Source: an uncultured Pseudobdellovibrionaceae bacterium (lineage in GTDB: Bacteria > Bdellovibrionota > Bdellovibrionia > Bdellovibrionales > JAGQZY01). Taken from it: DNA of 64,000 bases. This document shows, one piece after another, positions 1 through 64,000 of this stretch. The first letter of the stretch is position 1. The number at the start of each line of letters is the position of its first letter. The translations under genes and the position numbers were made by a program. Below the pieces are notes generated by a model that saw nothing but the letters and a program-made list of their open reading frames with translations, searched no databases and was not told where the DNA came from. The stretch spans positions 5,496 through 69,495 of the forward strand of contig CAZOGU010000004.1 in assembly GCA_964579625.1 (NCBI GenBank), given 5' to 3'.

Positions 1-267
1 GGTGAAAAAGTTCAGTGTAATATCTATGTTAAAAAAGAGCCCATGGCCCGACAAAATACATTTGCTCAATTGTTCGAAGAACAGATTACACCTTTTAGTG
101 GGCGCGCGACTGCTCTTAAAAGAAAACCACTTATGGATTCGACAAAAGCCGTTGATTTTATAAAAAACTCGGGTCTTCCGAAAGACGTGATTAATGACAA
201 GCTCCAGGTTCTTGATAAATTTTTAAGCTCTGAGCCCGGCGGCATTCTGACATACGAATACAAGTAG
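1..267 (+). CDS. Hypothetical protein, probably a 3' fragment; the frame is open to the left window edge and there is an internal ATG at 43
   Basis: Frame 1 has no stop from base 1 to the TAG at 265-267. No motif recognised. Confidence 0.35.
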   Translation, partial: GEKVQCNIYVKKEPMARQNTFAQLFEEQITPFSGRATALKRKPLMDSTKAVDFIKNSGLPKDVINDKLQVLDKFLSSEPGGILTYEYK

Positions 268-273
268 GTTTTA

Positions 274-915
274 TTGAACTCTGCGGTGACCATTGTCTTT
301 CAAAATACTCATGTCGTCATCGTTGATAAACCTGCACAATGGCTTTCAATCCCAGGTCGCGATCCAAAAGATGATCGACCTGTTTTGGCTCAAGTGCTTG
401 AGCAGCAATTCAAAACAAAAATTTTTCCGATTCACCGCCTCGACGCCGAAGTTAGCGGTTTAATCATGTATGGATTGAGTTCTGAATTTCATCGCGATGC
501 CAATCTTCTTTTTGAAAAAAAATTAATCAAAAAAACCTATCAAGCCATTTCTTCCACATGCACCATCGCCGTTGGCGAAAAAATGATATGGAAAGCTCAA
601 ATTCTCCGCGGCAAAAAGAGAACGTACGAATCTCCACACGGCAAAGAATCCATCACCGAAGCACAAATCATCCAGAAAAAAGAGTCCCTCTGCGAATGGC
701 TACTGAACCCAGTGACAGGTCGATCTCACCAGCTCCGTTTTGAACTCTCACATCGCGGATTCCCGATCGTGGGAGACACCCTGTACGGATCACAAGTGGT
801 ATGGACGGAACCGGGAATCGCACTTCGCGCCCTCCGAATCGACGTCCCTGCTGACTTTGCCAGTCGTTGGTCACTCCCCGAGACGATCGAAAACGATCGA
901 AAACTTAAATTTTAA
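274..915 (+). CDS. RluA-family pseudouridine synthase
   Basis: VIVDKPAQWLSIPG, the HRLDAEVSGLIMY catalytic-Asp motif and the GRSHQLR motif. TTG start in the ORF track. Confidence 0.85.
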   Translation: MNSAVTIVFQNTHVVIVDKPAQWLSIPGRDPKDDRPVLAQVLEQQFKTKIFPIHRLDAEVSGLIMYGLSSEFHRDANLLFEKKLIKKTYQAISSTCTIAVGEKMIWKAQILRGKKRTYESPHGKESITEAQIIQKKESLCEWLLNPVTGRSHQLRFELSHRGFPIVGDTLYGSQVVWTEPGIALRALRIDVPADFASRWSLPETIENDRKLKF

Positions 916-1004
916 GTAAAAAAGTTAGAAACTAGACTCTCGTCGTGATTCTCTTCGAGAAGAAGTTTGTTATGATATTCGTGAACATCATAGAAAGGAA
1001 GTCT

Positions 1005-2006
1005 ATGTTCTACACTCTCTCTTTAAAAACTCTGCTCTGCGTACTCCTGGCGAGTCCTTCGTGGGCTGCTCCAAAAAAGACGCCACCCATGACTCACTAC
1101 ATGGCCATTGCCACTGCAAATTCCGTCAACCGCTGGGGCACCGTGGAGGAATACAGGAAAGCGCTGGGTCGCTACATTTCAGCAAGCGAAATGGCAAAAC
1201 TGAATTCCGAATTTACAAAATACGGCGTTAAACCGACCGATCGTTTTCCAAAAATGATGTCAAAAGAAAACAAAGCTTATTTCGATAAAGAAAATTATAT
1301 CCTCTATGATAAAAAATCCATGACTGTGAACGGGAAAAAACTGTCCTTGAAAAAAGCAACACCTGCGGACTTGTTTGTTAATATTTGCAATCAGATTGGG
1401 TGCCTCAAAACAACGGCAAGCTTTTCTCTATTTCCTAAAGCAAATGCAAAGTTTAATACAAAAGCGGGATTTTTAGCGGGCCTAGCTTTATTTGCAGGTG
1501 CATCCTTCATGACTCTTGATCGACCTCCAGAAGAGAGAAGAAAGATCAGTCTTCGCGCACTGGCTGTGGGAATTATCGGCGGCGGATTTTTTGCTGACGA
1601 ACTCATAGGGTCTTGTGGTGGAAAATGCGAGACTCAGTGTGATGGTGACGATTATTCAATTAGACGCCAAGATGACTACAGATACATGAACGAAACCCGA
1701 CGTGGTTATGGCCGAGGTGGTGATGATCGCAGCGGTGCAACTCGTATCTACGCTGATGATTTTAGAAATAGCCCGAACGATTACCAAGTCGGCGACTCTA
1801 GATACAGCCCATGCGGTGGTGACTCTCCCACCGATCTCGCATGTGACATAGGAGCTAGAAACTGCAACGGTGGTGGCGGAAGCGGCGGCAGCGACTACCG
1901 CCCAGGCAACGAACTCAACGAAGACATTGGCGGCGCCACAGTTGTCGATAAATACAATGGCGAAGCCAAACGCGGTACAACCAGCCTCCCCGTTAAGAAA
2001 AAATAA
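1005..2006 (+). CDS. Secreted/membrane protein of unknown function with a Gly/Asp/Arg/Tyr-rich C-terminal tail
   Basis: The internal ATG at 1005 is preceded by GAAAGGAAG and opens a signal peptide (MFYTLSLKTLLCVLLASPSWAAP). Hydrophobic segments occur mid-protein. No family recognised. Confidence 0.55.
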   Translation: MFYTLSLKTLLCVLLASPSWAAPKKTPPMTHYMAIATANSVNRWGTVEEYRKALGRYISASEMAKLNSEFTKYGVKPTDRFPKMMSKENKAYFDKENYILYDKKSMTVNGKKLSLKKATPADLFVNICNQIGCLKTTASFSLFPKANAKFNTKAGFLAGLALFAGASFMTLDRPPEERRKISLRALAVGIIGGGFFADELIGSCGGKCETQCDGDDYSIRRQDDYRYMNETRRGYGRGGDDRSGATRIYADDFRNSPNDYQVGDSRYSPCGGDSPTDLACDIGARNCNGGGGSGGSDYRPGNELNEDIGGATVVDKYNGEAKRGTTSLPVKKK

Positions 2007-2056
2007 ACAAAGGGCTGAGGCCAACCTCACCCCAAACTCTCAAAGCAAAGACTTCC

Positions 2057-2086
2057 AAAGCCTCCCACAAGGAGGCTTTTTTTATT
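2057..2086 (+). terminator. Rho-independent terminator after the 1005-2006 gene
   Basis: AAAGCCTCC-CACAA-GGAGGCTTT stem-loop followed by a T run. Confidence 0.6.
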
Positions 2087-2104
2087 AATACACAATCACG
2101 AAAT

Positions 2105-2306
2105 ATTTTTTAAAATTTAGAGATTTTTCAAAAGAGTTCTTAAGTCGACCTCCGTTGAGCGTGACGCGATCGTGAGCGAAGCGAACGACAACGGCAGAGC
2201 CAAGGAGGGACAGAGAGTGCAACTCGTTTGCGAGCTATGCTCGCAACTGTCCCGGACGAGCGTGTCGATTTAAGAACTCTTTTGAAAACTCTCTAAATTT
2301 TAAAAA
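2105..2306. repeat. Copy 1 of a hairpin element of about 200 nt: 44-bp AT-rich outer stem and 114-nt GC-rich conserved core
   Basis: 2105-2148 pairs with 2263-2306 (one T-C mismatch, one G-T). The core shares identical blocks of about 26 nt with 61908-62014. Lies 15 nt 3' of the uvrC stop. Confidence 0.8.
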
Positions 2307-2321
2307 AAGATTTTCGTTGTA

Positions 2322-4061
2322 TCAATCTTCTGGCAGAAAAGCCTTCTCCCGAAGTTCGCGGTGGAAGCTGATTGCAAAACGATGAGCCTCATCACGGAGG
2401 GAAACCAAAATTCGAAACGCCTCCGAGTTGGCTGCAAAAATCACAGGGTTCTGTCGATTGGGCAAATAAAAACGCTCGAAGGTTTTTTCGATCTTGTCAT
2501 CCCCAAATTGTCCTTTGGTTCGTTCTTTGGCAAGACCGACAATCGGAATATGTTGCTTATTCAAAGCCTTTAATGCTTCCATGGCAAACTTGAGTTGTCC
2601 TTTTCCGCCATCGACGACAATCAATTGCGGCTCTTCCCACTCATCATGTTTAAGTCTGCGAGATAATACTTCCTTCATGGCTTCAAAATCGTTCATGCCT
2701 GCAAAGGATTTGATTTTGTAGCGACGATATTGATCTTTGTTAGGAACACCATCCACGAAGACCACTTGCGAAGCCACAGTCTCCTGTCCCTGAAACGTGG
2801 AAATATCATAACACTCGATACGTCGAGGATAGTGAGGCAAATGAAGTTTGTCTTTGATAAGCTCCAAGGCCTGTTTTTTTTCTTCGTTTTTAGTGACATG
2901 GTTTTGGAACTTCTTTTCAGCGTTGGTTTGCGCCATTTCTAGCAGCTTTTGACCGATACTGCTGGTTGGAAAAATAATTTGTGTGGGATGATCCGAATAG
3001 AGCTTTAAAACCTCAGTTAATAGCTTGCGCAAATCATTGCCAATATCCAGAGGCAAAAGAATTTCGTCCGGCACAACGTTTTCGGCATAATACTGGTTTA
3101 AGAATGTCATCAACCAATCGCGCACATCCTCGTCGGGTGAAGAAGAATCAAGTAGCGGAAAGAAATGTCCCTTATGACCAATCACAGCCCCCTGGCGAAC
3201 GTGAACGGAACAGATCAGAGTTCCACGTTGATCGCCGTAAAAACTAAAAATATCTTGGTCTTTATCAATATCTGTATTGATCACAGACTGTTTTTCTAAA
3301 ACCCGTTGAATGGCCTTAAGACTGTCGCGCACGCGGGCGGCCATCTCAAATTTTTCTTGCTCGGCAAGGCCATTCATTTGTAATTCGAGATTTTTAAGGA
3401 GTTTGGCATTTTTGTTTTTGAAAAAGTTTTGAGCTCCTTTAATGGACTCTCGATAATCTTCTTCGGTGATCAATCCCACGCAAGGCCCTGAGCACTTTCC
3501 GATGTCGTAAGAAAGACAAGGTCTTTTGCGACTCTTAAAATAGTGATCCGTGCAATCGCGGAGCTTATAAACATTGTTTAAAAACTCAATGGTATCGTGA
3601 ACGATCTGCCCGCTCAAGTAGGGGCCAAAATAAGTCGCCCCGTCGCGCTTCACTTTGCGGGCGAGATAAAAGCGCGGAAAATGATCCTTGAGAGTGAGTC
3701 GAATATAGGGATAGGATTTATCATCTTTGAGACGAATGTTATAGCGTGGGCGATGCTTTTTGATCAGTGTGGCTTCGAGAAGAAGCGCTTCGGCTTCTGT
3801 CTTTGTAACGATGTACTCAATATGAAAAATGTTTCTGACTAAAAATTGAGTTTTTGGACTTTCGTGATTTTTTTGAAAGTAACTTCGCACGCGGTGACGC
3901 AGCTCTTTGGCTTTTCCCACGTAGATAATCTTCGAATCTACATTCTTCATCAGGTAAACACCGGGGCTCACCGGGAACTCTGTCACCAGTTTTCGAAGAG
4001 ATTCGATTTTGATTTCGTATTTTGTTTCGGCCACGGTCCATTCTAGCGGAGGCAAAAACAA
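2322..4061 (-). CDS. uvrC: Excinuclease ABC subunit C
   Basis: N-terminal GIY-YIG (PGVYLMKN..IIYVGKAKELRHRVRSYF), full UvrC-length architecture and a C-terminal HhH region. TTG start. Confidence 0.93.
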   Translation of the reverse strand: MFLPPLEWTVAETKYEIKIESLRKLVTEFPVSPGVYLMKNVDSKIIYVGKAKELRHRVRSYFQKNHESPKTQFLVRNIFHIEYIVTKTEAEALLLEATLIKKHRPRYNIRLKDDKSYPYIRLTLKDHFPRFYLARKVKRDGATYFGPYLSGQIVHDTIEFLNNVYKLRDCTDHYFKSRKRPCLSYDIGKCSGPCVGLITEEDYRESIKGAQNFFKNKNAKLLKNLELQMNGLAEQEKFEMAARVRDSLKAIQRVLEKQSVINTDIDKDQDIFSFYGDQRGTLICSVHVRQGAVIGHKGHFFPLLDSSSPDEDVRDWLMTFLNQYYAENVVPDEILLPLDIGNDLRKLLTEVLKLYSDHPTQIIFPTSSIGQKLLEMAQTNAEKKFQNHVTKNEEKKQALELIKDKLHLPHYPRRIECYDISTFQGQETVASQVVFVDGVPNKDQYRRYKIKSFAGMNDFEAMKEVLSRRLKHDEWEEPQLIVVDGGKGQLKFAMEALKALNKQHIPIVGLAKERTKGQFGDDKIEKTFERFYLPNRQNPVIFAANSEAFRILVSLRDEAHRFAISFHRELREKAFLPED

Positions 4062-4097
4062 TTTGTCATCTTATGGAATATAGAATAAACACCAAAT

Positions 4098-5495
4098 ATG
4101 ATCTTTTTTATCGGCTTGTATCTTCTCGTTCAATTGGGAATTTGTTACTGGGTGGCTCGCAAGGTCCATAATTCCAGTGATTTTTTTCTGGCAGGTCGCA
4201 ATCTCCCCACGCCTGTTGTGGCGATGTCTCTTGTAGCGAGTTGGTTTGGAGCTGAAACGTGTATAGGCTCTTCAGGAGCCGTTTACATGAGTGGTCTCTC
4301 TGGGAGCCGCGCTGATCCTTTTGGGTACAGTCTTTGCCTCTTACTTATGGGACTTTTTATTGCCGCGCCCTTGTGGAGAGGTGGATACATCACTCTCTCC
4401 GACTTTTATGCAGATCGCTACGGGCCATGGGTTGAAAAATTGACGGCTTTTATTTTAATTCCTGGATCTCTGATTTGGGGAGCTGCGCAGATTCGCGCCT
4501 TTGGGCAGATTGTCAGTAGCACCACTCAGTTGCCGGTGGAAACCACGATCTTCTTCTGCACATTTGCAGTGGTGGTCTACACTCTGCTCGGAGGGTTGCT
4601 CGGAGATATTCTCACCGATATGGTCAAAGGCGCTTTGATCTTTTTTGGTTTAGTCTGCCTCTTTGTGATCGTTCTTAACAGTGAGGATTTCAGTTGGTCT
4701 TTGTTTTCGACAATGAACCCAAGTCGCCTTAGCTTTCTCTCCGCCGAAGAAAGTGTCTTTCAGCGCATGGATCGTTGGGCCATTCCTATTTTGGGATCCC
4801 TTGTAGCTCAGGAGCTGATTTCTCGCACATTAGCGGCAAAATCTCCTGAAGTGGCGCGAAGAGGCAGTTACTGGTCATGTTTTATCTATCTCTTTCTTGG
4901 TAGTATCCCACTTTTTTTAGGACTTATCGGGCCGCAGATTTTCCCTAACGTCACACATAACGAGCAATTTCTGACCAGTTTGGCCGAGCACTATCTGCCA
5001 CCGGTTCTCTATGTGATTTTTGTGGGCGCATTGATCTCGGCCATTCTATCGACCATCGACACGATCTTACTTTCCGTCGCAGCCCTGACTTCACAAAACA
5101 TTATTTATTCTCTTCTTAAAAACAAAAGCGAAAAACGCAAACTTCAGGTGGCACGACTGATTATTGTTGTTGCTGCTCTTGTTGCCTATACCATCGCTCA
5201 CTTTTCGAGTGGCATTTATGCCCTTCTGGAGTTGGCGTCCTCGTTTGGAACTTCGGGACTGTTGATCATTACGTTTTTCGGAATCTATAGCAAATGGGGC
5301 GGCCCCATGGCTGGAACTTTAGCCCTGGTAGCTGGTATGATTTTTTATCAGCTTGGGGATCTGGTGTGGGGACTCGAAGCCCCATTTCTCATTGCAATTT
5401 TGGCGGCTTTTATCGGCTACGCGACAGGTTCCCTCATTGAGGGTGGGCATCATCATCGAATCAAGCGACTGCTTATCAAATCTCCAAATTTATAA
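4098..5495 (+). CDS. Sodium:solute symporter (SSS) family transporter
   Basis: FFLAGRNLP..VASWFGAETCIGSSG N-terminal signature and a multi-pass hydrophobic profile. Confidence 0.8.
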   Translation: MIFFIGLYLLVQLGICYWVARKVHNSSDFFLAGRNLPTPVVAMSLVASWFGAETCIGSSGAVYMSGLSGSRADPFGYSLCLLLMGLFIAAPLWRGGYITLSDFYADRYGPWVEKLTAFILIPGSLIWGAAQIRAFGQIVSSTTQLPVETTIFFCTFAVVVYTLLGGLLGDILTDMVKGALIFFGLVCLFVIVLNSEDFSWSLFSTMNPSRLSFLSAEESVFQRMDRWAIPILGSLVAQELISRTLAAKSPEVARRGSYWSCFIYLFLGSIPLFLGLIGPQIFPNVTHNEQFLTSLAEHYLPPVLYVIFVGALISAILSTIDTILLSVAALTSQNIIYSLLKNKSEKRKLQVARLIIVVAALVAYTIAHFSSGIYALLELASSFGTSGLLIITFFGIYSKWGGPMAGTLALVAGMIFYQLGDLVWGLEAPFLIAILAAFIGYATGSLIEGGHHHRIKRLLIKSPNL

Positions 5496-5631
5496 TAAAA
5501 AGCAGTCGTATTTGCTTATTTATCGGGCGTTGTGTTTTTTCTTATAAAATTTATTAAAACAGTGTTGAATAGTCTCCATTCCTTACGTACAAGTGAGGTG
5601 TTTTAAAATCGAGCGCCGTGGGAGGGGAATT

Positions 5632-6447
5632 ATGTTCAAATGGATTTTGAGCCTTTTACTTGTTATTACTGTTGAAAAAACGTTCGCCGAAAAGGAAACC
5701 TACTACGGTTACCTAAAATCCTCACCGGCAACAAAAGAGAATCTTTTTACCGTTCTCAGCTCTTACCACCTCCCTAAAAACAGTGGCGATTTAATCCTCC
5801 CCTCCTGCTCAGAGTACGAATGTTTTACACACTCCCCTGTTTCCTACAAAAAAGCCCGCGAACTGATCTTTGGTTTTTTGTATCTCGAAGGATCAACACC
5901 GCAGACTTATTCCATCGATACTTATTACTGCAATAAAACCCTGACCAATAAAGATTTTTCCAAACAAAATCAATTAGCTCCCATGCAAATCCCAGACAAC
6001 AACATCGTGAACGTCGAGCACGCTTGGCCACAAAGCCATTTTACCAATCAATTTCCAAAAAGTTTTCAAAAAGCGGATCTCCACATCCTCTTCCCGACGA
6101 TGAGTTACATTAATTCCATTCGAGGCAACTTTCCTTTTGGTGAAGTTCTCACGGCCAAACTGGAGCCCTGTACACAAGCGACTTTAGGTATCAACTCGGC
6201 GGGCGAGCAGGTGTTCGAGCCAGATGACATCATTAAAGGCGATATGGCTCGCGCCATATTTTACTTTTCGGTCCGCTACAAAGTGAAGGTCGATAAGAAT
6301 CAAGAGGCAGCGCTTCGTCGTTGGCATCAATTGGACAGCCCCGACGCTCGCGAAATCGAACTGAACGAGAAAATTTTTGATATTCAAAAGAACCGAAATC
6401 CTTTTATTGATCATCCCGAGTTTGTGGATCACATCGCAGATTTTTAA
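5632..6447 (+). CDS. Secreted endonuclease I family DNase
   Basis: The ATG at 5632 follows GGAGGGG. Signal peptide, then NVEHAWPQSHF, ADLHILFPT, NSIRGNFPFGE and NRNPFIDHPEF motifs typical of the EndA/Vvn/Dns family. Confidence 0.85.
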   Translation: MFKWILSLLLVITVEKTFAEKETYYGYLKSSPATKENLFTVLSSYHLPKNSGDLILPSCSEYECFTHSPVSYKKARELIFGFLYLEGSTPQTYSIDTYYCNKTLTNKDFSKQNQLAPMQIPDNNIVNVEHAWPQSHFTNQFPKSFQKADLHILFPTMSYINSIRGNFPFGEVLTAKLEPCTQATLGINSAGEQVFEPDDIIKGDMARAIFYFSVRYKVKVDKNQEAALRRWHQLDSPDAREIELNEKIFDIQKNRNPFIDHPEFVDHIADF

Positions 6448-6453
6448 AAAAGA

Positions 6454-6478
6454 AAAGGTCGGAAGTGATCCGACCTTT
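6454..6478. terminator. Bidirectional stem-loop terminator between convergent genes
   Basis: AAAGGTCGGA-AGTGA-TCCGACCTTT, flanked by an A run upstream and a short T stretch downstream. Confidence 0.6.
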
Positions 6479-6505
6479 CTGATGAAGAGATTTTTAACTT
6501 AAAAA

Positions 6506-7477
6506 CTATTCAAAACAACCAGCGCCCAAGAAAACCTTCTCGCCGTTGTAGATGGTTGAATACCAAGCTTTGTCATGAATCTTAACATGCACTTTGCGAC
6601 CATGTTTATAATTTCCAATCACTTTTGAGTCTGATGATGGAAACGTGCGCATACTACAAGTCGGCGAGGTGATTTTGGCAAATTTGCCAGAATGCATGTT
6701 CGCCACATTGCGTGTTCTTTCCATAGCAACTTGCTTACGTTCCTTTTTCTCTTCGTAAGCTTTGTCTACTTCGAGTTCCACTTCGATCTCATCGAGCTTT
6801 TTAGCAATCTTTTTTAATGAGTCGCGATGGTCTTGAACAATGCGAAGGTATTCTTTTCCTTCGCCGCCATTCTTTTCCATCGATTTTTTTGCTTTTTCAC
6901 GAACATACTTTAGTTCTTGCTCAGCACGAGTTAAGTCTTTTAAAGCCGACTTTTCTGTGCGCTTCATCTCTGCAAGCTTCGCTTCTTCTTTTTGCATGCT
7001 TTTTTCGACGTAGTCTCTTTCCGTCAAAGCTTCCTTCTTAAGATCAGCATAGCGTTGAGCTTCTTTTTTTACTTTTTCGTATTCAGCTTGCGACTTTTCG
7101 ATATCCAAGCGTGTTTTATCGATCGCCTCTTTGGCTGTATCGATATCTTTCTTGGCTCTTTCGATTTCGTCTTGTGCCTCAAGGATCTTCTTTTCGTTGA
7201 GTGCAATTCGCTCACGGGCGCGATCTTCTTCGCGGCGGGCTCTCTTTAATTCACCACCGGCTTTTTCTTTCATCACCGATGCTTCCTTTTTTTCTTTTTC
7301 CATTCGCTTCGCGGTTTCGACCTGTTCGGCTTTGGCCGCCTCGGAGTCCGCGATGGCTTCTTCGACTTCCATCATTTCACTCTGAAGCTCAGTTGGATCG
7401 TCGGCAAGTGCCGTGCTCTGCAAGCAGAACGCCGACAGCGCCAATATCATTGATAGTTTCTTTGTTGTAGTCATCAT
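6506..7477 (-). CDS. Secreted Lys/Glu-rich coiled-coil protein with a C-terminal SH3b-like domain
   Basis: Signal peptide (LSAFCLQSTALADD), about 230 aa of heptad-like KE-rich sequence, and a C-terminal SH3-like segment (GRKVHVKIHDKAWYSTIYNGEKVF). Confidence 0.6.
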   Translation of the reverse strand: MMTTTKKLSMILALSAFCLQSTALADDPTELQSEMMEVEEAIADSEAAKAEQVETAKRMEKEKKEASVMKEKAGGELKRARREEDRARERIALNEKKILEAQDEIERAKKDIDTAKEAIDKTRLDIEKSQAEYEKVKKEAQRYADLKKEALTERDYVEKSMQKEEAKLAEMKRTEKSALKDLTRAEQELKYVREKAKKSMEKNGGEGKEYLRIVQDHRDSLKKIAKKLDEIEVELEVDKAYEEKKERKQVAMERTRNVANMHSGKFAKITSPTCSMRTFPSSDSKVIGNYKHGRKVHVKIHDKAWYSTIYNGEKVFLGAGCFE

Positions 7478-7631
7478 ATGAACCTCTCCTTCATCATCTT
7501 TCTATTTCTGAAAGACTCTTCGGAGGTCCTGATGAAAATTTAAATACTTAGGTCTTAGGACCTTGCAGAACAAGATAAAAATGGATTTGTTTTGATTTGA
7601 GATCTCAAATTGAGATCATGTGTTATTAATT

Positions 7632-9179
7632 TTACAGTTTCTTTATTTTCTGACTAAGTTTGCTATGTTTAGCTCCATATCCAAAATAGATCACAAAGCC
7701 GATCAAAAGCCAGACCAAGAGCCTGTACCATGTATCATGAGGCAGTCCCATCATCACCCAAAGGCAAGACACTGCTCCAAGTGGACACACCAACCAATAG
7801 AGAGGGGTTTTAAACGGACGAGGGATTTCGGGATTGGTATGACGAAGGATAAAGACACCGACACAGACGAGGACGAAGGCGAGCAATGTTCCGATGGATG
7901 TCAGTTCTCCCACAAGGCTCATCGGCATGATTCCTCCACAGAGGGCCACAAATACGCCGGTCACGGCCGTTGCAATATGTGGGGTTGAAAAACGTGGATG
8001 AACGCGATCAAACCATGGAAGAAGGCCATCTTTGCCGATGGAGTAAAAAACTCGAGTTTGACCAATCATCATCACTAAGATGACAGAAGACAATCCACAG
8101 AGAGCGCCAAACTTTACAAAGAAGGATAAAAGTTTTTGCAAATACGGGTCCCATTGTCTTAAAGCAACGATACGATCCACACCCACAGCAACAGGATCAG
8201 AAACTCCCAATTCTTTATAAGACACAACACCCGTCATGGTCAGCGACATCAATATATAGATAGTCGTGCAAATAACGAGGGATCCTAAAATGCCGATAGG
8301 GAGATCCCGCTGCGGATTTTTTGACTCTTGCCCCATGGTAGAAATCGAATCAAATCCAATATAAGAAAAAAACACCACACCCGCTCCGGTCAAAACTCCA
8401 CTCAAGCCAAAGCTGTAAAACTCTTCTCCGTGACGAGTACTTAACCCATAAGGTGGAATCAACTTCATCAGGCCGCTAGCGTCTGGATTGACAATCCAAT
8501 TTTGGCTATCAATCACACCCCAGCCGACAATAATAAAAACAAGAATAATTAAAACCTTCACCATGACTATTATATTATTGATAAAGGCACTTTCTTTAAT
8601 CCCACGATAGAGAATGTACGAAACAAGAAGTGCAATAAAAGAGGCCGGAAGATTCCAGTACCCATAAGCCATAGAACCGTCAGAAAGCATCACTTGCTCC
8701 CACGGGCCTTTAGTGAAAAGCATAAATCCATCGGCAAAATGAATTCCCAATGTTTTAGTTAACAGAGACACCATGTAACCTGACCACGACGCCGAAACGG
8801 TGATGGCACCAAATGCATACTCAAGAACCAAATCCCAACCGATAATCCACGCCACCAGTTCGCCCATGGTTGCATAGGAATAAGCGTAGGCAGAACCTGA
8901 CACCGGAACCATCGACGCCATTTCGGAATAGCAAAGTCCTGCAAGAGCACATAAAATTCCGCCAATTATAAAACTATAAACAATTCCAGGGCCCGCATAA
9001 TTGGCAGCGGCTGTTCCTGTGAGAGAAAAAATTCCAGCACCGATGATGGCGCCAATCCCAAGCATGGTTAAGTTGAAGGCACCAAGATGACGCTTGAGTG
9101 TGTGCGTCCCTTCGCCAATATTTTTATCAGATGCTTCTGCAACCAAATAGGCGATCGTTTTTTTTGTGAAAAGCCCCAA
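7632..9179 (-). CDS. APC-family amino acid permease
   Basis: FNLTMLGIGAIIGAGIF signature and roughly 12-14 TM segments. TTG start. Confidence 0.85.
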   Translation of the reverse strand: MGLFTKKTIAYLVAEASDKNIGEGTHTLKRHLGAFNLTMLGIGAIIGAGIFSLTGTAAANYAGPGIVYSFIIGGILCALAGLCYSEMASMVPVSGSAYAYSYATMGELVAWIIGWDLVLEYAFGAITVSASWSGYMVSLLTKTLGIHFADGFMLFTKGPWEQVMLSDGSMAYGYWNLPASFIALLVSYILYRGIKESAFINNIIVMVKVLIILVFIIVGWGVIDSQNWIVNPDASGLMKLIPPYGLSTRHGEEFYSFGLSGVLTGAGVVFFSYIGFDSISTMGQESKNPQRDLPIGILGSLVICTTIYILMSLTMTGVVSYKELGVSDPVAVGVDRIVALRQWDPYLQKLLSFFVKFGALCGLSSVILVMMIGQTRVFYSIGKDGLLPWFDRVHPRFSTPHIATAVTGVFVALCGGIMPMSLVGELTSIGTLLAFVLVCVGVFILRHTNPEIPRPFKTPLYWLVCPLGAVSCLWVMMGLPHDTWYRLLVWLLIGFVIYFGYGAKHSKLSQKIKKL

Positions 9180-9349
9180 AGTAGCCCCCTAAGAAAATGT
9201 CAAAATTGAATAGAAAATCGAATACACCAAAGCCTTATTGATGGCCATATAAAAACCAACACAAACCTGACATTTTCTCATTCTGGAGCCGGTTTGAATT
9301 TATTACATCTTGGCTTGCCTATAAGAGGTGAATACCGAATAATCTCTTT

Positions 9350-10954
9350 ATGAAAAGCGGTATGGAACGTCGGGACTTTTTGCACTTTATGGGGCGTTCG
9401 GCCACTCTTCTCACACTGCCTCCCCTCTTGAACACGGTCTCTTGCTCCAGTCTTCCACTGCCAGCAGGTCCTTTTCGTCAGCTCTCTGCAAGCACAAAAG
9501 ATGATCTACTTTTAGCAAAGGATTTGTCTTACGATATTTTGATAAAATACAATGAGTCCATCAACGCACAAGAATTTTTTGGCGCGAACAATGATTTTTT
9601 GGCGTTCACGCCCTTTAAAGACAAAAAAGATGAAGGCGTTCTGCTTGTTAATCATGAATATATTCATCCAGTTCTTATTCACGAACGAAAACTCGATTCT
9701 CCGCGCACTCGCGACGAAGTGATTCGTGAACAACTCGCTGTGGGCTGTTCTTTGATCCACATCAAAAAAATAAATCAGTCTTGGCAGTTTGTTAAAAACT
9801 CAAACTACAATCGAAGAATTTCGGCACGCACTCCGATTCCTTTCCAAAAAGGCTATCGTGTGCTCGACTCCACTGTTGCGATTGGCACCTTGGCCAACTG
9901 TGCCGGTGGTCAAACACCGTGGGGAACTGTTCTGACCTGCGAAGAAAACTACGATATTTTTTATGGTGATGTCACTTTTGAAAATAAAGAGCGAAAGTTT
10001 ATCGAAACCAACAAATACCGCTGGTTTGATTATTTTCCGCTCCCACCAGAGCACTATGGCTGGGTGGTCGAAATTGATCCTATGACCGGTAAAGCTGTAA
10101 AACGAAATGCTTTGGGGCGTTTTGAACATGAATGCGCCACAGTCAAAATCAGTAGAAATAAAAAAGCCGTCGTATACATGGGCGAAGACCGCAAGTTTGG
10201 ATTTATTTACAAGTTTGTTTCTGACAAAGGGCTTTCAATCGAATCGGGAACGCTTTATGTCGCTAATACAGAGAAGGGATTGTGGATTCCCTTGGATCTC
10301 AAAAAAAATCCATCCTTAAGAAAACATTTCGATCATCAGCACGACGTTTTAACGTACACCCGACTGGCGGCAATCCTTGCCGGCGGAACACAACAAGATC
10401 GCCCAGAGGATATCGAAATCGATCCTCTTACTGGAGATATTTTTATCTCCCTCACCAATAATATAGATCGCAATAATCATTACGGCTCGATATTAAAAAT
10501 CGTCGAAAAAAATAACAATGCCGAATCCCTTGAGTTTTCGTCATCCACTTGGTTGATTGGCGGCACAGAGGCTGGCATCGCCTGCCCTGACAATATGGTT
10601 TTTGATAAGAATGGAAATCTGTGGGTCACATCTGATATTTCCGAAGAAGAAACTGATCAAGGTCCCTATAATGGATTTGGGAACAACAGCCTTTATTTCG
10701 TCCCCCTCCGCGGTGAATTTGCGGGACAGGCTTATCGAATTGCGACGGCCCCTCGGGATGCGGAGTTTACAGGTCCGATGTTTTCCGATGATTCCAATAC
10801 TTTGTTTTTATGTGTTCAACACCCTGGAGCCAATACAACAGATCCAAAACACCCGACAAGCACATGGCCGTCACGCCAAGGGCTCCCTCAGTCCTCTGTG
10901 GTTACAATTCAGGGACCGCTGCTTGATCGGCTTTTACTTTTTAATTCGAAATGA
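9350..10954 (+). CDS. Tat-exported PhoX-like (DUF839) phosphatase
   Basis: Twin-arginine leader (ERRDFLHFMGRSA). NCAGGQTPWGTVLTCEEN and PEDIEIDP motifs as I remember them for PhoX/DUF839. Confidence 0.7.
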   Translation: MKSGMERRDFLHFMGRSATLLTLPPLLNTVSCSSLPLPAGPFRQLSASTKDDLLLAKDLSYDILIKYNESINAQEFFGANNDFLAFTPFKDKKDEGVLLVNHEYIHPVLIHERKLDSPRTRDEVIREQLAVGCSLIHIKKINQSWQFVKNSNYNRRISARTPIPFQKGYRVLDSTVAIGTLANCAGGQTPWGTVLTCEENYDIFYGDVTFENKERKFIETNKYRWFDYFPLPPEHYGWVVEIDPMTGKAVKRNALGRFEHECATVKISRNKKAVVYMGEDRKFGFIYKFVSDKGLSIESGTLYVANTEKGLWIPLDLKKNPSLRKHFDHQHDVLTYTRLAAILAGGTQQDRPEDIEIDPLTGDIFISLTNNIDRNNHYGSILKIVEKNNNAESLEFSSSTWLIGGTEAGIACPDNMVFDKNGNLWVTSDISEEETDQGPYNGFGNNSLYFVPLRGEFAGQAYRIATAPRDAEFTGPMFSDDSNTLFLCVQHPGANTTDPKHPTSTWPSRQGLPQSSVVTIQGPLLDRLLLFNSK

Positions 10955-11794
10955 GTGTACGCGTTTATCATAATCGAGAAGGCCTTGATCGATAGCATGG
11001 ATAATCACGTTTTCAATCGACTCGGGGCTGGTTTGCTGAATCATTTTGTAGGCTGGATCTTGTTGTACAATCCATAATTCTTCCACTTTAGCTTGTGCCG
11101 GAGTTAACTGCTCCCATTTCGGTTGTTGTTTTTCGCGGGAGTACATGTCTGCTGATAAAAATAAGATTCTGGTCATGTCTTCCAAAAGTTTCGGCTGACC
11201 ACGTGTGCTTAAAATTTCAAACATCACCCAATGATGAATGGGTGTTTGATCTCTTGAGAAATCTGGTCCCCATGTTAGATAAGAAATAACGGCATCCAAA
11301 AAATGTTTTTCCGTGATGCTTTTGTTTGGAATATCTTTAAAGCGTTGATTTAAAAACTCAATCGCTTCGAAAAGTTTATCGGACTGAGTGACCCGATTTA
11401 AGAGTTGGATTTCGTCCGCTTCGAAAAAGAATCCCCGACGAGCCAAAGCCTCCATCATGGGGAGCATGAAATAGTACTTTTTTCGCGACTTGCTAAGAGC
11501 ACGCAACTCTTCCGTTAGCTTTCGATTTTTTTCGTGAATTAAGAGCTCGCTTTCGAAAAAAAGTCTTTTCCAGAGCCGAGGGGTTGGCTGGAGCTGCTGG
11601 GTCAAATCCGCGGTTCGCTGATCAATATAATTAATTCTTTGTGGAGTGTTCATATGAGCGAAGTCTTTGGCATCTTTTACGGCGCCGCCGCGAAAGGCTC
11701 TTGCCTCAAAAACCTCAGTGCAGAAAAAGGCCTGGGCTGGTAAAGCGCTTATTATGATACTCAAAATGATTAAAAGAGACCCCATATTGTTCAT
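10934..11794 (-). CDS. Secreted hypothetical protein
   Basis: Signal peptide (LLIILSIIISALPAQA). No family recognised. The 3' end overlaps the phoX-like 3' end by 21 nt. Confidence 0.55.
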   Translation of the reverse strand: MNNMGSLLIILSIIISALPAQAFFCTEVFEARAFRGGAVKDAKDFAHMNTPQRINYIDQRTADLTQQLQPTPRLWKRLFFESELLIHEKNRKLTEELRALSKSRKKYYFMLPMMEALARRGFFFEADEIQLLNRVTQSDKLFEAIEFLNQRFKDIPNKSITEKHFLDAVISYLTWGPDFSRDQTPIHHWVMFEILSTRGQPKLLEDMTRILFLSADMYSREKQQPKWEQLTPAQAKVEELWIVQQDPAYKMIQQTSPESIENVIIHAIDQGLLDYDKRVHSFRIKK

Positions 11795-11913
11795 CCTCAG
11801 TCCCAGATGGAACTTTTAAAAGCTAGATTCCCTCGTACAGTATGCAAACCTTTGATGTTTGGAAAGCTTAACGCCCTTTTCACGAAAAAATGACAGGTTT
11901 GACTAGATATTTG

Positions 11914-12531
11914 TCACCATTCTTGGCTATTGCCTTGCGAGAACGCCTTCGACATATCGCCCATGCATTCCATCGCTGCTAAAAGCGAACGCTCATGAGT
12001 TAAGCGAACCTCGTTGCTCTTCACATCAACTTTATGAATTAAAATTTGCCACAGCATTTGAATATCATAGGCGTCGCTTTCTGTGCACTCTAAGTGGCCA
12101 TTGAGCGATGCCGTATAACCGTTGATCTCTTGAAGGTAGTGAACAAGTTCATGAACCAAAGCCAGTTCCAGCTCCTGTTGATTGTCTTTGATTGTGTTAG
12201 AAACATAGATTGTTTTTCTTGAGGCATCGTAGACTGCAGATACCGTGTTAAGTTTTTTTCCTTGCGCCTCAGCCTGAGCATACTCAAGATCGCCGTAGGC
12301 AAAGACCTGCACCAATCCATGATCTTCGAATTGGATTTGTGGGAGTTCTTCACCCTGATACTTGTGCGACGTCCACTCAACGATAAAATCAATATACGGT
12401 TTTAACTGAGGTTGAGCGTCCGCTGGTTTTTGATTTTCTTTTGGAGTCACAGGCTGTAAGCGAATGATCTCAGCTCCAGCAAATGAACCCAAAAGCAGAA
12501 TAGATAACAGAAAAATACAAAAATTTTTCAT
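11914..12531 (-). CDS. Secreted protein with an HExxH zinc-metallopeptidase-like motif
   Basis: Signal peptide (FLLSILLLGSFAGA) and LALVHELVHYLQ. Confidence 0.55.
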   Translation of the reverse strand: MKNFCIFLLSILLLGSFAGAEIIRLQPVTPKENQKPADAQPQLKPYIDFIVEWTSHKYQGEELPQIQFEDHGLVQVFAYGDLEYAQAEAQGKKLNTVSAVYDASRKTIYVSNTIKDNQQELELALVHELVHYLQEINGYTASLNGHLECTESDAYDIQMLWQILIHKVDVKSNEVRLTHERSLLAAMECMGDMSKAFSQGNSQEW

Positions 12532-12673
12532 TGATAACCCCTTGATACGAACAACCCTTCCATGCAGTTACCGCAAACGCGAAAGGTTCACCAATGATTC
12601 TTGGGGGGTATATAAATTATATAGGCCTAGAGTCGATCCAATGGCGCCTCCTCACAAAGGCGCCACGCATAAA

Positions 12674-13153
12674 CTATTTCTTCGCAAAGCCTTTGATCAT
12701 TTTAGCACAAGCGGACCCGTCGAGTTCGGGGAGAGTTTCGCGAGTGACACGGAAAACTTTTGTCCAAAGGCAGCTCGCCTCTGCTTCAGAAACCATCATG
12801 TCTTTTGTGGTTTTTCCACAATAAGTCATTGCGGGATTGTTGCATGTTTTGCCAAGCTTCTCTTTGTTTTGAGTGTAAAGCTTTGTAAACTCTTCGTTGG
12901 AAATCTGTTGTGTCACCTTGGGACCCATCAGCGCGCTCATCGCTTCCCCATGGTGATGATGGTCGTATGTGTTTTTTCCCTCGCAGTTTGCACACTCATG
13001 TTTTTTATCGTCTTTTTTTTGCATGGCACAGCCACAGTTTTTATTTTCTTCGGCTGTTTTATTGCAACCGCTATCGGCTCCCATGTCTCCATGGTGTTTG
13101 TGGGCGCAGGCACTCACAAGAACTGTCATCATAACCACTAATAAATACTTCAT
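12674..13153 (-). CDS. Cys/His-rich lipoprotein, putative metal-binding
   Basis: AAGGAG SD upstream. Lipobox LVSAC. HKHH, CGC, CANCEG and DHHHHGE clusters. Confidence 0.6.
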   Translation of the reverse strand: MKYLLVVMMTVLVSACAHKHHGDMGADSGCNKTAEENKNCGCAMQKKDDKKHECANCEGKNTYDHHHHGEAMSALMGPKVTQQISNEEFTKLYTQNKEKLGKTCNNPAMTYCGKTTKDMMVSEAEASCLWTKVFRVTRETLPELDGSACAKMIKGFAKK

Positions 13154-13301
13154 AGACCACTCCTTTGTTGTTTATCCGTCATCCTTAAAGTAGGGAAAGG
13201 TCTTTCAGGATTCCAGTCATTGGCAAATAGGCTAGCAACTATGTGGGGGGCTGACAATATTGAACTCGACTGCTTTGTTGGAATACGACTCTGTCTTGAA
13301 G

Positions 13302-14606
13302 CTAAAATGACGGTAAAAAGAGATAGCAGAGGCAGACGATGATTGTTGGGGGGAGTGCTGCTAAAAGGAGCTTTAGCGGGCTGATTACGCCGTCCTTAAA
13401 ACTATCTTTGAGAATGCCGTAGCCTGCGGGGTTGGGGGCATTGGCGATAACTGTAAGACCGCCTCCAGAAACTGCGCCTGCCACGAGGTAATATTTTGCG
13501 GTGTCGCTTAACTCTACGAGGGAGCCGAGATATGTGAGGGCGGCATTATCTGTGATGGCCGTGAGGCCGGTTGCTCCAAAATACAGCACGATATCGCTCA
13601 TGCTGACGAGCAAATCCTTCAACCACCACTTTTGCATTGAACCTAAAACCACTAGCCCGCCAAGAAAAAATCCAACCATCAGTGATTCTTTGAGCTTGAG
13701 TTCATCCTGGTATTCTTTTGTCACTGTGGCAAAACCAATAAAAAAGAGAAAAAGGGCGATAAAGAACGTGGGATGATGTGATGTCATCACAACAGCTCCT
13801 AAAAAAAGCAGATGAATTGTATACATCCACCACGGTGGTTTCATTTGCCCCTTTGGACTCCGATGTTGAGCAAGTGGCTCCGAGAGTTCTTTTCGAAAAA
13901 TAAAAACATACAACACGGTCGATGCGAGGATGGCCGTGGCAGCTTTCCAACCAAAATTGAGAATCATGTGCTCAACACCCCAGCCATACTTTGTTGCCAC
14001 CATCAGCACCGGCGGTGCTGCAAAATGGGTGAGCGTACCGCCGACTGAGATATTTACAAACAGCAATCCGATGGTCGCGTATTTAAATTTTTCTGACATT
14101 TTGTGTTTAAAAAACAAATCCAAAAGAATCATAGCGGTGACCGTCATGGCCGCGGGCTCGGTGATAAAGGAGCCCAGGAGGGGGCCCAAAACCAAGGCTG
14201 AGAGGTAAAAGGCCATTTTTGGTGGAAGTGGAAAAATCTTGGAGAAAAAGACAATGCTCTTTTCTGCAAGCAGAACAATGGGGCGTGTCGCCGCCATACA
14301 CATAATCACGAAAACAAAGAGCGGCTCTGTAAAATTTTGCGATTCCAGATAGTGAAGCGCGCCGCCGGTGGCGTGATTCCCTTCGTAAATCGCAAAGCCC
14401 TCGTAATACGAAAAGACGAGCAAAAAAACGGCGGCCCACATTCCAAAAACGGCTTCCACTTCTCCCAAAATATGAAATAAATTTTCTCCAACGGAACCTC
14501 GTGGATAGTTGTGGGCCCATTTTTGAAAAAATCCCACGGAAAAGGTGTGCAAAACAGCCAGAAAAAATAAAATCGTGGCAATAAGTTCGATTTGTGTGGG
14601 CTGCAT
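13302..14606 (-). CDS. Polytopic membrane transporter-like protein, possibly the putative Na+/H+ antiporter (DUF1504-like) family
   Basis: More than 10 hydrophobic segments. The N-terminus LFFLAVLHTFSVGFF resembles that family from memory. Start placed at the ATG at 14606. Confidence 0.55.
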   Translation of the reverse strand: MQPTQIELIATILFFLAVLHTFSVGFFQKWAHNYPRGSVGENLFHILGEVEAVFGMWAAVFLLVFSYYEGFAIYEGNHATGGALHYLESQNFTEPLFVFVIMCMAATRPIVLLAEKSIVFFSKIFPLPPKMAFYLSALVLGPLLGSFITEPAAMTVTAMILLDLFFKHKMSEKFKYATIGLLFVNISVGGTLTHFAAPPVLMVATKYGWGVEHMILNFGWKAATAILASTVLYVFIFRKELSEPLAQHRSPKGQMKPPWWMYTIHLLFLGAVVMTSHHPTFFIALFLFFIGFATVTKEYQDELKLKESLMVGFFLGGLVVLGSMQKWWLKDLLVSMSDIVLYFGATGLTAITDNAALTYLGSLVELSDTAKYYLVAGAVSGGGLTVIANAPNPAGYGILKDSFKDGVISPLKLLLAALPPTIIVCLCYLFLPSF

Positions 14607-14730
14607 GGGTCTCTCTTTGAAAAAAATTATGTAACACGAGGACTTTGTTCTATTGTACGGAATTGCCAAGCATCGTCAAGTTTGAGTGGTCAAGTTTGTA
14701 TCGTCTCGAGCCCGATGCTAACCTTTACAA

Positions 14731-15474
14731 ATGCTGACCGTGAGTGCCTTGATCCCCGTCTATAACGAAGTCCGAACTTTGCCCGAAGTGATTAAAAAGC
14801 TTTTGTCGATCGCATCGATCACAGAAATTATCGTCGTTGATGATGGATCCAAGGATGGCACATACGAGTTTCTCAAAAATTTTCACGATCCCAAGGTCCG
14901 CGTTTTTTTCCACGAAAAAAATAAAGGCAAAACTGCGGCCATCCAAACGGCGCTGAGCCACGCCGCAAGCGACGTTTGTATTGTTCAGGATGCGGATCTG
15001 GAATACAACCCAGAGGAAATCCCCGCCGTTATAGCGCCTATTTTATCGGGCAAAGCCGACGTGGTTTACGGAAGTCGCTTCCTCGTGCGTAAAGAATCCC
15101 GCGTTCTTTATTATTATCATTTTCTCGCCAATAAATTTTTAACTTTTTTGTGCAACCTGCTCACCAATCTTAATATGACGGACATTCAGACTGGATATAA
15201 GGCCTTTCGCACTTTTATTGTTAAAGACGTCGGTCTCACCGCCTCGGGCTTTGGAATGGAGATCGAGCTCACGGTCCTTGTCAGCTGTATTTCCGCACGC
15301 ATTTACGAAGTGCCGATCTCTTATTACGGCCGTACTTATGACGAAGGAAAAAAAATTGGCTTTAAAGATGGCATCGCTGCCATTTGGTACATTGTTTACT
15401 ATAACTTTTGGTTCGCTTTCAACCCCGTCCAGCGCGCCAAGCTGGCGCGAATCAAACAGAAGCTGCGAAGATAA
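14731..15474 (+). CDS. Family 2 glycosyltransferase (Dpm1-like)
   Basis: LIPVYNE..VVDDGSKDGT and VQDADLEY (DxD) motifs. Confidence 0.8.
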   Translation: MLTVSALIPVYNEVRTLPEVIKKLLSIASITEIIVVDDGSKDGTYEFLKNFHDPKVRVFFHEKNKGKTAAIQTALSHAASDVCIVQDADLEYNPEEIPAVIAPILSGKADVVYGSRFLVRKESRVLYYYHFLANKFLTFLCNLLTNLNMTDIQTGYKAFRTFIVKDVGLTASGFGMEIELTVLVSCISARIYEVPISYYGRTYDEGKKIGFKDGIAAIWYIVYYNFWFAFNPVQRAKLARIKQKLRR

Positions 15475-16323
15475 TTAAAAATGAGTTTTCCAGAGCTGGT
15501 TGAGGGTTTTTAGGAGCTCCGCCATTTCGTGAAGCGGCAAACTGCTCGGCCCGTCGCAAAGCGCCTGATCGGGACGAGGGTGAGTTTCGATAAATAAACC
15601 ATCCACGCCAACCGCCATGGCCGCTTTCGCAAGCACAGGAATCATATCGGAGCGTCCGCCACTGGCGACGCCTGAAGCACCAGGCAATTGTGTGGAGTGC
15701 GAGGCATCCATAATCACAGGCACGCCTAGGGAGCGCATATCGACGAGGCCCATCATGTCGTTGATGAGTCGATTGTAACCAAAGGTGGTTCCGCGTTCGC
15801 AGAGAAGAATTTTTTCGTTGCCTGCGGCCTTCATTTTTTCGACCACGGACTTCATATCCCAGGGAGCTAAAAACTGACCTTTTTTGATGTGAATGACTTT
15901 TTGAGTTTCGGCAGCAGCGATGAGTAAATCGGTTTGTCGCGATAGGAACGCTGGAATTTGAATCACATCTGCGACTTCAGCAACGGCCTTCATCTGTGTG
16001 GTTTCGTGAACATCCGTAAGCACTGCACAGCCGAGTTTACTTTTGATGCGCCCAAGGATATCGAGGCCCTGCTGAACACCGTGTCCGCGAAAGCTTTTGC
16101 CACTGGTGCGATTGGCTTTATCAAAGGAGCACTTGAGCACCCACGGAACTCCGTGCTCGGTGGTGAGCTTTTTAAGCTCCTGGCCGATTTCTAAGACCAT
16201 GCCTTCATCCTCGACGATATCGGGGCCGGCAAAGAGCGCCCATTGCTTACAATCACCCCAGGTGATGGTTTGGGTTGGTGTTTTGAGCTGCACAGTTTTG
16301 GCTAAAGGCTTCATTTTATACAT
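15475..16323 (-). CDS. kdsA: 3-deoxy-8-phosphooctulonate (KDO8P) synthase
   Basis: FAGPDIVE, KCSFDKANRTSG, full-length similarity to KdsA and the DASHS motif. Confidence 0.92.
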   Translation of the reverse strand: MYKMKPLAKTVQLKTPTQTITWGDCKQWALFAGPDIVEDEGMVLEIGQELKKLTTEHGVPWVLKCSFDKANRTSGKSFRGHGVQQGLDILGRIKSKLGCAVLTDVHETTQMKAVAEVADVIQIPAFLSRQTDLLIAAAETQKVIHIKKGQFLAPWDMKSVVEKMKAAGNEKILLCERGTTFGYNRLINDMMGLVDMRSLGVPVIMDASHSTQLPGASGVASGGRSDMIPVLAKAAMAVGVDGLFIETHPRPDQALCDGPSSLPLHEMAELLKTLNQLWKTHF

Positions 16324-16467
16324 GGGTTTTGTGGTACCGCTAGACAGGCTGGTCTGTCAGCGATTTTGTGAGTCCGACGATCGAGCCAGCGGATAATTGG
16401 GCGGAGCGTTATGTTCCCGCCAATTAACCCCCTCCATCGAGAGTGAGAACCCGCAATTGCGTTCCAC

Positions 16468-16495
16468 CCATGGATCAGATATTTCTGATCCATGG
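16468..16495. promoter_or_regulatory. Perfect 12-4-12 inverted repeat overlapping the rmlD start codon
   Basis: CCATGGATCAGA-TATT-TCTGATCCATGG. The ATG at 16492-16494 lies in the right arm. No SD is visible upstream. Confidence 0.45.
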
Positions 16496-17316
16496 TCGTC
16501 GTCTTTGGAAAAAACGGGCAAGTGGCTCAAGCCCTCTTTGCTCTTCAACCTGATTTTCATTTCCTATCGAGTGCGGACGCGCCCTTTACGGACCCGCAAA
16601 GAGTTCTTGCACACCTTGATCGCCGCAAACCCAAATGTGTTATCAACGCCGCCGCTTACACGGCCGTCGATAAGGCCGAAAGCGAGCGAGAACTTTCGTT
16701 GCAAATCAACGCTGAAACACCCGGCCTTATTGCAAAGTGGTGCAAAGAAAACGGCGCCATGTTGATTCATTATTCCACAGATTATGTTTTTGACGGTTCT
16801 GGCGAAAAACCTTGGGTGGAAACAGATCCCACGTCACCAGTGAACTGGTACGGGCACACCAAGCTCGAAGGCGAAAAAGAAATTCTGAAAACAGGATGCG
16901 ATGCTTACATCTTTCGCGTGTCGTGGATTTACAGTGATGTTGGTCATAACTTTGCCAAAACCATTCGCCGGTTGGCGCAGGAAAAAAAAGAATTACGAAT
17001 TGTGAGCGATCAATGGGGCGCCCCTACGAAAGCTGCGGACATTGCCACGGCGACAGTGGCGCTGACAAAAAAACTGTTGGCAAAAGAGTCCACGCCAAAG
17101 CCAGGGATTTACCATTTGCGATTTTCACCGTTTATGACGTGGTTTGATTTTGCGAAGGAGATCATCGAGGACGCTCGTCAGAAGGGACTTCCGCTGGTCT
17201 TAGAAACCTTAACGCCAATCACAAGTGAGGACTTCCCGACTCCTGCCAAACGACCCAAAAACTCTCGTTTGGACACACTTTTTCCAAAGGCTTTTGGGAG
17301 CCTCTCTGATGTCTAA
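16492..17316 (+). CDS. rfbD: dTDP-4-dehydrorhamnose reductase
   Basis: VFGKNGQVAQAL, INAAAYTAVDKAE, STDYVFDG and YGHTKLEGE motifs. Confidence 0.9.
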   Translation: MVVVFGKNGQVAQALFALQPDFHFLSSADAPFTDPQRVLAHLDRRKPKCVINAAAYTAVDKAESERELSLQINAETPGLIAKWCKENGAMLIHYSTDYVFDGSGEKPWVETDPTSPVNWYGHTKLEGEKEILKTGCDAYIFRVSWIYSDVGHNFAKTIRRLAQEKKELRIVSDQWGAPTKAADIATATVALTKKLLAKESTPKPGIYHLRFSPFMTWFDFAKEIIEDARQKGLPLVLETLTPITSEDFPTPAKRPKNSRLDTLFPKAFGSLSDV

Positions 17317-18592
17317 GATCGACAAAAAAAACCTGCTATTTTTATCTTATGGCGAAGACCTGTTTCAGAATCCGATTTTACAAAATCAATTCATTCAGTT
17401 TGCTGAAAACTTTGATCAAGACAAATTCAATATTCATATCTACAGCTTTGTACCGATTTCACGAAAGCGTCTTTTTGAAAATAAAAAATGGAATGAAGAA
17501 AAAACAGCCCTTCAAAATCGACTCCAGCAGAAGAACATTTCATTTCGGATCAGAACCCTCCCCGTATTGGCAAACTGGCTTTACTCAAATGTATGGCAGT
17601 TTTTTCTTTTTCACACTCCGTGGCAGCATTTGATATTGGCTTGGTATATTCGTCGCCATCAGATTCATTTTGTTTCCGCGCGCAGTTACCATGCCGGTTT
17701 TGTCGCATTAAGAGTTCGACAACTTTTTGGCCTGAAGTGCAAAGTGCATTTTGACCCGCGCAGTTTGTTTGTTGAAGAAGGTCAGCTTCTTAAAAAGATT
17801 CGAGGACTTTCTCTGTGGATGTGGAATCGTATCGAGAAGTACGTTTACGAAAAAGCGGATCTAGTGACTTTTGTTTCAGAGCCGTTTTTAGAGATGCAAA
17901 ATCAGAAGTTTAAAATAAAAAAGTCACTTTTGATGTACACTCATGTTGATATCGAAAAAATCAAATTTGTTGAAAATAAACCGATGTCGCCCCTGCGCTT
18001 TTGCTATCTGGGGCAGCTCGATCATACTGGGTGGCATCGAATTAAGAATCTTTTTGATCTTTTCGAGGTTCTACAAAAAGAATTTCCTGATTGCCAGCTT
18101 AGGATCATTACGAAGTCCAATCCTGAAGGTATTAAACAGGAACAGCAAATGCGGAATGTTAAGAATGTGGAGATTGTGTCATCTTCTTCACTGACGGAGA
18201 CTTCGAAGCTGTTGGAAAGTTGTCATTTTGGGCTATTGACCTACAAAGAAAACCGGAGCCAATCAACATTTGAAAAAAAACTCTCTTCGATAGGTTTCGG
18301 TTCGAAATGTGCCGAGTACCTTGCTGCCGGGCTTCCCCTTCTTTATCGACGTGAGATTGAAGGCTTGGACACTTTTGCTAAATACAAGAGCATCGGCGCC
18401 TCATATTTGATCGGAGAAGATATCAGCCTAGTTAAAGATATTTTATCTATCATAAAGAACTATAATAACATTTCGCAAAATTGTAGGAGCGTAGCCCTAG
18501 CTCATTTTAACGTAACGAACAATATTAAAAATATACAGTCCGAGTGCCTAGTAATTTATAAGAACTCAATCACAAACAATAATCTAGTGTAA
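17309..18592 (+). CDS. Putative GT-B (group 1-like) glycosyltransferase
   Basis: The ATG at 17309 overlaps the rfbD stop. C-terminal CAEYLAAGLPLLY resembles the GT1/GT4 acceptor-lobe motif. The assignment is weak. Confidence 0.45.
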   Translation: MSKIDKKNLLFLSYGEDLFQNPILQNQFIQFAENFDQDKFNIHIYSFVPISRKRLFENKKWNEEKTALQNRLQQKNISFRIRTLPVLANWLYSNVWQFFLFHTPWQHLILAWYIRRHQIHFVSARSYHAGFVALRVRQLFGLKCKVHFDPRSLFVEEGQLLKKIRGLSLWMWNRIEKYVYEKADLVTFVSEPFLEMQNQKFKIKKSLLMYTHVDIEKIKFVENKPMSPLRFCYLGQLDHTGWHRIKNLFDLFEVLQKEFPDCQLRIITKSNPEGIKQEQQMRNVKNVEIVSSSSLTETSKLLESCHFGLLTYKENRSQSTFEKKLSSIGFGSKCAEYLAAGLPLLYRREIEGLDTFAKYKSIGASYLIGEDISLVKDILSIIKNYNNISQNCRSVALAHFNVTNNIKNIQSECLVIYKNSITNNNLV

Positions 18593-18594
18593 CG

Positions 18595-19551
18595 TTATTT
18601 TACTTTTTTCGATTTTATAAATAGAAAAATTCCTAAAAAAATAAAGGGAATATCCATCATTTGATTCATTGTAAATAAGGCCGCAGCTTCAGATTTTGCT
18701 CCTAGAAAAATATCAAACAAAGAAGTGTATAGCACTTGCCCGACCCCAATTGAACCAGGTGTTAATGGAATGACCATGGCTAACGTTGCCAAAGGAACAA
18801 CCACCAAACAACTCACAAAGGTGATTTCATTTATATTCAAAATTAAAGCACACTGATATAAAAAAAAGGCAAAAATGAGATGCACAATTAAGCCTAAACT
18901 TATAGCTCTAAACCAAAATACAAATGATTTAAGCTGCAGAATTATTAACATAAGATATTCAAGTTTTTTTCTAAACCAATAAACGATCATTCCGCCTGAA
19001 AGCAAAAAACTAACAGTTAAAAGTATCACAAAATAAGATGGCGCTGGTATTTTAACAAAGGAAATAAGTCGATTTACATTCGCCTCTATATATGGGTAGG
19101 CCAGAAAAATAGAGCCGGCCATTAATATCAGCATTGAGATTAATCCAATTAGTCGATCTAAAAAAGTAGCCGTAATAATTTTCCCACCTTGTCTATACAA
19201 CTTGGCAGCATAAATACCCTTAAAAAGATCCGCAGACACATTACCCGGAATAAAGTAACTAAATAAGGTTGTTTGCAAGTTAAGCTGAAGAGACTGAACT
19301 AAACTTAATTCCACCTTTAATTCCTTAAGGACAAAAAACCATCTCAAGCTTGCTGCGTATAAAATAATGAATTTTAAAAAAAGTAGAAAAATAAAATTAA
19401 CAAACGAGATCTTATTAAAGATTTCAAATAAATTAAATTGCCCTTGTCTCACTAAATAATAAACGAGTGCTCCACCTAAACCATAACGAAATAATAGAGG
19501 AATAGATCTCATAAATATGCTTTGGTTTTTAAAAAATGTTTGAATACTCAT
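18595..19551 (-). CDS. UPF0104 / LPG-synthase-TM-like 'flippase-like' membrane protein
   Basis: About 8 TM segments. FIPGNVSADLFKG resembles the family motif. Very AT-rich. Confidence 0.5.
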   Translation of the reverse strand: MSIQTFFKNQSIFMRSIPLLFRYGLGGALVYYLVRQGQFNLFEIFNKISFVNFIFLLFLKFIILYAASLRWFFVLKELKVELSLVQSLQLNLQTTLFSYFIPGNVSADLFKGIYAAKLYRQGGKIITATFLDRLIGLISMLILMAGSIFLAYPYIEANVNRLISFVKIPAPSYFVILLTVSFLLSGGMIVYWFRKKLEYLMLIILQLKSFVFWFRAISLGLIVHLIFAFFLYQCALILNINEITFVSCLVVVPLATLAMVIPLTPGSIGVGQVLYTSLFDIFLGAKSEAAALFTMNQMMDIPFIFLGIFLFIKSKKVK

Positions 19552-19711
19552 CCCCGCTCATACCATACCGAATAATTAGCCGATTTTCATGAAGTATTAT
19601 CGAAAATAAACTGAAAGTAAGTATTCTTCAAATAATATAAACTAGGTTAAATAATGAATACTTTTAGTGTCGTTTTACGGATCTTGACTCTGAAAAATCT
19701 GCCTTGTACAA

Positions 19712-20422
19712 GTGAACAACGTGGCAACTCATAAAGTAATCTCTATTATTCAACCAAGCTTTTTGCCCTGGCGTGGTTATTTTCAAATTATTTCTCAAAG
19801 TGACGGTTTTGTTTTTTATGACGACGTTCAATATGACAAGCACGGCTGGCGGAATCGCAATCAAATTAAAACCGCATCAGGCCCTCAATGGATAACAGTT
19901 CCTGTGCTTAGCAAAGGAAAATCTGAGCAACCGATATTTGCGGCACAAATCGATAACACTTCTCAATGGGGAAAAAAAATTATAAAGAGCGTTGCTGTTT
20001 CTTACAAAAAGGCAGCTTATTTTGACCTTTACTTTGAATGGTTTAGTAAAATTCTTAACCAAAAATGGGAGTCTATTTCCGCTCTTAATATTCAGTTAAC
20101 TAAAGAGATATCTTATTTCCTTGAGATTAAAACTGCTTTTTATTTATCCAGCGAACTCAAGATTCCGCATGGTGACCCAACTCAGCGACTGGTAGAAATT
20201 TGTAAATCATTTTCCGCCAACACTTATGTTTCGGGACCTAGCGCTAAAGCATACATAGGAAATGGAGAAAAATTCACCAAGGCAGGTGTCCATTTAGAGT
20301 ATGCCTCTTATCAGATGCCGCCATACACACAACTCTTCGGCCCCTTTTTTCCAACTGCATCCATTATTGATCTGCTCTTCAATGAAGGGCCGAACAGCAA
20401 AGAATTTCTTAAAAATACATAA
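19712..20422 (+). CDS. WbqC-family protein
   Basis: IIQPSFLPWRGYFQ...YDDVQYDKHGWRNRNQI..WITVPV signature. Confidence 0.8.
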   Translation: MNNVATHKVISIIQPSFLPWRGYFQIISQSDGFVFYDDVQYDKHGWRNRNQIKTASGPQWITVPVLSKGKSEQPIFAAQIDNTSQWGKKIIKSVAVSYKKAAYFDLYFEWFSKILNQKWESISALNIQLTKEISYFLEIKTAFYLSSELKIPHGDPTQRLVEICKSFSANTYVSGPSAKAYIGNGEKFTKAGVHLEYASYQMPPYTQLFGPFFPTASIIDLLFNEGPNSKEFLKNT

Positions 20423-20507
20423 TAATGCGATGCATTTTAATCTATCTCAGTGCCACCCTCAAAAGATTGTATATAAGTGAGGATCACTGGATAAGCTAAG
20501 GAGATAA

Positions 20508-21644
20508 ATGAATATTCCTTTGGGTCAGCCTTTTATTCCTGAATCAGCATCTATGTACATGCTGGAAGTCTTACGTTCTGGATCACTATCTGGAGACAAT
20601 AAATTTACAAAAAAATGTAATGAATGGCTCACATTGAACACCAATTGCCGTCGCGCCCTTCTGACTCCTTCTTGCACACACGCATTAGAACTCACTGCAC
20701 TGCTTTGCAATATCGAGCCAGGGGACGAGGTCATAATGCCCTCTTTTACTTTTTCATCCACTGCGAATGCATTTGCGTTGAGAGGTGCTCGCATTGTCTT
20801 TGTCGATATTAGGCCGGACACTATGAACCTCAACGAAGAGCTCATAGAACAAGCCATTACAAAAAAGACAAAAGCGATTGTTCCCGTTCATTACGCTGGG
20901 GTTTCCTGCGAAATGGATTCCATTTTGAGGACTGCCAAGGATTACCAACTCTATGTCATAGAGGATGCTGCCCAAGGCCTCATGTCTTCATATAAAGGGA
21001 AAAGCTTGGGGACTCTAGGAACTTTTGGTTGCCTAAGTTTTCATGACACTAAGAACTATACCTCGGGTGAAGGGGGCTCAATCCTCATCAACGAAGAACA
21101 ACACATGGCAAGGGCAGAGATTATTCGCGAAAAGGGAACCAACCGTGCTCAGTTTTTTAGAGGATTCGTTGATAAATATTCATGGGTCGATATTGGGTCT
21201 TCATATCTTCCAAGTGATATTTGTGCCGCTCTCCTTTATGCACAGTTAGAAGTGGCTGACGAGATAAATCAACAAAGGTTATCTACTTGGCAATACTACT
21301 TCAATTCGTTATCAGATTTATCCAATAAAGGGATGATTCGACTGCCGTTTGTTCCAGCTAATTGTAAACATAATGCCCATATATTTTATATACGCGTACA
21401 ATCATTGGAACAGAGGACTCAACTCATCCAATTTCTACGAACAAAGAATATTGGAGCCGCATTTCATTACGTACCCTTACACAGTTCTCCCGCTGGGCGG
21501 AAATATGGCCACTTTTGTGGCTCCGATATTTACACAACCTCAGAAAGTGAGAAATTAGTTAGGCTTCCTGTTTATGCCAATATGAATGATACCGATAGAG
21601 ATTATGTTGTTGATAATGTTCGTTATTTTTTTAACCAACTCTAG
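20508..21644 (+). CDS. wecE: dTDP-4-amino-4,6-dideoxyhexose transaminase (WecE/RffA-like, DegT family)
   Basis: Near-colinear similarity to E. coli WecE as I remember it (LLTPSCTHALE, GDEVIMPSFTFSSTANAF, FHDTKNYTSGEGG, REKGTNRAQFFRG). Confidence 0.85.
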   Translation: MNIPLGQPFIPESASMYMLEVLRSGSLSGDNKFTKKCNEWLTLNTNCRRALLTPSCTHALELTALLCNIEPGDEVIMPSFTFSSTANAFALRGARIVFVDIRPDTMNLNEELIEQAITKKTKAIVPVHYAGVSCEMDSILRTAKDYQLYVIEDAAQGLMSSYKGKSLGTLGTFGCLSFHDTKNYTSGEGGSILINEEQHMARAEIIREKGTNRAQFFRGFVDKYSWVDIGSSYLPSDICAALLYAQLEVADEINQQRLSTWQYYFNSLSDLSNKGMIRLPFVPANCKHNAHIFYIRVQSLEQRTQLIQFLRTKNIGAAFHYVPLHSSPAGRKYGHFCGSDIYTTSESEKLVRLPVYANMNDTDRDYVVDNVRYFFNQL

Positions 21645-21675
21645 TAATCTGCGCTTTGCAGCTTTAACCTTCAAG

Positions 21676-21699
21676 GCAAACTTAGAAGGTTTGCTTTTT
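21676..21699 (+). terminator. Possible intrinsic terminator after the wecE-like gene
   Basis: GCAAAC-TTAGAAG-GTTTGC followed by TTTTT. Overlaps the 3' end of the convergent gene. Confidence 0.45.
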
Positions 21700-22554
21700 A
21701 CTTCTTGCAACAAAATAATAGCCTGATGAAATATGAGACGAACAAGGATGATGTCTCAGAAAAAAATCCAAATACTTAATAGGACTTAATAACCATGTGA
21801 TGGGCAATATTATTTTGTATAAGGCGACAGATCCAAAAGAAAAGACCAATGCAATCCATTCCTGAAGTAACCATAGCAAGCCTGATGTCGGCCCAACAGA
21901 GTGAAATGAAATAATATCAAAATCTGAAAAAAGTCTCTTAATGCCTTCCGGAGCATATCTCTGAAAATCAAATGGCGATGCATGAATTCCTTGCATAAAT
22001 GGTATAAAACATATTACGAACCCTCCGCTTCTGAGAACACGGTTAAACTCTTCAACAATTTGTTGTGGATTGTGGACATGTTCTAATACTGCAATATTAA
22101 TAATCACATCTAGAGAGCTATCAACAAAAGGAAGATTTGATATGGATGCGACAATATCTACATTCTTATAATTGGCCAAATCGACATTCAACACCTTAGG
22201 GCCAAAATCAGCTGTGCCGCATCCGAGATTAGCTATTCTACCTTTAGCTAACATATCCCTTGGAATAAGCTTTTTAACTGAGATCGTTGGCGCCACCGGA
22301 CTTAGAAGATTAACCATAAATGGATACAACCAAGACATTTTATTTTTAAATATTTCTTTTTTAGAATTTAACCAATCTTTATTAGAGAGCTCATCCCTAC
22401 TCCACGTCCCGTCAAAGACAAGCTGATTCCTATTTTTCTGGTATGTAAAATCACAAGCCTCACATATGCATAACCTCTTATCCAAAGAACTCTTACACTC
22501 AGGGCAGCATAAAATATCTTCAAAAAAATCTACTCTATTCATTTTTTCACCCAA
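21682..22554 (-). CDS. Class I SAM-dependent methyltransferase with an N-terminal Cys4 zinc-ribbon-like segment
   Basis: CCPECK..CICEAC, then NLGCGTADFG (motif I) and LDVIINIAVLEHV. An alternative ATG start lies at 22542. Confidence 0.75.
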   Translation of the reverse strand: MGEKMNRVDFFEDILCCPECKSSLDKRLCICEACDFTYQKNRNQLVFDGTWSRDELSNKDWLNSKKEIFKNKMSWLYPFMVNLLSPVAPTISVKKLIPRDMLAKGRIANLGCGTADFGPKVLNVDLANYKNVDIVASISNLPFVDSSLDVIINIAVLEHVHNPQQIVEEFNRVLRSGGFVICFIPFMQGIHASPFDFQRYAPEGIKRLFSDFDIISFHSVGPTSGLLWLLQEWIALVFSFGSVALYKIILPITWLLSPIKYLDFFLRHHPCSSHISSGYYFVARSKKQTF

Positions 22555-22592
22555 GTGGTTGGCCCATCAATATTGTCACCATAAATCAACTT

Positions 22593-24023
22593 TCAAAATG
22601 TTAATTTCCTTTCAAGTTTCCATGGAGACTTTTTGAGATTACCTAACATACCTTTTTCATAAACTGGTTCAAATTTTAAATCGCGACCATAAATACTAAC
22701 TGTACATTGCTCAAAACATAGGTTGGATTTTTCTAAGAGAAACCGTACGTACCGTTGCATTTTGTCAAAAGATTCTTCCCTCACTGTTTGTATTGGTGAA
22801 TTAACTCTGAATGCCCAAAAAACCCAAAACCGACCTTGAGTTGAAATATTGTGCAATGGAAGCCCATCACCATCATTGGTTAGGTCAATTTCATTTCCCA
22901 ATGAATCAGTGAAAGTTGCCTTTATCTGTTTATTATACGTCTGAAAATGTGTATGCATAAATACAGAGTGATGAGTTACTCCAAAAAAATCTTTCATGAG
23001 GGGGCTTATTGTGTGTAGATACTTAGTATTTTTCAATCCGAAAAAGTCAAATCCTGGGGCCAAACCAATCAAGAAAAATTGATAAAAAAGGCAAAAAGAA
23101 GAAAAACTTATTAAAGTTGCTTTGGCAAATGGAGATATTCGATGACCTAATTTAACTTCCTGATCATTTAAGGGCTTATAAAGCATTAACAAATAAAGCG
23201 AGCAATAACCTAAGGCAAAAAGTGGTATTGGAAACGCAATCAATATCCCTAAGTGAAGAGCTCCACCAAAAATAAAAAGAATAAATCGAAACTTGCGAAA
23301 CCAAAACATAAAAATAAATACTGTTTCAAAAAGCAGGGTAATAAGGGAGGCCGCCAATACTATCAGTTTTTGATCAAGTAAGAGGCTCAAATCCATTTGT
23401 GCTGCCGGCGGTAGAGAAGCTGGCAACCAAAGCCCTAATAAATTTCTCCACATCGGCGATGACAATTTGAAAAAAATTGAATCGAAGTATATTAAAGCGA
23501 CAGGTACAAATAAAAAAGTCAGATAGTAATACTGAGGAACGGAGCGAGCAACCTGTCTCGACTTAAAAATAAATTCCGCAGAATATTTATAGTTCAATGG
23601 AATGAATATCGCTAAAAAGGAACAACCCAACCAAGCGTAATCCATGTGATATTCCAAGTCACTTGCCGTATCTCCAAGAATATAAACCGTTAATAGATAA
23701 TTAATTATTTTGTAGAAGCTTGCGAAAGGGAGCCCAATGATAATACAAATTATGGAGCCTATCCATGCAAACAGGGCAATATCCCTAATTCCTTCGTGGA
23801 GGCCTAATTCTGCGAAATAGAACTCTTTCATCATTAGAATCTGTAACGCCTCAAGCAATAAAATAGAAAAAAAACAGATCCTAAATAGATCTAACTGAGT
23901 TGATGTTACTGGGCGATTTAGATATTTATTAAATTGTTGAGAAAGAAACCAAGGATTCATTTTTTGAGATAAACTTTGCATATTACTCTCTTCGAAATGG
24001 AAATAGGTACCAATAAATAGCAC
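22593..24023 (-). CDS. Large polytopic membrane protein, possibly HTTM-domain-like
   Basis: LDLFRICFFSILLLEAL resembles the start of HTTM domains. About 9 TM segments plus a soluble C-terminal domain. Confidence 0.45.
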   Translation of the reverse strand: MLFIGTYFHFEESNMQSLSQKMNPWFLSQQFNKYLNRPVTSTQLDLFRICFFSILLLEALQILMMKEFYFAELGLHEGIRDIALFAWIGSIICIIIGLPFASFYKIINYLLTVYILGDTASDLEYHMDYAWLGCSFLAIFIPLNYKYSAEFIFKSRQVARSVPQYYYLTFLFVPVALIYFDSIFFKLSSPMWRNLLGLWLPASLPPAAQMDLSLLLDQKLIVLAASLITLLFETVFIFMFWFRKFRFILFIFGGALHLGILIAFPIPLFALGYCSLYLLMLYKPLNDQEVKLGHRISPFAKATLISFSSFCLFYQFFLIGLAPGFDFFGLKNTKYLHTISPLMKDFFGVTHHSVFMHTHFQTYNKQIKATFTDSLGNEIDLTNDGDGLPLHNISTQGRFWVFWAFRVNSPIQTVREESFDKMQRYVRFLLEKSNLCFEQCTVSIYGRDLKFEPVYEKGMLGNLKKSPWKLERKLTF

Positions 24024-24063
24024 CTTATATTGACTTTAACTATTTTCTTTTTTACTTATCACT

Positions 24064-24984
24064 ATGCCTTTCATATCTGTAGCATCCACAATTTATAACT
24101 CATCGGGTCATTTGTCGCAATTTGTGGACAGGCTCGCAAAAGAGCTCGAAAAATTTGATGGAGAAAAAGAAATTGTACTTGTAAATGATGGCTCACCTGA
24201 TAACTCGCTATTCATAGTAAACGAGCTTTGCAACAAATACACTTATCTAAAAGTATACAATCTGTCTAAAAATTATGGCCATCATACCGCCATGTTTGCT
24301 GCCATCGAAAAGTGTCAAGGTGATTTTATTTTTGCTATTGATAGCGATTTAGAAGAACCACCCGAGTTACTCACATTTTTTTACACTACTCTTAACAACG
24401 AAAATGCCGATGTTGTTTATGGTATTCAAAATGAACGAAAAGGAGGTTTCATAAAAAAACGATTGGGCGGTCTTTTCTATCTCCTATTTAACCTCTTATC
24501 TGACACTAAGATCCCAAAAAACATGCTCATGGCGCGACTCATGACGAAACGCTATGTAAATGCACTAAAACTCTATCGCGAAAAGTCTCTATTCCTTGGC
24601 GCTGTCTTCGCGGATGTAGGATTTAAACAGATCCCTTACTTTGTCGAAAAAAACTCGAGAAAAGAGAGCAATTATTCATTTCGTGCTAGATTGCAGCTTG
24701 CTATTCAAGGAGCTACGTCTTTTTCTTATAAGCCTCTCTTAGTCATTTTCTATACTGGTTTTTTTATTTGGCTTATATCGACAATGTATCTGATTTTTAT
24801 CATTTACGAAAAAATTTGCAATGGAACCGCCATCGGATGGGCGTCATTAATTGCCTCAGTTTGGTTCCTCGGAGGACTTAATATATTATTCCTTGGAATT
24901 ATAGGTATTTACCTCTCCGTTATATTTACAGAAATAAAATCGAGACCTACAATTTTGGAAGAGATTTCATCTAAATCAAAATAA
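24064..24984 (+). CDS. Polyprenyl-phosphate glycosyltransferase, GT2 (ArnC/GtrB-like)
   Basis: ISVASTIYN..VLVNDGSPDNS and DSDLEEP (DxD), plus two C-terminal TM helices as in ArnC/GtrB. Confidence 0.75.
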   Translation: MPFISVASTIYNSSGHLSQFVDRLAKELEKFDGEKEIVLVNDGSPDNSLFIVNELCNKYTYLKVYNLSKNYGHHTAMFAAIEKCQGDFIFAIDSDLEEPPELLTFFYTTLNNENADVVYGIQNERKGGFIKKRLGGLFYLLFNLLSDTKIPKNMLMARLMTKRYVNALKLYREKSLFLGAVFADVGFKQIPYFVEKNSRKESNYSFRARLQLAIQGATSFSYKPLLVIFYTGFFIWLISTMYLIFIIYEKICNGTAIGWASLIASVWFLGGLNILFLGIIGIYLSVIFTEIKSRPTILEEISSKSK

Positions 24985-25011
24985 GTTACTTAAATATAAG
25001 GAACACTAGTA

Positions 25012-25674
25012 ATGAAAAAAAATCTAATTGTTCTTGGTGGTGGACGCTTCTCCCATCTCATTGAGGGCCTCGCCACAGATGTCGGCAAATACGAAAAAAT
25101 TATTTTTTATGATGATATTATTAAATCAGAAAGAATTTCTGGAACCATAAATGATGCTGAAAAAGAAGACCCTTCTTGTACTGAATTTGTAATAGGAGTC
25201 GGATATCTTCACTTCTCACTAAGAGAAGAACTCTACAACCGTTTTAGTGAAAAATATACCTTTGCCACTCTTATACATCCTTTCTCTTTTATTTCTCCAA
25301 AAAGTAGAATAGGAAGCGGAACAACAATATTCTCCAACACCAACATTGAACAAGGAGTACATATTGGATGCAATACAACTATTTTTAACAACACCAGTAT
25401 TACTCATGATGTTCAAATTGGTAGCCATAGTTTTATCTCTGTAGGAGTAAATATGGGCGGAGGAGTAATAATCGGGAAAAAAGTATTCATTGGTGTCGGC
25501 ACTGTTATAATTAATGATATAAAAATCGAAGATGAAGCAACTATTTGCGCAGGAACAGTTATTTCAAAGCCAGTGCTCGCCAAACAGACAGTTGTTGGAT
25601 ATCCACAACGTCAGATTGACGACGTACTTTTAAAGAGAGAACTTCTCGGGGGCACGGTTGAATCAGAAGACTAA
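25012..25674 (+). CDS. NeuD/PglD-family sugar N-acyltransferase (hexapeptide repeat)
   Basis: N-terminal Rossmann-like LIVLGGG and a C-terminal left-handed beta-helix repeat (IGxxxxI pattern). Confidence 0.7.
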   Translation: MKKNLIVLGGGRFSHLIEGLATDVGKYEKIIFYDDIIKSERISGTINDAEKEDPSCTEFVIGVGYLHFSLREELYNRFSEKYTFATLIHPFSFISPKSRIGSGTTIFSNTNIEQGVHIGCNTTIFNNTSITHDVQIGSHSFISVGVNMGGGVIIGKKVFIGVGTVIINDIKIEDEATICAGTVISKPVLAKQTVVGYPQRQIDDVLLKRELLGGTVESED

Positions 25675-26335
25675 CAAAAAACTCGAACAAATCTATCGCG
25701 ATCAATATCTCAAAGAAGGAGATAGTCCAAGAGGTTTTTTTTGGAATAATATTGAAACACAAGAGCTTAGATTCAGAAAGATTCTTGAAATGATACCCCC
25801 TATGGATAATTTAACTGTTCATGATATTGGATGTGGCACTGGCGGGTTTCGACTTTATTCCGAAAAATTAAACTATAATATTCGATACTCTGGTTGCGAA
25901 GTCGTTCCAGAAATGGTCACTGATTTTCGTAAAAATAATCCTAATTCTGAAGTTTTTTTAGGTCATTTTTTAGATCTCCCTTATGATTCAAAATCCTATG
26001 ACTTTGTAACACTTAGTGGTCTTTTTAATATGCCTCCGACAGACCATATAGATTGGCAAACTTTCTGTGAAGAGACCCTCAAGAAGATGTGGCAGATCGC
26101 ACGAGGGGGAATAGTATTCAATTGCCTAACAAGTTACTCCACCTTTGTAGACAAAAATCTATTCTACTTAGATCCCAAATATATTTTTGATTTCTGTCAT
26201 AAAAATTTTTCTCGCCATATAAAAATTGACCACAGTTATCCTTTGTATGAATTTGCAGTAGCGGTATATCGTGATGAATTTTCTAAAAAATATTATCCTG
26301 AAGACGCATTTTTGAAGTATTATCCTAAATGTTAG
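25658..26335 (+). CDS. Class I SAM-dependent methyltransferase
   Basis: VHDIGCGTGGF motif I and FDFVTLSGLF. TTG start overlapping the upstream gene. Confidence 0.7.
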   Translation: MNQKTNKKLEQIYRDQYLKEGDSPRGFFWNNIETQELRFRKILEMIPPMDNLTVHDIGCGTGGFRLYSEKLNYNIRYSGCEVVPEMVTDFRKNNPNSEVFLGHFLDLPYDSKSYDFVTLSGLFNMPPTDHIDWQTFCEETLKKMWQIARGGIVFNCLTSYSTFVDKNLFYLDPKYIFDFCHKNFSRHIKIDHSYPLYEFAVAVYRDEFSKKYYPEDAFLKYYPKC

Positions 26336-26419
26336 TCCTCAACTGACTTGCGAATTTACTAAGAATCATAAATATATCAAAGTAGTCGAACTGCACAGAA
26401 ATTCATCTATTTTTTAGAA

Positions 26420-28207
26420 TCAATTCCTTTTGAATGAATGGCATTTGTTTAAAATTGATTGTTTATCTTTAGGTTTATAGACGGAATGTACATAATGATG
26501 CTGATTAACTTTCAGAGGAGATAATGTTTTATCCACAAATAAATAATCTTTCTGCAAATCCAATCCTACTTGATGAAGAATTGATGGGGACAGGCTTAGC
26601 ACCCCATCTTCCTCAAATAATAACCAAGATATTGTAAACATCTCACAAGATAAACGTTTTAAGGTTAAAGCAGCAAAATTATTGCTCCCCGGATACCCCC
26701 CTAATAGCCATGGCTTTCCTGGCGCAATCCCTCCCAAGATATAAGAAACTCCTGGAAAGTGACCTGTAAAATCAATTACGCTTATTTTATTACCCATAGG
26801 ATGTATTATTTTTTTCATATTTTGTATGTACTGATTAAAATCTTTCGAAATAATTAATTTAGAATCACCAAAAGGAATACTTGTTTTTGAATAACTTTTT
26901 TGCAGAGGCTCAGATTGTCTATATGGACTATACCATGAATTGACTAGAGTCATAATTGTCATCAGCTGCGCTATAGAAATGCAAATTCCTATTGTCAAAA
27001 AACTCTTTACTCTTTGTTGAGTACAAAAAAGTAAATAGCTTAGACTTAGGACCCAGAATAAACTTGCGTAAGTGGAAAACTCCCAAAAATTATTACCTGT
27101 TCCAAAACTATAAACAAATGGCATAAATGCCACTAATATAGGAAGAAAAAAATCAATCTTCCTTCTCATTATCCAACTCCAAAAAAGAATACTAAAAATA
27201 TAAATAACATAAAAGAGAAAGTAGATAGACTTAAAATCTAATACGGAAAACTGTTTCTCTGTGTATAAAATAAAAATAGATAATGCTGATATTAAATAAT
27301 AGCTCATCAAAAAAATTACATTTATAAAAATATTCTGAGAATAAAAAATGAATAATACAATGGCGGCGCTTATAAATAAGAAATTCCTAACCTCCATTGC
27401 ATTAATTGTAATTGGATCAAAACGAAGTGTCTTGCTTAAATCTTGAGATGCGCTTAACACACTGGCATCATTCAAACTCAGAAGTATGCGTTGGATAAAT
27501 TTGTCTAACGTTCCATCAATTACAATGGCACTCCCCAAAATGAGTAAGATAGCTAAAAGTGCTGTTAGAATAAATATTCTATACTTAAACTTATGTTTAA
27601 TTTTAATAATTCTAACTAAACCTAAAACAACCAATAGGATACTCGAAGTTGGTTTGGCCATAAATGATAGCCATATTCCAAAAGAAAAAAGCACTGATGT
27701 AACAAAATATTTACCTTGCGACTCACTACCTACCAATATGATACCTAAGCATCCCAAAAGTAGACCTATGAAATTAAGTGAATTGTAACTTGGAGTACAT
27801 ATCCAAAGTTGAAAGTAGACACAAAATACTGAAGCCATAGATATCGCAGTCAAAAAACGATTTAAAATACTCATGTTTTTAAAGACTTTTGTTTGCAAAA
27901 GGATGTAATAAGTATTTATAAAACTTAAAAAAAGTAAAACAGATACGTTAAAATATCTTAGAAGAACAATGTCTCCACCGAAAAAATTGTAAATTGGATG
28001 AAATACAAAACCAAATTGAGTAACCGACTCAGCATAGTCATAAGGGCGAGCTATCCAATGAAGGTAAAAGCTTTCATCGCTAAAATCAAATCCATATGGA
28101 ATATAACTGTAAACTTTGCAAATTATTAATACAGAGACAATTGCTGTTGCCCACACGCAAACAGTATCACAAAATTGAAGTAATTTGATATTCTTGAGCA
28201 TTTTCAT
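26420..28207 (-). CDS. Large GT-C-like membrane glycosyltransferase (ArnT/PMT-like), putative
   Basis: About 14 TM segments. Acidic motif YGFDFSDESFY in the first predicted external loop. Soluble C-terminal domain. Confidence 0.5.
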   Translation of the reverse strand: MKMLKNIKLLQFCDTVCVWATAIVSVLIICKVYSYIPYGFDFSDESFYLHWIARPYDYAESVTQFGFVFHPIYNFFGGDIVLLRYFNVSVLLFLSFINTYYILLQTKVFKNMSILNRFLTAISMASVFCVYFQLWICTPSYNSLNFIGLLLGCLGIILVGSESQGKYFVTSVLFSFGIWLSFMAKPTSSILLVVLGLVRIIKIKHKFKYRIFILTALLAILLILGSAIVIDGTLDKFIQRILLSLNDASVLSASQDLSKTLRFDPITINAMEVRNFLFISAAIVLFIFYSQNIFINVIFLMSYYLISALSIFILYTEKQFSVLDFKSIYFLFYVIYIFSILFWSWIMRRKIDFFLPILVAFMPFVYSFGTGNNFWEFSTYASLFWVLSLSYLLFCTQQRVKSFLTIGICISIAQLMTIMTLVNSWYSPYRQSEPLQKSYSKTSIPFGDSKLIISKDFNQYIQNMKKIIHPMGNKISVIDFTGHFPGVSYILGGIAPGKPWLLGGYPGSNNFAALTLKRLSCEMFTISWLLFEEDGVLSLSPSILHQVGLDLQKDYLFVDKTLSPLKVNQHHYVHSVYKPKDKQSILNKCHSFKRN

Positions 28208-28245
28208 GAATACATCTCAGTTCCAATACTTATCAACATACTCGG

Positions 28246-28989
28246 TTAGATAAATAACTTTTGGTAAGCGGTAGCTCCGCCCTCTACATCACCATCGTGA
28301 ACAATTTCTCCGTTCTCAATAACTATGCTACGAGAACAATACTTGCGAACAGCCTGCGGATCGTGTGTTACCAAAATAACAGTTTTGCCACTTTTAAAAA
28401 TTTCTTCCATTTTTTTCATCGATTTTTTTTGAAAGCCCTCATCTCCAACAGCAAAAATTTCGTCCAACAGAAGAATAGGCGCTTCAACGAAAGCTGCTAC
28501 GGAAAAGCCCAAACGAACAATCATTCCCGAGGAGTAGTTTTTAACCGGACGATAGACATCATCGCCCAAACCTGAAAACTCAATAATTTCATCTAATTTT
28601 TCTTTGATTTGTTGGCGCCCAAAACCCAGAATGGATGCGTTCAAAAAAATGTTATCATACCCAGACAATTCAGGCTGAAATCCGGCACCTAACGCCACCA
28701 TGGGCGCCAGCTTTTCCTTCACCAGCACATTCCCTGAGGTTGGGCTGTAAATCCCACTGAGGATCTTCATGAGAGTCGTTTTACCGCTTCCGTTGCGCCC
28801 CATAATTCCAATAAAATCACCGTAACGGATATTAAAACTGATTTCTTTTAAAACCTGTTTGTCTACACTCTTCGTTGTTATCTGCCCTCGCGCTAGATTA
28901 ACAAGCACACTTTTAATGCTATCGGGCCGCTCATGGTAGATGCGAAAAGATTTTGAAAGTTTGTTTACCTCAATGACGTCCGTGTTCAT
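28246..28989 (-). CDS. wzt: O-polysaccharide ABC exporter ATP-binding protein, short form without a C-terminal carbohydrate-binding domain
   Basis: Walker A GRNGSGKTT, signature YSSGM, Walker B LLLDE. 247 aa in total. Confidence 0.85.
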   Translation of the reverse strand: MNTDVIEVNKLSKSFRIYHERPDSIKSVLVNLARGQITTKSVDKQVLKEISFNIRYGDFIGIMGRNGSGKTTLMKILSGIYSPTSGNVLVKEKLAPMVALGAGFQPELSGYDNIFLNASILGFGRQQIKEKLDEIIEFSGLGDDVYRPVKNYSSGMIVRLGFSVAAFVEAPILLLDEIFAVGDEGFQKKSMKKMEEIFKSGKTVILVTHDPQAVRKYCSRSIVIENGEIVHDGDVEGGATAYQKLFI

Positions 28990-29765
28990 AATTTTTCAAT
29001 CACTCCCTGGCCAAATTTATTCAGCGTTAGAAATGCGACAGCGATGCTAAAAAGCGTCCAGGCAATGAGCGCAATGAGCGAGTCATAGTGCATCGGTTGA
29101 TCAAAAATTATATTCCTAAACAGAATAAAAAAGCCAGCAACCGGATTTAAACTGATGATCAAACTTTGGTATTTCTGCGGAACCATATCTATGCCGTACA
29201 CAATCGGAGTTCCGTAGAACCAAACTTGCATTATGAGTCCCGTGACATGCCTCAGATCTTTAAAATAAACGTAAACGACAGAAAAGATAACTCCTATCGA
29301 GAGAGCTAAGAGGTACAACAAAATAAATAATGGAAAAATACACACCAACGACCAATGCAGAGCCAGCCCACTGGTGAGATACACAATAACTGCCATCGGG
29401 AATGCCGCCAATAAATTAATCATATTTGTAATCGACGAAGTGTTTGGAAAAACCTGAATGGGAATAGGCATCTGATTCAATAAATACGCATTTGCGCTGA
29501 TACTTTCCATACTTTCACTAATGGTTGTGGAAAAAAAAAGCCAAGGTAGTAATCCGCTCACCAAAAAGACAAGGTAATACGGCATCGTGACCTTAAAAAC
29601 GATAATATATAAAAAGTAAAAAATCGAGATCTGTGACGCTGGAATTGCCATCGTCCAGAGATATCCGAGAAACGATTCTCTGTATTTAATTTTTAAATTT
29701 CTCATCACAAGATTAAAAATGAGAAATTTTTTATCTAAGCAGAAAAGGGAAAAAAGCTGACCCAT
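28986..29765 (-). CDS. wzm: O-polysaccharide ABC-2 exporter permease
   Basis: ABC-2 type 6-TM profile (RNLKIKYRESFLGYLW). 4-nt overlap with wzt. Confidence 0.8.
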   Translation of the reverse strand: MGQLFSLFCLDKKFLIFNLVMRNLKIKYRESFLGYLWTMAIPASQISIFYFLYIIVFKVTMPYYLVFLVSGLLPWLFFSTTISESMESISANAYLLNQMPIPIQVFPNTSSITNMINLLAAFPMAVIVYLTSGLALHWSLVCIFPLFILLYLLALSIGVIFSVVYVYFKDLRHVTGLIMQVWFYGTPIVYGIDMVPQKYQSLIISLNPVAGFFILFRNIIFDQPMHYDSLIALIAWTLFSIAVAFLTLNKFGQGVIEKL

Positions 29766-30016
29766 GATTTCCTAATGTTTTTGATTTAACGACCCTTCAA
29801 ATACGAAAACGAGATTTTTTCTACACTAAAACCAATTTGAAAACACCATTTAATAACAACGCATTTCCAATAGCTCCAGAACTTGTCATTTTGAGGAATT
29901 TAAGAGGGATGGCCCTGTCTTCGGCTTTAGAAACAGTTTGACTTTTTGAGTGTTTAAATCGATTCAATACTTGTTAAAACAAGAATAATGCCGCTGCGAG
30001 TCAAGAGGGCGTCTCT

Positions 30017-31372
30017 ATGAAAGTCATTTCTCTTTCCCTGTCCATCATCCAGGCTGATAACCGAGTTATTCGTCAGTGCGGCGCTTTCGCTGATGCGGGC
30101 TACAAGGTGATCGCTTTTGGACTTCCAGGTAAAGATGTTCGTCAAACTCATTTTCAGTTTGATATTAAATCTGTTTCTGAATCCGCCGACATTTCGACGG
30201 CCTCAAACCTATCCACGTCGAGCCATGCGCCTTTAAACATCTATTCTCTAGCTTCGATCAAGCGAACGACGAGAGCTTATCTCGAATCAAGAGGTTATCG
30301 TAAAACCTTTCAAGTCGTGAAATGGCTTTTTTTAGTGGTTCGACTCCTTTTTCTTTTTTCTTTTAGAATCCGAAGCTTAATACGCTACATGATGTGTAGT
30401 TTGAAATTCAGTGGTTCATGGAGAGCCATCTACTGGCGTGCTCCAATTTATAATGCATTTATTCGCGAACTTGAAAAAGAGAATTTGAATGATGTTGCCC
30501 TCATCATCGCCAACGACTGGCAAATGCTACCGATCGCAAAATTAATTGCAGACAAACATCGGTTAAAGTTTGCATATGATTCTCATGAACATGCTCTCTC
30601 CGAAAACAATCATTCTTTTATTCACAAATATTTATTTAACGGTTACATTTCCCTCCTCGAAAAAGAATGCCTCGATGGAGTTTCTTTTGTTACCTCTGTG
30701 AGCGAAGGAATTGTCAACGCAATAAAACAGCAGTACCAGCTGTCGTGTCCGCACTTTGTGGTTCGAAGCACTCCTTATTACAAAAAAATTCCTTTTCGTC
30801 CCACGACGAAGGATAAAATCATTATCTATTTCCATGGCTACTTAAAAGAAAATAGAAATCTTGATGTCATTTTGGAGAGTCTCGTTCATTTAAAGGATCA
30901 TTATCACGTTCTCTTTCGAGGTGGACACTATTCTTCATCTGAATATGAAAAAAGCCTCAAAAGTTTAGCCAAAGATCTGGGAGTCGAAAATCGTTTCGCA
31001 ATCGAACCGATAGCGTCCCATGATCAGATGATTGAACTCACGAGCAAAGCTGACATCGGTCTCTCTTTACCCCCGTTAAATTCTTTACATTCGGACATGG
31101 CTCTCCCTAACAAATTTTTTGAGTACATGATGGCTGGGCTCGCAATTGGAGTTTCAAATGTAAAAGAAATGGGTGATTATGTGCGAAACTTTAATCTTGG
31201 TTTCGTCCTCCAAGAAATTTCCCCTCAAGCATTGGCAAAAGCGATTGAATCTCTTTCAGTAGATGAAATTAACCAATGCCGAATGAACGCGCTAAAACTT
31301 GCGGAAGAACTACACTGGGAGAAAGAACAAGCCTCATACATTGAAAAGTTTAGCAAAGCCGTGGAGATTTAG
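30017..31372 (+). CDS. GT4/group 1 glycosyltransferase
   Basis: C-terminal PNKFFEYMMAGLAIGVSN (EX7E-type) motif. Confidence 0.7.
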   Translation: MKVISLSLSIIQADNRVIRQCGAFADAGYKVIAFGLPGKDVRQTHFQFDIKSVSESADISTASNLSTSSHAPLNIYSLASIKRTTRAYLESRGYRKTFQVVKWLFLVVRLLFLFSFRIRSLIRYMMCSLKFSGSWRAIYWRAPIYNAFIRELEKENLNDVALIIANDWQMLPIAKLIADKHRLKFAYDSHEHALSENNHSFIHKYLFNGYISLLEKECLDGVSFVTSVSEGIVNAIKQQYQLSCPHFVVRSTPYYKKIPFRPTTKDKIIIYFHGYLKENRNLDVILESLVHLKDHYHVLFRGGHYSSSEYEKSLKSLAKDLGVENRFAIEPIASHDQMIELTSKADIGLSLPPLNSLHSDMALPNKFFEYMMAGLAIGVSNVKEMGDYVRNFNLGFVLQEISPQALAKAIESLSVDEINQCRMNALKLAEELHWEKEQASYIEKFSKAVEI

Positions 31373-33211
31373 ATGTGTGGAGTTGGAGCTTTTTTTTCGA
31401 ATCATGCAATTAAAAATTTACCTCAGTTGCTAGAAGCTGTTAATAGTGCCCAAGTTCACCGCGGTCCAGACGGGAATGGTATCTGGATGAATCCAGATGA
31501 AAAATGTGGCCTTGCACACACTCGCCTATCAATTATCGATCTCACAAATGCATCGGCCCAGCCTCTTTCGACTCAAGATGGACGATATGTTATTTCTTTC
31601 AACGGAGAGATTTATAATTACAAAGAATTGCGCGAAGAATGTATCGCCAAAGGCTCCCAGTTCAAATCCACGGGTGACGTTGAAGTGATCCTTGAAATGT
31701 ATCGTCACTTTGGCACGGACATCAGTCGTCGTTTACGGGGGATGTGGTCTTTTTTCATCATCGATACTCAACTTCGCAATGTGTTTATTTCTCGTGATCC
31801 ATTTGGCATAAAACCATTATTCTATGGTGAAAAAAATGGAGTCCTTATTTTTGCGTCGGAAATTAAGTCGTTCCATAAAATTGATGCTTCTTTTATCGAA
31901 ATCGACCAAAAGTCTTTAGAGCTTTTCAAAAATCATAAAATTTATGATCGCGGGAATTGGACTTTTTTTGAAAGAATTAAAAAGTTTCCAGCTGGGCATC
32001 AGTCATTTTTTGAGCTCGGAAAAGTACCTCATTGGAAACAACTCAATTTTGAGTTTTATCTTAACGATCTAAGCATCAACCAAACCAAACAGTCCGAGAA
32101 CAAAGTCGTTCAAAAACTCAGAACACTCTTTGAAGATTCGATGAGATTACATATGAGAAGTGATGTTCCTGTCGGATTCTGCTTGAGCGGTGGAATCGAT
32201 TCTTCATCGATCGTATCGGTCGCCAGAAAAATAGCTCCGAACTCTCAACTTAAAACGTTTACCACTCAGTTCAAAGATTACTCACGAATCGATGAGACAA
32301 ACTGGGCGCAAATGATCATTGATGACGTTAAAGCAGATGCGACGTTCGTCTCACCAAACCCCGCTGAATTTACCGAGGATCTTCCCCGGTTGATTGATGT
32401 ACAGGACGAACCGTTTGGTTCTGCGAGTATTTACAGTCAATTTTGCATATTTAGAGCCATTGGAAGATCCGGAGTTAAAGTTGTGCTCGACGGCCAGGGG
32501 GCTGATGAGATATTTGCAGGATATCACTCATTTTTTCCGTACTATGTGTACTCGTTGATAGAACAGGGACAGTTTCTTCGCGCTTTTAAAGTCGCTCATC
32601 AATTAAAGAAGAATTACAACTATGACTTTACCGTCTACAATCGGTTTCTTTCCAAAGTTCGGCAAATGCTTCGCAACTTTAAGTTTAATTTTTTTAATAA
32701 TAATTTAAAATCGGAGACCGAACATCCTATCCAGAGCTTGTTTTATTCCAAAATCGGAGACAGTGACACGTTAGGAAGCCGGCTTCATTTTGTCAGAAAA
32801 GTTCCGACAAATTTTGACCAATTTTTGATATTTATGGTCTTTGAAGGTAACATTCCCATGTTGCTAAGATTCGAAGATCGAAACTCGATGGCTTTTTCAG
32901 TAGAATCTCGTGTTCCTTTTTTAATAAAGGAGCTTGTAGAGTTTAGTCTCCAAATTCCGTCTGAATTTAAAATGAAAATGGGAATACCCAAATATGTGTT
33001 AAGAAAAGCGATGCAAGGAATTGTTCCACAGAAAGTTTTGGACAGGTTGGATAAACTGGGCTTCCCAGCTCCCGATAAAGAGTGGATGAAACAACTTTAT
33101 AACGTTGAAGTTGACCAGCCATTCAGCACTCAATGGATTGATCTCATTCTTAGTGAATGGCATAAAATGTTAGCGCGCCGAAAAGACCAGTCGCTTCGGC
33201 TCATGAATTAA
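31373..33211 (+). CDS. Asparagine synthase (glutamine-hydrolysing)-like amidotransferase
   Basis: N-terminal MCG nucleophile. SGGIDSS PP-loop. Abuts the upstream stop. Confidence 0.88.
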   Translation: MCGVGAFFSNHAIKNLPQLLEAVNSAQVHRGPDGNGIWMNPDEKCGLAHTRLSIIDLTNASAQPLSTQDGRYVISFNGEIYNYKELREECIAKGSQFKSTGDVEVILEMYRHFGTDISRRLRGMWSFFIIDTQLRNVFISRDPFGIKPLFYGEKNGVLIFASEIKSFHKIDASFIEIDQKSLELFKNHKIYDRGNWTFFERIKKFPAGHQSFFELGKVPHWKQLNFEFYLNDLSINQTKQSENKVVQKLRTLFEDSMRLHMRSDVPVGFCLSGGIDSSSIVSVARKIAPNSQLKTFTTQFKDYSRIDETNWAQMIIDDVKADATFVSPNPAEFTEDLPRLIDVQDEPFGSASIYSQFCIFRAIGRSGVKVVLDGQGADEIFAGYHSFFPYYVYSLIEQGQFLRAFKVAHQLKKNYNYDFTVYNRFLSKVRQMLRNFKFNFFNNNLKSETEHPIQSLFYSKIGDSDTLGSRLHFVRKVPTNFDQFLIFMVFEGNIPMLLRFEDRNSMAFSVESRVPFLIKELVEFSLQIPSEFKMKMGIPKYVLRKAMQGIVPQKVLDRLDKLGFPAPDKEWMKQLYNVEVDQPFSTQWIDLILSEWHKMLARRKDQSLRLMN

Positions 33212-33224
33212 GGAGTTTACTGTT

Positions 33225-33872
33225 ATGGCCTCTATTCTTTCCCATGTACAAAGAGTCGTTGTTCTCGCTCCGCACACAGATGATGGGGAGTTCGGTTGTG
33301 GCGGCACTATCGCAAAGCTTACGGCCGAAAACAAAGAGGTTTATTATGTTGCTTTTTCTGCCTGCAAACAATCCGTGTTACCTCAGTTTGCAGAAGATAT
33401 TTTGATTACAGAGGTTCAAGCTGCTACGAAAATTTTAGGAGTAAAACCCCAAAATCTCATTCTCCACGATTTCCCAGTTCGAACCTTTAATTTTAGTAGG
33501 CAGGATATCCTACAAATTATGATAAACTTAAAAAAAGATATAAACCCGGATTTGGTTTTCATGCCTTCGATCAATGATTTACACCAAGATCATAGCACGA
33601 TAGCAATGGAGGGCTTAAGAGCGTTTAAATTCTCAAGTATATTCTGCTATGAAGTACCATGGAATAATATTAGCTTTAACACTTCATGCTTTGTCCACCT
33701 TGATAAAAGCCAACTCGACCTAAAAGTGAATGCTTTAAACGCTTACGCCTCTCAAGCCCACAGAAATTATGCGAGTGAAGATTTTATTCGTTCGCTGGCT
33801 CGCACTCGCGGAGTTCAAGCTGGGGGCACCTTTGCAGAAACATTTGACGTAGTACGCTTAGTCGTTAACTAG
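33225..33872 (+). CDS. PIG-L/LmbE-family de-N-acetylase
   Basis: VLAPHTDDGEFGCGG and HQDH motifs. Confidence 0.8.
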   Translation: MASILSHVQRVVVLAPHTDDGEFGCGGTIAKLTAENKEVYYVAFSACKQSVLPQFAEDILITEVQAATKILGVKPQNLILHDFPVRTFNFSRQDILQIMINLKKDINPDLVFMPSINDLHQDHSTIAMEGLRAFKFSSIFCYEVPWNNISFNTSCFVHLDKSQLDLKVNALNAYASQAHRNYASEDFIRSLARTRGVQAGGTFAETFDVVRLVVN

Positions 33873-33879
33873 GAGTTTT

Positions 33880-34770
33880 ATGGATTTAGAAAACATATTA
33901 AGCGGAATTGAGACAATAAAAATTATTGGATCCACAAAAAAAAGCGTTACAAGCTTAGTTTCAATAAAAAATGCTGCCCAATCGGAAAACTATTTATCTT
34001 GGTGTAGTGATAAAAATTTGCATGAGCTCGAATCTTTACAGCAAGGAACTGTCATCGTTAGCTCTCAGGCGCTTCAACAAACAATTCATAAAAATCTTAC
34101 GCTCATTATTGTGGAAAAACCCAGAAGAACTTTTCAAAAAATTCTTGCTAATCATTTTGTAAGACCAAAATCTTATGGAATAGCTAGTACATCTCAAATA
34201 GATAGATCCACGACCATCGGAAAAAATTCTTTTATTGGGCACAATGTGGTTATCCTTGCAAACTGCTCTATTGGTGATCATTGCACCATTCTACATAACA
34301 CAGTTATTCTTGAAGGTACGCAGATAGGTGAAAATGTGGCTATAGGTTCAAATTGCACTATTGGTGGGACTGGCTTTGGTTATGAAAAAAATGAAGACGG
34401 ACTATTTGAGCTTATTCCGCATGTCTCATATGTTAAAATTATGGATGATGTAGAAATTGGAAATAATACCTGCATCGACAGAGGTGTTATTGAACCAACT
34501 TATATCGGACGAAATGTGAAAATAGATAATCTCGTTCACATTGCACATGGTGTGCACATTGAGGACAACAGTATGATCATTGCGAACTCAATGATTGCTG
34601 GCTCTGTGCACATTGGAAAAAACTCATGGATTGCCCCAAGTAGCTGCATCAAAAATGGACTTTTGATAGGACAGAATTCACTCATTGGAATGGGAGCAGT
34701 TGTAGTTAAGAATACCGAGGAGAATGCAGTAGTTGCTGGGAACCCCGCTAAGCCATTGATAAAACCATAA
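33880..34770 (+). CDS. LpxD-like hexapeptide N-acyltransferase (paralog located in the O-polysaccharide block)
   Basis: LpxD-like N-terminal domain, GGTGFGY, CIDRG and VHIAHGV motifs. No long C-terminal helix. Confidence 0.7.
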   Translation: MDLENILSGIETIKIIGSTKKSVTSLVSIKNAAQSENYLSWCSDKNLHELESLQQGTVIVSSQALQQTIHKNLTLIIVEKPRRTFQKILANHFVRPKSYGIASTSQIDRSTTIGKNSFIGHNVVILANCSIGDHCTILHNTVILEGTQIGENVAIGSNCTIGGTGFGYEKNEDGLFELIPHVSYVKIMDDVEIGNNTCIDRGVIEPTYIGRNVKIDNLVHIAHGVHIEDNSMIIANSMIAGSVHIGKNSWIAPSSCIKNGLLIGQNSLIGMGAVVVKNTEENAVVAGNPAKPLIKP

Positions 34771-34779
34771 AGAGTCACA

Positions 34780-35892
34780 TTAATACCAAATTATACTATC
34801 TATTGTCACGAGAGAGGGATCTCCCTCCTCCATTGATATCTCGATAGATGTAGATGGCGGCTGAACTGGCACTTGAATGACGGCAACCAATTGATTCCAG
34901 CTAACTGTGACTGAGGTACCATTTACGATAAGCCTTGATGGCAACTCACCAAAAAAATAATTAAAATGTATTTCTACAGTTAAAGTCTGGGCTTGATTTG
35001 ATGAGAAAACAAATCGATGTGTTGGCGAAATAATACCTTTTGCATTATCTTGAAATCGACCTAAAAACCATAGCCCAGCATTATAAAACTGAACACCACC
35101 TAGTTCAAAAAAGACACCGACGAGATCTGCATAACTTCCATTCAACTTACCAAGCTGATCTTGACTATCTTGATCTAAGTTTACTGGGACTATAAACGTT
35201 GCCTCTGGATGATCGAGATTTGTATAGATTGACGTAATATATGTTTCAGAGACATAAAAGACGATTCTCGTGGGATCGTAAGGATGCGTTAATTCATTAT
35301 TTGTATTTACGGCAAACATGCTTCCTGTTCTGTAAATCTTTGCAATCTCAGACATATCAACCCATTTTTTTTGCCATGGAGTTAAAGTGGATTGCATTAG
35401 AAGTACATGAGGAGCTTTAGCCCGTGCTTCAGCAATTGATAGTGGTTGATCTGGAGTTAGAGGATCAGCAAAGTATGCACCTATTGATGGATCTACAAAA
35501 ATCCAATGACCATTCACATACACTTCAGTTGCAGTATGTCCAACTTGAACAGGAACATCAAAAAAACTAGTCCTACGCGTCTGGTAACCTAATCTTTGTA
35601 ATACATCTTGAAGGATTAGATCTCGAATACCACACGCTCCGACAAGCAGTTCTAATGCATGCTCAGGGCTAGTTGGAGGGGTCGTATCTACAGGCGCCAA
35701 AGAAGAGTGAACCCAAGCTGTAACTATTAGTACGGCGGCTAATTCCTCACCCTCTGCGTTTTCTGATAGTTGTTTCGATAACAAAGATAAGTTAGGATTA
35801 GTACTCGAGTCTGATGAGGAACAACTGATTACAAAAAAAAGATACACTGTCAAAAAAAACAATTTTGAATAATAGTTTAATACCACTTTCAA
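34780..35892 (-). CDS. Transglutaminase-like (Cys-His-Asp core) lipoprotein
   Basis: Lipobox FVISC. GACGIRD...GHTATEVYVNGHWIFVDPS fits the transglutaminase-core pattern. TTG start. Confidence 0.6.
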   Translation of the reverse strand: MKVVLNYYSKLFFLTVYLFFVISCSSSDSSTNPNLSLLSKQLSENAEGEELAAVLIVTAWVHSSLAPVDTTPPTSPEHALELLVGACGIRDLILQDVLQRLGYQTRRTSFFDVPVQVGHTATEVYVNGHWIFVDPSIGAYFADPLTPDQPLSIAEARAKAPHVLLMQSTLTPWQKKWVDMSEIAKIYRTGSMFAVNTNNELTHPYDPTRIVFYVSETYITSIYTNLDHPEATFIVPVNLDQDSQDQLGKLNGSYADLVGVFFELGGVQFYNAGLWFLGRFQDNAKGIISPTHRFVFSSNQAQTLTVEIHFNYFFGELPSRLIVNGTSVTVSWNQLVAVIQVPVQPPSTSIEISMEEGDPSLVTIDSIIWY

Positions 35893-35997
35893 ATATCGGC
35901 ATTTATCAAAAAAATCTTTGTTAAATAAATATTTAAAACAGCTTAGACTTTAGTCTATCTTTTGATATATTCGAAGAACCAAATATGAAAGGTCAAA

Positions 35998-37380
35998 ATG
36001 ACTAATCACAATCGAATTTTTTTTAAACTTTTAATACTTTGCTTAAGCATTTTGTCATGCGACATCAAACACAACTATTCTTCAGAAAATGGTATCCCGA
36101 CGGATACAATCTTATTAAAGGTAGTTAGAGATGTATCTACTAAGTATGAGCCTGGATCTGTGCCAACATCCTGGTCTGAAGAGAAATACAAAAATGACGG
36201 TTTTGCAACATGCGCACAATATGCTCAGATCTTACAGAATAATCTCTTAAAGATTGGAGTCCCCTCACGACTTTGGTCAATAACAACATTTGCTCTCCAA
36301 TTTCATGGCCTGGTAGAGGTGTTTATTAAAAATAAGTGGGTCTTAGTAGATCCCACAATTGGAATTGTATATAAAAACTCTTTTTTTGAAATACTAAAGA
36401 ATCCTTCTCTTGCCAATCGATACATAGGCTCCCCCTTTCTAGGCAGAGGTGACACTTATGGCAGTTCATTTTTTGAAAAAACTGCAGTCATAAACTCAGA
36501 TCTGAATCTAAGTTTTCTCTCTGACAACATTGGCTTAATAGATTCAAATGATATTATTGATGAATCTAAAATTAGGCTTGAGATAAACGGTGTTCGTGTT
36601 CCATTCAATGAATCTTTTATTATTAAAAATCCACTTACTGTTAGTATTAAATGGCCACACGATATCAGCCCTCCTTCTTTTTTATCATTAAACTTTACAA
36701 ATTCAATTCGTATCGAGAATAAGAAATCAGAATACATAAATCTAAATAATAGTAGTGCGGTTATCTACGCGCCACATTTTATAAATTCAAAAAATGAAAT
36801 TCTTTTGCTTGTCACAAAAAATAGTCTAGAAGCAACAAAGCTACAAATTCGTCCATGGATCAAACGCACTGATGCGGATATAATCGTAAAATCGAGGGTT
36901 CCTAATGAGGCTTTATTTTTATTTGAAGGCAGAAAGGAAAATATAGATAGCATGAAAGTAATCTGTGGAAACACCATTGCTTGGGCTCTTGATATTGGTG
37001 ATGTTAATTCAGAAAATTTATACTGGAGCTACTTATTTTCAAGACCAAACACCAAAGAAAGAAATCCAGATAACTGGAGTGAGCTATTTAATGAGAATAA
37101 CATTTCCTACCGCACGACTGAATGGTTAGGGAGTAAGGGCGACACTCTTGTAAGATTTTTACCACTCGCAGATATCTCTTCATCCGAAAATTGTTCTCTC
37201 GAAATTCGTCATAAAACTTACTCAAATGAAATAAATTTTAAAAATTTTAGTCTTTATTTAAAAAGTTATGGAGAACAACAACCAACTCACATTGCAGATG
37301 TTTTGCCTGCCTATAGCTGGGTTACAACAAGTATATTACTTTCTAATAAAATTAAAGCCTCTATTTGGAAGAAAAAATAG
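35998..37380 (+). CDS. Transglutaminase-like (Cys-His-Asp core) lipoprotein, second divergent member
   Basis: Lipobox SILSC. ATCAQYAQ...FHGLVEVFIKNKWVLVDPT. Confidence 0.55.
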   Translation: MTNHNRIFFKLLILCLSILSCDIKHNYSSENGIPTDTILLKVVRDVSTKYEPGSVPTSWSEEKYKNDGFATCAQYAQILQNNLLKIGVPSRLWSITTFALQFHGLVEVFIKNKWVLVDPTIGIVYKNSFFEILKNPSLANRYIGSPFLGRGDTYGSSFFEKTAVINSDLNLSFLSDNIGLIDSNDIIDESKIRLEINGVRVPFNESFIIKNPLTVSIKWPHDISPPSFLSLNFTNSIRIENKKSEYINLNNSSAVIYAPHFINSKNEILLLVTKNSLEATKLQIRPWIKRTDADIIVKSRVPNEALFLFEGRKENIDSMKVICGNTIAWALDIGDVNSENLYWSYLFSRPNTKERNPDNWSELFNENNISYRTTEWLGSKGDTLVRFLPLADISSSENCSLEIRHKTYSNEINFKNFSLYLKSYGEQQPTHIADVLPAYSWVTTSILLSNKIKASIWKKK

Positions 37381-37399
37381 TATTTAATTTTTTCTTTTG

Positions 37400-37981
37400 C
37401 TAAGTAGATATTTCTAAATTTCCCTCAGTGAGGAAATATACATCTTCAGTATGCTCACACTTAACTTTAGCCGTGCCATTTAGCGGAAGATTCAATCTTT
37501 CGCCATAGCGGCTCATCCAGCCAATCTGTTTGGCAGGAACTCCCGCCATCAAAGCAAAGGATTTAACGTCTTTTGTAATCACAGCACCCGCCGCAATAAA
37601 ACAGTACTCTCCCAGGGTCACTCCACAAATGATCGTGGCATTGGCTCCAATTGTTGCTCCTCGTTTTACTTTAGTATCTAGATATTGATCTTTTCTCTCG
37701 ATGGCAGAGCGAGGATTGATGACATTTGTAAAAACCATGCTCGGTCCGCAAAAAACATCATCTTCGAGGTAGACGTTGTCGTAAATCGAAACATTGTTCT
37801 GAATTTTGCAGTTGTTACCAATCTTCACCTTGTTACCGACAAAAACATTCTGACCCAGCGAACACTTCTCCCCGATTTGAGCACCTGCACATACATGAGC
37901 GAAGTGCCACACGCGGCAGTTGTCACCTATTTGAGCACCGTCGTCGACAATGGCTGATTCGTGTTTATAGTAATTGGCCAT
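37400..37981 (-). CDS. wbpD: UDP-2-acetamido-3-amino-2,3-dideoxy-glucuronate N-acetyltransferase
   Basis: Strong colinear similarity to remembered P. aeruginosa WbpD ([37 protein letters not shown]). Confidence 0.8.
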
Positions 37982-38925
37982 CAGAGATTCCTCAAAACGG
38001 GATGAGAGGTTGTTTGAATTCCGCGCGGCTCGGCCAAACGGATTTTTTCAACAAGCTCGATCCCCATTCTTGCATCGTCCAAACCAAATCCTTGGCCGGC
38101 TAAGGATTTTTCGTAAATGCGTTTGTGAAGTTCGGTGAATCCTTCGGAGAACTCTATTTCTTGGCCATCAACGGTGATGGAACGATAGGTGGTTTTGCCA
38201 GCTTTCGCAGCTTCTGTTGGTAAAAATCTTCGATCCACGCTCAAGACCCAGCGAACATCGGCTTTTTCGAGCGACATCAATCCCGAGACCACAGACTCAT
38301 TTTTAAAGTGCAAATCAACGCTCTCACTGCGACCAAATATCCAGGTCAGCATATCAAAAAAGTGCACACCGATATTTGTCGCGAGTCCACCCGATTTTTT
38401 GAGGTTCCCTTTCCAGGACTCATGATACCAAGGGCCTCGGCTCGTCAAATAGGTCAATTCGATTTGATATTTTTTATCGCGCTTTTCTGCATCCACTTTG
38501 TTTTTAAGCGCGATCAACGCATCATGGACTCTCAGCTGCAAAACTGTGTTAACTTTTGCACCGTACTTTTGCTCGTACTCTTTGAGCTCGTCAATCTCTC
38601 GGGTTTCGAGAACTAACGGTTTTTCACAAATGACATGGGCCCCATGAGAGAGACCAAACTTCATCTGCGAAGCGTGGAGATAATTTGGGGAACAGATACT
38701 GAGCCAGTTGATTTTTTTTTCGGTGTCAGCAAACGCTTCCCAGCGCGAAGAAAATTGTTCGAAGTTGGTATAGAATTCCACATCCTGGGTGTAGCGATCC
38801 AAAATCCCAACAGAGTCGTTAGGATCGTAGGCTAAAACGGTTTTGTTTCCCGTTGTATTGATCGCTTCGAAGTGGCGAGGTGCTATGTACCCACCCACTC
38901 CCATGAAGGCAAAATTCACTGACAT
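37981..38925 (-). CDS. wbpB: UDP-GlcNAcA 3-dehydrogenase (Gfo/Idh/MocA)
   Basis: [23 protein letters not shown] and [12 protein letters not shown], like WbpB/WlbA. Confidence 0.8.
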
Positions 38926-40229
38926 TAGGCTCTCACAATCTTATCTGATTTTTCTTTAAACTTACCGCGCGTATCGACGATAAACTGTGCGTGTTTTAGA
39001 ATCATCGCATAATCAAACTTATCGTGATCTGTCGCTAAGACTACACAATCGTAAGAGGCCACTGTTTCTGGTGTCAGTTCGACAGAAACTAAATCAAATT
39101 TATGCTCTCTCATCTTCGGAAAAATAGGAACATAGGGGTCTGAATAAGATAGGATCGCGCCCTCGTCTCTCAGCTTTTCCATCAAGATAACAGATGGTGA
39201 TTCGCGCATATCATCGATATTTTTTTTGTAGGCGATACCAAGTACTAAAAAATTAGAACCATTGATCGCCTTTTTTTGTTCATTAAAAGCTTTTGCAATT
39301 TTTTTGATAACATACGCAGGCATTGAGGAGTTAATTTCCCCTGCAAGTTCAATAAATCGCGTATGTACGCCGTACTCACGAGCTTTCCATGTCAAATAAA
39401 ATGGATCAATTGGAATGCAATGCCCACCAAGACCTGGACCCGGTCGATAAGCAACAAATCCAAATGGCTTCGTCGCAGCAGCGTCAATGACTTCATGAAT
39501 ATCAATTCCCATTTTGTCTGCGACAATTTTCATTTCGTTCACAAGACCAATGTTGACGGAGCGATGAATGTTTTCGAGAAGTTTCGTCATCTCAGCAGCA
39601 CGCGTGGAGCTCACCGGAACAACGCGATCTACGATCACTTCGTAAAGAGCAACGCCTGCATCGAGACAGTTTTCAGTCACACCGCCACAAACTTTAGGCG
39701 TGGTTTTTGTATTAAAATCAATCCGACCTGGATCTTCGCGTTCTGGCGAGTAAACGATAAAAACTTCTTCTCCCACACGCAATTTCGCATTCGTTAAACG
39801 AGGAACAAGCTCTTCATCTGTCGTGCCAGGATACGTGGTGCTCTCCAATGAAATGATTTGTCCAGCACGCACGTGGGGCGCTACCGATTCGGTAGTGTTA
39901 ATGACATAACTCAAATCGGGCTCTCTGTACTTGTTAAGTGGAGTTGGGACACAAAGAATAATTGCATCTACATCTTTGATACGCTTAAAGTCTGTTGTCG
40001 CTTCAAAATGATTCTTTACCGCAAAGGCAATAGACTCGTCTTTGATGTGATCGATGTAGGAATTTCCTGCGTTAAGCTTTTGAACTTTTTCATTATCGAT
40101 ATCAAATCCAATAACTTTGTATTTTTCCTCAACGTATCGAAGCATGAGAGGAAGGCCCACATAGCCTAAACCTACGATTCCAATCGTGGCTTGGCGGTCT
40201 TTGATTTTTTTAATCAGTTGAGATTTCAT
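38925..40229 (-). CDS. wbpA: UDP-N-acetyl-D-glucosamine 6-dehydrogenase
   Basis: [13 protein letters not shown] and the GGHCIPIDP catalytic Cys motif. Assigned from its context with wbpB/D/E. Confidence 0.75.
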
Positions 40230-40254
40230 TTATAACTCCACTTGTTAACAGTCT

Positions 40255-41343
40255 CTAAACACACTTCTTCACAGCATCAATCACTTGCTCAATATCGGAC
40301 GTAGGCATGTCGGGATACAACGGGAGGCTGATCACGCGTTTAGAGACCTTTTCGGTCACCGGCAAGCTGACGTTCATCGACTTGTAGATGGGCTGCTCGT
40401 GCATTCCAAACGGATAGTGGATGGATGTCGGAACTCCCATTTCCTGAAGGCGCTTTGCAAACTGATCGCGGTTTTCGACGAGGAGCGTGTACTGCCCGTA
40501 AGCCGACTGTCGATCACCCTTAACCAGAGGGGTGATAAGCCCCTGCAATCCGGCAAATGCCTGATCGTAGGATTTTGCAATTTTTTGACGCTTAGCGATA
40601 GTTTCGTCATGGAATTTAAGCTTGGCTCTTACAACCACACACTGAAGCGGATCCAAACGGCCGTTCACGCCGATGTACTCGTGATAGTAGCGTTTGGTCT
40701 GCCCGTGCACGCGAATGGCTTCGAGTTTTTTTGCAAGATCAGGATTTGACGTAAAAAGAGCGCCACCGTCGCCGGCCGCTCCTAAGGGTTTGGCTGGAAA
40801 AAAGCTTGTACTGCCGATATCCGAAGCACCGCAGCTCTTTTTCCCTTTGTAGCTGGCTCCAAAACTTTGAGCGGCGTCTTCAATTACCACCAGGCCTTTT
40901 TGTTTGGCGAGAGAATTAATCTCATCCATGTCGGGCATCTGTCCAAAGAGCGACACTGGAATAATGGCTTTGGTTTTTGACGTGATCGCGCGCTCAATAA
41001 GTTCAGTTTCGATATTGTAAGTTTTTTCATTCACGTCGATAAACACAGGCTTTGCGCCGAGTGTGGAAACCACTTCGGCTGTGGAAAAAAAACTAAATGA
41101 TGGAACAATCACTTCATCACCCGGGCCTACATCCAACGCTTGAAGCGCCATCTGTAATGCAATCGTTCCGTTAGAGACGGTGAGTGCTTTTTCCACACCG
41201 ACGTATTGGGCCAAATCCTTTTCGCACGCCTCAACCTCGGGCCCTAGAATGTAATTTCCGCTCGATAAGATGTTGAGAATTTGCGGTTCAACTTCGGCCT
41301 TGATTTTTTGATACTGAGATTTTAAATCGAGGTAAGGGATCAT
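40255..41343 (-). CDS. wbpE: UDP-2-acetamido-2-deoxy-3-oxo-glucuronate aminotransferase (DegT family)
   Basis: [15 protein letters not shown] and the DegT/WbpE pattern. 4-nt overlap with rfbA. Confidence 0.8.
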
Positions 41344-42227
41344 AACGGAACTCCTTTGCTGTAATCACGAGCTAATTTTTTGAGATACTTTCCATAACCA
41401 CTGCCGGGCGCCGTCTCGGCAAGAGCCACAAATTTTTCCATGGAAATATAATTTTTTAAAACGGCAATTTCTTCAATACAGGCGATTTTTAAACCCTGTC
41501 TTTTTTCGATGGTCTGAACAAATTGCGAAGACTCGAGCAAAGAATCATCCGTTCCTGTATCCAGCCATGCCACCCCTCGCCCCAAAGTTTCGACGAGGAG
41601 TTTTGAATCCTTGAGATAACTCAAGTTGAGATCCGTGATCTCAAGCTCTCCACGCTGAGAAGGGCGAAGTTGCGCCGCTCGCTGAGTGACCGAGTTGTCG
41701 TAAAAATACAATCCCGTCACCGCCCAATCTGACTGGGGGTTTTTTGGTTTTTCTTCGATAGAAATGGCCTTGCCGTTTTTATCAAAACAGACCACACCGT
41801 AGCGCTCAGGGTCATTAACGCGATAAGCGAAAACTTTTGCCCCCTGCTTGAGTTGTGCTGCATTCATCAGCACTTCCGAGAGGTTCTCACCGTAAAAGAT
41901 ATTATCCCCTAAGATCAAGCACACGGAGTCGGAGCCGATAAACTCTTTGGCAATGAGAAACGCCTGAGCAATACCCTCAGGTTTTTCCTGAACGGCGTAA
42001 GTGATTTCAATTCCCACTTGCGAGCCATCTTTAAGAAGGGATTGAATCATCGGGACATCGCGAGTCGTGCTGATGATCAGAATTTCGCGAATTCCCGCCT
42101 GCATTAGGCTCGAGAGCGGATAGTAAATGGTCGGCTTGTCATAAACAGGTAAAATCTGTTTGCTAACGGCCACTGTGGTTGGAAATAGACGTGTGCCACT
42201 GCCACCTGCGAGAATAATACCCTTCAT
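41340..42227 (-). CDS. rfbA: Glucose-1-phosphate thymidylyltransferase
   Basis: [27 protein letters not shown]. Confidence 0.93.
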
Positions 42228-42311
42228 CCCTCTCTCCTTCGAAGAGGTCTTATAACCCCTTTATTTTGTGATTGCAAAACCCTCTTGGGGGAATGTATCA
42301 AAAGCGCTGCA

Positions 42312-42869
42312 ATGAGTGATTTTTTCTCCCCGACGCCTATATCGGATTTATTCATTTACAAGCCCAAAGTCTTTAAGGACCAGAGAGGTTCCTTTTTTGA
42401 GAGCTATAACGCCTCCCACTTCGAAGCCATGGGCATTTCCTCGCGTTTTGTGCAGGACAATCGCTCCGTCTCGCAAAAAGGCACGCTTCGTGGGCTTCAT
42501 ATGCAGGTTGGTGACTTTGCACAGGCGAAGCTGGTGAGTGTTCTGCAAGGTCACGTCTATGACGTGGCGGTGGATCTTCGCCCCTCCTCCCCCACCTTTA
42601 AAAAATGGTACGGAATTCACCTGAAGGCCGAAGATCCAGTTTCTCTTTACATTCCTCGCGGGTTCGCGCACGGGTTTTTGGTGCTCAGTGAGACCGCTGA
42701 ATTTTTTTACAAAGTCGACAATTTTTACAACAAAACCAGCGAACGAGGCATTGCCTACAACGATTCTGAGCTCAACATCGCATGGCCGCTCGCCGCTGAA
42801 CAATTGATTCTTTCGGACAAAGACAAAGCTTTGGGCTCCCTTCAGAACTGGGTCAAGGAGTTCACATGA
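42312..42869 (+). CDS. rfbC: dTDP-4-dehydrorhamnose 3,5-epimerase
   Basis: FKDQRGSFFESY, RGLHMQ and PRGFAHGF motifs. Start placed at the ATG at 42312. Confidence 0.9.
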   Translation: MSDFFSPTPISDLFIYKPKVFKDQRGSFFESYNASHFEAMGISSRFVQDNRSVSQKGTLRGLHMQVGDFAQAKLVSVLQGHVYDVAVDLRPSSPTFKKWYGIHLKAEDPVSLYIPRGFAHGFLVLSETAEFFYKVDNFYNKTSERGIAYNDSELNIAWPLAAEQLILSDKDKALGSLQNWVKEFT

Positions 42870-43870
42870 AGCCCACCCTGATTGTCACCGGCGCGGCAGG
42901 TTTTATTGGTAGCAACTTTATAAAAAAAATTGCTGCACAAAATTCGGATCGTTATGATTTTGCCATCGTAGACGCCCTCACCTACGCCGGTCGTATTCAA
43001 ACCATCAGTGAGGACTTAGAAAAAAACAAAAGCCTTTCGTTTCATAAAATTGATATTCACAACAGCCACGAGGTTTCCACACTTTTTCAAAATCTATCGC
43101 CTGTCGGAGTGATTCATTTTGCAGCCGAATCTCACGTGGATCGCTCGATCACCAATCCTAATATTTTTGTCGAAACAAATGTGATTGGGACTTTGAATCT
43201 TCTCAACAGCTCCTTAAAACTCGCGGAAAAAAATCCGTCATTTAAATTTGTCCACGTAAGCACCGACGAAGTCTACGGCTCTTTGCAAGAGGGCGATCCC
43301 GCTTTTAGTGAGCAAACTCCATTGGCTGCTAACAGCCCGTATAGCGCAAGTAAAGCGAGCTCGGATCTTCTGGTTCGTGCTTATGTTGAAACTTTTAAAC
43401 TCAATGCCTGCATCACTCGCTGTTCGAACAATTACGGTCCCTATCAGTTTCCAGAAAAGCTGATTCCGCTGATGACGATGAGTGCCCTCAACGATAAAAA
43501 GTTACCCGTCTACGGAAACGGCCGCAATATCCGCGACTGGATTTACGTGGACGATCACAATCGTGGCGTCTGGCAAGTTTTTGAAAAAGGCCGCGCCGGC
43601 GAAATTTATAACTTTGGTGGCAACGCCGAAAAACGAAATATCGACATTGTAAAAACGATTCTTACTCTTCTTAAAAAGCCAGAGAACTTGATTGAATTTG
43701 TCGAAGATCGAAAAGGCCACGACTGGCGCTATGCGATGGACTTTTCCAAAGCCACCAAAGAGTTCGGCTGGAAGCCCCAGGTGTCTTTTGAGCAGGGTCT
43801 CGCCCAAACGGTGGAGTGGTATCAAAACCGTTTGGACTGGATTCAGATGGTCAAAGAAACAGCGGTTTGA
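42866..43870 (+). CDS. rfbB: dTDP-glucose 4,6-dehydratase
   Basis: TGAAGFIGSNF, STDEVYG and YSASKASSD (YxxxK). 4-nt overlap with rfbC. Confidence 0.93.
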   Translation: MKPTLIVTGAAGFIGSNFIKKIAAQNSDRYDFAIVDALTYAGRIQTISEDLEKNKSLSFHKIDIHNSHEVSTLFQNLSPVGVIHFAAESHVDRSITNPNIFVETNVIGTLNLLNSSLKLAEKNPSFKFVHVSTDEVYGSLQEGDPAFSEQTPLAANSPYSASKASSDLLVRAYVETFKLNACITRCSNNYGPYQFPEKLIPLMTMSALNDKKLPVYGNGRNIRDWIYVDDHNRGVWQVFEKGRAGEIYNFGGNAEKRNIDIVKTILTLLKKPENLIEFVEDRKGHDWRYAMDFSKATKEFGWKPQVSFEQGLAQTVEWYQNRLDWIQMVKETAV

Positions 43871-43968
43871 AAAAACTGCAGAACTGTCTAAAAATTGGAA
43901 CGGCTCTCACCCTCAATCAGTGTCTTAGAGTTCAGCCGTTGGCGCTCAACTTGCAAAGGAAAATACGA

Positions 43969-44541
43969 ATGTTACAGCGCTTTTTCGTCCTGATTTCACT
44001 CTCGCTTTTTGCTTCTGTGGTTTGTGCCGAAAATCAGTGCCGCGATCTATTTTCTATTGTTGTTCTTCGCGACCACGAAGAAATTAAACTGTATCCCGAT
44101 GAGTTTATTTACAGAGACAAAATTCATAAATTTCAGTTTGAAGCGACCCTTTACAGTGATGGCATGATTTTTATTGATGTTCTTCTTCGTAAGGAAAACG
44201 GCGCTCGGAGCGAACAACGAGGCGCCGATCTTTACAAACTGATGGTGAAACACTTTGGACTCAAAAATATTCGCGGTTTTGAAGACTCATGGTACGGCGG
44301 AGATAATTTGAAGGAGTATTATAGCAACCTCAACAGGGGTATGACGCGCGAAGAAGCCGCTCGCCACACGTGGTCTGGACGGCAGGCCGCAAAGTATGGC
44401 TTCACCTATGTTCGCTCTGTGGGGCCTATCAAGGACGACATGGATTTTGAATTTAGTGAGTACGTCCCTGTTGTAAAAAATCATCGCATTTCTCGTGCCA
44501 TCAAAGCTGTTTTCACACGCCCTCCAGAGAACGAACCTTAG
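43969..44541 (+). CDS. Secreted hypothetical protein
   Basis: The ATG at 43969 follows AAAGGA. Signal peptide (FFVLISLSLFASVVCA). No family recognised. Confidence 0.5.
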   Translation: MLQRFFVLISLSLFASVVCAENQCRDLFSIVVLRDHEEIKLYPDEFIYRDKIHKFQFEATLYSDGMIFIDVLLRKENGARSEQRGADLYKLMVKHFGLKNIRGFEDSWYGGDNLKEYYSNLNRGMTREEAARHTWSGRQAAKYGFTYVRSVGPIKDDMDFEFSEYVPVVKNHRISRAIKAVFTRPPENEP

Positions 44542-44572
44542 AGTCTATCTTATAAGTAGTCGTAAGATGGCT

Positions 44573-45451
44573 CTAGGAATTTGCGACCCAATAAAATAAG
44601 CGTTCAAAGGCATGTGCTGTGAGGCCATCAATCGTGGGCGATTCCTCTTCGAACAGAGAATCCACGTCTCCCAATTGCAATACTTTTTGCAAAGCCTGGG
44701 GGCGAAACCAAAACATTGTACCGGCAATAAACAAAAAGTCTTTCTGAGGAAAAACGAGACCCATTTTTTGCAGCAACTCTTTCATTCGCGCTCTATTCCC
44801 TCCGATAAAGAGAGAAACAGGAAGCAGGCTGTTGCTTGGTGCGATGATTCGAGTTGAAGAGTTGCTTGTTTGCAATCTTTCAAAACTCTTTTCACCGAGG
44901 AGATCGCCGATCAGATCTTGGCGCCATAGCTCCCCGTCCCGAATTTGCGGTGAGCGTTTGCTGTGGATTTTACAAACCCATTCGTAGGCTAAAAGCTCAG
45001 GATAAATTTTTAAAAACGGGTACACATCACGCCCTCGATTGGGAAACTGATAAAGCTTCACCTGGCCTTTATAGGGACTTAACTTTGCAAAAAAATCTTT
45101 ATCCACAGAAGGACCTAAGGAAATGTAAAAATCCATTCTCTCTTTTTTGACAACGGGCTGATCTAACAGCTCTTGAAGCACGTCGCTGTAGTACAGGTGA
45201 GCGCACACGGCTCTTGGCTGTGACTTCTGAAAAACACGATTAAACTCTTCCATCTGTGATTGAACTTGGGCCTGACTGAGCCATTCTGGACTCACTGAGT
45301 TGACTCGATAGAATGGAAAAAAATAAGATCGAAAATAACGAGCTGCGCGGTAAAACAGCCAACCACTGTAACCCTTGAGAACCAATCCCAATGCCTTGAG
45401 CACGTATTCCATTGTCTTTTTCATTGCGACCTCAAGATAAACAACTGACAT
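44573..45451 (-). CDS. RgpF-like (rhamnan synthesis protein F family) glycosyltransferase
   Basis: CAHLYYSDV, NRGRDVYPF, KIHSKRS and GELWR resemble the RgpF family pattern from memory. Confidence 0.6.
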   Translation of the reverse strand: MSVVYLEVAMKKTMEYVLKALGLVLKGYSGWLFYRAARYFRSYFFPFYRVNSVSPEWLSQAQVQSQMEEFNRVFQKSQPRAVCAHLYYSDVLQELLDQPVVKKERMDFYISLGPSVDKDFFAKLSPYKGQVKLYQFPNRGRDVYPFLKIYPELLAYEWVCKIHSKRSPQIRDGELWRQDLIGDLLGEKSFERLQTSNSSTRIIAPSNSLLPVSLFIGGNRARMKELLQKMGLVFPQKDFLFIAGTMFWFRPQALQKVLQLGDVDSLFEEESPTIDGLTAHAFERLFYWVANS

Positions 45452-45543
45452 AATTTTACAGGTCAGTCCACAACTCCCCTTGCGGGCCTTATTTATATTG
45501 ATTTTTGCTATGCATTAAAATAGAACCATCTCTCGGTTTTTGT

Positions 45544-46452
45544 ATGAATAAATCTATGAACTTTGACTTGATTGTCTCCATCGTTATTTACAATCCCGCT
45601 TTGCCGCTTTTGCAGCAAACCCTCGATAGCCTTTCAAACTCAAAGTTAAAAATCCAAGTGGCTCTTTTTGACAATTCAAAAAATCCATTAAACCCGGCAG
45701 AGCTGCGTTGTCAGCAACCTCTCGATTATGTTTTCAACAACAAAAATATCGGCTACGGCTCGGGACACAATCAAAACATGCGAAAATGGGCCCAACAAGC
45801 GCCTTACTTTTTAATCCTCAATCCCGACGTTTTTTTCGAGGCCTCTCTGCTCGACACTCTTCATCAGCGCATGGAGCAAGATCAAAACATTGGGGTCTGC
45901 GTGCCTAAAATTTGTCATCCCACGGGGGATATTCAGTTGATTCATCGTCGTCTGCCACGCCCGCAAGATTATTTAATGAGTTTTTTAAATAATAAATTTA
46001 AAACAGAACGGTTTAAAACTCCGGGATACCAAAAATACTTGCTCGAAGACTTTGACACCTCTCAATCCTTTGTTTGCCCCATTATCTCGGGGTGTTTTAT
46101 GTTTTTTCGCCAGCAGGCTTTATTAAGTGTGGGCGGTTTTGATGAGCGCTTTTTCCTTTATCTCGAAGATACAGATTTATCGCGACGAGTGTCGGAACAG
46201 TTTCAGGCGGTGGTCTTTTCGGATCTCATCGCCTACCATTACTGGTCGCGTGGAGCCTATAAGAGTTTAAAACTATTTACGATGTTTGTACGCAACTTGA
46301 TCCGTTATTTTAATAAATGGGGTTGGATTTTTGATTCCAAGCGCGACCAACTCAATTCTCTGGTCCGACCTTATTCGCTGCAAGCCAACACAGCTGTCGG
46401 CAAAGAAAGTTCTGTTTTGAATCCTGTTCCTGTTTTTGATACTGTTAAATAA
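45544..46452 (+). CDS. GT2 glycosyltransferase, rhamnosyltransferase-like
   Basis: VSIVIYN.., NIGYGSGHN and YLEDTDLSRR motifs. Confidence 0.7.
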   Translation: MNKSMNFDLIVSIVIYNPALPLLQQTLDSLSNSKLKIQVALFDNSKNPLNPAELRCQQPLDYVFNNKNIGYGSGHNQNMRKWAQQAPYFLILNPDVFFEASLLDTLHQRMEQDQNIGVCVPKICHPTGDIQLIHRRLPRPQDYLMSFLNNKFKTERFKTPGYQKYLLEDFDTSQSFVCPIISGCFMFFRQQALLSVGGFDERFFLYLEDTDLSRRVSEQFQAVVFSDLIAYHYWSRGAYKSLKLFTMFVRNLIRYFNKWGWIFDSKRDQLNSLVRPYSLQANTAVGKESSVLNPVPVFDTVK

Positions 46453-46473
46453 CTGTTATAAAAAGGAAGTTCT

Positions 46474-47691
46474 TTGGCGGCGCTGATTCCCATTTTTTTT
46501 GTGTACTTCTGTAGCCTTCATTTATCTGTGGCTGCCATGGAAACATTGGGGCCATTGGTCTTTCTTTCGAGCCTTGGTATCGCTATTTATAAAAAATCAG
46601 TTATCTGGCCCTCACGATGGACTTGTATTGCCATGGTTGGCCTTTTAACAACAGCCCTTCTGAGCTTTGTGATCAACAGCCTTCCTTCGGAAGATTTTTT
46701 AGATTACATAGGCGAATTTCGTTGGATGTTGGGGTTTCTAGGATTCTTACAATTTTTTAATCTTTTTTATAAAAAAATTAATTTCCAAAAACTCTTCTTT
46801 GCAGCTCAGTGTGTCCTCATCGTCGCTGGGTTCTATTGCTTTTATCAATTTTTTACAGCACACGATCCCTTCCGTCCCAATGTTGTTTTTCACCAGATTT
46901 ACGCTGGTTCACCATACTGGCGCCCCAATTCATTTTTTGGTTTGCCGACAACCTACGCCTATGCGAGCGCTATGTTCTTTTGCATGAGTCTGGCATTTTG
47001 GTTGCGCGAAAAACAACCCACGGGTTGGCAAAATCGCATCACTCGTTTTTACTTTTTTATCTCTGCATTTAATATTTTTCTTACCTTCACACGAGCGGCA
47101 TGGGTGGCTTTTTTTGCGAGCACGCTCAATGTTCTTTATTTTGTAAATCGAAAATTTTGTATGCGTGTGGCTTTGGCATTTTTTCTGTTTGTCGCCGCTT
47201 TTTATACGAGCATGCCTTCTTTTCAAAACCGAATTCAGTCCATGTACGACCCGACTTATATTGCTAACCACAACCGCATCTACTTGTGGAAGGCGAATCT
47301 GAATATTTTTAAAGAAAACCCGTGGTTTGGAATTGGTTTTGACGAGAACCGTAAACAGATTGAAAAATATCTCGCGCCTTTTAATAAACCGGAAGTGATG
47401 CGCAATCATCCGCACAGCACCTATATTAACTTCTTAGCCGGTTTAGGTCTTTTTGGGTTTGTCTTTTTTATGATTTTTGTTGGAACAAACCTCAAACACA
47501 CCATCGCTGGTATACGCTTTACGCAAAACTCAACACATAAAACATTTTATATTGGAGCCTTGGGGCTTCAGATGGTTTTATTGATTGGCGGGCTCACCGA
47601 GTGCAATTTTGAAGACATCGAACTCACCCATCAGTACATTCTTTTTACAGCCCTGGTCGAATACCTAAGACAGCAAGATTTTCCCTCTTAG
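46474..47691 (+). CDS. O-antigen ligase family (Wzy_C domain) membrane protein
   Basis: About 11 TM segments. LTFTRAAWVAF and NHPHSTYINFLAGLGLFG motifs. Ligase rather than polymerase is inferred from the ABC-type export genes. Confidence 0.7.
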   Translation: MAALIPIFFVYFCSLHLSVAAMETLGPLVFLSSLGIAIYKKSVIWPSRWTCIAMVGLLTTALLSFVINSLPSEDFLDYIGEFRWMLGFLGFLQFFNLFYKKINFQKLFFAAQCVLIVAGFYCFYQFFTAHDPFRPNVVFHQIYAGSPYWRPNSFFGLPTTYAYASAMFFCMSLAFWLREKQPTGWQNRITRFYFFISAFNIFLTFTRAAWVAFFASTLNVLYFVNRKFCMRVALAFFLFVAAFYTSMPSFQNRIQSMYDPTYIANHNRIYLWKANLNIFKENPWFGIGFDENRKQIEKYLAPFNKPEVMRNHPHSTYINFLAGLGLFGFVFFMIFVGTNLKHTIAGIRFTQNSTHKTFYIGALGLQMVLLIGGLTECNFEDIELTHQYILFTALVEYLRQQDFPS

Positions 47692-47708
47692 ACGGGCGTC
47701 TAGATCAC

Positions 47709-48416
47709 TTAAACTTCGATGGTGCCGATACCAAATCCACACTGCTTGGGATTATCGATATACTCTTTGCTCGACGGGTGAAGCTTTTTTAAGCGCGACC
47801 AAAAATAATACACCTGGTTCGTTGGAAAGGGCTGATTTTCAACGATATCATGAAACGCCACTAACCCTCCAGGTCTTACAAACTCAATGTAATCGTTAAA
47901 ATCTTGTTCCACACCTTTTTCTGTATGATCCCCGTCAATAAAAAGAAAATCCACTTTTTGATTATTGAGCGCTTTGCGCACAAGTTCTTTAAATTCTGGA
48001 CGATGGGAATCTCCCTGCAAGTTGATCACTTTGCATTTTGATCCTGGTGGCGGAAGTTTTTTGTAAAATTCGGTTTTATAGCCAGGGCCATTGAGATCAC
48101 ATGAAACCACCAAATCGGATGCCAACTGTGTCCACGCAAACAGTGTCCCCCCGCGAGCTGTTCCGATCTCTAAAACAACTTTGGGTTTCAGCTCGCTCAC
48201 CCGCTCCACCAGCGATACAAATTCACTGCGAATTTGAATAGAATCCAGACGGTAATACCCCGAGGACGGGAACTTCATGCCGTAATCGACGATTTCTGCA
48301 ATCGAGCGTTTTTTTGCATGAAATTTTTTAAGCTCTCTATGGGCAAAAAATTTGCAAAACGGCAGTCGCAGTTTTCGTATCATCGATCTTTCAATGGTTT
48401 CCATGAGAGTCTCCAA
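47709..48416 (-). CDS. Class I SAM-dependent methyltransferase (TylF/CmcI-like)
   Basis: VLEIGTARGGT, FLFIDGDHT and GGLVAFHD. Confidence 0.75.
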   Translation of the reverse strand: METLMETIERSMIRKLRLPFCKFFAHRELKKFHAKKRSIAEIVDYGMKFPSSGYYRLDSIQIRSEFVSLVERVSELKPKVVLEIGTARGGTLFAWTQLASDLVVSCDLNGPGYKTEFYKKLPPPGSKCKVINLQGDSHRPEFKELVRKALNNQKVDFLFIDGDHTEKGVEQDFNDYIEFVRPGGLVAFHDIVENQPFPTNQVYYFWSRLKKLHPSSKEYIDNPKQCGFGIGTIEV

Positions 48417-49497
48417 TCAATTCTTCTAATTTTGCAAAATGGTCCTGTGCACGAAAGAGTTGTAGATACTTTTTGAGGCCAGCGTCCACAAATTGTTTTC
48501 GCAACTGTTCATTTTTCATAAGCGTACTGATTTTTTGCGCAAACCCTTCAATATCGTTGGGCGAAAAAGTAAAGCCCGAGACGCCGTCTTCGATGATTTC
48601 AGGAACACCGCCAGTATTGCTGCCAATCACGGCCACACCAGCGGCCATGGCCTCAATCAGAACAATGCCAAACGTTTCCTGATCGCTTGGCAAGGCAACA
48701 ACATCAAAGCACCCCATGAGTTCGGATGGATTTTTTTGAAAACCACACCAGTACACGCAGTCTTGTAATTTTTCGCTGAGGATATAGGCTTTGATTTGTT
48801 CTTCATAACCGTCTCCTCCCATAAAATGACCAAAAAAGTAAATCTGAAATTCCAAACCTTGTTTTTTAAGAGCGGACAAAGCCTCAAGAAGTCGCCACTG
48901 ACCCTTGCTTTTTTCGATTCGCGAAAACATAGCCACTTTAAAACGAGTGGAAGGAAATTGTGTCAAAAAGGCTTTTTGCCTCTCCGAATTTAGTTGGGGC
49001 TGGGGTACACCGTAATACAAACGTGAAACCTTTTCCGGAGCGAGTGGCACCCTCTCCAAAACGTCTCTTTTGAGTTTTTCCGTCACACAGATCATGCGAT
49101 CCACCTGTGAATAAACCCAACGATGATACAAGTCCTTTTTTGATCCAGGCATTTCCATTTGACGTGTATGAATAAAAATCATCTTTTGACGACTCAGTTG
49201 TTTTGCCAATGCAACAATCGGTAAATCTTTGGCAAAATGCACATGAACGATATCAATCTGTTTTTTTTCAAAAAGCCTGGCGAGCTGAAAAGCGGCGCGC
49301 AGCGAACCACCCCACCCTTTTTTGCTGATAAGATGAGGCTCAATTTGGCTTTTAGTCAGAAGCTCCTGAAGTCGGCTCTGTGGCACCGTGACAGCTGTCA
49401 GTTTGTGAGGGGTTGTTTTAAAATACTCACAGCACCAATAAAAGTAGAGCTCAAGCCCCCCGAGGGAGTCATTTAAACACACTTCGGCGATGTTCAT
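48391..49497 (-). CDS. GT4/group 1 glycosyltransferase
   Basis: ETFGIVLIEAMAAGVAVIGSNTGGVPEII. The ATG at 49497 forms an ATGA overlap with the upstream stop. Confidence 0.85.
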   Translation of the reverse strand: MNIAEVCLNDSLGGLELYFYWCCEYFKTTPHKLTAVTVPQSRLQELLTKSQIEPHLISKKGWGGSLRAAFQLARLFEKKQIDIVHVHFAKDLPIVALAKQLSRQKMIFIHTRQMEMPGSKKDLYHRWVYSQVDRMICVTEKLKRDVLERVPLAPEKVSRLYYGVPQPQLNSERQKAFLTQFPSTRFKVAMFSRIEKSKGQWRLLEALSALKKQGLEFQIYFFGHFMGGDGYEEQIKAYILSEKLQDCVYWCGFQKNPSELMGCFDVVALPSDQETFGIVLIEAMAAGVAVIGSNTGGVPEIIEDGVSGFTFSPNDIEGFAQKISTLMKNEQLRKQFVDAGLKKYLQLFRAQDHFAKLEELIGDSHGNH

Positions 49498-50225
49498 ATC
49501 CGAGCCAGTTTCCAAACTGAGCGAAATGTCTTTTGAAGATTCTTCTTTAAAAAAGACGTGGGTAGCCAACGACAAATGGAATTTACAATTTTAAGCTTGA
49601 ACGGCATCGATTTTTCGTACTCATTTTTCCACGCTTGCATTTTATCACCTGTGGAAAACATATCAACGCCAGCAAACTTCTCTTCAAACGGAAAAGAGTC
49701 TTTCCAGAAAAAGCTCATGATGGATTCTGTATGGATTAAATAATATCCTCTTTGCTCCGTATAAGAGAGAGGGGTTTTTTGCGTGAAGTACAATCCGCCA
49801 TTTTGCGCCTCCACAAACCAACGGTGATGCTGAAAGCCGGTAAAATCAAATCCCTGAACGCCGTAAAGCATTTCTGCGGCACGGGTGGGGGTTTCGATAT
49901 AACCTGCCTTAGACACTCTCACCATTTCGCTACACACCCAAAGAGGGTCACGAATGTCTTCTAAAACATGGGAACAAATCACAAAATCAAATTGTTTATC
50001 TTTAAATGGCCATGGTTTTCGACCACAAATATCAAACTCAATCCATGTGTCTTTATTAAATCGCTCGGGCTGACCAAGCTGGCCAGTTTTACCGCGAGTT
50101 TCGTAAGAGAGAGCGTCCATAACATAGTCCGCTCTTTCAAAAGGGTGGGCCCAACCACCGATGTCTAAAACAACATCTGTGTCTTTAATGGCCTTGAGAA
50201 CTTTGGGAAGATTGTCTTTGTGCAT
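49494..50225 (-). CDS. Class I SAM-dependent methyltransferase
   Basis: VLDIGGW.. and FDFVICSHVLEDIRDP. Confidence 0.7.
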   Translation of the reverse strand: MHKDNLPKVLKAIKDTDVVLDIGGWAHPFERADYVMDALSYETRGKTGQLGQPERFNKDTWIEFDICGRKPWPFKDKQFDFVICSHVLEDIRDPLWVCSEMVRVSKAGYIETPTRAAEMLYGVQGFDFTGFQHHRWFVEAQNGGLYFTQKTPLSYTEQRGYYLIHTESIMSFFWKDSFPFEEKFAGVDMFSTGDKMQAWKNEYEKSMPFKLKIVNSICRWLPTSFLKKNLQKTFRSVWKLARI

Positions 50226-50235
50226 ACGAGGATCT

Positions 50236-50948
50236 CTACTTTGCTGTCTCTGGATTTTTTAAGATAAATATATATTCACCAGAAAATGTCTCAATCCAGC
50301 GCCGCGCCGGTTTAAAATAGACCATCCACTTGCGACCCGAACTGGGTTTTATGGGATAACATATTTTTTCAAACTCAAAACCCTCGCGATAGGCGAGTTC
50401 ATTCATGCAAGTGGGTGTGATCCAACAGGTGTGTTCAAAATTGGGAGTGAGTGTACCTTTGCGAAAAACAGAAAAGAAATGCCCCTTAAAAAACGGATTG
50501 GGCGTGGAGATAATCACCCGCCCACCAGGCTTGAGATGTCTTTTTACGAACTGTAAAAAACCCCCAGCATTGGTGATATGTTCAATCACATCTCCAGCGT
50601 GGATCAAATCGAATTTTTCCTGAAAATCAGCGTCCCCTGTCGCATCTGCAAAACGGATGTCGTAACCTAACTTTTGTGCGATCGGGATCAGTTTTTGATT
50701 CACATCAATTCCGACAACTTTTTTGCGACTTGCAGAATTTTTTTAAAAAACCAGTTGGCGTTTCGCATATACTCTTCGGTGTGTTCGCAAGAACCGATAT
50801 CCATCACTGTTTTCCCTGAACATTCACGGAGAATAAAATCATCCCGATGAATCACTTCAAAGTGACGAATGGATAAAAGATATTGTCTATAGAGCTTCGC
50901 CACCTCTGCATTGCAGGGGTCTTCTGTCATTTTGCGCCAATCAAACAT
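50236..50948 (-). pseudogene. SAM-dependent methyltransferase split into two ORFs (50700-50948 and 50236-50703) by a -1 frame change at an A6 tract
   Basis: The upstream ORF carries motif I (VMDIGS). The downstream frame reads KKVVGIDVN..DLIHAGDVIEHI..LKPGGRVIISTPNP. The two join cleanly by a -1 shift at GCA_AAA_AAG. Confidence 0.6.
50718..50724 (-). other. In-phase A_AAA_AAG slippery heptamer at the junction of the split methyltransferase
   Basis: Minus-strand zero-frame codons are GCA AAA AAG, the same heptamer as the E. coli dnaX -1 frameshift site. The zero frame stops 6 codons later. Confidence 0.4.
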
Positions 50949-50998
50949 AGCCTTAACTACTGGGGATTGCTCAGCATGTCAATGCGTCTGAGGCGGCG

Positions 50999-51943
50999 TT
51001 AAATCAATAGATCTTGACTCAGGGGGCGGGGCGTCCAACCCGTGATTTTTTGTAATTTTTCAATGTTGGCGCAGGAATGGAGGATGTCGCCAGGTCTTGG
51101 TGGTGCGTAGTTTTTGGTGACGTAACTCTGGCTTTTTTTAAGATACAAATCGGCCAATTGATCAATGGTAATGGTTTGACCAGATCCCACGTTGAGCACA
51201 TCGATATTTTGCAATTTTGGGTCTCCGTCCACAAGCCCACGCCCTAGTTGCAAGCACACTTTCACAACATCATCCACAAAAACAAAATCACGTGTTGCTT
51301 TGCCGTCACCAAAAATTTGGATGGGCTGATTTGTTTCGGCCGCGTGAGCATAGAGTGTCATCACCCCACTGTAAGGCGAATGACGGTCTTGCCCCTCACC
51401 GTAGATATTAAAAAAACGAAGTCCTAAAAAAGGCCGGGATTCAAGCTGTAAAAAATTTCTGAGAACATCTTCGCAAAATCTCTTTTGAGCGGCATACAAA
51501 CTGAGTGGGGCCCCCAACATCAGATCTTCTTTGAGCTTTGGATGCTGATCTCCAAGGACACCGTAAACGGCACTACTGCTTGCAAAAACAAGAGGGATTT
51601 TTTGCGGATGATTGCGCAGTGCTGTTGCAATTTTTATTGTCGATCGAACATTTGTTTCGAAGGAGCCGACTGGATCTTTTTGGCAAAGCGGAACACTCAC
51701 AATCGCTGCGAGATGATAAATCAGATCAAATTTAAAAAGTTCGTTTTGGTAGTTCTCAATTTCGCGAACATCACGGTGCAAATACTCAACTCCACTCACC
51801 GCTTTAAGAGGGGCACGGACATCCCATGACGTCACCTGGTGTCCTTCACTGAGAGCACGTCGAGCCAAATGAGTCCCAATAAAACCGGCGCCGCCAGTGA
51901 TAAGAATTTTTAGTTTTTGCGAGGTCGTGTTTTGTGTGCTCAT
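50999..51943 (-). CDS. NAD-dependent epimerase/dehydratase (extended SDR)
   Basis: ILITGGAGFIGTHL and YAAQK (YxxxK). Substrate unknown. Confidence 0.85.
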   Translation of the reverse strand: MSTQNTTSQKLKILITGGAGFIGTHLARRALSEGHQVTSWDVRAPLKAVSGVEYLHRDVREIENYQNELFKFDLIYHLAAIVSVPLCQKDPVGSFETNVRSTIKIATALRNHPQKIPLVFASSSAVYGVLGDQHPKLKEDLMLGAPLSLYAAQKRFCEDVLRNFLQLESRPFLGLRFFNIYGEGQDRHSPYSGVMTLYAHAAETNQPIQIFGDGKATRDFVFVDDVVKVCLQLGRGLVDGDPKLQNIDVLNVGSGQTITIDQLADLYLKKSQSYVTKNYAPPRPGDILHSCANIEKLQKITGWTPRPLSQDLLI

Positions 51944-53013
51944 GCCAATAAATTGTTATACTGTTTTAAAACGTTTGCACCAGAAAAGTACTTTTGGGCA
52001 AGCTTATAATTCTGGTTTACTTTCTTCGCGTACTCTTCCGCCGTCCAGCTCAATGTCTCTTCGACACAGCGACTTAAATGCTCAATATCACCGTCTTTGG
52101 CTTGCAGAAAATCAAACCCCATTTTTAAAAATTCGGGAAAAACCGTATTGTCGTAAGTGATTGGCAAGGTTTTGGCTAAAAAAGCTTCTATCAAAGTATT
52201 GGGAAGCCCTTCGCCCTTGGAAGGAAAAAGGAGGTATTGAGCTTCGCAGAGTTTTTGAAAAACCTGATTGGTAAAACCCACAAAGTAAACCCGCTCTTTT
52301 AATTCGGGATTGTTTTGGACCGATGTGTGCAGTCTTTGCGACAAGGCTTCATCCTCCACGCCTCCCAAAAAAGACAAAGTGGCTGGCCTCTTTTTCTGCG
52401 CAAGATGGGCTAGCACTTTGAGGCAGTCTTCGTGTCCCTTACCCTCGGCGATACGCCCCACATGAATCAATTGGGCAGGAGAGGACAGTGTTTTTTCGCC
52501 AGTAAAGGTCCAATCGCAAGGAAGATAGACTACTTTTGTATTTTGTTCCGTTGCACCGGGAATGATTTGTATAACGTTTCTTTTGATATGTTCACTCACT
52601 GGAATATGAAATTTTACGGATCGATAAATTAGCGCATGAAGTGGATCTTTTTTGCTATGAGATTTTGTCGTCCCATGAAAGTTAAGGATGCGAACCTTCA
52701 GTCCTAAACAAGCTAGCGCCAAAGATTTAAGCTCCGAGGCTCCAAAAAAAATCAAATTCTTTATCTTCAGACTTTTTATAATTTGACGAACATCACGAAT
52801 GCAGCGAAGACTGAAGTTCCCAGTAAAATCCACCACCTCGAACCCGATTCCATCGGCCACTAAACTTTTTTCGCATGTCTCGATATAACTTCCGCGACGA
52901 CACACAAGTGTCACGGAATGATCTTGAGCCAATAGACGAGCGACACCCATGGCATTGAGTTCCATTCCACCTTTGTTGTTAGAAAAACAGGCGACAACAA
53001 CAGTGGTCTTCAC
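51940..53013 (-). CDS. GT4/group 1 glycosyltransferase
   Basis: PSKGEGLPNTLIEAF. Probable GTG start at 53013 in a GTGA overlap with the upstream stop. ATGA overlap with the downstream gene. Confidence 0.8.
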   Translation of the reverse strand: MKTTVVVACFSNNKGGMELNAMGVARLLAQDHSVTLVCRRGSYIETCEKSLVADGIGFEVVDFTGNFSLRCIRDVRQIIKSLKIKNLIFFGASELKSLALACLGLKVRILNFHGTTKSHSKKDPLHALIYRSVKFHIPVSEHIKRNVIQIIPGATEQNTKVVYLPCDWTFTGEKTLSSPAQLIHVGRIAEGKGHEDCLKVLAHLAQKKRPATLSFLGGVEDEALSQRLHTSVQNNPELKERVYFVGFTNQVFQKLCEAQYLLFPSKGEGLPNTLIEAFLAKTLPITYDNTVFPEFLKMGFDFLQAKDGDIEHLSRCVEETLSWTAEEYAKKVNQNYKLAQKYFSGANVLKQYNNLLA

Positions 53014-53900
53014 AATTCCACCACAACAACTTTTGGAATAAGATCCAGACCACAATCCGTTTTGACAATTTTTTCTCGTGCGTGACGTGCAAAGATCTCT
53101 GGGAGTGGACCACCCACTTTACGAATGGGATGCCACAGATGATACTGAACCGCCACATTACAGACTGATTTGATTCGTACGCCTCGATTGCGAAGTCGAA
53201 TGTCCAAATCGGAATCTTCGGCCCCGCAGGACTCTTTAAAACTCATATCAAAACCATTGAGACTTTCGAGGTCCGACTTAAAAAAAGAGACGTTACAACC
53301 CACAATTCCGCGGGACTTTCGATTGATCCACTTTCGTAAAAAGGCACTTTGAAAGTAGAGACCTCTTGCCCACTGATTGTTTTTTTGAAAGATCATAAAG
53401 AAGAACATCCACCAGTAGTTTTTTTGCAAAAATCCGTTTTTGATCTTGGCGACATTGAGCAAGTTAGAAAGCCACAGAGTCAATTCGGCTCTTCTCCCGG
53501 AGAGTGCTGCGCCAGCTTCACGGTTTGTAAAGTGTTCTCTCACAAACTCTGGATGCAGAATGCAGTCTTGATCCACAGTGATGATATAGGGACTTCGCGC
53601 ATTTATGATGGCTTTGTTAAGCATTTCCACTTTTCGCCATCCATCGTCCTTGTGCCAAAGATGCTGCATTCTTAAAGATGTTGCCTTCATGTAGGCGCGG
53701 ATGTGATCGACCACTTCTGGGCGCGAACCGTCGTCGCAAATGAGCACCTCAAAATTTTTAAAAGACTGCATTTCAAGGCTTGCCATCTGCAGATCAAAAA
53801 AACGACTGTGATTATAAAAACCAACAACCACGCTGACTTCGGGAGGTGTTAGAGATCGATCTTTTTGATTCGAATGAATCGTGTAGTCTAAAATATCCAT
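53010..53900 (-). CDS. GT2 glycosyltransferase
   Basis: VSVVVGFYN...EVLICDDGS and VDQDC motifs. Start placed at the ATG at 53900; the ORF is open to 53963. Confidence 0.8.
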   Translation of the reverse strand: MDILDYTIHSNQKDRSLTPPEVSVVVGFYNHSRFFDLQMASLEMQSFKNFEVLICDDGSRPEVVDHIRAYMKATSLRMQHLWHKDDGWRKVEMLNKAIINARSPYIITVDQDCILHPEFVREHFTNREAGAALSGRRAELTLWLSNLLNVAKIKNGFLQKNYWWMFFFMIFQKNNQWARGLYFQSAFLRKWINRKSRGIVGCNVSFFKSDLESLNGFDMSFKESCGAEDSDLDIRLRNRGVRIKSVCNVAVQYHLWHPIRKVGGPLPEIFARHAREKIVKTDCGLDLIPKVVVVEL

Positions 53901-53981
53901 GAAATCCAATTTTACGAGTAAAAACAACAGCCTGCAATGATCTATTGACCGAAGATTAATCATATGACATTCACATAGGCA

Positions 53982-54971
53982 ATGAAAATATTGTACGTGA
54001 ATTCCCCAGAGTGGGATTACATGCAGGATCTCCTTTACTCAGGCTTTGTCAAAGTCTGTGGGGCGGAAAATGTCTATGATTTTCCAATGCATAAGCGCTA
54101 TCACTGGATTGATAAAAAATACCCCAAAAATTTAGGTCTCAACCGTGGTTGGCATTCTTTACAAAGACTTTTTTCACCTTTCCCCAAAGACATTGATGCT
54201 GTTGTGGTGGGTTCCAGCAAGCACCATGCGCTGAAGAACTATATGTCTCTTCTTGCAAAGATTCCAAAATCAGTACCAGTTGTTCTTATTGATGGTGGTG
54301 ATCAACCCGCAATTGGGGGCGATCTTATTTACTATAAATCCCCTTACGTTTTAGAAAACGTTGAGAAGGTTCGTCCTTTTGATTTTATTTTTAAACGAGA
54401 ATTTTTACCTGAGTATCTAAAAAATCCACGAATAATTCCTCTTCCATTTTGCATGAACATGGATCGCATTCCAAAACCTTTGCCTTCACAAAAAAAATAC
54501 GATGTCAGCTTTTGGGCGGTGGAGAGCGATCCGATCCGCACCAAAGCACTCACTCTTTTGGAAAATCAATTTGATTGCCGGCAAAACGGTACCACTCGTA
54601 ATCAAAAGTTTCATTTGTACAAACGCAAAGGTCGCTTTTATCTTGAAGAACTTGCTCGTTGCAAAATTGTTCTTCACTTTCGAGGTGGTGGCTGGGATAC
54701 CATGCGCTATTGGGAAGTTCCTGCTGTGGGAAGTTTAATGATCACACCAAACCCCGGAATTGTCATTCCCAATGACTTTCAAGATGGACGTCATGTCGTT
54801 CATTGCAAAGACGATCTCTCTGACTTGATCGACAAATGTGATTATTATCTTAAGAACGATCAACTCAGAGAAACGATAGCCCAGGCGGGCCATCTGCATC
54901 TTCTAACTTATCATCAAGATATTCATCGCGCTCAAGTCGTTATCGATACTCTTACGAAATTTAACTTGTAA
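53982..54971 (+). CDS. CgeB/DUF3880-like putative glycosyltransferase
   Basis: The C-terminal MRYWEVPAVGSLMI...L.D.I..YL....R..IA..G pattern resembles the Glyco_trans_1_2 family. Confidence 0.5.
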   Translation: MKILYVNSPEWDYMQDLLYSGFVKVCGAENVYDFPMHKRYHWIDKKYPKNLGLNRGWHSLQRLFSPFPKDIDAVVVGSSKHHALKNYMSLLAKIPKSVPVVLIDGGDQPAIGGDLIYYKSPYVLENVEKVRPFDFIFKREFLPEYLKNPRIIPLPFCMNMDRIPKPLPSQKKYDVSFWAVESDPIRTKALTLLENQFDCRQNGTTRNQKFHLYKRKGRFYLEELARCKIVLHFRGGGWDTMRYWEVPAVGSLMITPNPGIVIPNDFQDGRHVVHCKDDLSDLIDKCDYYLKNDQLRETIAQAGHLHLLTYHQDIHRAQVVIDTLTKFNL

Positions 54972-56562
54972 TGATCGGTATTTTGGTATCCAGGCTGTTC
55001 ATCATTTCGATGGGATACAAATAGCGACCATTGGAGTCGGGAGGTGGCGCCGTCTCAGTCATGCCGTATCCTGGGCGACCATTGCGGCGATAGTCTGATG
55101 GTACGTGACCCATGGCTTGTACGATGTTGGCTGCCAATCTTCCCAAGGGTACTCCCGCACGCAAGAAAGGATTTTGCGGATCATAAATGTTTAAAACCGC
55201 GCGATTTTCTAAATTTCTTAAGTCAACAAAATTTCCAGTTTGAAAATAACCATTTCCAGAACCTGCAATCACACACCCCATGCTATTTAAGTCGTGAGTC
55301 GTTGGACCCGCTTCATGCAAGTGCATCACCACTCCACGATCCAACAGCGTTTGACCGTTTCCTGCGTCAATTGCATCAAGCTTTCTTACAACCGCACCAA
55401 AGAGATTCTCCGATTGCCAACGAAGGTTGCGGTTGTGAGTCAATTGAATAGTGCGACTTCTATTTACTGAGTGGGCTATTTCTTCGTGATAATCGCCTGT
55501 ATGAAGAAAGTGATCATTATGACCAGAAAGATTCGCGAGTCGAGTTGCTCCACAACTAAAAGAAACTGCCAATAAATCTGTCAACATATCCCAAGCGCGA
55601 TTATAGTCCGACTGACTTGAGTAATTTGAAGCATCAAATCCATTGTACCCAGAAACCGGCGGTGACACTACATCACTGCATGTGTTAACAACAACTCTAT
55701 ATTTCCTTTCGGTCTCAAACATAAACTCAGCATGTTGAGCGAGTCGCTGCTTATCAACGGAAGAAATGCGACGAGCAAAGCCAGTGGTTCCATTAACAAG
55801 TCGATTAAAATCTTCGAGAACACGATCTAATAAAAATGAACGCCTAGCTCGCTGCGCGAGAAGTTGACTATCATTTGTTCCCTGATATTTCAAAAAAAGT
55901 TCGTTATAAATTTGCTGAATCGAATCGCCAGTATTTCGATATTTGATTCCACCATTGATCCAAGAGTATTCAAGATGGCTCCGACTCAGGACGGGAGTGG
56001 AGAGGGCCGTTCGGTCCGTGTAAAACTTCGGTGAATTCGCCAGAAATTGATCGATTGTGGGCCATGATGGGGACTCCGGAAATATAGACTGAGCCCCGCC
56101 GGTAATACTGTGAGAATGGGCAGAAGCCGCCATATATCCATCGATTCCGACAAGCATATTTATTTTAGAAAGATATGGATTTAAATAAGAGCCAAGAATA
56201 AACGAAAGTCGTTGCTGACCACCGTCGACGTTCCCTCCATCATGCCCTACACTTGATGTCAATAAATTCGATAATCTTGCTGATCGAATTGTATGGGCAA
56301 TCCCGTTCTGGCCGCCGGCAGGAATGAGTATACTTGGCGTAAACACACTCGATGTCGGATTATCAATAAAGGGACCAGGAAACCAATCTTTATGAAGACC
56401 TGGTCCACCGTGATCTGTACCGATCAACACGAGATACTGTTGTGAGGCTAACGCTTGTGCATGTGCTTCTGAGGTTAATAGAGACGGCAAAACCGGAAGC
56501 GCCATTAAGCTGCCCCCAACACCTTGTAAAAAATGACGTCGGGATTGTTTCGAATACTTCAT
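54961..56562 (-). CDS. Tat-exported DUF1552-family protein
   Basis: SRRHFLQGVGGSLMALPVLPS leader typical of DUF1552. His-rich clusters (SAHSHS, HNDHFLHTGDYHEE). Confidence 0.7.
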   Translation of the reverse strand: MKYSKQSRRHFLQGVGGSLMALPVLPSLLTSEAHAQALASQQYLVLIGTDHGGPGLHKDWFPGPFIDNPTSSVFTPSILIPAGGQNGIAHTIRSARLSNLLTSSVGHDGGNVDGGQQRLSFILGSYLNPYLSKINMLVGIDGYMAASAHSHSITGGAQSIFPESPSWPTIDQFLANSPKFYTDRTALSTPVLSRSHLEYSWINGGIKYRNTGDSIQQIYNELFLKYQGTNDSQLLAQRARRSFLLDRVLEDFNRLVNGTTGFARRISSVDKQRLAQHAEFMFETERKYRVVVNTCSDVVSPPVSGYNGFDASNYSSQSDYNRAWDMLTDLLAVSFSCGATRLANLSGHNDHFLHTGDYHEEIAHSVNRSRTIQLTHNRNLRWQSENLFGAVVRKLDAIDAGNGQTLLDRGVVMHLHEAGPTTHDLNSMGCVIAGSGNGYFQTGNFVDLRNLENRAVLNIYDPQNPFLRAGVPLGRLAANIVQAMGHVPSDYRRNGRPGYGMTETAPPPDSNGRYLYPIEMMNSLDTKIPIITS

Positions 56563-58364
56563 CTTGCTCTCCTCTTTGTAAACTCAGGCTGTGTTGTGAT
56601 TGCTTTTACTGCACTCAATATACTTCCATCTGTTCCATTTACGCTTTCAAAGACGGACTTAACCGCGCAGGGGTTTTCTTCAACTTCCAAGTTGGCCTTC
56701 TGTGCAAAATTCCAGAGCTTAGATGAAAAACAAGCCAACGCATTTGGGTTTTGAGCCAATTTATTACTTAGGTCTACGGCCCCTTTCACTTCACTGTTTA
56801 CAAAGGGATCGAGACTCATAGAAATTGTGGATTGAACAGGTTTTGTTGTTAATACTTGTCCTTGTTGAGCCGCTCCTTCCGGATGAAAAACTCGCTCCGT
56901 TGTGCGAAATTGTCCAAAAGAGTCAAAATTATCAAAAGCAAAACCGATGGGGTTAATGATATTTTTATGACATCCAATGCAGGTTGATCCCTGTGTTTCG
57001 GTGATTGCCCGAACTCTTTCTTGATCACTCATCGTATCTAGGATGACCACATTTTCCGGAGTCGCGTTATCAGCAGGGACAGTGAGGTCTTGGCACATAA
57101 AGTCTCGATAGACATGCACACCCCTCATGATTGGGCGAGTTGATCCAGAGCCTGTGTATAGAAATTGAGCTCTGGTTAAAATCCCTGCACGTTGAGACGC
57201 TGGAGCACGAATTAAATTTTCGGATTCAGATCGACCATTCCAAATAGTAGACCCATAAATACTCGCCATGAATTGATTTCGTGGAAAGACCAATGGACTT
57301 GTCATCAGTTTGGCGTAATTGGCTCTTTCGACCCATATCAGATGTTCAAAATAATCGTAGACCTCATTGATAAGGCTCTCTCTCAAAACAGTTGGATCGG
57401 GGTTGTTAAGCTCACTCAATCGAGTTTGAACCTCACGAATGTCAGTGCGCAGGTTGGCCGTGTTATCGAGACGCAACCATTGGTTGGCAAAAAATCTGGA
57501 GAGCCGGCTTCGTGCTTTTGGATGCTCCAAGAGCCTATCCACTTGGGAGGAAAAAGTTGATGGATTTAGCAAACTTCCGTCTGCAGCAACACGAAAGAGT
57601 TCTTCATCCGGCATACTTTGCAAAATAAAGTAGGACAATTTGTTGGCCCGTTCGTAAGCATCAAGTTCGATCAATCCAGTGCTTGTTGCCGATTCTCCAA
57701 ACTGATTATGGTAATAAAAAAACGGTGAGGAGATCATGGAGACGATAACGTTACGATAGCTATCGGCATGTCCACGCATAACTTGAAGGTAGTAATTACG
57801 TGAATCACTATCGACAACGCGGCGAAGAGCTCGTAAACCAAAGTTATCGATAAAACTTAACTGACAAGCTTCTGTTGTCCGATTTGAGGAGCAAGCCCCA
57901 AGCATGCGATTGACTGTCGTGGATTGAGATGTGATGTAATCAGCGACACCTTCAGCAAGTAGGAAATGCCTTTCTACATGCGTAGCTGTAACGTCGCCGT
58001 TGGCGAGATCCATACCAACATTCACTTTGTTTTTTGGTATGTTGTTAATTAAGGGGCGAATTCGCGACAAGAACTGAGATTGCTGTGTGCTATCTAGGTA
58101 AGGCTCAAATAGATCTACAAGAGTGTTTTCCAATTCGAATTGATTCAATGGCAGTAATTGATTCTCATTGGGGAGTCGAGGATCGCTGGGAGAGCAACTC
58201 AGTGAAAAAGCTGTCACCGAAGCAAGCTGACTAGAACTATTCGAAGCATGGTAAGGCGCGCAGTTTTGATAAAAAGTAACAACAATGATCATGAGTACTG
58301 AATAGAAAAATTTGATCCCCATAACCACTACCCCCTGATCGTCCAAAAAAGAATTTACATTCAT
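56559..58364 (-). CDS. DUF1592/DUF1588/DUF1585-type protein with a CxxCH motif
   Basis: CIGCHKNIINPIGFAFDNFDSFGQFR. N-terminal hydrophobic anchor. ATGA overlap with the DUF1552 gene. Confidence 0.65.
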   Translation of the reverse strand: MNVNSFLDDQGVVVMGIKFFYSVLMIIVVTFYQNCAPYHASNSSSQLASVTAFSLSCSPSDPRLPNENQLLPLNQFELENTLVDLFEPYLDSTQQSQFLSRIRPLINNIPKNKVNVGMDLANGDVTATHVERHFLLAEGVADYITSQSTTVNRMLGACSSNRTTEACQLSFIDNFGLRALRRVVDSDSRNYYLQVMRGHADSYRNVIVSMISSPFFYYHNQFGESATSTGLIELDAYERANKLSYFILQSMPDEELFRVAADGSLLNPSTFSSQVDRLLEHPKARSRLSRFFANQWLRLDNTANLRTDIREVQTRLSELNNPDPTVLRESLINEVYDYFEHLIWVERANYAKLMTSPLVFPRNQFMASIYGSTIWNGRSESENLIRAPASQRAGILTRAQFLYTGSGSTRPIMRGVHVYRDFMCQDLTVPADNATPENVVILDTMSDQERVRAITETQGSTCIGCHKNIINPIGFAFDNFDSFGQFRTTERVFHPEGAAQQGQVLTTKPVQSTISMSLDPFVNSEVKGAVDLSNKLAQNPNALACFSSKLWNFAQKANLEVEENPCAVKSVFESVNGTDGSILSAVKAITTQPEFTKRRAR

Positions 58365-58532
58365 TATTATAAGGGCTTTTCGTCATAAATTAAGAAAAGG
58401 ATTATGGATTTATCAATCTGATATGAAATTCATGGCGTTTGTTTTTTAAAGTGTCTCAATTCAAGATTTTAGACAAAACTTAAAACATTTTTGTGCCTTA
58501 TTATGCGACCGCGTTGAATCGCAGAATTATTA

Positions 58533-60368
58533 TTACGCCATGGGCTTTTGAGAAGAGGACATTTCCTGAAGTTTGTAATAGCGTGCGTAGTACTGATTCT
58601 TCTCAAGCAAGTCACGATGAGTTCCCTTCTCAACAATTTTTCCCTCTTCGAGAACTAAAATAAGATCGGCCGATTGGATTGTTGAGAGGCGATGGGCAAC
58701 AATAAAAGATGTTCGATTTTGCAATAGTGATGAAATTCCTTTTTGCACCTCGGTTTCGCTTGCAGAGTCAAGAGCGCTCGTAGCTTCATCTAAAATAAGA
58801 ATAGGAGCGTCCTTAAAAAGGGCACGGGCGATGCTCAGTCGTTGTTTTTGGCCACCCGAAAAGTTGCTACCTCGCTCACCCGTTCGAGCTAAAAAGCCAA
58901 GAGGAATCTCTTCGATAAACTTTAAGGCGTTCGCTTTTCGTGCTGCCTCGATCATTTGATCTTGTGTCTTAGATGTATTCCCACAACGAATGTTTTCTTC
59001 AATGGTTTCATCAAAGATAAAAGTATCTTGAGAAACATAAGCAATTTCGTCTCTGAGCCTCTTGAGCGAAACTTCGCGAATGTCGACTCCCTCGACGAGA
59101 ATGGATCCTTGCGTCGGATCAAAAAATCGTTCGAGCAAATTAATCAGCGTTGATTTACCTCCGCCACTCTCTCCCACAAGCGCAACGGTCTGTCCTCGCT
59201 GAACGGTTAGATTGATATTGTTGAGAACTTTTTTATCACTGTATTGAAACTCAACATTTCGGAACTCGATGGTTTTCCAGTCGACCGGAAACTGTTTCTG
59301 TTGCTCCACCGGTTTCTCTGTGACCACGTCTTGGCTGTCGATGATCTGAAAAACCCGCTGAATGCTCACTTCTGTTTGCTGAATCCCTACAATCGCCTGC
59401 TGAATCTTTTTGATGGGCTTTTCGAGGTTGGCGGCCAGAGAGATAAACATCAAAAAGGAGGAGAGATCGGATTGTCCTTTGAGGATCATTCGCCCCACAT
59501 ACAAACACAGACCACCGACTACAAAAGAGACTAAGAACTCATTGATCGGACTTGCGATTTCCATTCGTTTAGAGACTTTTTTACGAACGGCATTGTAGTG
59601 ATTGATTCTTTGGCGAAAGCGTTCGCGAACATAGTTTTCCAAATTGTAGGAGTGAATCACTCGAATGCCATCCACCGACTCTTTAAAAATTTTAGTCAGA
59701 GAATCCAAATTCTCCTGACTTTCACCCGACAACTTTCGCAGTCGCTTACTCACGCGCTGAATGACAAGTCCCACAATTGGAGAAAAAATCAAACAGATCA
59801 AAGTTAATTTTGTATCGAGCCAAAACATGGAGGCCAAGCTAATCAAAGCAATAAAGGGTTCACGCACCAAATCCATGTAAAGATTGAGACCTTGTTGAAT
59901 GATTAAAGTGTCGTTGAGGGTGCGACTCAATAAACTTCCAGAGCCGGATTGGAGGTTTGAAAAAAAACGATAATTGAGTGAAACAAGGCGATTGAGTAGC
60001 TCGTAACGGAGCTCGTTACTCACTTTTTCGGCCAAGTACCGAGCGCGATACTGATTGATAAATCGAACAAGGCCCAAAATAAGAAAAACAATCGGAAAGC
60101 CAATTGCCGCCACTTTGAGCTGCAATTCATGATCGAGCAAAAAAGATTGAATCGCATCCGCACCAAATTGATTTTCGAGCCATGACAACAGAGGTTTTGG
60201 AATCTTTTTGGTGATATCTCTTTGTTCAAGAGCATTGGTCAATAAGCCAATAAGCACAGTCGGAAAAGCCGCCACAATCCCCAGCACAAAACCGGAGACA
60301 AAAACAAACACAACTTCCCAACGAAAGGGACGAATGAATTGGCCGAGCTTAAGGATGTTTTTTAGCAT
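58533..60368 (-). CDS. msbA: ABC exporter, fused TMD-NBD, MsbA-like lipid A/LPS flippase
   Basis: 6 TM segments plus an NBD: GESGGGKST, LSGGQKQRLSIARA and ILILDEATSALD. The MsbA assignment rests on architecture and context. Confidence 0.7.
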   Translation of the reverse strand: MLKNILKLGQFIRPFRWEVVFVFVSGFVLGIVAAFPTVLIGLLTNALEQRDITKKIPKPLLSWLENQFGADAIQSFLLDHELQLKVAAIGFPIVFLILGLVRFINQYRARYLAEKVSNELRYELLNRLVSLNYRFFSNLQSGSGSLLSRTLNDTLIIQQGLNLYMDLVREPFIALISLASMFWLDTKLTLICLIFSPIVGLVIQRVSKRLRKLSGESQENLDSLTKIFKESVDGIRVIHSYNLENYVRERFRQRINHYNAVRKKVSKRMEIASPINEFLVSFVVGGLCLYVGRMILKGQSDLSSFLMFISLAANLEKPIKKIQQAIVGIQQTEVSIQRVFQIIDSQDVVTEKPVEQQKQFPVDWKTIEFRNVEFQYSDKKVLNNINLTVQRGQTVALVGESGGGKSTLINLLERFFDPTQGSILVEGVDIREVSLKRLRDEIAYVSQDTFIFDETIEENIRCGNTSKTQDQMIEAARKANALKFIEEIPLGFLARTGERGSNFSGGQKQRLSIARALFKDAPILILDEATSALDSASETEVQKGISSLLQNRTSFIVAHRLSTIQSADLILVLEEGKIVEKGTHRDLLEKNQYYARYYKLQEMSSSQKPMA

Positions 60369-60426
60369 GGTTGCTTATATCGAGGTCTATAGCCATTGTC
60401 TGCAATTTTTCGCTCATTTCAGAGGC

Positions 60427-61821
60427 TTAAACTCGCTTATAATCGTCCTGATAACGTTTTATGTCGTCTTCGCCAAAATACTCACCGGTTTGAACCTCGA
60501 CAAAACGAAGGGTTTTGTCACCCGTATTTTTAATACGATGTTTGGAGTTCGCTGGGATCACAATGGAACTCCCAGGAAAAACATTCACGGCTTGTTCATT
60601 GATAACGACGTCCCCTTCCCCTTCAATCACCACCCAATGTTCACTTCGGTGCACATGAGATTGATAAGAAAGCTGGGCTCCAGGATTTACTTTAATGACC
60701 TTGATTTTAAACTCAGACGTGTCTGATATAATTTCGTACTGACCCCAAGGCCGAAAATCAAACGAGTGTTCCGAGGTTTTTTTATTCTTCTTTTTATTGA
60801 GATCATCAACCAGAGTTTTGATATCTTGCGACGACCCTTTTTTTGAAATCAAAAGAGCATCGGGAGTATCGACCACAATCAAATCTTCGACTCCCACAAG
60901 ACCCACCAGTTTTTGTTTTAATGAGAAAACAAAATTATTCTGTGCTTTCACCTCGAGAACTTCCGAGTGGCTAACTCCTTGTGAAACTTTGTTTTTAAAG
61001 AGTTTTGCAAAATCATCCCAAGACCCCAAATCATTCCAGCCCATCTGACAAGGAATGCAAATTTGGTTGGGCGCTTTCTCCATAATACCGTAATCGATAC
61101 TGATCGACGGCATTTTTTCGTAAACGTCTTTGAGGTTGGAAAAGTCTGCTTTTAAAAGAGATACCGTTTTCCAAACCTCGGGAAGAAAGGTTTTAAACGC
61201 CGCAATCATCGTCGAAACTTTAAAAACAAACATCCCGGCATTCCAATAATATCTCTTCTCACTCAAAAACTTTTCAGCCGTTGCGAGATCCGGTTTTTCG
61301 CGAAAGCCGCGCACTTGCTTTGCGTGAAGATTTTCATGATTTGCAAAATCAGCGGTATCGCACTCAATATAGCCAAATCCGGTAGCGGGATAATCGGGTT
61401 CAATCCCAATCGTCACGATTTGGTTTTTCTGCGCACACTCAGCAGCAAAAAGAACCGCTTTTTTAAATTCTTTTTCATCGGAAATCATATGATCTGCGGG
61501 AAAAATTCCAACAATCTCATCTTCTTTCTTTAATAAATGCATTTTCCAACAGATCAACGCCAAGGCGGGAGCCGTATTTTTAGCAAAAGGCTCATAGATG
61601 ACTTGCGAAGACTGCATCCCTAAATCGCTGATACACTTGTCGGTAAGAACGCGCAACCCCTCTACGGTGATCACTTCTGGTCGGCCAAGGGCAGACACCC
61701 GCTTTAAAGTCTTCTGCAAAAGAGGCTCATCAACAATATCACAAAACTGTTTCGGATAAGACGATCTCGAAATCGGCCACAACCGACTCCCCGACCCACC
61801 TGATAATATTACTGGTATCAT
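60427..61821 (-). CDS. manC: Mannose-1-phosphate guanylyltransferase / mannose-6-phosphate isomerase (type II PMI-GMP)
   Basis: PVILSGGSGSRLWPISR and a C-terminal cupin (SYQSHVHRSEHWVV). Confidence 0.9.
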   Translation of the reverse strand: MIPVILSGGSGSRLWPISRSSYPKQFCDIVDEPLLQKTLKRVSALGRPEVITVEGLRVLTDKCISDLGMQSSQVIYEPFAKNTAPALALICWKMHLLKKEDEIVGIFPADHMISDEKEFKKAVLFAAECAQKNQIVTIGIEPDYPATGFGYIECDTADFANHENLHAKQVRGFREKPDLATAEKFLSEKRYYWNAGMFVFKVSTMIAAFKTFLPEVWKTVSLLKADFSNLKDVYEKMPSISIDYGIMEKAPNQICIPCQMGWNDLGSWDDFAKLFKNKVSQGVSHSEVLEVKAQNNFVFSLKQKLVGLVGVEDLIVVDTPDALLISKKGSSQDIKTLVDDLNKKKNKKTSEHSFDFRPWGQYEIISDTSEFKIKVIKVNPGAQLSYQSHVHRSEHWVVIEGEGDVVINEQAVNVFPGSSIVIPANSKHRIKNTGDKTLRFVEVQTGEYFGEDDIKRYQDDYKRV

Positions 61822-61859
61822 AAATCTCCCAAGCTAAACTTTGCCAACAAAACACAGGC

Positions 61860-62062
61860 TTTCTGAGATTTATTTTTACGGGATTTTAAAAACCTTCTTT
61901 TTCGGACCTCCGTTGAGCGTGACGCGATCGCCACCGGCGACAACAGCAGAGGTACGGAGGGGCAGAGAGTGCAACTCGTTTGCGAGCTTCGCTCGCACTG
62001 CCCCGGACTGCCGTGTCCGAAAAAGAAGGTTTTTAAAATCCCGTAAAAATAAATCTCAGAAA
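61860..62062. repeat. Copy 2 of the hairpin element of about 200 nt: perfect 48-bp outer stem and 107-nt conserved core
   Basis: 61860-61907 is perfectly complementary to 62015-62062. The core blocks are identical to those of 2149-2262. Lies 27 nt 3' of the metF stop. Confidence 0.8.
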
Positions 62063-62089
62063 ACGAAGCAACCTGTCGGCTTTCATCTC

Positions 62090-63025
62090 TTACAGCTGAC
62101 TTGCACTAAGTCTCTTTATAGCTTCACAATTTATTGAAGTGTCGGCAAGGACAAAGAGGTGGACGCCGTGGGCGCCGGTCTTTTTTAAGGACTCTACCAG
62201 TCGAAAGAATGGCTGGAGAAGATTGTCCGTCGTCGCCTGTTCTCCCTCTTCGGGAAGTGCTTTGTAATACCAGTCTGGGACGGAACATTGAAATCTTTGT
62301 TCCATGACTTTGGCTTGCTTTTTTGATTTCAAGATCCGCAATCCTGGCAGCACAGGTTGGCTGAACCCCATTTTTCTAACATCGTTTAAAAAGACCTCGT
62401 ACTTTTCGGGGTCAAAGAGCATTTGCGTGATGGCGTACTCTGCCCCCGCCTCGAATTTGGCTTTGATATACTCTTTACGCTCCGTCGGGTCTGGATGCTC
62501 AGGGTAAGCGGCAACACCGATGCAAAACTGGGTTTTTTCTCGCGCATCAACGTCAAAGCCTTTGCGCTTAATAAACTCTCCGCGATTCATACGACCGATG
62601 TGGGATACAAGCTCATATGCATACGAGTAGCCACCGGGGCGCGGTTTCCATTCTGTTTCGCCCATGGGCGGATCTCCACGCAGCGCTAAGATATTACGGA
62701 TTCCAAAGTAGTGATGATCCATCAGTTGGTTTTCGACTTCTTCGGGGACCAGATCTCGGCAAGTAAAATGGGCAATGCACGGACGGTTTAACTTTTCTTT
62801 GATCACTTGTGCAATGGGAAGACTTCCGCCGCGCAAGCTGCCTCCAGCTCCTTTTGTCACCGATAAAAAGTCCACGCCCGAATCGATAATATTTTTTAAT
62901 TTTGTAAATGTTTGCGCCTGATCTTCCCCATTGCGCGGGGGAACGACCTCTGCAGAGGTCGTAAATTTTTTGGCTTTTAAAACCTCAATGACTGTTTTAT
63001 CGATTGAATATCCTAAGGTCATCAT
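62090..63025 (-). CDS. metF: 5,10-methylenetetrahydrofolate reductase
   Basis: FLSVTKGAGGS, AHFTCRD, ILALRGDPP, VAAYPE and AITQMLFD motifs. Confidence 0.85.
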   Translation of the reverse strand: MMTLGYSIDKTVIEVLKAKKFTTSAEVVPPRNGEDQAQTFTKLKNIIDSGVDFLSVTKGAGGSLRGGSLPIAQVIKEKLNRPCIAHFTCRDLVPEEVENQLMDHHYFGIRNILALRGDPPMGETEWKPRPGGYSYAYELVSHIGRMNRGEFIKRKGFDVDAREKTQFCIGVAAYPEHPDPTERKEYIKAKFEAGAEYAITQMLFDPEKYEVFLNDVRKMGFSQPVLPGLRILKSKKQAKVMEQRFQCSVPDWYYKALPEEGEQATTDNLLQPFFRLVESLKKTGAHGVHLFVLADTSINCEAIKRLSASQL

Positions 63026-64000
63026 TCCACCCCTGCTTTTAAGTAGAGAACAAATCCAAATATGGGCAGATAGGCCACAACGAGAAAAAGAAAACTAAGA
63101 GTCGAATAGTTCATACAAAGGGCCGCCATCGGAAACAGCCATAATACAGTGATCAGTACATACAAGGAGGTCACTCGTGCATGTCCCCAGCCTTGTTTGA
63201 TCAATTTTTGAAAGGCATGCTGCCTATGAGCACTAAAAACACGCTCGCCTCGCCAAGCTCGTCGCGCAAGAGTCCAGGTTGCATCGACTACAAAAAGTCC
63301 AAACACAATTAGGTGAATGTACAATGAACTGTCGTAATACATCTTCGAAACCAATGCCAAAGCGCCAAAAACATATCCCAAAAAGTAGGCACCCGCATCG
63401 CCCATAAAAACTTTGGCCGGATGCCAATTAAATACCAAAAATCCTGCGAGAGAATACGCCAGAATCAGATAGATAATGGCTAAATCTTCATGTCCTGAAA
63501 GGTAAGAAAGAAGAGAAATCAAACCCGAACCCACCATTCCCACACTGGTGGCAAGGCCATCACAACCATCCATAAAATTATAAAGGTTGATAAACCAGGC
63601 GATAAACAGAATACAAAACCCCGTCGTCAGCCAAGGCCATGCCGGTAAAAACGAAATCTCAACCACCTTCGAAAAACCCGATGAGATCAAAATAAAAATA
63701 AAAAGGGAAACGAGTAAATGCACCGTCAGACGGACCGTAGCCGGAATAGAGCTTATATCATCCCAATAACCCAAAAGCATAATCACCGGGCCCCCCAGAA
63801 AAACAGGGAACGTGTACTTCATGGTCAGGATGTCTTGTTGAATGAGGAGCGCGAGGATCAAGTTGAAGCTTACAAAAAAAGTAATTCCAGCCCCTCGCGG
63901 AATCGGTTGTTTATGAGAACTGCGTTCGTTGGGAATGTCTAGAATCTTAAAGCGCAGCGCCAATCGACGATAATAAATCGTTAGAAGAACGGAGAGCACA
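63022..64000 (-). CDS. Polyprenyl-phosphate HexNAc-1-phosphate transferase (MraY/WecA/WbpL family); the 5' end may lie beyond the window
   Basis: LDIPNERSSHKQPIPRGAGI and NLYNFMDGCDGLA. About 10 TM segments. A GTG at 63999 is a possible start, but the frame reaches the edge. Confidence 0.8.
   Translation of the reverse strand, partial: VLSVLLTIYYRRLALRFKILDIPNERSSHKQPIPRGAGITFFVSFNLILALLIQQDILTMKYTFPVFLGGPVIMLLGYWDDISSIPATVRLTVHLLVSLFIFILISSGFSKVVEISFLPAWPWLTTGFCILFIAWFINLYNFMDGCDGLATSVGMVGSGLISLLSYLSGHEDLAIIYLILAYSLAGFLVFNWHPAKVFMGDAGAYFLGYVFGALALVSKMYYDSSLYIHLIVFGLFVVDATWTLARRAWRGERVFSAHRQHAFQKLIKQGWGHARVTSLYVLITVLWLFPMAALCMNYSTLSFLFLVVAYLPIFGFVLYLKAGVE

Follow-up and report, generated by a model that had tools for sequence, protein, structure and literature searches.

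The two ~200-nt elements described here, which lie 59.7 kb apart in a 64,000-nucleotide stretch of DNA from an uncultured Pseudobdellovibrionaceae bacterium (the window), are members of a hitherto undescribed family of intergenic repeats that form hairpins, in a clade of uncultured Bdellovibrionales. The elements arrived as insertions and were later inherited vertically, and selection kept the sequence of their core and the complementarity of their stem while silent sites approached saturation.

Two Elements with Similar Cores and Different Stems

The elements lie at 2106-2307 and 61860-62062 (Table 1) and have GC-rich cores about 88% identical. A repeat search showed that these are enclosed by AT-rich stems of 44 and 48 bp, unlike each other in sequence, with a complementarity of 95 and 100%, respectively. 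The 44-nt arms of copy 1 are separated by 114 nt and those of copy 2, 48 nt long, by 107 nt. The stem that the earlier note had drawn for copy 1, with one T.C and one G.T as its two non-Watson-Crick positions, was recovered with its coordinates shifted by 1 nt, and the 48-bp stem of copy 2 was again perfectly self-complementary. About 15 further, imperfect base pairs carry the stem of copy 1 outwards across the uvrC stop codon. Both elements, on either strand, fold much more stably than shuffled sequence, with z values of -10.7 to -14.4.

The long identical blocks noticed before in the cores were present in the alignment. Those of 26 nt, GACCTCCGTTGAGCGTGACGCGATCG and CAGAGAGTGCAACTCGTTTGCGAGCT, are found exactly twice each in the window, with 0 occurrences expected from shuffles. 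The stems had been called essentially different in sequence, which holds for their outer part but not for the inner ~15 nt; these are similar, in copy 1 they resemble those of other family members (the rest of its left arm being locus-specific), and the left arms of the two copies align with a score of 6 versus -5.7 +/- 3.5 in shuffles. The compensatory helix GGGACAG/CTGTCCC versus GGGGCAG/CTGCCCC and the conserved hairpin with a variable loop inside it were also seen in the alignment. In copy 1 this region consists of the helix, the 14-nt stretch AGAGTGCAACTCGT (2214-2227) and the hairpin TTGCGAGC-TAT-GCTCGCAA (2228-2246). The 14-nt stretch had been regarded as unpaired, but folding predicts a 4-bp mini-hairpin, GAGU-GCA-ACUC, within it. 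No reading frame is conserved between the two window copies, and a small ORF behind the GGAGG motif was discarded because its frames differ between them.

Table 1. Positions of the two elements, their parts and the adjoining genes in the window
Feature	Position	Strand	Basis or remark
Terminator of the gene at 945-2006	2057-2085	+	Canonical intrinsic terminator; terminator scan
Copy 1, outward stem continuation, left side	2086-2105		Imperfect
Copy 1, left arm of long stem (P1)	2106-2149	+	42/44 Watson-Crick; arm GC 0.23
Copy 1, family core, left domain	2150-2206	+	Alignment, hand parse, covariation
Copy 1, P2 5' strand, CTCCGTTG	2150-2157	+	Within left domain
Copy 1, conserved internal loop, AGCGTGACGCGA	2158-2169	+	Within left domain
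Copy 1, expanded P3 hairpin	2170-2188	+	Within left domain
Copy 1, P2 3' strand, CAACGG-CAG-AG	2189-2199	+	Within left domain
Copy 1, start of P4 region with GGA motif	2200-2206	+	Within left domain
Copy 1, accessory hairpin domain, inserted in P4 loop	2207-2253	+	Alignment, folding, comparison with relatives
Copy 1, core 3' end, GGACGAGCGT, with second GGA motif	2254-2263	+	Alignment
Copy 1, right arm of long stem	2264-2307	+	Inverted-repeat search
Copy 1, outward stem continuation, right side	2308-2326		Imperfect; contains uvrC stop codon (2322-2324)
uvrC	2322-4061	-	Ends 15 nt before copy 1; its mRNA would be complementary to the element + strand
manC	60427-61821	-	Starts 38 nt after copy 2
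Copy 2, left arm of long stem	61860-61907	+	48/48 paired
Copy 2, family core, left domain	61908-61958	+	Alignment, hand parse, covariation
Copy 2, P2 5' strand, CTCCGTTG	61908-61915	+	Within left domain
Copy 2, internal loop, AGCGTGACGCGA	61916-61927	+	Within left domain
Copy 2, P3, TCGCC-ACC-GGCGA	61928-61940	+	Within left domain
Copy 2, P2 3' strand, CAACAG-CAG-AG	61941-61951	+	Within left domain
Copy 2, P4 5' strand with GGA	61952-61958	+	Within left domain
Copy 2, accessory hairpin domain (GGGGCAG ... CTGCCCC)	61959-62004	+	Alignment, folding
Copy 2, core 3' end, GGACTGCCGT, with P4 3' strand TGCC	62005-62014	+	Alignment, hand parse
Copy 2, right arm of long stem	62015-62062	+	Inverted-repeat search
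metF (MTHFR)	62090-63025	-	Ends 27 nt before copy 2

A Family of Elements in Uncultured Bdellovibrionales

The earlier note knew only two copies and had proposed to collect more of them and to build a covariance model. Pattern scans and such a model yielded nine full and three partial relatives, all from uncultured Bdellovibrionales, in which the pairing covaries. The covariance model, R1, scored 9 full members at 75-110 bits, also matched L180 and L003, and had no further match in 295 kb, the examined loci of several relatives being without a match, and a metagenome scan with an extended pattern returned 38 matches, 3 of them true members and 35 chance matches in high-GC contigs. Further members came from the loci of relatives, namely L008 (two elements), L181 and L168 (a second element), together with a partial element in L004 and a remnant in L003. 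The elements measure 155-203 nt, and they form inverted pairs in L008 and L168, the L008 elements A and B being oppositely oriented and ~220 bp apart.

Other searches returned nothing related. Exact scans for the accessory-domain 19/20-mer AGAGAGTGCAACTCGTTTG found no occurrence in viral, genome and metagenome collections among which the source species is not included; the accessory domain is not the widespread portion of the family. The 16-mer GAGCGKGACGCGATCG was abandoned as a probe for lack of specificity, with more than 120 chance matches in viral contigs and none of them with flanking inverted repeats. A concatenated six-frame translation of the core, meant to detect spurious ORFs annotated over further copies, returned nothing from the protein database, and BLAST of the core gave no plasmid match and two short, weak partial (22-40%) phage matches, which were taken as chance. 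The arms have no other match within the window or the examined loci, and the idea that they are spacer-like captures of foreign DNA was dropped, 21-mers taken from both arms being absent from viral contigs.

The architecture of the family has three tiers: a conserved core of ~60 nt, a semi-conserved inner stem of 15-19 bp next to it, which is common to loci (e.g. GAATCTCTCTTTTTARGAC in L168b and L179), and a locus-specific outer stem of 25-45 bp. From one locus to another, the outer arms can mostly not be aligned (z from -1.4 to 3.6). The core is a three-way junction formed by P2, which holds the 12-nt conserved internal loop AGCGKGACGCGA, the hairpin P3 and P4, a short hairpin with NGGA in its loop. 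In the window copies the P4 loop holds an additional hairpin domain of 46 nt, which is missing in six short-core relatives and in the two L008 elements; the 7-bp helix and its hairpin, which had been taken as part of the conserved core, are thus real in both copies but represent an accessory domain missing in most relatives. The second helix suggested between CCTCC and GGAGG was not borne out either, since family covariation pairs CTCCGTTG with CAACRG...AG instead and the GGA sits in a hairpin loop.

In an alignment of nine family members 27 of the 37 modelled pairs had changed on both sides and 92.7% of the cells were paired, with a covariation score of 0.658 versus 0.199 in shuffles, and none of 500 shuffles reached these pairing and covariation values; when partners were slid by 1-3 columns, pairing fell to 41-49%. 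Because the alignment had been fitted to the model, these counts lean towards structure. An independent hand parse agrees with them, with compensatory changes in each of P2, P3 and P4.

Gene Context and Orientation

The copies are neighboured by uvrC, a protein without a Pfam match, manC and metF. A look-up of metF found only short contigs ending inside copy 2, and the first gene of the window (274-915) gave no record. Because the + strand gene upstream of copy 1 has its own terminator (Table 1), that gene does not depend on the element for its termination, and the scan that detects this terminator found no intrinsic terminator at either element. A T-run 5' of the core and an A-run 3' of it give the reverse of the terminator layout. 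Neither a conserved promoter nor a U-tract terminator was seen at the elements, where promoter-like matches differ between copies; a sigma-70 promoter inside the arms was rejected, the matches occurring in copy 1 only and arising from its AT-rich palindrome.

The elements start 6-27 nt past a stop codon or overlap one, in a single orientation with respect to the upstream gene, as observed for uvrC, metF, the L008 genes ending at 4067 and 4587, the L168 gene ending at 2445 and the L004 uvrC, and at each of these loci the mRNA of the upstream gene would carry the same (complement) version. This orientation rule comes from five or six independent loci, with L175 ambiguous. If the element is part of the upstream mRNA, the transcribed strand would be the complement of that on which the earlier note had read it. 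Arms run into stop codons at some loci, and some elements lie between convergent genes.

Arm GC content ranges from 0.23 to 0.46 and the spacers between arms from 55 to 114 nt. Among the 392 pairs of the full arms, the non-Watson-Crick positions are 5 G.U on the strand opposite to the mRNA sense, 1 G.U on the mRNA-sense strand and 8 other mismatches. The P4 wobbles also favour the strand opposite to the mRNA sense, with a U.G on the + strand in three members. In relatives, long perfect palindromes also surround plain terminator hairpins, and in one case such a palindrome has taken the place of an entire intergenic region. A long stem may thus not be peculiar to the element.

Insertion and Constraint at the metF-manC Site

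The metF-manC copy occupies the same site in two related species and is absent from five more distant genomes. The spacer is occupied by the element in the window, L180 (ManC 93% identical) and L181 (ManC 87% identical), whereas it measures only 20-39 bp in the five relatives without the element (L182-L187). Between the window and L181, 18 of the 48 stem pairs have changed on both sides and are still Watson-Crick, 10 of these double substitutions being transversions, and 2 pairs have changed on one side. At the same time the four-fold sites of manC differ by 58-66%, while the arms differ by 24% (window versus L180) and 41% (window versus L181), and the left domain of the core is ~81% identical between orthologues. 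Because stem pairs are double-substituted yet Watson-Crick while silent sites are near saturation, both the pairing and the core are constrained. These changes, together with the covariation across the family, bear out the proposal that the fold is under selection.

Double changes of the transversion type cannot pass through wobble intermediates, which points to copying at the DNA level and not to purely RNA-level selection. The uvrC-site arms of the window were also considered as orthologous to those of L003 and L004 and were discarded with z values of 0.7 and -0.5; since orthology at the uvrC site is unsupported, only the metF-manC site was used for evolutionary arguments.

Comparison with Known Families

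The earlier note recognised no named RNA family in the elements, and a comparison of the window with all 4227 Rfam families gave no match at the gathering threshold. Permissive scans produced only generic hairpin matches to miRNA precursor models, plus TwoAYGGAY (RF01731, clan CL00106), for which 28.6 and 28.3 bits fall short of the gathering score of 43. A further TwoAYGGAY match on the other strand, at 22.8 bits, indicates mostly a generic long-hairpin match.

No insertion sequence end was recognised, the core had no plasmid match, and a scan of 30 window ORFs and of the gene calls in L001 gave no transposase. The boundaries of seven elements showed no consistent direct repeat that could be a target-site duplication, no reverse transcriptase of the kind encoded next to a retron msr-msd flanks either copy, and neither a cassette array nor an integron integrase was noted beside the copies, with no integrase-family match among the scanned proteins. 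A regular-expression search of both strands found no attC motifs in the seven elements. Like attC sites, which are variable imperfect palindromes acting as folded single strands, the elements keep structure over sequence, but attC carries its motifs (RYYYAAC/GTTRRRY) at the stem base and varies in the centre, a layout opposite to that found here.

The element is less sharply distinct from a MITE than the earlier note had it. The outer stems, and with them most of the inverted repeat, are not common to copies, the seven elements examined lack a target-site duplication, no matching insertion sequence was seen in the window, and the family copies are old and constrained, whereas classical MITE copies are recent and decaying. 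On the other hand, the similar size, the lack of coding capacity, the dispersed insertions, the filled versus empty site and the inner 15-19-bp inverted repeats common to copies are MITE-like. ERIC/IRU and Neisseria Correia (CREE/NEMIS) elements are likewise imperfect palindromes of 100-160 nt inserted between genes and co-transcribed with their neighbours. RNase III or RNase E cleaves ERIC and Correia hairpins and so alters mRNA stability, the mode of action proposed below for the present family. Their terminal inverted repeats and full-length sequences are conserved, however, and Correia elements have TA target duplications, whereas in the elements studied here the outer stems, 39-63 bp long, are specific to the locus, the core is a GC-rich three-way junction and target duplications are lacking.

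The elements also resemble REP/BIME and REPIN sequences, which are short non-coding palindromic extragenic repeats typically located at 3' gene ends or in the spacers of convergent genes, can fold into long hairpins as single-stranded DNA or mRNA and are vertically inherited over long periods; REPINs, which are REP doublets, are mobilised by RAYT transposases. In REPINs, which show compensatory changes across the hairpin, the outer REPs with their flanking 16-mers are conserved and recognised and the spacer is free (PMC3116915), whereas the present elements are conserved in the centre and free in the outer stem; in place of two inverted conserved REPs of 20-40 nt, the arms are locus-specific. 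REP tags are described as having a GTAG or CGTC head (PMC3733652), and neither was noticed at the arm ends that were read. The family also has a low copy number, and no RAYT was seen within 64 kb.

Two further comparisons concern the stem. Precursor stalks of rRNA cut by RNase III and sRNAs of the Csr/Rsm type share with the family a long duplex of arbitrary sequence around a conserved RNA and A(N)GGA loops; the difference from Csr/Rsm-type sRNAs is that short-core members carry one GGA loop, not many, and that no Rfam threshold is reached. Template-switched hairpins have perfect stems with multi-base, transversion-type compensatory changes, and the perfect palindromes around other hairpins in the relatives look newly created, as in template switching, which is a known route of hairpin creation and maintenance (PMC8794818, PMC5941160). 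Template switching is a mutational mechanism and not a family; it accounts for the perfect stem and leaves the conservation of the core and the position behind genes in one orientation unexplained.

Possible Roles of the Elements

The family probably has a function. The reading that we tentatively favour is that of a 3'-UTR or intercistronic RNA hairpin that would be co-transcribed with the upstream gene and descended from a MITE-like insertion. The element would be transcribed as part of the gene ending a few nucleotides upstream, the functional RNA being the complement of the strand considered earlier, and would fold into a 40-60-bp duplex capped by the core. Such a duplex could serve as a processing site for a double-strand-specific (RNase III-type) nuclease or as a barrier to 3' exonucleases; in either role it would determine where the upstream message ends and how stable that message is, and the capped core might be freed together with the conserved inner stem, the core then being the protein-binding part. 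The common inner stem and the free outer stem fit a processing stalk of which the inner part alone is left in the product. The near-perfect stem is probably kept by selection, helped by template switching between the arms during replication. Several observations weigh against the co-transcribed hairpin: no conserved promoter or U-tract terminator was seen, wobbles in the arms do not favour the mRNA-sense strand and those in P4 favour the opposite one, the 10 transversions among 18 double substitutions suggest DNA-level copying, the orientation rule comes from five or six independent loci with L175 ambiguous, and the long palindromes around ordinary terminators suggest that the long stem may not be specific.

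These same palindromes and transversion-rich double changes suit a selfish MITE- or REPIN-like element without host function, moved as a single-stranded DNA hairpin by an HUH/RAYT-type or other transposase, which we consider rather unlikely. The transposase would recognise the core and the inner stem, which are common to loci, while template switching, acting on any strong hairpin in this lineage, would keep and lengthen the outer stem; as a precedent, REPINs are hairpin repeats that have persisted for long and acquired compensatory changes (PMC3116915). The dispersed copies, the filled versus empty site, the inverted pairs in L008 and L168, the strict Watson-Crick pairing with no wobble preference, the perfect palindromes around ordinary terminators, one of which replaced a whole intergenic region, and the arms running into stop codons are all consistent with it. 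A purely selfish element is difficult to reconcile, however, with the lack of target-site duplications and of a transposase among the 30 window ORFs scanned or the called neighbours, with the low copy density (R1 has no match in the examined loci of several relatives), and with a core conserved at an orthologous site near silent saturation where the arms change more slowly than four-fold sites. In addition, orientation follows the neighbouring gene and not the direction of replication, as illustrated by the opposite L008 elements A and B ~220 bp apart.

An independent small RNA gene on the window + strand, with the long stem as a processing stalk and conserved purine-rich loops, including A(N)GGA, binding a CsrA/RsmA-type regulator, appears unlikely. 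The unpaired conserved segments are purine-rich on that strand (AGCGKGACGCGA, GAA, NGGA), the window copies have two GGA motifs, and the P4 loops, which read AUGGAU, ACGGAU or AAGGAU in the + strand sense, resemble CsrA sites. The wobbles also favour the + strand (5 versus 1 in the arms, plus the P4 U.G in three members), which in addition gives weak TwoAYGGAY matches. The wobble bias is not significant, however, and the TwoAYGGAY matches reach at most 28.6 bits against 43, with the other strand matching at 22.8. Moreover, the single GGA loop of short-core members would make a poor sponge, no conserved promoter or terminator accompanies the elements, and any such transcript would at every locus enter the neighbouring gene from its 3' end in antisense.

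A bolder version of the co-transcribed hairpin, which we regard as quite unlikely, is that the elements represent a new bacterial RNA class resembling pri-miRNAs, in which a small RNA would be cut from read-through transcripts behind genes by a double-strand-specific nuclease. The conserved small RNA would be the three-way junction with its A(N)GGA loop and the 12-nt conserved loop, the locus-specific stalk of 40-60 bp would guide the nuclease, and arm-to-arm template switching would keep the stalk perfect. If true, the expression of the small RNA would be coupled to many unrelated host genes, which cleavage would in turn retro-regulate.

It is improbable that the palindrome functions in double-stranded DNA as a structural site between genes, be it a cruciform or a BIME-like binding site for gyrase or IHF. 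Positive supercoils accumulate at 3' ends between convergent genes, where elements are found, the arms are AT-rich, with GC of 0.23-0.46, and both strands are equally held to Watson-Crick pairing. The 55-114-nt spacers between arms nevertheless make cruciform extrusion from duplex DNA unfavourable, the covariation of the small helices of the core indicates single-strand folding, and the conserved gene-relative orientation is not required of a symmetric DNA site. Chance similarity or an assembly artefact is effectively refuted: assemblers can create palindromes at contig ends, where the L002 palindrome and the odd left arm of L179 lie, but the core blocks occur twice versus 0 expected, independent Logan assemblies from three runs reproduce the copy 2 arm, and the same architecture lies inside contigs from different projects.

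Significance

If the co-transcribed hairpin is the right reading, the family would represent a new layout among bacterial intergenic palindromic repeats such as REP, ERIC and Correia, that is, a very long stem, of which only the pairing is conserved, under a conserved GC-rich structured cap, placed directly behind stop codons, in a lineage of poorly studied predatory bacteria known mainly from metagenomes. The elements break short-read assemblies of these genomes, so that recognising them aids the finishing of MAGs. The metF-manC stem is also an unusually clean natural case for how long perfect stems persist, because its ~18 double substitutions, over half of them transversions, near silent saturation make selection for RNA pairing testable against template switching.

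The Two Copies of the Window Share a Core and Long Stems

The inverted-repeat search returned the arms of two elements of about 200 nt, copy 1 and copy 2 (table); no other close inverted repeat of the window comes near them in length. Each 26-nt core block occurs exactly twice in the window, whereas shuffled sequences are expected to contain none, and folding of either strand is far stronger than that of shuffles (z = -10.7 to -14.4). An earlier note had described the long stems and shared core blocks from a reading of the sequence; apart from its coordinates, which were off by one, this description was confirmed by the search, by exact counts and by pairwise alignment, as by alignment were a compensatory difference (GGGACAG/CTGTCCC versus GGGGCAG/CTGCCCC) and a hairpin with a variable loop. 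Other details had to be revised: a 14-mer taken as unpaired holds a predicted 4-bp mini-hairpin, a proposed CCTCC/GGAGG helix is not the conserved pairing, and the stems, said to be essentially different in sequence, have their inner ~15 nt in common and a weak residual similarity overall. The stem of copy 1 extends imperfectly for ~15 bp further, across the uvrC stop codon.

Copy 1 is flanked by a + strand gene on one side and by the 3' end of the - strand gene uvrC on the other; the neighbours of copy 2 are metF and manC, which are both - strand genes. The window as a whole is ordinary chromosome. Its low-GC segment is probably an O-antigen or exopolysaccharide cluster, perhaps a horizontal acquisition, with genes for glycosyltransferases, aminotransferases, methyltransferases, an ABC-2 transporter pair, an asparagine synthase-like protein and acetyltransferases. 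The two copies flank the wider sugar-gene region, one per side, which is probably a coincidence. In the Logan assembly of run SRR13608705 one contig (SRR13608705_600) covers exactly window 2207..61889, indicating that an independent short-read assembly broke at both copies, and contigs of two sister runs terminate inside the copy 2 arm. The copy 1 break, at 2207, falls within the core, where identity to copy 2 is only 26 bases, a hint that the genome has more copies or that the hairpin is poorly covered.

The Copies Belong to a Family with a Conserved Structured Core

No collection scanned contained an exact match to a 19/20-mer of the core's right-hand part, the six-frame translated core found nothing in the protein database, and no Rfam model reached the gathering threshold, the only non-generic weak match being TwoAYGGAY (28.6 bits; threshold 43). 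Loci of relatives were fetched by way of UvrC, which shares 86-89% identity with proteins of several "Bdellovibrionales bacterium" MAGs and 74-77% with those of Bdellovibrionaceae and Pseudobdellovibrionaceae MAGs. One related locus, L008, has two elements inverted to each other, with 39-48-nt arms of unrelated sequence and a common 60-nt GC-rich core that includes GAGCGGGACGCGATCG, whose window counterpart is GAGCGTGACGCGATCG. In the metagenome collection, a degenerate pattern derived from both core types had 35 chance matches in high-GC contigs and picked out three true members (L168, L175 and L179), on contigs of 43-47% GC from one assembly, and an inverted-repeat scan of 295 kb of Bdellovibrionales DNA added a second L168 element and one in L181. 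The nine full members served to build a covariance model, which recovered them at 75-110 bits and also matched a truncated copy in L180 and a remnant in L003, with nothing further in the 295 kb.

The common core, ~60 nt long, carries three small helices, P2, P3 and P4. In the model-guided alignment, which was fitted to the structure and with which a hand parse agrees, 92.7% of cells are paired and both sides have changed in 27 of 37 pairs, values reached by none of 500 shuffles; slid controls were 41-49% paired. That the element is an artefact is a reading to which we give practically no credence. The 7-bp helix of the earlier note, with AGAGTGCAACTCGT and the TTGCGAGC hairpin, is present in both copies and is accessory rather than part of the family core; L181, both L168 elements, L175, L179 and L008 are without this accessory domain. 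The stem is two-tiered, its inner 15-19 bp being alike between loci and its outer 25-45 bp locus-specific; full arms measure 39-63 bp, with 378 of 392 pairs Watson-Crick.

Several loci showed further peculiarities. The L008 and L168 elements form inverted pairs 100-220 bp apart, and the gene adjoining the second L168 element falls past the contig end. The 100-bp spacer of L168 holds a sigma-54-like motif, TTGGCACAAATGGTTGCA, that faces the second element and has a GG-GC spacing 1 base longer than canonical; it may be a chance occurrence. In relatives the uvrC 3' site is filled by other variants, and the one in L003 looks as though it had lost the remaining core and re-formed its stem. The first 10 bases of the L179 contig repeat the sequence immediately outside the right arm, and its short left arm is probably a contig-end mis-join, not a genuine short-stemmed copy.

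Features of the elements and of their loci (core motifs read on the window + strand)
Feature	Position	Description
Copy 1 arms	window 2106-2149/2264-2307	44 nt, 95% complementary, 114 nt in between
Copy 2 arms	window 61860-61907/62015-62062	48 nt, 100% complementary, 107 nt in between
Terminator of + strand gene beside copy 1	window 2057-2085	canonical; terminator scan
P2		CTCYGTTG with CAACRG, 3-nt bulge, AG
Internal loop		12 nt, AGCGKGACGCGA; conserved in 8/9 members
P3 hairpin		TCGC-GAA-GCGA, TCGCC-ACC-GGCGA or TCGGC-GCA-GCCGA
P4 short hairpin		covarying stem GGCA/UGCC, GCCA/UGGC, GAC/GUC, GGCCA/UGGCC; loop NGGA
Accessory domain	window 2207-2253 (copy 1), 61959-62004 (copy 2)	inside P4 loop, GGA on each side
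Element start after stop codon		uvrC 15 nt; metF 27 nt; L181 gene 12 nt; L008 gene ending 4067, 14 nt; L168 gene ending 2445, 6 nt
Stem base over last codons/stop codon	L175:309-322, L008:4587-4596, window 2322-2326	L175 gene ending 309; L008 gene ending 4587; window overlap belongs to the imperfect extension of copy 1
Inverted pairs	L008:4081-4236 + 4459-4596; L168:2451-2631 + 2732-2865
Sigma-54-like motif	L168:2660-2680
Variants at uvrC 3' site	L003:10713-10780	only the small hairpin GTCCATCCATGGAC, directly flanked by a 20-bp perfect stem
	L004:11790-11835	partial L008-type element (GTCCATCCATGGAC), cut off by contig end
L179 left arm	L179:1-30	pairs over 14 bp only
Core-less palindromes	L002:7996-8082, L004:7602-7702, L008:7464-7544	arms 32-48 nt, 100% complementary, sequence unrelated
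Low-GC segment	window 18000-38000	GC 0.31-0.40 (~0.44 elsewhere)
98-aa ORF	window 61841-62137 (+)	crosses all of copy 2

The metF-manC Element Is an Old Insertion under Constraint

The metF-manC gene order is conserved. In five relatives (ManC 80-82% identical) the spacer measures only 20-39 bp and the element is absent, and in the window, L181 (ManC 87%) and L180 (93%), whose contig stops inside the element, it occupies the same place in the same orientation. The three sets of arms are collinear, and all begin with TTTCT and finish with AGAAA. Window arms are 76% identical to those of L180 (24% differing) and 59% identical over whole arms to those of L181 (41% differing; outer arms, z = 3.5 versus shuffles), compared with 58-66% differing, near saturation, at manC four-fold degenerate sites. 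Among 48 stem pairs aligned between the window and L181, 28 are unchanged, 18 have changed on both sides and are Watson-Crick in both genomes (8 transitions and 10 transversions), and 2 show a one-sided change; the left domain of the core is ~81% identical. Taken together, the filled and empty sites, the near-saturated silent sites, the two-sided stem changes and the core identity indicate that this element is an old insertion, inherited vertically, in which both core sequence and stem complementarity are constrained. This is the strongest result of the analysis, and it supports the central argument of the earlier note, that of a selected fold. At the uvrC site, orthology of the arms between loci was not demonstrable.

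Elements Start Close behind Genes, with a Possible Orientation Rule

At every unambiguous locus the transcript of the upstream gene would bear the complement of the window + strand version. The rule also fits the inverted pair of L008, each element facing one of two convergent genes, and the partial element 3' of uvrC in L004; the L175 element, between two convergent genes, is ambiguous. Drawn from five or six independent loci, the rule is suggestive only. Where the stem base runs over a gene end, the opposite arm bears an inverted copy of that end.

Our leading, still tentative, reading is that the element arrives as a MITE-like insertion and later comes under constraint as an RNA element of the 3'-UTR or the intercistronic space. 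Transcribed together with the upstream gene, it would form a duplex of 40-60 bp with the core as its cap. It may serve as a site of processing or block exonucleases, and its core may bind a protein. Conservation of the stem in two tiers would follow if the processed product keeps the inner stem only. The analysis establishes membership of a family, the structure, an insertion with later vertical descent, and the constraint on core and stem; transcription, the strand that functions, cleavage or protection, and the binding of a protein are inferred. That the element is purely selfish and moves by transposition of an ssDNA hairpin we consider unlikely, given the constraint at the metF-manC site; no transposase was seen among the genes neighbouring the copies or among the 30 window ORFs scanned.

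Strand and RNA-versus-DNA Evidence Is Mixed

The position and orientation rule speaks for transcription together with the upstream gene. On the opposite strand, that is the window + strand, the conserved loops are purine-rich, P4 U.G wobbles occur in three members, and five full-arm wobbles are found versus one on the other strand (with eight other mismatches besides); none of these biases is significant. They are what an independent small RNA read from the window + strand, with CsrA-like GGA loops, might show, an explanation that we hold to be improbable.

Double changes of the transversion type are many and wobble pairs nearly absent, a pattern suggesting that one arm serves as template for the other and that mismatches disappear in the copying. 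Replication template switching has this effect, and both the creation and the maintenance of hairpins by it are documented (PMC8794818, PMC5941160). Selection must act too, because the arms evolve slower than silent sites. Core-less perfect palindromes are found in close relatives (table), two of the three surrounding ordinary bidirectional terminator hairpins; that of L004 takes up the interval between two convergent stop codons, in place of the whole, unrelated terminator intergenic region of its close relatives L003 and L002 (flanks 92-94% identical). Since perfect palindromes also surround ordinary terminators, the long perfect stems may be a lineage-wide habit of strong gene-end hairpins. 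A DNA-level site of the BIME kind, for which the orientation rule is less expected, is in our view more improbable still than the small RNA.

Relation to Known Repeat Families

In its proposed mode of action the element is closest to REP/BIME, ERIC and Correia elements and is a member of none of these families. In REPINs it is the outer REP sequences that are conserved and the centre that varies (PMC3116915), whereas the present family is reversed, with a conserved centre and a free outer stem. Of the hallmarks of classical MITEs, no consistent target duplication was seen in seven elements, and the terminal repeats are not shared between loci over their full length. The core motifs of integron attC sites are absent, neither a reverse transcriptase nor a transposase lies near the copies, and the element is not an intrinsic terminator. 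We place it among the intergenic palindromic repeat elements. The 98-aa ORF across copy 2 is an artefact of a GC-rich core free of stops; as five of the six reading frames of the core are open, gene callers may call such elements hypothetical proteins.

Follow-up and report, generated by a model that had tools for sequence, protein, structure and literature searches.

Among glycan genes, the closest analogue that carries an A_AAA_AAG heptamer is the frameshift cassette of H. pylori futC. Several other described systems lend themselves to comparison with the gene treated here, a methyltransferase gene of an uncultured Pseudobdellovibrionaceae bacterium whose reading frame is split at such a heptamer.

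Homopolymer frameshift pseudogenes, the 'indel mutation' class of GeneTack (PMC3711429), have in common with the split methyltransferase the deletion of a single base from a poly-A tract within a conserved domain, the intact state of the relatives and the confinement of the break to one lineage. Unlike the usual pseudogene of this class, the methyltransferase gene shows no decay (dN/dS 0.009), and the heptamer left behind could partly suppress the frameshift by itself.

E. coli dnaX contains the identical heptamer in the identical phase, made up of tandem lysine codons (PMC3711429, PMC5389563). Frameshifting in dnaX requires the heptamer together with an internal Shine-Dalgarno sequence and a downstream hairpin (PMC3711429), and in vitro its efficiency of 84% drops to 20% when the hairpin is missing and to 50% when the Shine-Dalgarno sequence is missing (PMC5389563). 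The heptamer as such occurs in 68 E. coli genes (PMC9307594). dnaX has both stimulators and a conserved frameshift, whereas both the stimulators and the conservation are missing in the split methyltransferase. Moreover, the shift in dnaX truncates the protein and thereby provides a second functional product, but in the methyltransferase the shift would be needed for the only functional product.

A model for possible leakiness is the rescue at C-AAA-AAA in pDEST17, where a 1-nt deletion near an A-run is compensated by an unprogrammed -1 slip, giving an active enzyme of the correct size (PMC1851650). In these E. coli constructs 1-nt deletions after C-AAA-AAA were rescued to 25-60% under overexpression (PMC1851650), and the case differs from the one considered here by its host, E. 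coli, by the strong expression and by the proximity of the site to the start codon. Spontaneous frameshifting in vivo generally occurs at frequencies of 1e-4 to 1e-5 (PMC9307594).

Finally, phase-variable glycan genes of Neisseria, Campylobacter and Haemophilus (PMC2651432) likewise carry a homopolymer in the 5' part of the coding sequence, with ON and OFF lengths found among relatives, and Mycoplasma p78 is an example of phase variation through poly-A (PMC3711429). A survey of Haemophilus repeats set a minimum of 9 units for mononucleotides and found A/T tracts of 8-10 to be inconsistent with phase variation (PMC2651432). Compared with the known phase-variable tracts, the tract of the methyltransferase gene comprises only 6 or 7 units, is unexceptional in its genome and is stable across diverged lineages. 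Set against all of these systems, the event is of a known and ordinary kind, namely a frameshift allele that is specific to one strain and affects an accessory methyltransferase of polysaccharides.

The split gene and its restored product

The window, by which we mean the whole analysed stretch of 64,000 nucleotides, is 95.6% coding and contains 61 ORFs. Its UvrC (2322-4061, minus strand) shares 75-77% identity with proteins from metagenome-assembled Bdellovibrionaceae and Bdellovibrionales bacteria and 59% with UvrC of Pseudobdellovibrio exovorus, as would fit an organism close to the Bdellovibrionales. The features discussed are collected in Table 1.

Table 1. Positions in the window of the split methyltransferase gene, its sequence elements and genes of the surrounding cluster.
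Feature	Position	Strand	Remarks
Whole frameshifted methyltransferase gene	50236..50948	-	237 aa when one A is restored
Upstream ORF, 82 aa	50700..50948	-	N-terminal helices, beta1 and glycine-rich SAM loop VMDIGSCEH
Downstream ORF, 155 aa as listed from GTG 50703	50236..50703	-	beta2 (VVGIDV) through C-terminus
A_AAA_AAG heptamer, in phase	50718..50724	-	A6 at 50719-50724, G at 50718; site of the 1-nt deletion
T6A7 tract (TGG TTT TTT AAA AAA ATT)	50738..50750	-	13 nt upstream of the broken tract; internal control
rmlB	42866-43870		
Wzy_C ligase/polymerase-like gene	46474-47691		
CmcI-like rhamnosyl O-methyltransferase	47709-48416		
Second methyltransferase	49494-50225		
Epimerase/dehydratase	50999-51943	-	Pfam match; gene call on L001
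GT1 glycosyltransferase	51940-53013	-	Pfam match; gene call on L001

How is the frame broken? On the minus strand the region reads ...TGG TTT TTT AAA AAA ATT CTG CAA GTC GCA AAA AAG TTG TCG GAA TTG ATG TGA, and the upstream ORF (50948..50700), which carries motif I (VMDIGSCEH) at residues 47-55 of its 82 residues, continues past the heptamer for five out-of-frame codons (LSELM) before it ends at the TGA. The heptamer starts at gene offset 224 (224 mod 3 = 2) and lies in the X_XXY_YYZ phase. In the -1 frame the sequence continues as GTT GTC GGA ATT GAT GTG AAT... (VVGIDVN...). This frame is open already from the heptamer on, upstream of the GTG at 50703 from which the downstream ORF was listed, translates past the heptamer as VVGIDVNQKLIPIAQ... 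and meets its first stop at 50236. Joining the two frames at the heptamer yields a protein of 237 aa with the junction ...LQVAKKVVGIDVN.... The first-pass annotation of this DNA had given the point of the split, the phase of the heptamer and the fused sequence, all of which are borne out by the minus-strand reading; it had also proposed one contiguous enzyme of about 235 aa, of which the contiguity holds and the length has to be corrected to 237 aa.

The joined protein scores 54 bits with the Pfam profile Methyltransf_23 (PF13489), whose cutoff is 27, and the match extends over residues 44-193 and thus across the junction. The profiles Methyltransf_11, _31, _12 and _25 likewise exceed their cutoffs with the joined protein, and their matches cross the junction as well. 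Of the 24 homologues found, those with 35-70% identity are encoded by single ORFs and have lengths of 224-260 aa. Nineteen intact ones (35-69% identity) were aligned with the joined sequence, giving 20 sequences in total; they are colinear with it and have no insertion or deletion at the junction. Invariant residues stand on either side of the break: G52 and H56 belong to the N-terminal piece, and the C-terminal piece has G80 and D82, which are invariant in all 20 sequences, as well as D102, G119 and D120. Modelled with AlphaFold2, the joined sequence confidently forms a single domain with the seven-strand Rossmann-like fold (pLDDT 92.8, pTM 0.90), strand beta1 being at residues 47-51 and beta2 at residues 77-82; in this model beta2 starts with the residue at which the frame is broken, within the SAM-binding core. 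As is characteristic of class I enzymes, a glycine-rich motif I follows beta1 and an acidic residue, D82, ends beta2. The top matches in a Foldseek search are class I methyltransferases as well, among them 3l8d (E = 2.4e-12), MitM, ToxA and RebM. Profile, motifs, predicted fold and structural matches agree with the class I SAM methyltransferase identity that had been read from the sequence at first. Regarding the substrate, sequence and fold searches of the PDB returned only generic class I methyltransferases without substrate assignment, and a search of NCBIfam returned only UbiG-like matches, all of them below threshold.

The ancestral A7 tract and the age of the deletion

The A6 tract is found in three identical contigs. 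In addition to the window these are L001 (SRR13608705), a 59.7-kb contig identical to the window over 12,468 of 12,468 nt including the A6, and L002 (SRR13608728), which is also 100% identical to the window with the A6 included. As all A6 contigs are 100% identical, they stand for one population that was sampled in two runs, possibly of one project, and in which A6 and A7 may be mixed.

The 90%-identity protein cluster that holds both window fragments contains a further member, P0026, with a length of 237 aa. It differs from the joined window protein by two residues (S44T, I146L), and its junction reads ...LQVAKKVVGIDVN.... P0026 is encoded on contigs of two unrelated runs, L015 (SRR27422810) and L016 (DRR783874). 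Over the length of the gene their DNA matches the window at about 93% identity, and the sequence at the junction is GCA AAA AAA GTT GTT GGA, an A7 tract. A7 occurs again in L040, which comes from a JGI metagenome, is about 91% identical and represents a third lineage; its junction is GCA AAA AAA GTC GTT GGA, and its frame is open for at least 120 codons, which are all that the contig contains. At the level of contigs, A7 is fixed in three lineages that are about 8-10% diverged. In alignments of about 8.6 kb at about 90% DNA identity between the window and L015, L016, L040 and L041 the gap in the A-tract is the sole uncompensated indel. The T6A7 tract upstream of it is identical in the window, L015, L016 and L040; tracts that long are evidently inherited stably and read correctly.

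Because the sister lineages carry an intact in-frame A7, the window has a 1-nt deletion; A7 is ancestral and the lineage of the window has dropped one A. Such a comparison of orthologues for A6 versus A7 had been proposed as a check in the first-pass annotation, and the closest relatives turn out to be intact single ORFs with A7. Its suggestion that the sequence has A6 instead of A7 is right as far as the ancestral state is concerned; the sequencing error that it had offered as the reason is not what the data point to, as A6 occurs in two runs and is probably real. The alternative of a real mutation, also listed there, is the one that the comparative data bear out, in the form of a 1-nt deletion in the A-tract.

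More distant orthologues (45-70% identity) are intact and do not have the heptamer. At 65-70% protein identity (L033-L039) all junctions are in frame and the heptamer is absent, the junction codons being GCT AAA AGA GCC in L033 and L035, GCT CGT AAA GTT in L036 and ACT CGA AAA GTT in L037-L039. Another 13 loci, taken from genomes and metagenomes and yet more distant, are likewise in frame at the junction, with unrelated codons and no heptamer. A scan of genome contigs with the family alignment found homologues of at most 43% identity and no same-species or close relatives; these homologues are intact at the junction except for a truncated remnant in L014. A scan of metagenome contigs with the intact allele had its best match at 49% identity and nothing closer.

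How old is the break? Between the window gene with the A restored and the gene of L015 there are 45 synonymous and 2 nonsynonymous changes, corresponding to a dS of 0.39 and a dN/dS of 0.009. Neighbouring genes have dN/dS values of 0.019-0.095, above that of the split gene. If the gene has evolved neutrally since the break, no more than about 4-6% of the branch leading to the window can be younger than the break (Poisson 95% bound). No further stops or indels were found in a search of the split gene for secondary lesions, and relaxed selection was not seen. A dN/dS of 0.009 points either to a very recent break or to a gene on which selection continues; the value shows recency only under the pseudogene reading, as a gene that is still selected would give the same value. 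Selection could persist through reversible switching or leaky decoding.

We consider it likely that the split gene results from a real, very recent deletion of a single A in the ancestral A7; the resulting allele of the polysaccharide methyltransferase would be null or leaky. Homopolymers offer many targets for such mutations, with 74 A7/T7 and 28 A8/T8 runs in the 61 kb of coding sequence. As in frameshift pseudogenes, the frame is broken inside a conserved domain and the orthologues are intact. In the proposed course of events GCA AAA AAA GTT would have become GCA AAA AAG TTG by loss of one A, presumably through replication slippage. Normal decoding would then stop five codons past the deletion and yield the 82-aa fragment, which has beta1 and the glycine loop and lacks beta2-beta7, so that the enzyme would probably be inactive or strongly reduced in activity. 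The event would have to be very recent, because neither half has decayed. An unprogrammed -1 tandem slip on A_AAA_AAG, followed by decoding of GTT..., would restore exactly the wild-type sequence ...VAKKVVGIDVN..., and for this reason the allele may be a leaky hypomorph and need not be a null. As a practical consequence, annotations should list the split gene as a pseudogene with a frameshift.

A more far-reaching possibility, which appears unlikely, is that the A6 allele is alive and that -1 slippage and/or switching between A6 and A7 provides a reduced and tunable dose of wild-type methyltransferase. If true, the sequence would show, in a predatory bacterium, the first step by which a homopolymer deletion in a surface-glycan gene turns into a recoding or phase-variable site.

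Other readings of the A6 tract

Could the tract be a switch? Slipped-strand phase variation would toggle methylation of the surface polysaccharide between A7 (ON) and A6 (OFF), and the window would represent an OFF population. The tract is suitably placed, as it occupies codons 75-77 out of 237 and thus the 5' third of a gene for surface-glycan modification in a variable locus. A6 and A7 are both found among close relatives, the dN/dS of 0.009 fits a gene under selection, and there are documented cases of phase variation that act through poly-A tracts or concern glycosyltransferase genes (PMC3711429, PMC2651432). However, with 6 or 7 units the tract is short and remains under the survey minimum of 9 units for mononucleotides (PMC2651432), and it is unexceptional in the window, whose coding sequence contains a further 74 tracts of A7/T7 and 30 of greater length. 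Moreover, A7 is unchanged over three lineages that are separated by a dS of about 0.4, the adjacent T6A7 is invariant, and the three A6 contigs show no length heterogeneity. Weighing these points, we find phase variation improbable.

A further reading takes the A6 for a consensus artefact, with an organism that really has A7 and a deposited sequence in which one A is missing. Indel errors classically fall into homopolymers, the frameshift is a singleton confined to one population, and singletons of the GeneTack set that were validated by BLASTp were mostly put down to sequencing errors (PMC3711429). However, a read or assembly error is unlikely because, apart from the deposited record, two runs that were each assembled on their own gave contigs with the same A6. 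Homopolymers are also frequent in the window, where the 61 kb of ORFs contain 35 A7, 39 T7, 16 A8, 12 T8, 1 A9 and 1 T9, altogether 104 A/T runs of at least 7 in coding sequence. An assembly prone to errors should have broken other genes too, yet a search of the window found no other obvious split pair; neither the T6A7 tract 13 nt away nor any of at least 100 other long A/T runs breaks another gene. In addition, sister lineages that were sequenced elsewhere resolve A7 at the same site. From these sequence comparisons A6 is probably real, and an artefact is very unlikely.

A third alternative is an evolved -1 frameshifting of the dnaX type on A_AAA_AAG, which would give an 82-aa product and the 237-aa enzyme in a set ratio. 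The heptamer is canonical and in the right phase, the -1 product is the conserved full-length enzyme, and neither half has decayed. Yet the frameshift is not conserved: the three closest lineages have an in-frame A7, and distant orthologues are in frame without the heptamer. The 82-aa product would comprise only half of a Rossmann fold, for which no role is plausible. Both stimulators are missing at the site as well. The 25 nt upstream (TTTTTAAAAAAATTCTGCAAGTCGC) contain no Shine-Dalgarno-like element (no GGAGG, AGGA or GAGG), and no stem-loop was found in the downstream 78 nt, whose minimum free energy of -12.6 kcal/mol compares with a mean of -14.8 for shuffled sequences (z = +0.79); a 181-nt context folds no better than its shuffles (z = +0.93). 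The lack of a convincing downstream stem-loop, already remarked upon when the sequence was first read, is thereby corroborated. Scans of the window for Rfam families and tRNAs gave zero matches.

What does the heptamer itself tell? It was pointed out at first that heptamer and phase are the same as in dnaX. The identity is correct; its weight as evidence is lost, since the heptamer is an automatic by-product of the deletion and has 11 other copies in the window. When one A is removed from the in-frame GCA AAA AAA G, the result is GCA AAA AAG, and the heptamer arises automatically. In-phase A_AAA_AAG is present in 11 ordinary, unbroken genes of the window versus 8.3 expected from lysine codon usage, which gives no sign of heptamer avoidance in intact window genes and makes the phase found at the split no more than a chance coincidence would explain; together with 23 in-phase A_AAA_AAA sites in unbroken genes the A_AAA_AAR sites add up to 34. 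Thus, the phase of the heptamer agrees with the dnaX class, yet it is unspecific, and three of four testable features of the class fail. The programmed -1 frameshift proposed in the first-pass annotation is therefore not supported: relatives are intact with A7, distant ones lack the heptamer, and stimulators are absent, which brings the dnaX-type reading close to refutation. Intact single-ORF orthologues had been named in that annotation itself as an outcome that would speak against it. The lesson is that an in-phase A_AAA_AAG at a split gene is no independent evidence for recoding, because an in-frame A7-G minus one base yields this heptamer automatically.

Scarcely credible, finally, is a two-piece enzyme in which polypeptides of 82 and 155 aa, translated in a GTGA-coupled manner, assemble into an active methyltransferase: the GTG at 50703 does overlap the TGA stop (GTGA) and a GGA lies 7-9 nt upstream of it, but a restart at this GTG would leave out VVGID including the invariant beta2 residues G80 and D82, the GTG is a synonymous valine codon, being GTG also in the intact L040 and GTC in L015 and L016, and there is no naturally split homologue among the homologues examined, so that the coupled two-subunit enzyme was rejected on account of the lost beta2 residues and of a GTG that is only a synonymous variant.

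The polysaccharide cluster and its neighbourhood

The split gene belongs to a cluster which, by its gene content, is a rhamnose-type O-antigen or surface-polysaccharide cluster. In addition to the genes of Table 1 the locus holds an RgpF-like gene, a GT4, a GT2 and another glycosyltransferase, so that there are at least five glycosyltransferases and two further methyltransferases. The methyltransferase forms, with the genes at 50999..53013, an accessory module of three genes in the order GT1-epimerase-methyltransferase. A related cluster, L042 (positions 1-8900 of a 27.8-kb contig from SRR28154525), shares with window positions 46474-53963 the backbone GT2 - MT243 - GT4 - CmcI-like MT - Wzy - GT2 and is without the trio of GT1, epimerase and the 237-aa methyltransferase (MT237). 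Because the L042 cluster lacks the trio, the split gene can be assigned to an accessory module. Its product is most likely a sugar O-methyltransferase, a role predicted from the context of the locus. In a mosaic, module-variable locus of O-antigen type, loss or attenuation of a methylation step would be a cheap way to alter the cell surface.

Synonymous divergence from L015 is very uneven in this region (50236-53013): the epimerase has a dS of 1.09, compared with 0.38 in GT1 and 0.33 in the next methyltransferase. Within the split methyltransferase it is 0.15 for codons 1-77 and 0.53 for codons 78-237. The unevenness suggests recombination mosaicism within the polysaccharide cluster.

Two observations concern relatives of the methyltransferase on other contigs. 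L014, from a metagenome-assembled genome of a Pseudobdellovibrionaceae bacterium (CAZLPZ010000002.1), contains at 5989-6270 an ORF of 93 aa that matches only residues 1-83 of the methyltransferase family and stops right after the beta2 motif (LGTDILILEQ*), with an ABC transporter gene coming after it. This ORF has the appearance of what an independent truncation would leave of a family member. The 67%-identical orthologue P0004 is carried by three contigs (L033, L034, L035). On one of them, L035 (JGI 3300066688, Ga0612017_0835), the neighbouring genes at 830-2121 are in fragments, Glyco_transf_9 in pieces of 155 and 189 aa and MBOAT in pieces of 91 and 345 aa, and on L033 and L034 the same neighbours are intact, with 328 aa for Glyco_transf_9 and 487 aa for MBOAT. 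This suggests other frameshifts or assembly errors in the L035 contig.

In the window the cluster is flanked at 54961-58364 on the minus strand by two adjacent genes, one for a PSD/PSCyt-domain protein of 601 aa and the other for a protein of the HXXSHH family with 533 aa. Within the cluster, the mechanically assigned TTG starts of the minus-strand ORFs at 48391-49575 (394 aa) and 51940-53055 (371 aa) make them overlap their upstream genes by 82 and 46 nt, respectively. The corresponding gene calls on L001 are 368 aa and 357 aa long, and the true starts are probably located further downstream.

Follow-up and report, generated by a model that had tools for sequence, protein, structure and literature searches.

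We found a family of hairpin-shaped repeats, 140-200 bp long and apparently undescribed, in uncultured Bdellovibrio-like bacteria. Two copies lie in the window (the whole 64,000-nucleotide stretch of DNA analyzed here), and about 14 further elements were found beyond it in related Bdellovibrionales assemblies. A conserved core, which is a small multi-hairpin junction, is enclosed by long arms that are perfectly or nearly perfectly paired and differ from copy to copy. We regard these sequences, with a little more confidence than doubt, as foldback repeats comparable to REP elements and MITEs, in which the core is selected and recognized while the arms are kept by template switching or conversion at the DNA level.

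The element between metF and manC (copy 2; 61860-62062) is a perfect inverted repeat with 48-bp arms around a 107-nt core. Its left arm (61860..61907, plus strand; 48 nt, 29% GC) and its core (61908..62014, plus strand; 107 nt, 65% GC) are followed by a right arm (62015..62062, plus strand; 48 nt) that is the perfect reverse complement of the left. The first-pass annotation of this DNA had described a perfect 48-bp stem here and a second copy of the same element near uvrC, and both descriptions are borne out: the arms of copy 2 are 100% complementary, and stretches of 27 and 26 nt are identical between the two cores, which agree at 88% over 60 nt and sit on different arms that are only ~60% identical. 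The uvrC element (copy 1; 2106-2307) encloses 114 nt in arms of 44 nt that are 95% complementary. It consists of a left arm (2106..2149, plus strand; 44 nt, 23% GC), a core (2150..2263, plus strand; 114 nt) in the same orientation as that of copy 2, and a right arm (2264..2307, plus strand; 44 nt) with two mismatches against the left, one of them G.T. The arms have 23-29% GC and the cores 61-65% GC, in a window of 42% GC. In the 64-kb window, 19-22-mers of the core are found exactly two times; shuffled sequences predict none. The proneness to hairpin or cruciform formation that the annotation had suggested is strong, with folding energies for the two strands of copy 2 of -113.6 and -116.5 kcal/mol (z = -12 and -14 against shuffles).

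Both copies lie 14-27 nt beyond minus-strand stop codons, the position that had been reported for them. Copy 2 is 27 nt from the metF stop codon (62090..62092, minus strand; ORF 62090-63025(-)) and 38 nt from the manC start codon (61819..61821, minus strand; manC starts at 61821), and both gaps are as first given. The close placement of copy 1 behind the uvrC stop codon (2322..2324, minus strand) also stands; the gap measures 14 nt, not the 15 nt originally stated. The plus-strand terminator noted ahead of copy 1 (2057..2086, plus strand) is real and canonical: it is the intrinsic terminator of the gene at 945-2006, and it lies outside the element, 20 nt before it. The 353-aa ORF of that gene has no Pfam match, a signal-like N-terminus, and a C-terminal region rich in Gly, Asp, and Arg. 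Outside the perfect arms of copy 2, the flanks at 61838-61859 and 62063-62089 carry a degenerate inverted match (GCCGACAGG vs. CCTGTGTTTTGTTGGC), as would be left if the palindrome once extended further and its outer part had eroded. Across the window (1-64000), the GC skew of the plus strand is negative in 13 of 16 bins of 4 kb, with an overall value of about -0.04. This C-rich strand is the "sense" strand of both cores, a sample of two that is uninformative on any replication-related orientation.

The common plan of the core was defined by minimal cores of 54-57 nt (L004, L036, and L050 7721-7776). CUC pairs with GAG, and CYGUUG pairs with CAACRG; the latter stem (P2b) encloses the invariant AGCGUGANGCGA and a hairpin of the form UCG...CGA (P2c). 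A further hairpin (P4) always carries GGA in its loop, and the core ends in CGU, after which the right arm begins. The CCGUUGAGCGUGANGCGAUCG block is invariant in the core, and the family-wide block (CYGUUGAGCGUGANGCGAUCG), 21 nt long, is unchanged across genomes of 42-51% GC. In copy 2, the P2 domain (61910..61946, plus strand) comprises the invariant block CCGTTGAGCGTGACGCGATCG (61910-61930, plus strand), the variable hairpin TCGCC-ACC-GGCGA (61928-61940, plus strand), and CAACAG (61941-61946, plus strand), whose pairing with CCGTTG includes one C.A mismatch. P4 of copy 2 (GGT...GCC; 61951..62012, plus strand) has a GGA-containing loop (ACGGA ... GGACT) that is split by a nested module, D2 (61959..62004, plus strand; 46 nt), whose stem GGGGCAG/CTGCCCC encloses two small hairpins, GAGT-GCA-ACTC and GCGAGC-TTC-GCTCGC. 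The corresponding parts of copy 1 are the invariant block at 2152-2172, a longer variable hairpin at 2170-2188, and D2 at 2207-2253 (all plus strand).

Base pairing in the core is retained through sequence change. The P2c hairpin takes four different stems, all paired (loops ACC, TCC, GAA, GCAA, and GCA), and P4 takes eight, again all paired, in which the three wobble pairs are without exception G.U on the sense strand. P2b shows one compensated change, in L036, besides the mismatch in copy 2, and the stem of D2 shows one compensatory change, G-C to A-T, between the window copies. Among the P4 loops (AGGA, TGGA, ACGGAA, ATGGAG, and GGGA), there is one GGA-loop hairpin per minimal core, and the window copies have two GGA motifs. 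Six of the 10 P4 hairpins fit CANGGANG, the CsrA/RsmE site consensus. Over core and inner arms together, seven wobbles are of the G.U type and two of the A.C type, an imbalance that favors one strand and hints at a strand-specific single-stranded function, possibly as RNA. We considered a small ORF, since both window copies have an SD-like AAGGAGG followed by GTG, and rejected it: the reading frame is not kept across a 1-nt indel, and the region is missing from the minimal elements. A sigma-54-like TGGCAC-N5-TTGA was also set aside, being found in a single copy with neither spacing nor sequence conserved elsewhere.

Larger cores are built by optional nested modules of the "stem plus two hairpins" kind, such as D2. 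In both window copies, D2 (46-47 nt) interrupts the P4 loop immediately behind GGA; it is absent from the orthologue of copy 2 in L049, in which P4 is an uninterrupted hairpin, GGTAAGGACTGCC. Another element (L050 10935-11140) carries a different insert of this kind, 56 nt long, in its first domain. The presence of D2 in the window paralogues, its absence from L049, and the other insert in L050 show that the family is modular, and that modules follow paralogues rather than orthologues. "Type B" elements (two in L054, one each in L055 and L007) have the GAG-P4-CGU module and the inner arms in common with the rest and differ in the first domain; the orthologues at the uvrC site in L054 and L055 combine a different P2 domain with similar inner arms.

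An exact scan with the 21-mer CCGTTGAGCGTGACGCGATCG gave real homologues only in Bdellovibrionales-type assemblies. Among eight genome matches, those in the Bdellovibrionaceae MAG ARS45 (four loci) and the Bdellovibrionales MAG JTS-AC431 (one) are real, with long and differing arms, and three are chance matches in high-GC coding DNA, as are 25 of the 26 metagenome matches, the remaining one being real. With a relaxed core pattern, viral contigs gave chance coding matches only, and BLAST against plasmids and phages gave no match. The orthologous metF and uvrC neighborhoods of relatives yielded five more complete and three truncated elements, with five on two contigs of JGI 3300071567 (L050 and L054). 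Copy numbers are drawn from ~260 kb of sequence. The UvrC protein of the window is 100% identical to a Logan-contig protein, and its best named relatives are Bdellovibrionaceae MAGs, at ~77%. As far as we have seen, the family is limited to one clade of uncultured Bdellovibrionales, within which copies are gained or lost between related genomes.

Directly behind a complete element (L054:6148-6331) lies a partial inverted second copy of the type B core and inner arm (L054:6333-6387), and the two form a nested, overlapping inverted-repeat structure. At L003:66-97, ~130 nt upstream of an intact element, there is a decayed inverted core fragment of the ARS45 type, with GTCGAGCG replacing GTTGAGCG, which probably remains from a copy since lost. 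In independent short-read assemblies, six contigs (L047, L048, L049, L053, L055, and L056) end within an arm or a core, L048 exactly at the boundary between the two.

The arms are AT-rich and 28-67 bp long across the family, and 604 of their 623 pairs (97%) are Watson-Crick. Six of the remaining pairs are G.T and three A.C, a difference between strands that is not significant, and mismatches occur mostly at the outer ends. Arms are specific to each copy with the exception of the innermost 10-20 nt, a T-run and then ~5 nt, which are conserved within a genome; the inner left arm of copy 2, CTTCTTTTTCGGAC, is common to the L049 orthologue, and similar inner arms occur in other family members. Arm sequences have no matches elsewhere in the ~260-kb sequence set, which lends no support to their being copies of other loci. 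The idea that they are copies of the local flank is likewise unsupported, since empty sites contain no arm-like sequence, with intergenic DNA too diverged to decide.

Orthologous copies allow the rate of arm change to be compared with that of neighboring genes. In metF, 58% of four-fold degenerate sites differ between the window and L049, and in uvrC 47% differ between L054 and L055; for the arms of the orthologous elements in these pairs, divergence is just 23% and 16%, respectively. The arms therefore change about four times more slowly than synonymous sites; a substitution in one arm is matched in the other, and orthologous arms are still perfectly paired where both are visible. Since orthologous copies have outlasted near-saturation of synonymous sites, they are old residents. 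Only ~1% of arm pairs are G.U, so compensatory evolution at the RNA level is unlikely to be the sole cause of this pairing, and a homogenizing process at the DNA level fits better. Template switching between the arms of an inverted repeat is reported (PMC8604942, PMC13100816, and PMC8794818) to homogenize and enlarge the arms and to invert the spacer, and from the pattern of change we infer that it, or conversion between the arms, acts here.

Palindromes that lack the core were also seen. A bidirectional terminator between convergent genes (L055:7575-7675) is a 101-nt perfect palindrome with 40-nt arms, and its orthologues (L053:7505-7610 and L054:2025-2130) are ordinary short terminators. It looks like a recent "palindromization" without a conserved core and, relative to those orthologues, indicates that palindrome-building operates in this lineage. 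Another pair of convergent genes flanks a perfect palindrome (L050:4441-4507) whose 33-nt arms are separated by one nucleotide and whose sequence has no relation to the element family.

The spacer between metF and manC shows how one site differs among relatives. In L049 (MetF 95% identical to that of the window) the element is present and oriented as in the window; in L050 (MetF 84%) there is an element with similar arms and an inverted core; and L051, L057, and L059, which form one clade, have no element and spacers of only 24-39 nt. In a genome with the empty site (GCA_043757265.1), 20 kb contained no element at all. Two of these empty sites hold a small hairpin followed by a T-run: a GC hairpin at L057:3921-3960 (GCGGGCCC-CTC-GGGCCGC-TTTT) and another at L059:10921-10957 (GGACTT-ATC-AAGTCC-ATTT). 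The element therefore sits where these relatives have a terminator-like hairpin, in the position of a small terminator or attenuator of metF. The history of the site could be explained by a single gain or loss together with one inversion. The similarity between the arms of the window and L050 (score 15) is barely above the paralogue background (9-20), so that inversion in place is inseparable from independent insertion. Direct repeats that could represent a target-site duplication were absent around all eight elements inspected, and the empty sites are too diverged to give an exact junction.

A scan found no terminator-like site at either window element, and neither is flanked by a T-run of five or more; we agree with the first reading that these are not intrinsic terminators. 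Promoter-like sequence was found neither in the core nor in the arms of copy 2, where the first reading had suggested that the manC promoter might lie in an arm. In the loci examined, there was no transposase or other direct sign of mobilization and no RAYT gene next to elements; no CsrA gene was present in this small sample of loci, no recombinase gene was seen nearby, and a crude regular expression found no RT-like motif in 259 kb. No Rfam family was assigned to the element at gathering and E-value thresholds; matches to plant miRNA precursors reflect the long hairpin only. Other identities were rejected on structural grounds. Integron attC sites have R'' (RYYYAAC) on the 5' side, R' (GTTRRRY) on the 3' side, conserved ends, and a variable center; here the two motifs come in reverse order (GTTGAGC ... 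CAAC), and it is the center that is conserved, in place of the ends. A retron ncRNA (msr-msd) would call for an adjacent retron RT, and the neighbors are housekeeping genes. Hammerhead and other ribozymes were dismissed on motif order, junction lengths, and the lack of Rfam matches.

The closest known architecture is that of TwoAYGGAY (RF01731, Rfam clan CL00106), an orphan motif (Weinberg et al. 2010). Both are multi-copy and non-coding, and in both a core with a GGA-loop hairpin is closed by a very long, near-perfect, variable, AT-rich P1; the account in PMC2864571 describes the P1 of TwoAYGGAY as often very large, at 24 bp with two mismatches only, and the arms here, at 28-67 bp with 97% Watson-Crick pairs, show this feature. 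Membership fails, however, on score, on GGA-loop count, and on the invariant domain. One element (L050 7679-7818) gives a full-length match of 29.6 bits, below the gathering score of 43 and resting mostly on the long P1 stem; at E<=5-10, there is no match for L050 7035-7180 or for either window copy. TwoAYGGAY has two AYGGAY terminal loops, as opposed to one GGA-loop hairpin in each minimal core here, and no counterpart of the invariant CCGUUGAGCGUGANGCGAUCG domain; it occurs in gut Clostridia and gamma-proteobacteria, as opposed to Bdellovibrionales. A 2026 preprint (10.64898/2026.09.22.753630), which names TwoAYGGAY 52 times in its text and has "reverse transcriptase" in its abstract, may have assigned a partner protein to that motif; we treat this as a lead only. 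Compared with GGA sRNAs of the Csr/Rsm type (also CL00106), which carry several GGA hairpins and a promoter and terminator of their own and bind CsrA, the present elements have one CANGGANG-like hairpin each, with two GGA motifs in the window copies, and no promoter or terminator was found.

Mobile and recombining repeats offer other parallels. REP and REPIN sequences (RAYT/TnpA-REP) are thought to be recognized as folded single strands, and they affect the stability of mRNA 3' ends. Like them, the present elements are short, intergenic, hairpin-forming, multi-copy, mostly located behind genes, and long-lived residents; unlike REPINs, in which the arms are conserved and the loop varies, they have a conserved core on copy-specific arms. 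With bacterial MITEs (Correia, ERIC, RPE), they share a size of ~100-200 bp, a non-autonomous character, inverted-repeat ends, intergenic location, and presence/absence polymorphism. MITEs, however, have conserved terminal inverted repeats and usually target-site duplications; here the outer arms are unrelated between copies, with the inner 10-20 nt alone in common, and no duplication was seen. Template-switched inverted repeats (quasipalindrome correction) resemble the family in their perfect arms, the flipped core, and the palindromized terminator of L055, but correction is a mutational process that makes no element family and leaves the conserved core unexplained. Finally, the T-shaped ITR of parvoviruses (AAV) consists of a long stem topped by two small internal palindromes, with flip and flop orientations. 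A capped long stem, an internal part found in both orientations, and GAGC-rich hairpins recall that structure, as a lead only: the elements here are chromosomal and internal, and no Rep or HUH gene was identified.

Orientation with respect to neighboring genes bears directly on function. We defined the sense strand of the core as the one with CCGUUGAGCG and P4; for copy 2, this strand (with CCGTTGAGCG) is the plus strand of the window, antisense to both metF and manC. Eleven of the 14 family loci adjoin a stop codon. Relative to the gene with that stop codon, the core is sense at five loci (L050-I1, L001, L005, L007-A, and L036) and antisense at six (copy 1; copy 2 and L049; L054-I1 and L055; L054-I2; L003; and L007-B). 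The other three (L050 7035-7180, L050 7685-7812, and L004) precede start codons by 61-92 nt, in 5' or divergent regions. Neighbors are unrelated housekeeping genes, among them uvrC, metF, manC, and genes for RsmB/F and peptidases, besides purF-like and xthA-like genes, and no conserved neighboring gene was found at the family loci.

These orientations decide the fate of the proposal, made in the first-pass annotation from the shared polarity of the two window copies, that the element is a polarity-dependent 3'-UTR element (a stabilizer, processing site, or non-canonical terminator) fixed in orientation behind genes. The position of the window copies, the proximity of most members to stop codons, and the small terminator-like hairpin at the equivalent place in empty metF-manC sites would all suit such a role. 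The placement next to stop codons holds, and the fixed orientation does not: the mix of five sense and six antisense loci fails the proposal's own test, a core is inverted at the metF-manC site itself (L050), three elements lie ahead of start codons, a whole sister clade lacks the element, and there is no U-tract. The inference from shared polarity is thus refuted and the reading as a whole largely so, which makes it very improbable; the metF-manC element is genuine, and a polarity-based 3'-UTR role for it is not supported. The only candidate effect still tenable is one of the symmetric stem that is independent of orientation, as an RNA 3'-end barrier or RNase III substrate. The inverted core also raises the possibility of an inverton, in which a recombinase acting on the conserved inner arms would flip the core and so change the expression of neighbors, for example the surface-polysaccharide genes manC/msbA. 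In keeping with this are the short segment enclosed by inverted repeats, the conservation of their inner 10-20 nt within a genome, both orientations at one locus (between genomes only), and the location of all three L050 copies within a polysaccharide gene cluster. We nevertheless think it improbable: no promoter-like sequence was found in copy 2, no recombinase gene was seen nearby, and many copies adjoin housekeeping genes unrelated to one another or lie at the 3' ends of genes. Known invertase sites are much shorter than arms of 28-67 bp, a single orientation is seen in independent assemblies of the window strain where they reach the core (L053), and spacer inversion is also a by-product of template switching (PMC8604942). 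That the hairpins are chimeras of assembly or amplification is scarcely credible. Several contigs do end inside elements, but assembly with short k-mers collapses an inverted repeat and should leave contig ends in its arms, and complete elements with conserved cores at orthologous positions occur inside long, independent NCBI, JGI, and Logan contigs, which shows that they are not assembly artifacts.

The main rival to our preferred reading is a strand-specific structured ncRNA in which a long P1 closes a functional core, as in TwoAYGGAY; it could, for example, titrate a GGA-binding protein (CsrA/RsmA) or serve an RT or another RNA-binding enzyme in trans. Covariation in P4, P2c, P2b, and D2 argues for it, as do the exclusive sense-strand G.U wobbles of P4, the 21-nt block held invariant over genomes of differing GC content, the fit of more than half of the P4 hairpins to CANGGANG, and the one full-length, sub-threshold match to TwoAYGGAY, whose P1 is also very long. 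Set against these are the random orientation with respect to host transcription, copy 2 being antisense to its own operon, the lack of any conserved promoter or terminator, and the rarity of G.U in the arms, which is atypical for selection at the RNA level alone. Each minimal element has, moreover, a single GGA hairpin, the other copies have no TwoAYGGAY match, and neither a CsrA gene nor an RT-like motif appeared in the small sample of loci examined. On balance, we consider an ncRNA possible and rather doubtful. Less likely again, and more speculative, is a chromosomal "T-shaped hairpin" substrate: a core on a copy-specific stem, in the form of RNA or of extruded or single-stranded DNA, that would serve a dedicated trans-acting enzyme (an RT, as may now be suggested for TwoAYGGAY, an HUH nuclease, or an invertase), with arms made or renewed by fold-back (snap-back) synthesis. 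If true, this would be a new mechanism of mobilization or regulation and no passive repeat.

The reading that we prefer, somewhat above even, is the REP/MITE-like foldback repeat with a selected core and arms maintained at the DNA level. The core would be the part under selection for both sequence and structure, a recognition module for a trans-acting factor that would act on its single-stranded or extruded form. Replication template switching or arm-to-arm conversion would keep the arms perfect, and the same process would homogenize them, could lengthen them, and would invert the spacer. If transcribed with the operon, the 48-bp stem would form in either orientation; at metF-manC it would most plausibly be a barrier to 3' exonucleases or a target of RNase III, which would partly uncouple metF from manC with no intrinsic terminator involved. 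We infer the trans-acting factor, the homogenizing mechanism, and the consequence at the RNA level from the patterns described above. Counting against this reading, the persistence of orthologous copies and the slower change of arms than of synonymous sites imply selection, which a purely selfish element would not need. The strand bias of the wobbles in core and inner arms and the absence, in the loci examined, of a transposase, target-site duplication, or other direct sign of mobilization also weigh against it.

If this description holds, the family reverses what is usual in bacterial palindromic repeats: conservation lies in the loop, and the stem varies freely yet stays perfectly paired over long evolutionary periods. 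Bacterial chromosomes would then offer, in this family, a natural setting in which to study how long perfect inverted repeats arise, persist, and flip, with template switching and arm-to-arm conversion as candidate processes. The "huge P1" architecture, unexplained in TwoAYGGAY, would also have a second, independent example. In practical terms, the elements break short-read assemblies and fragment Bdellovibrionales MAGs. For the bacteria themselves, they would put double-stranded RNA stems of 40-60 bp into operons, such as metF/manC in the surface-polysaccharide cluster.
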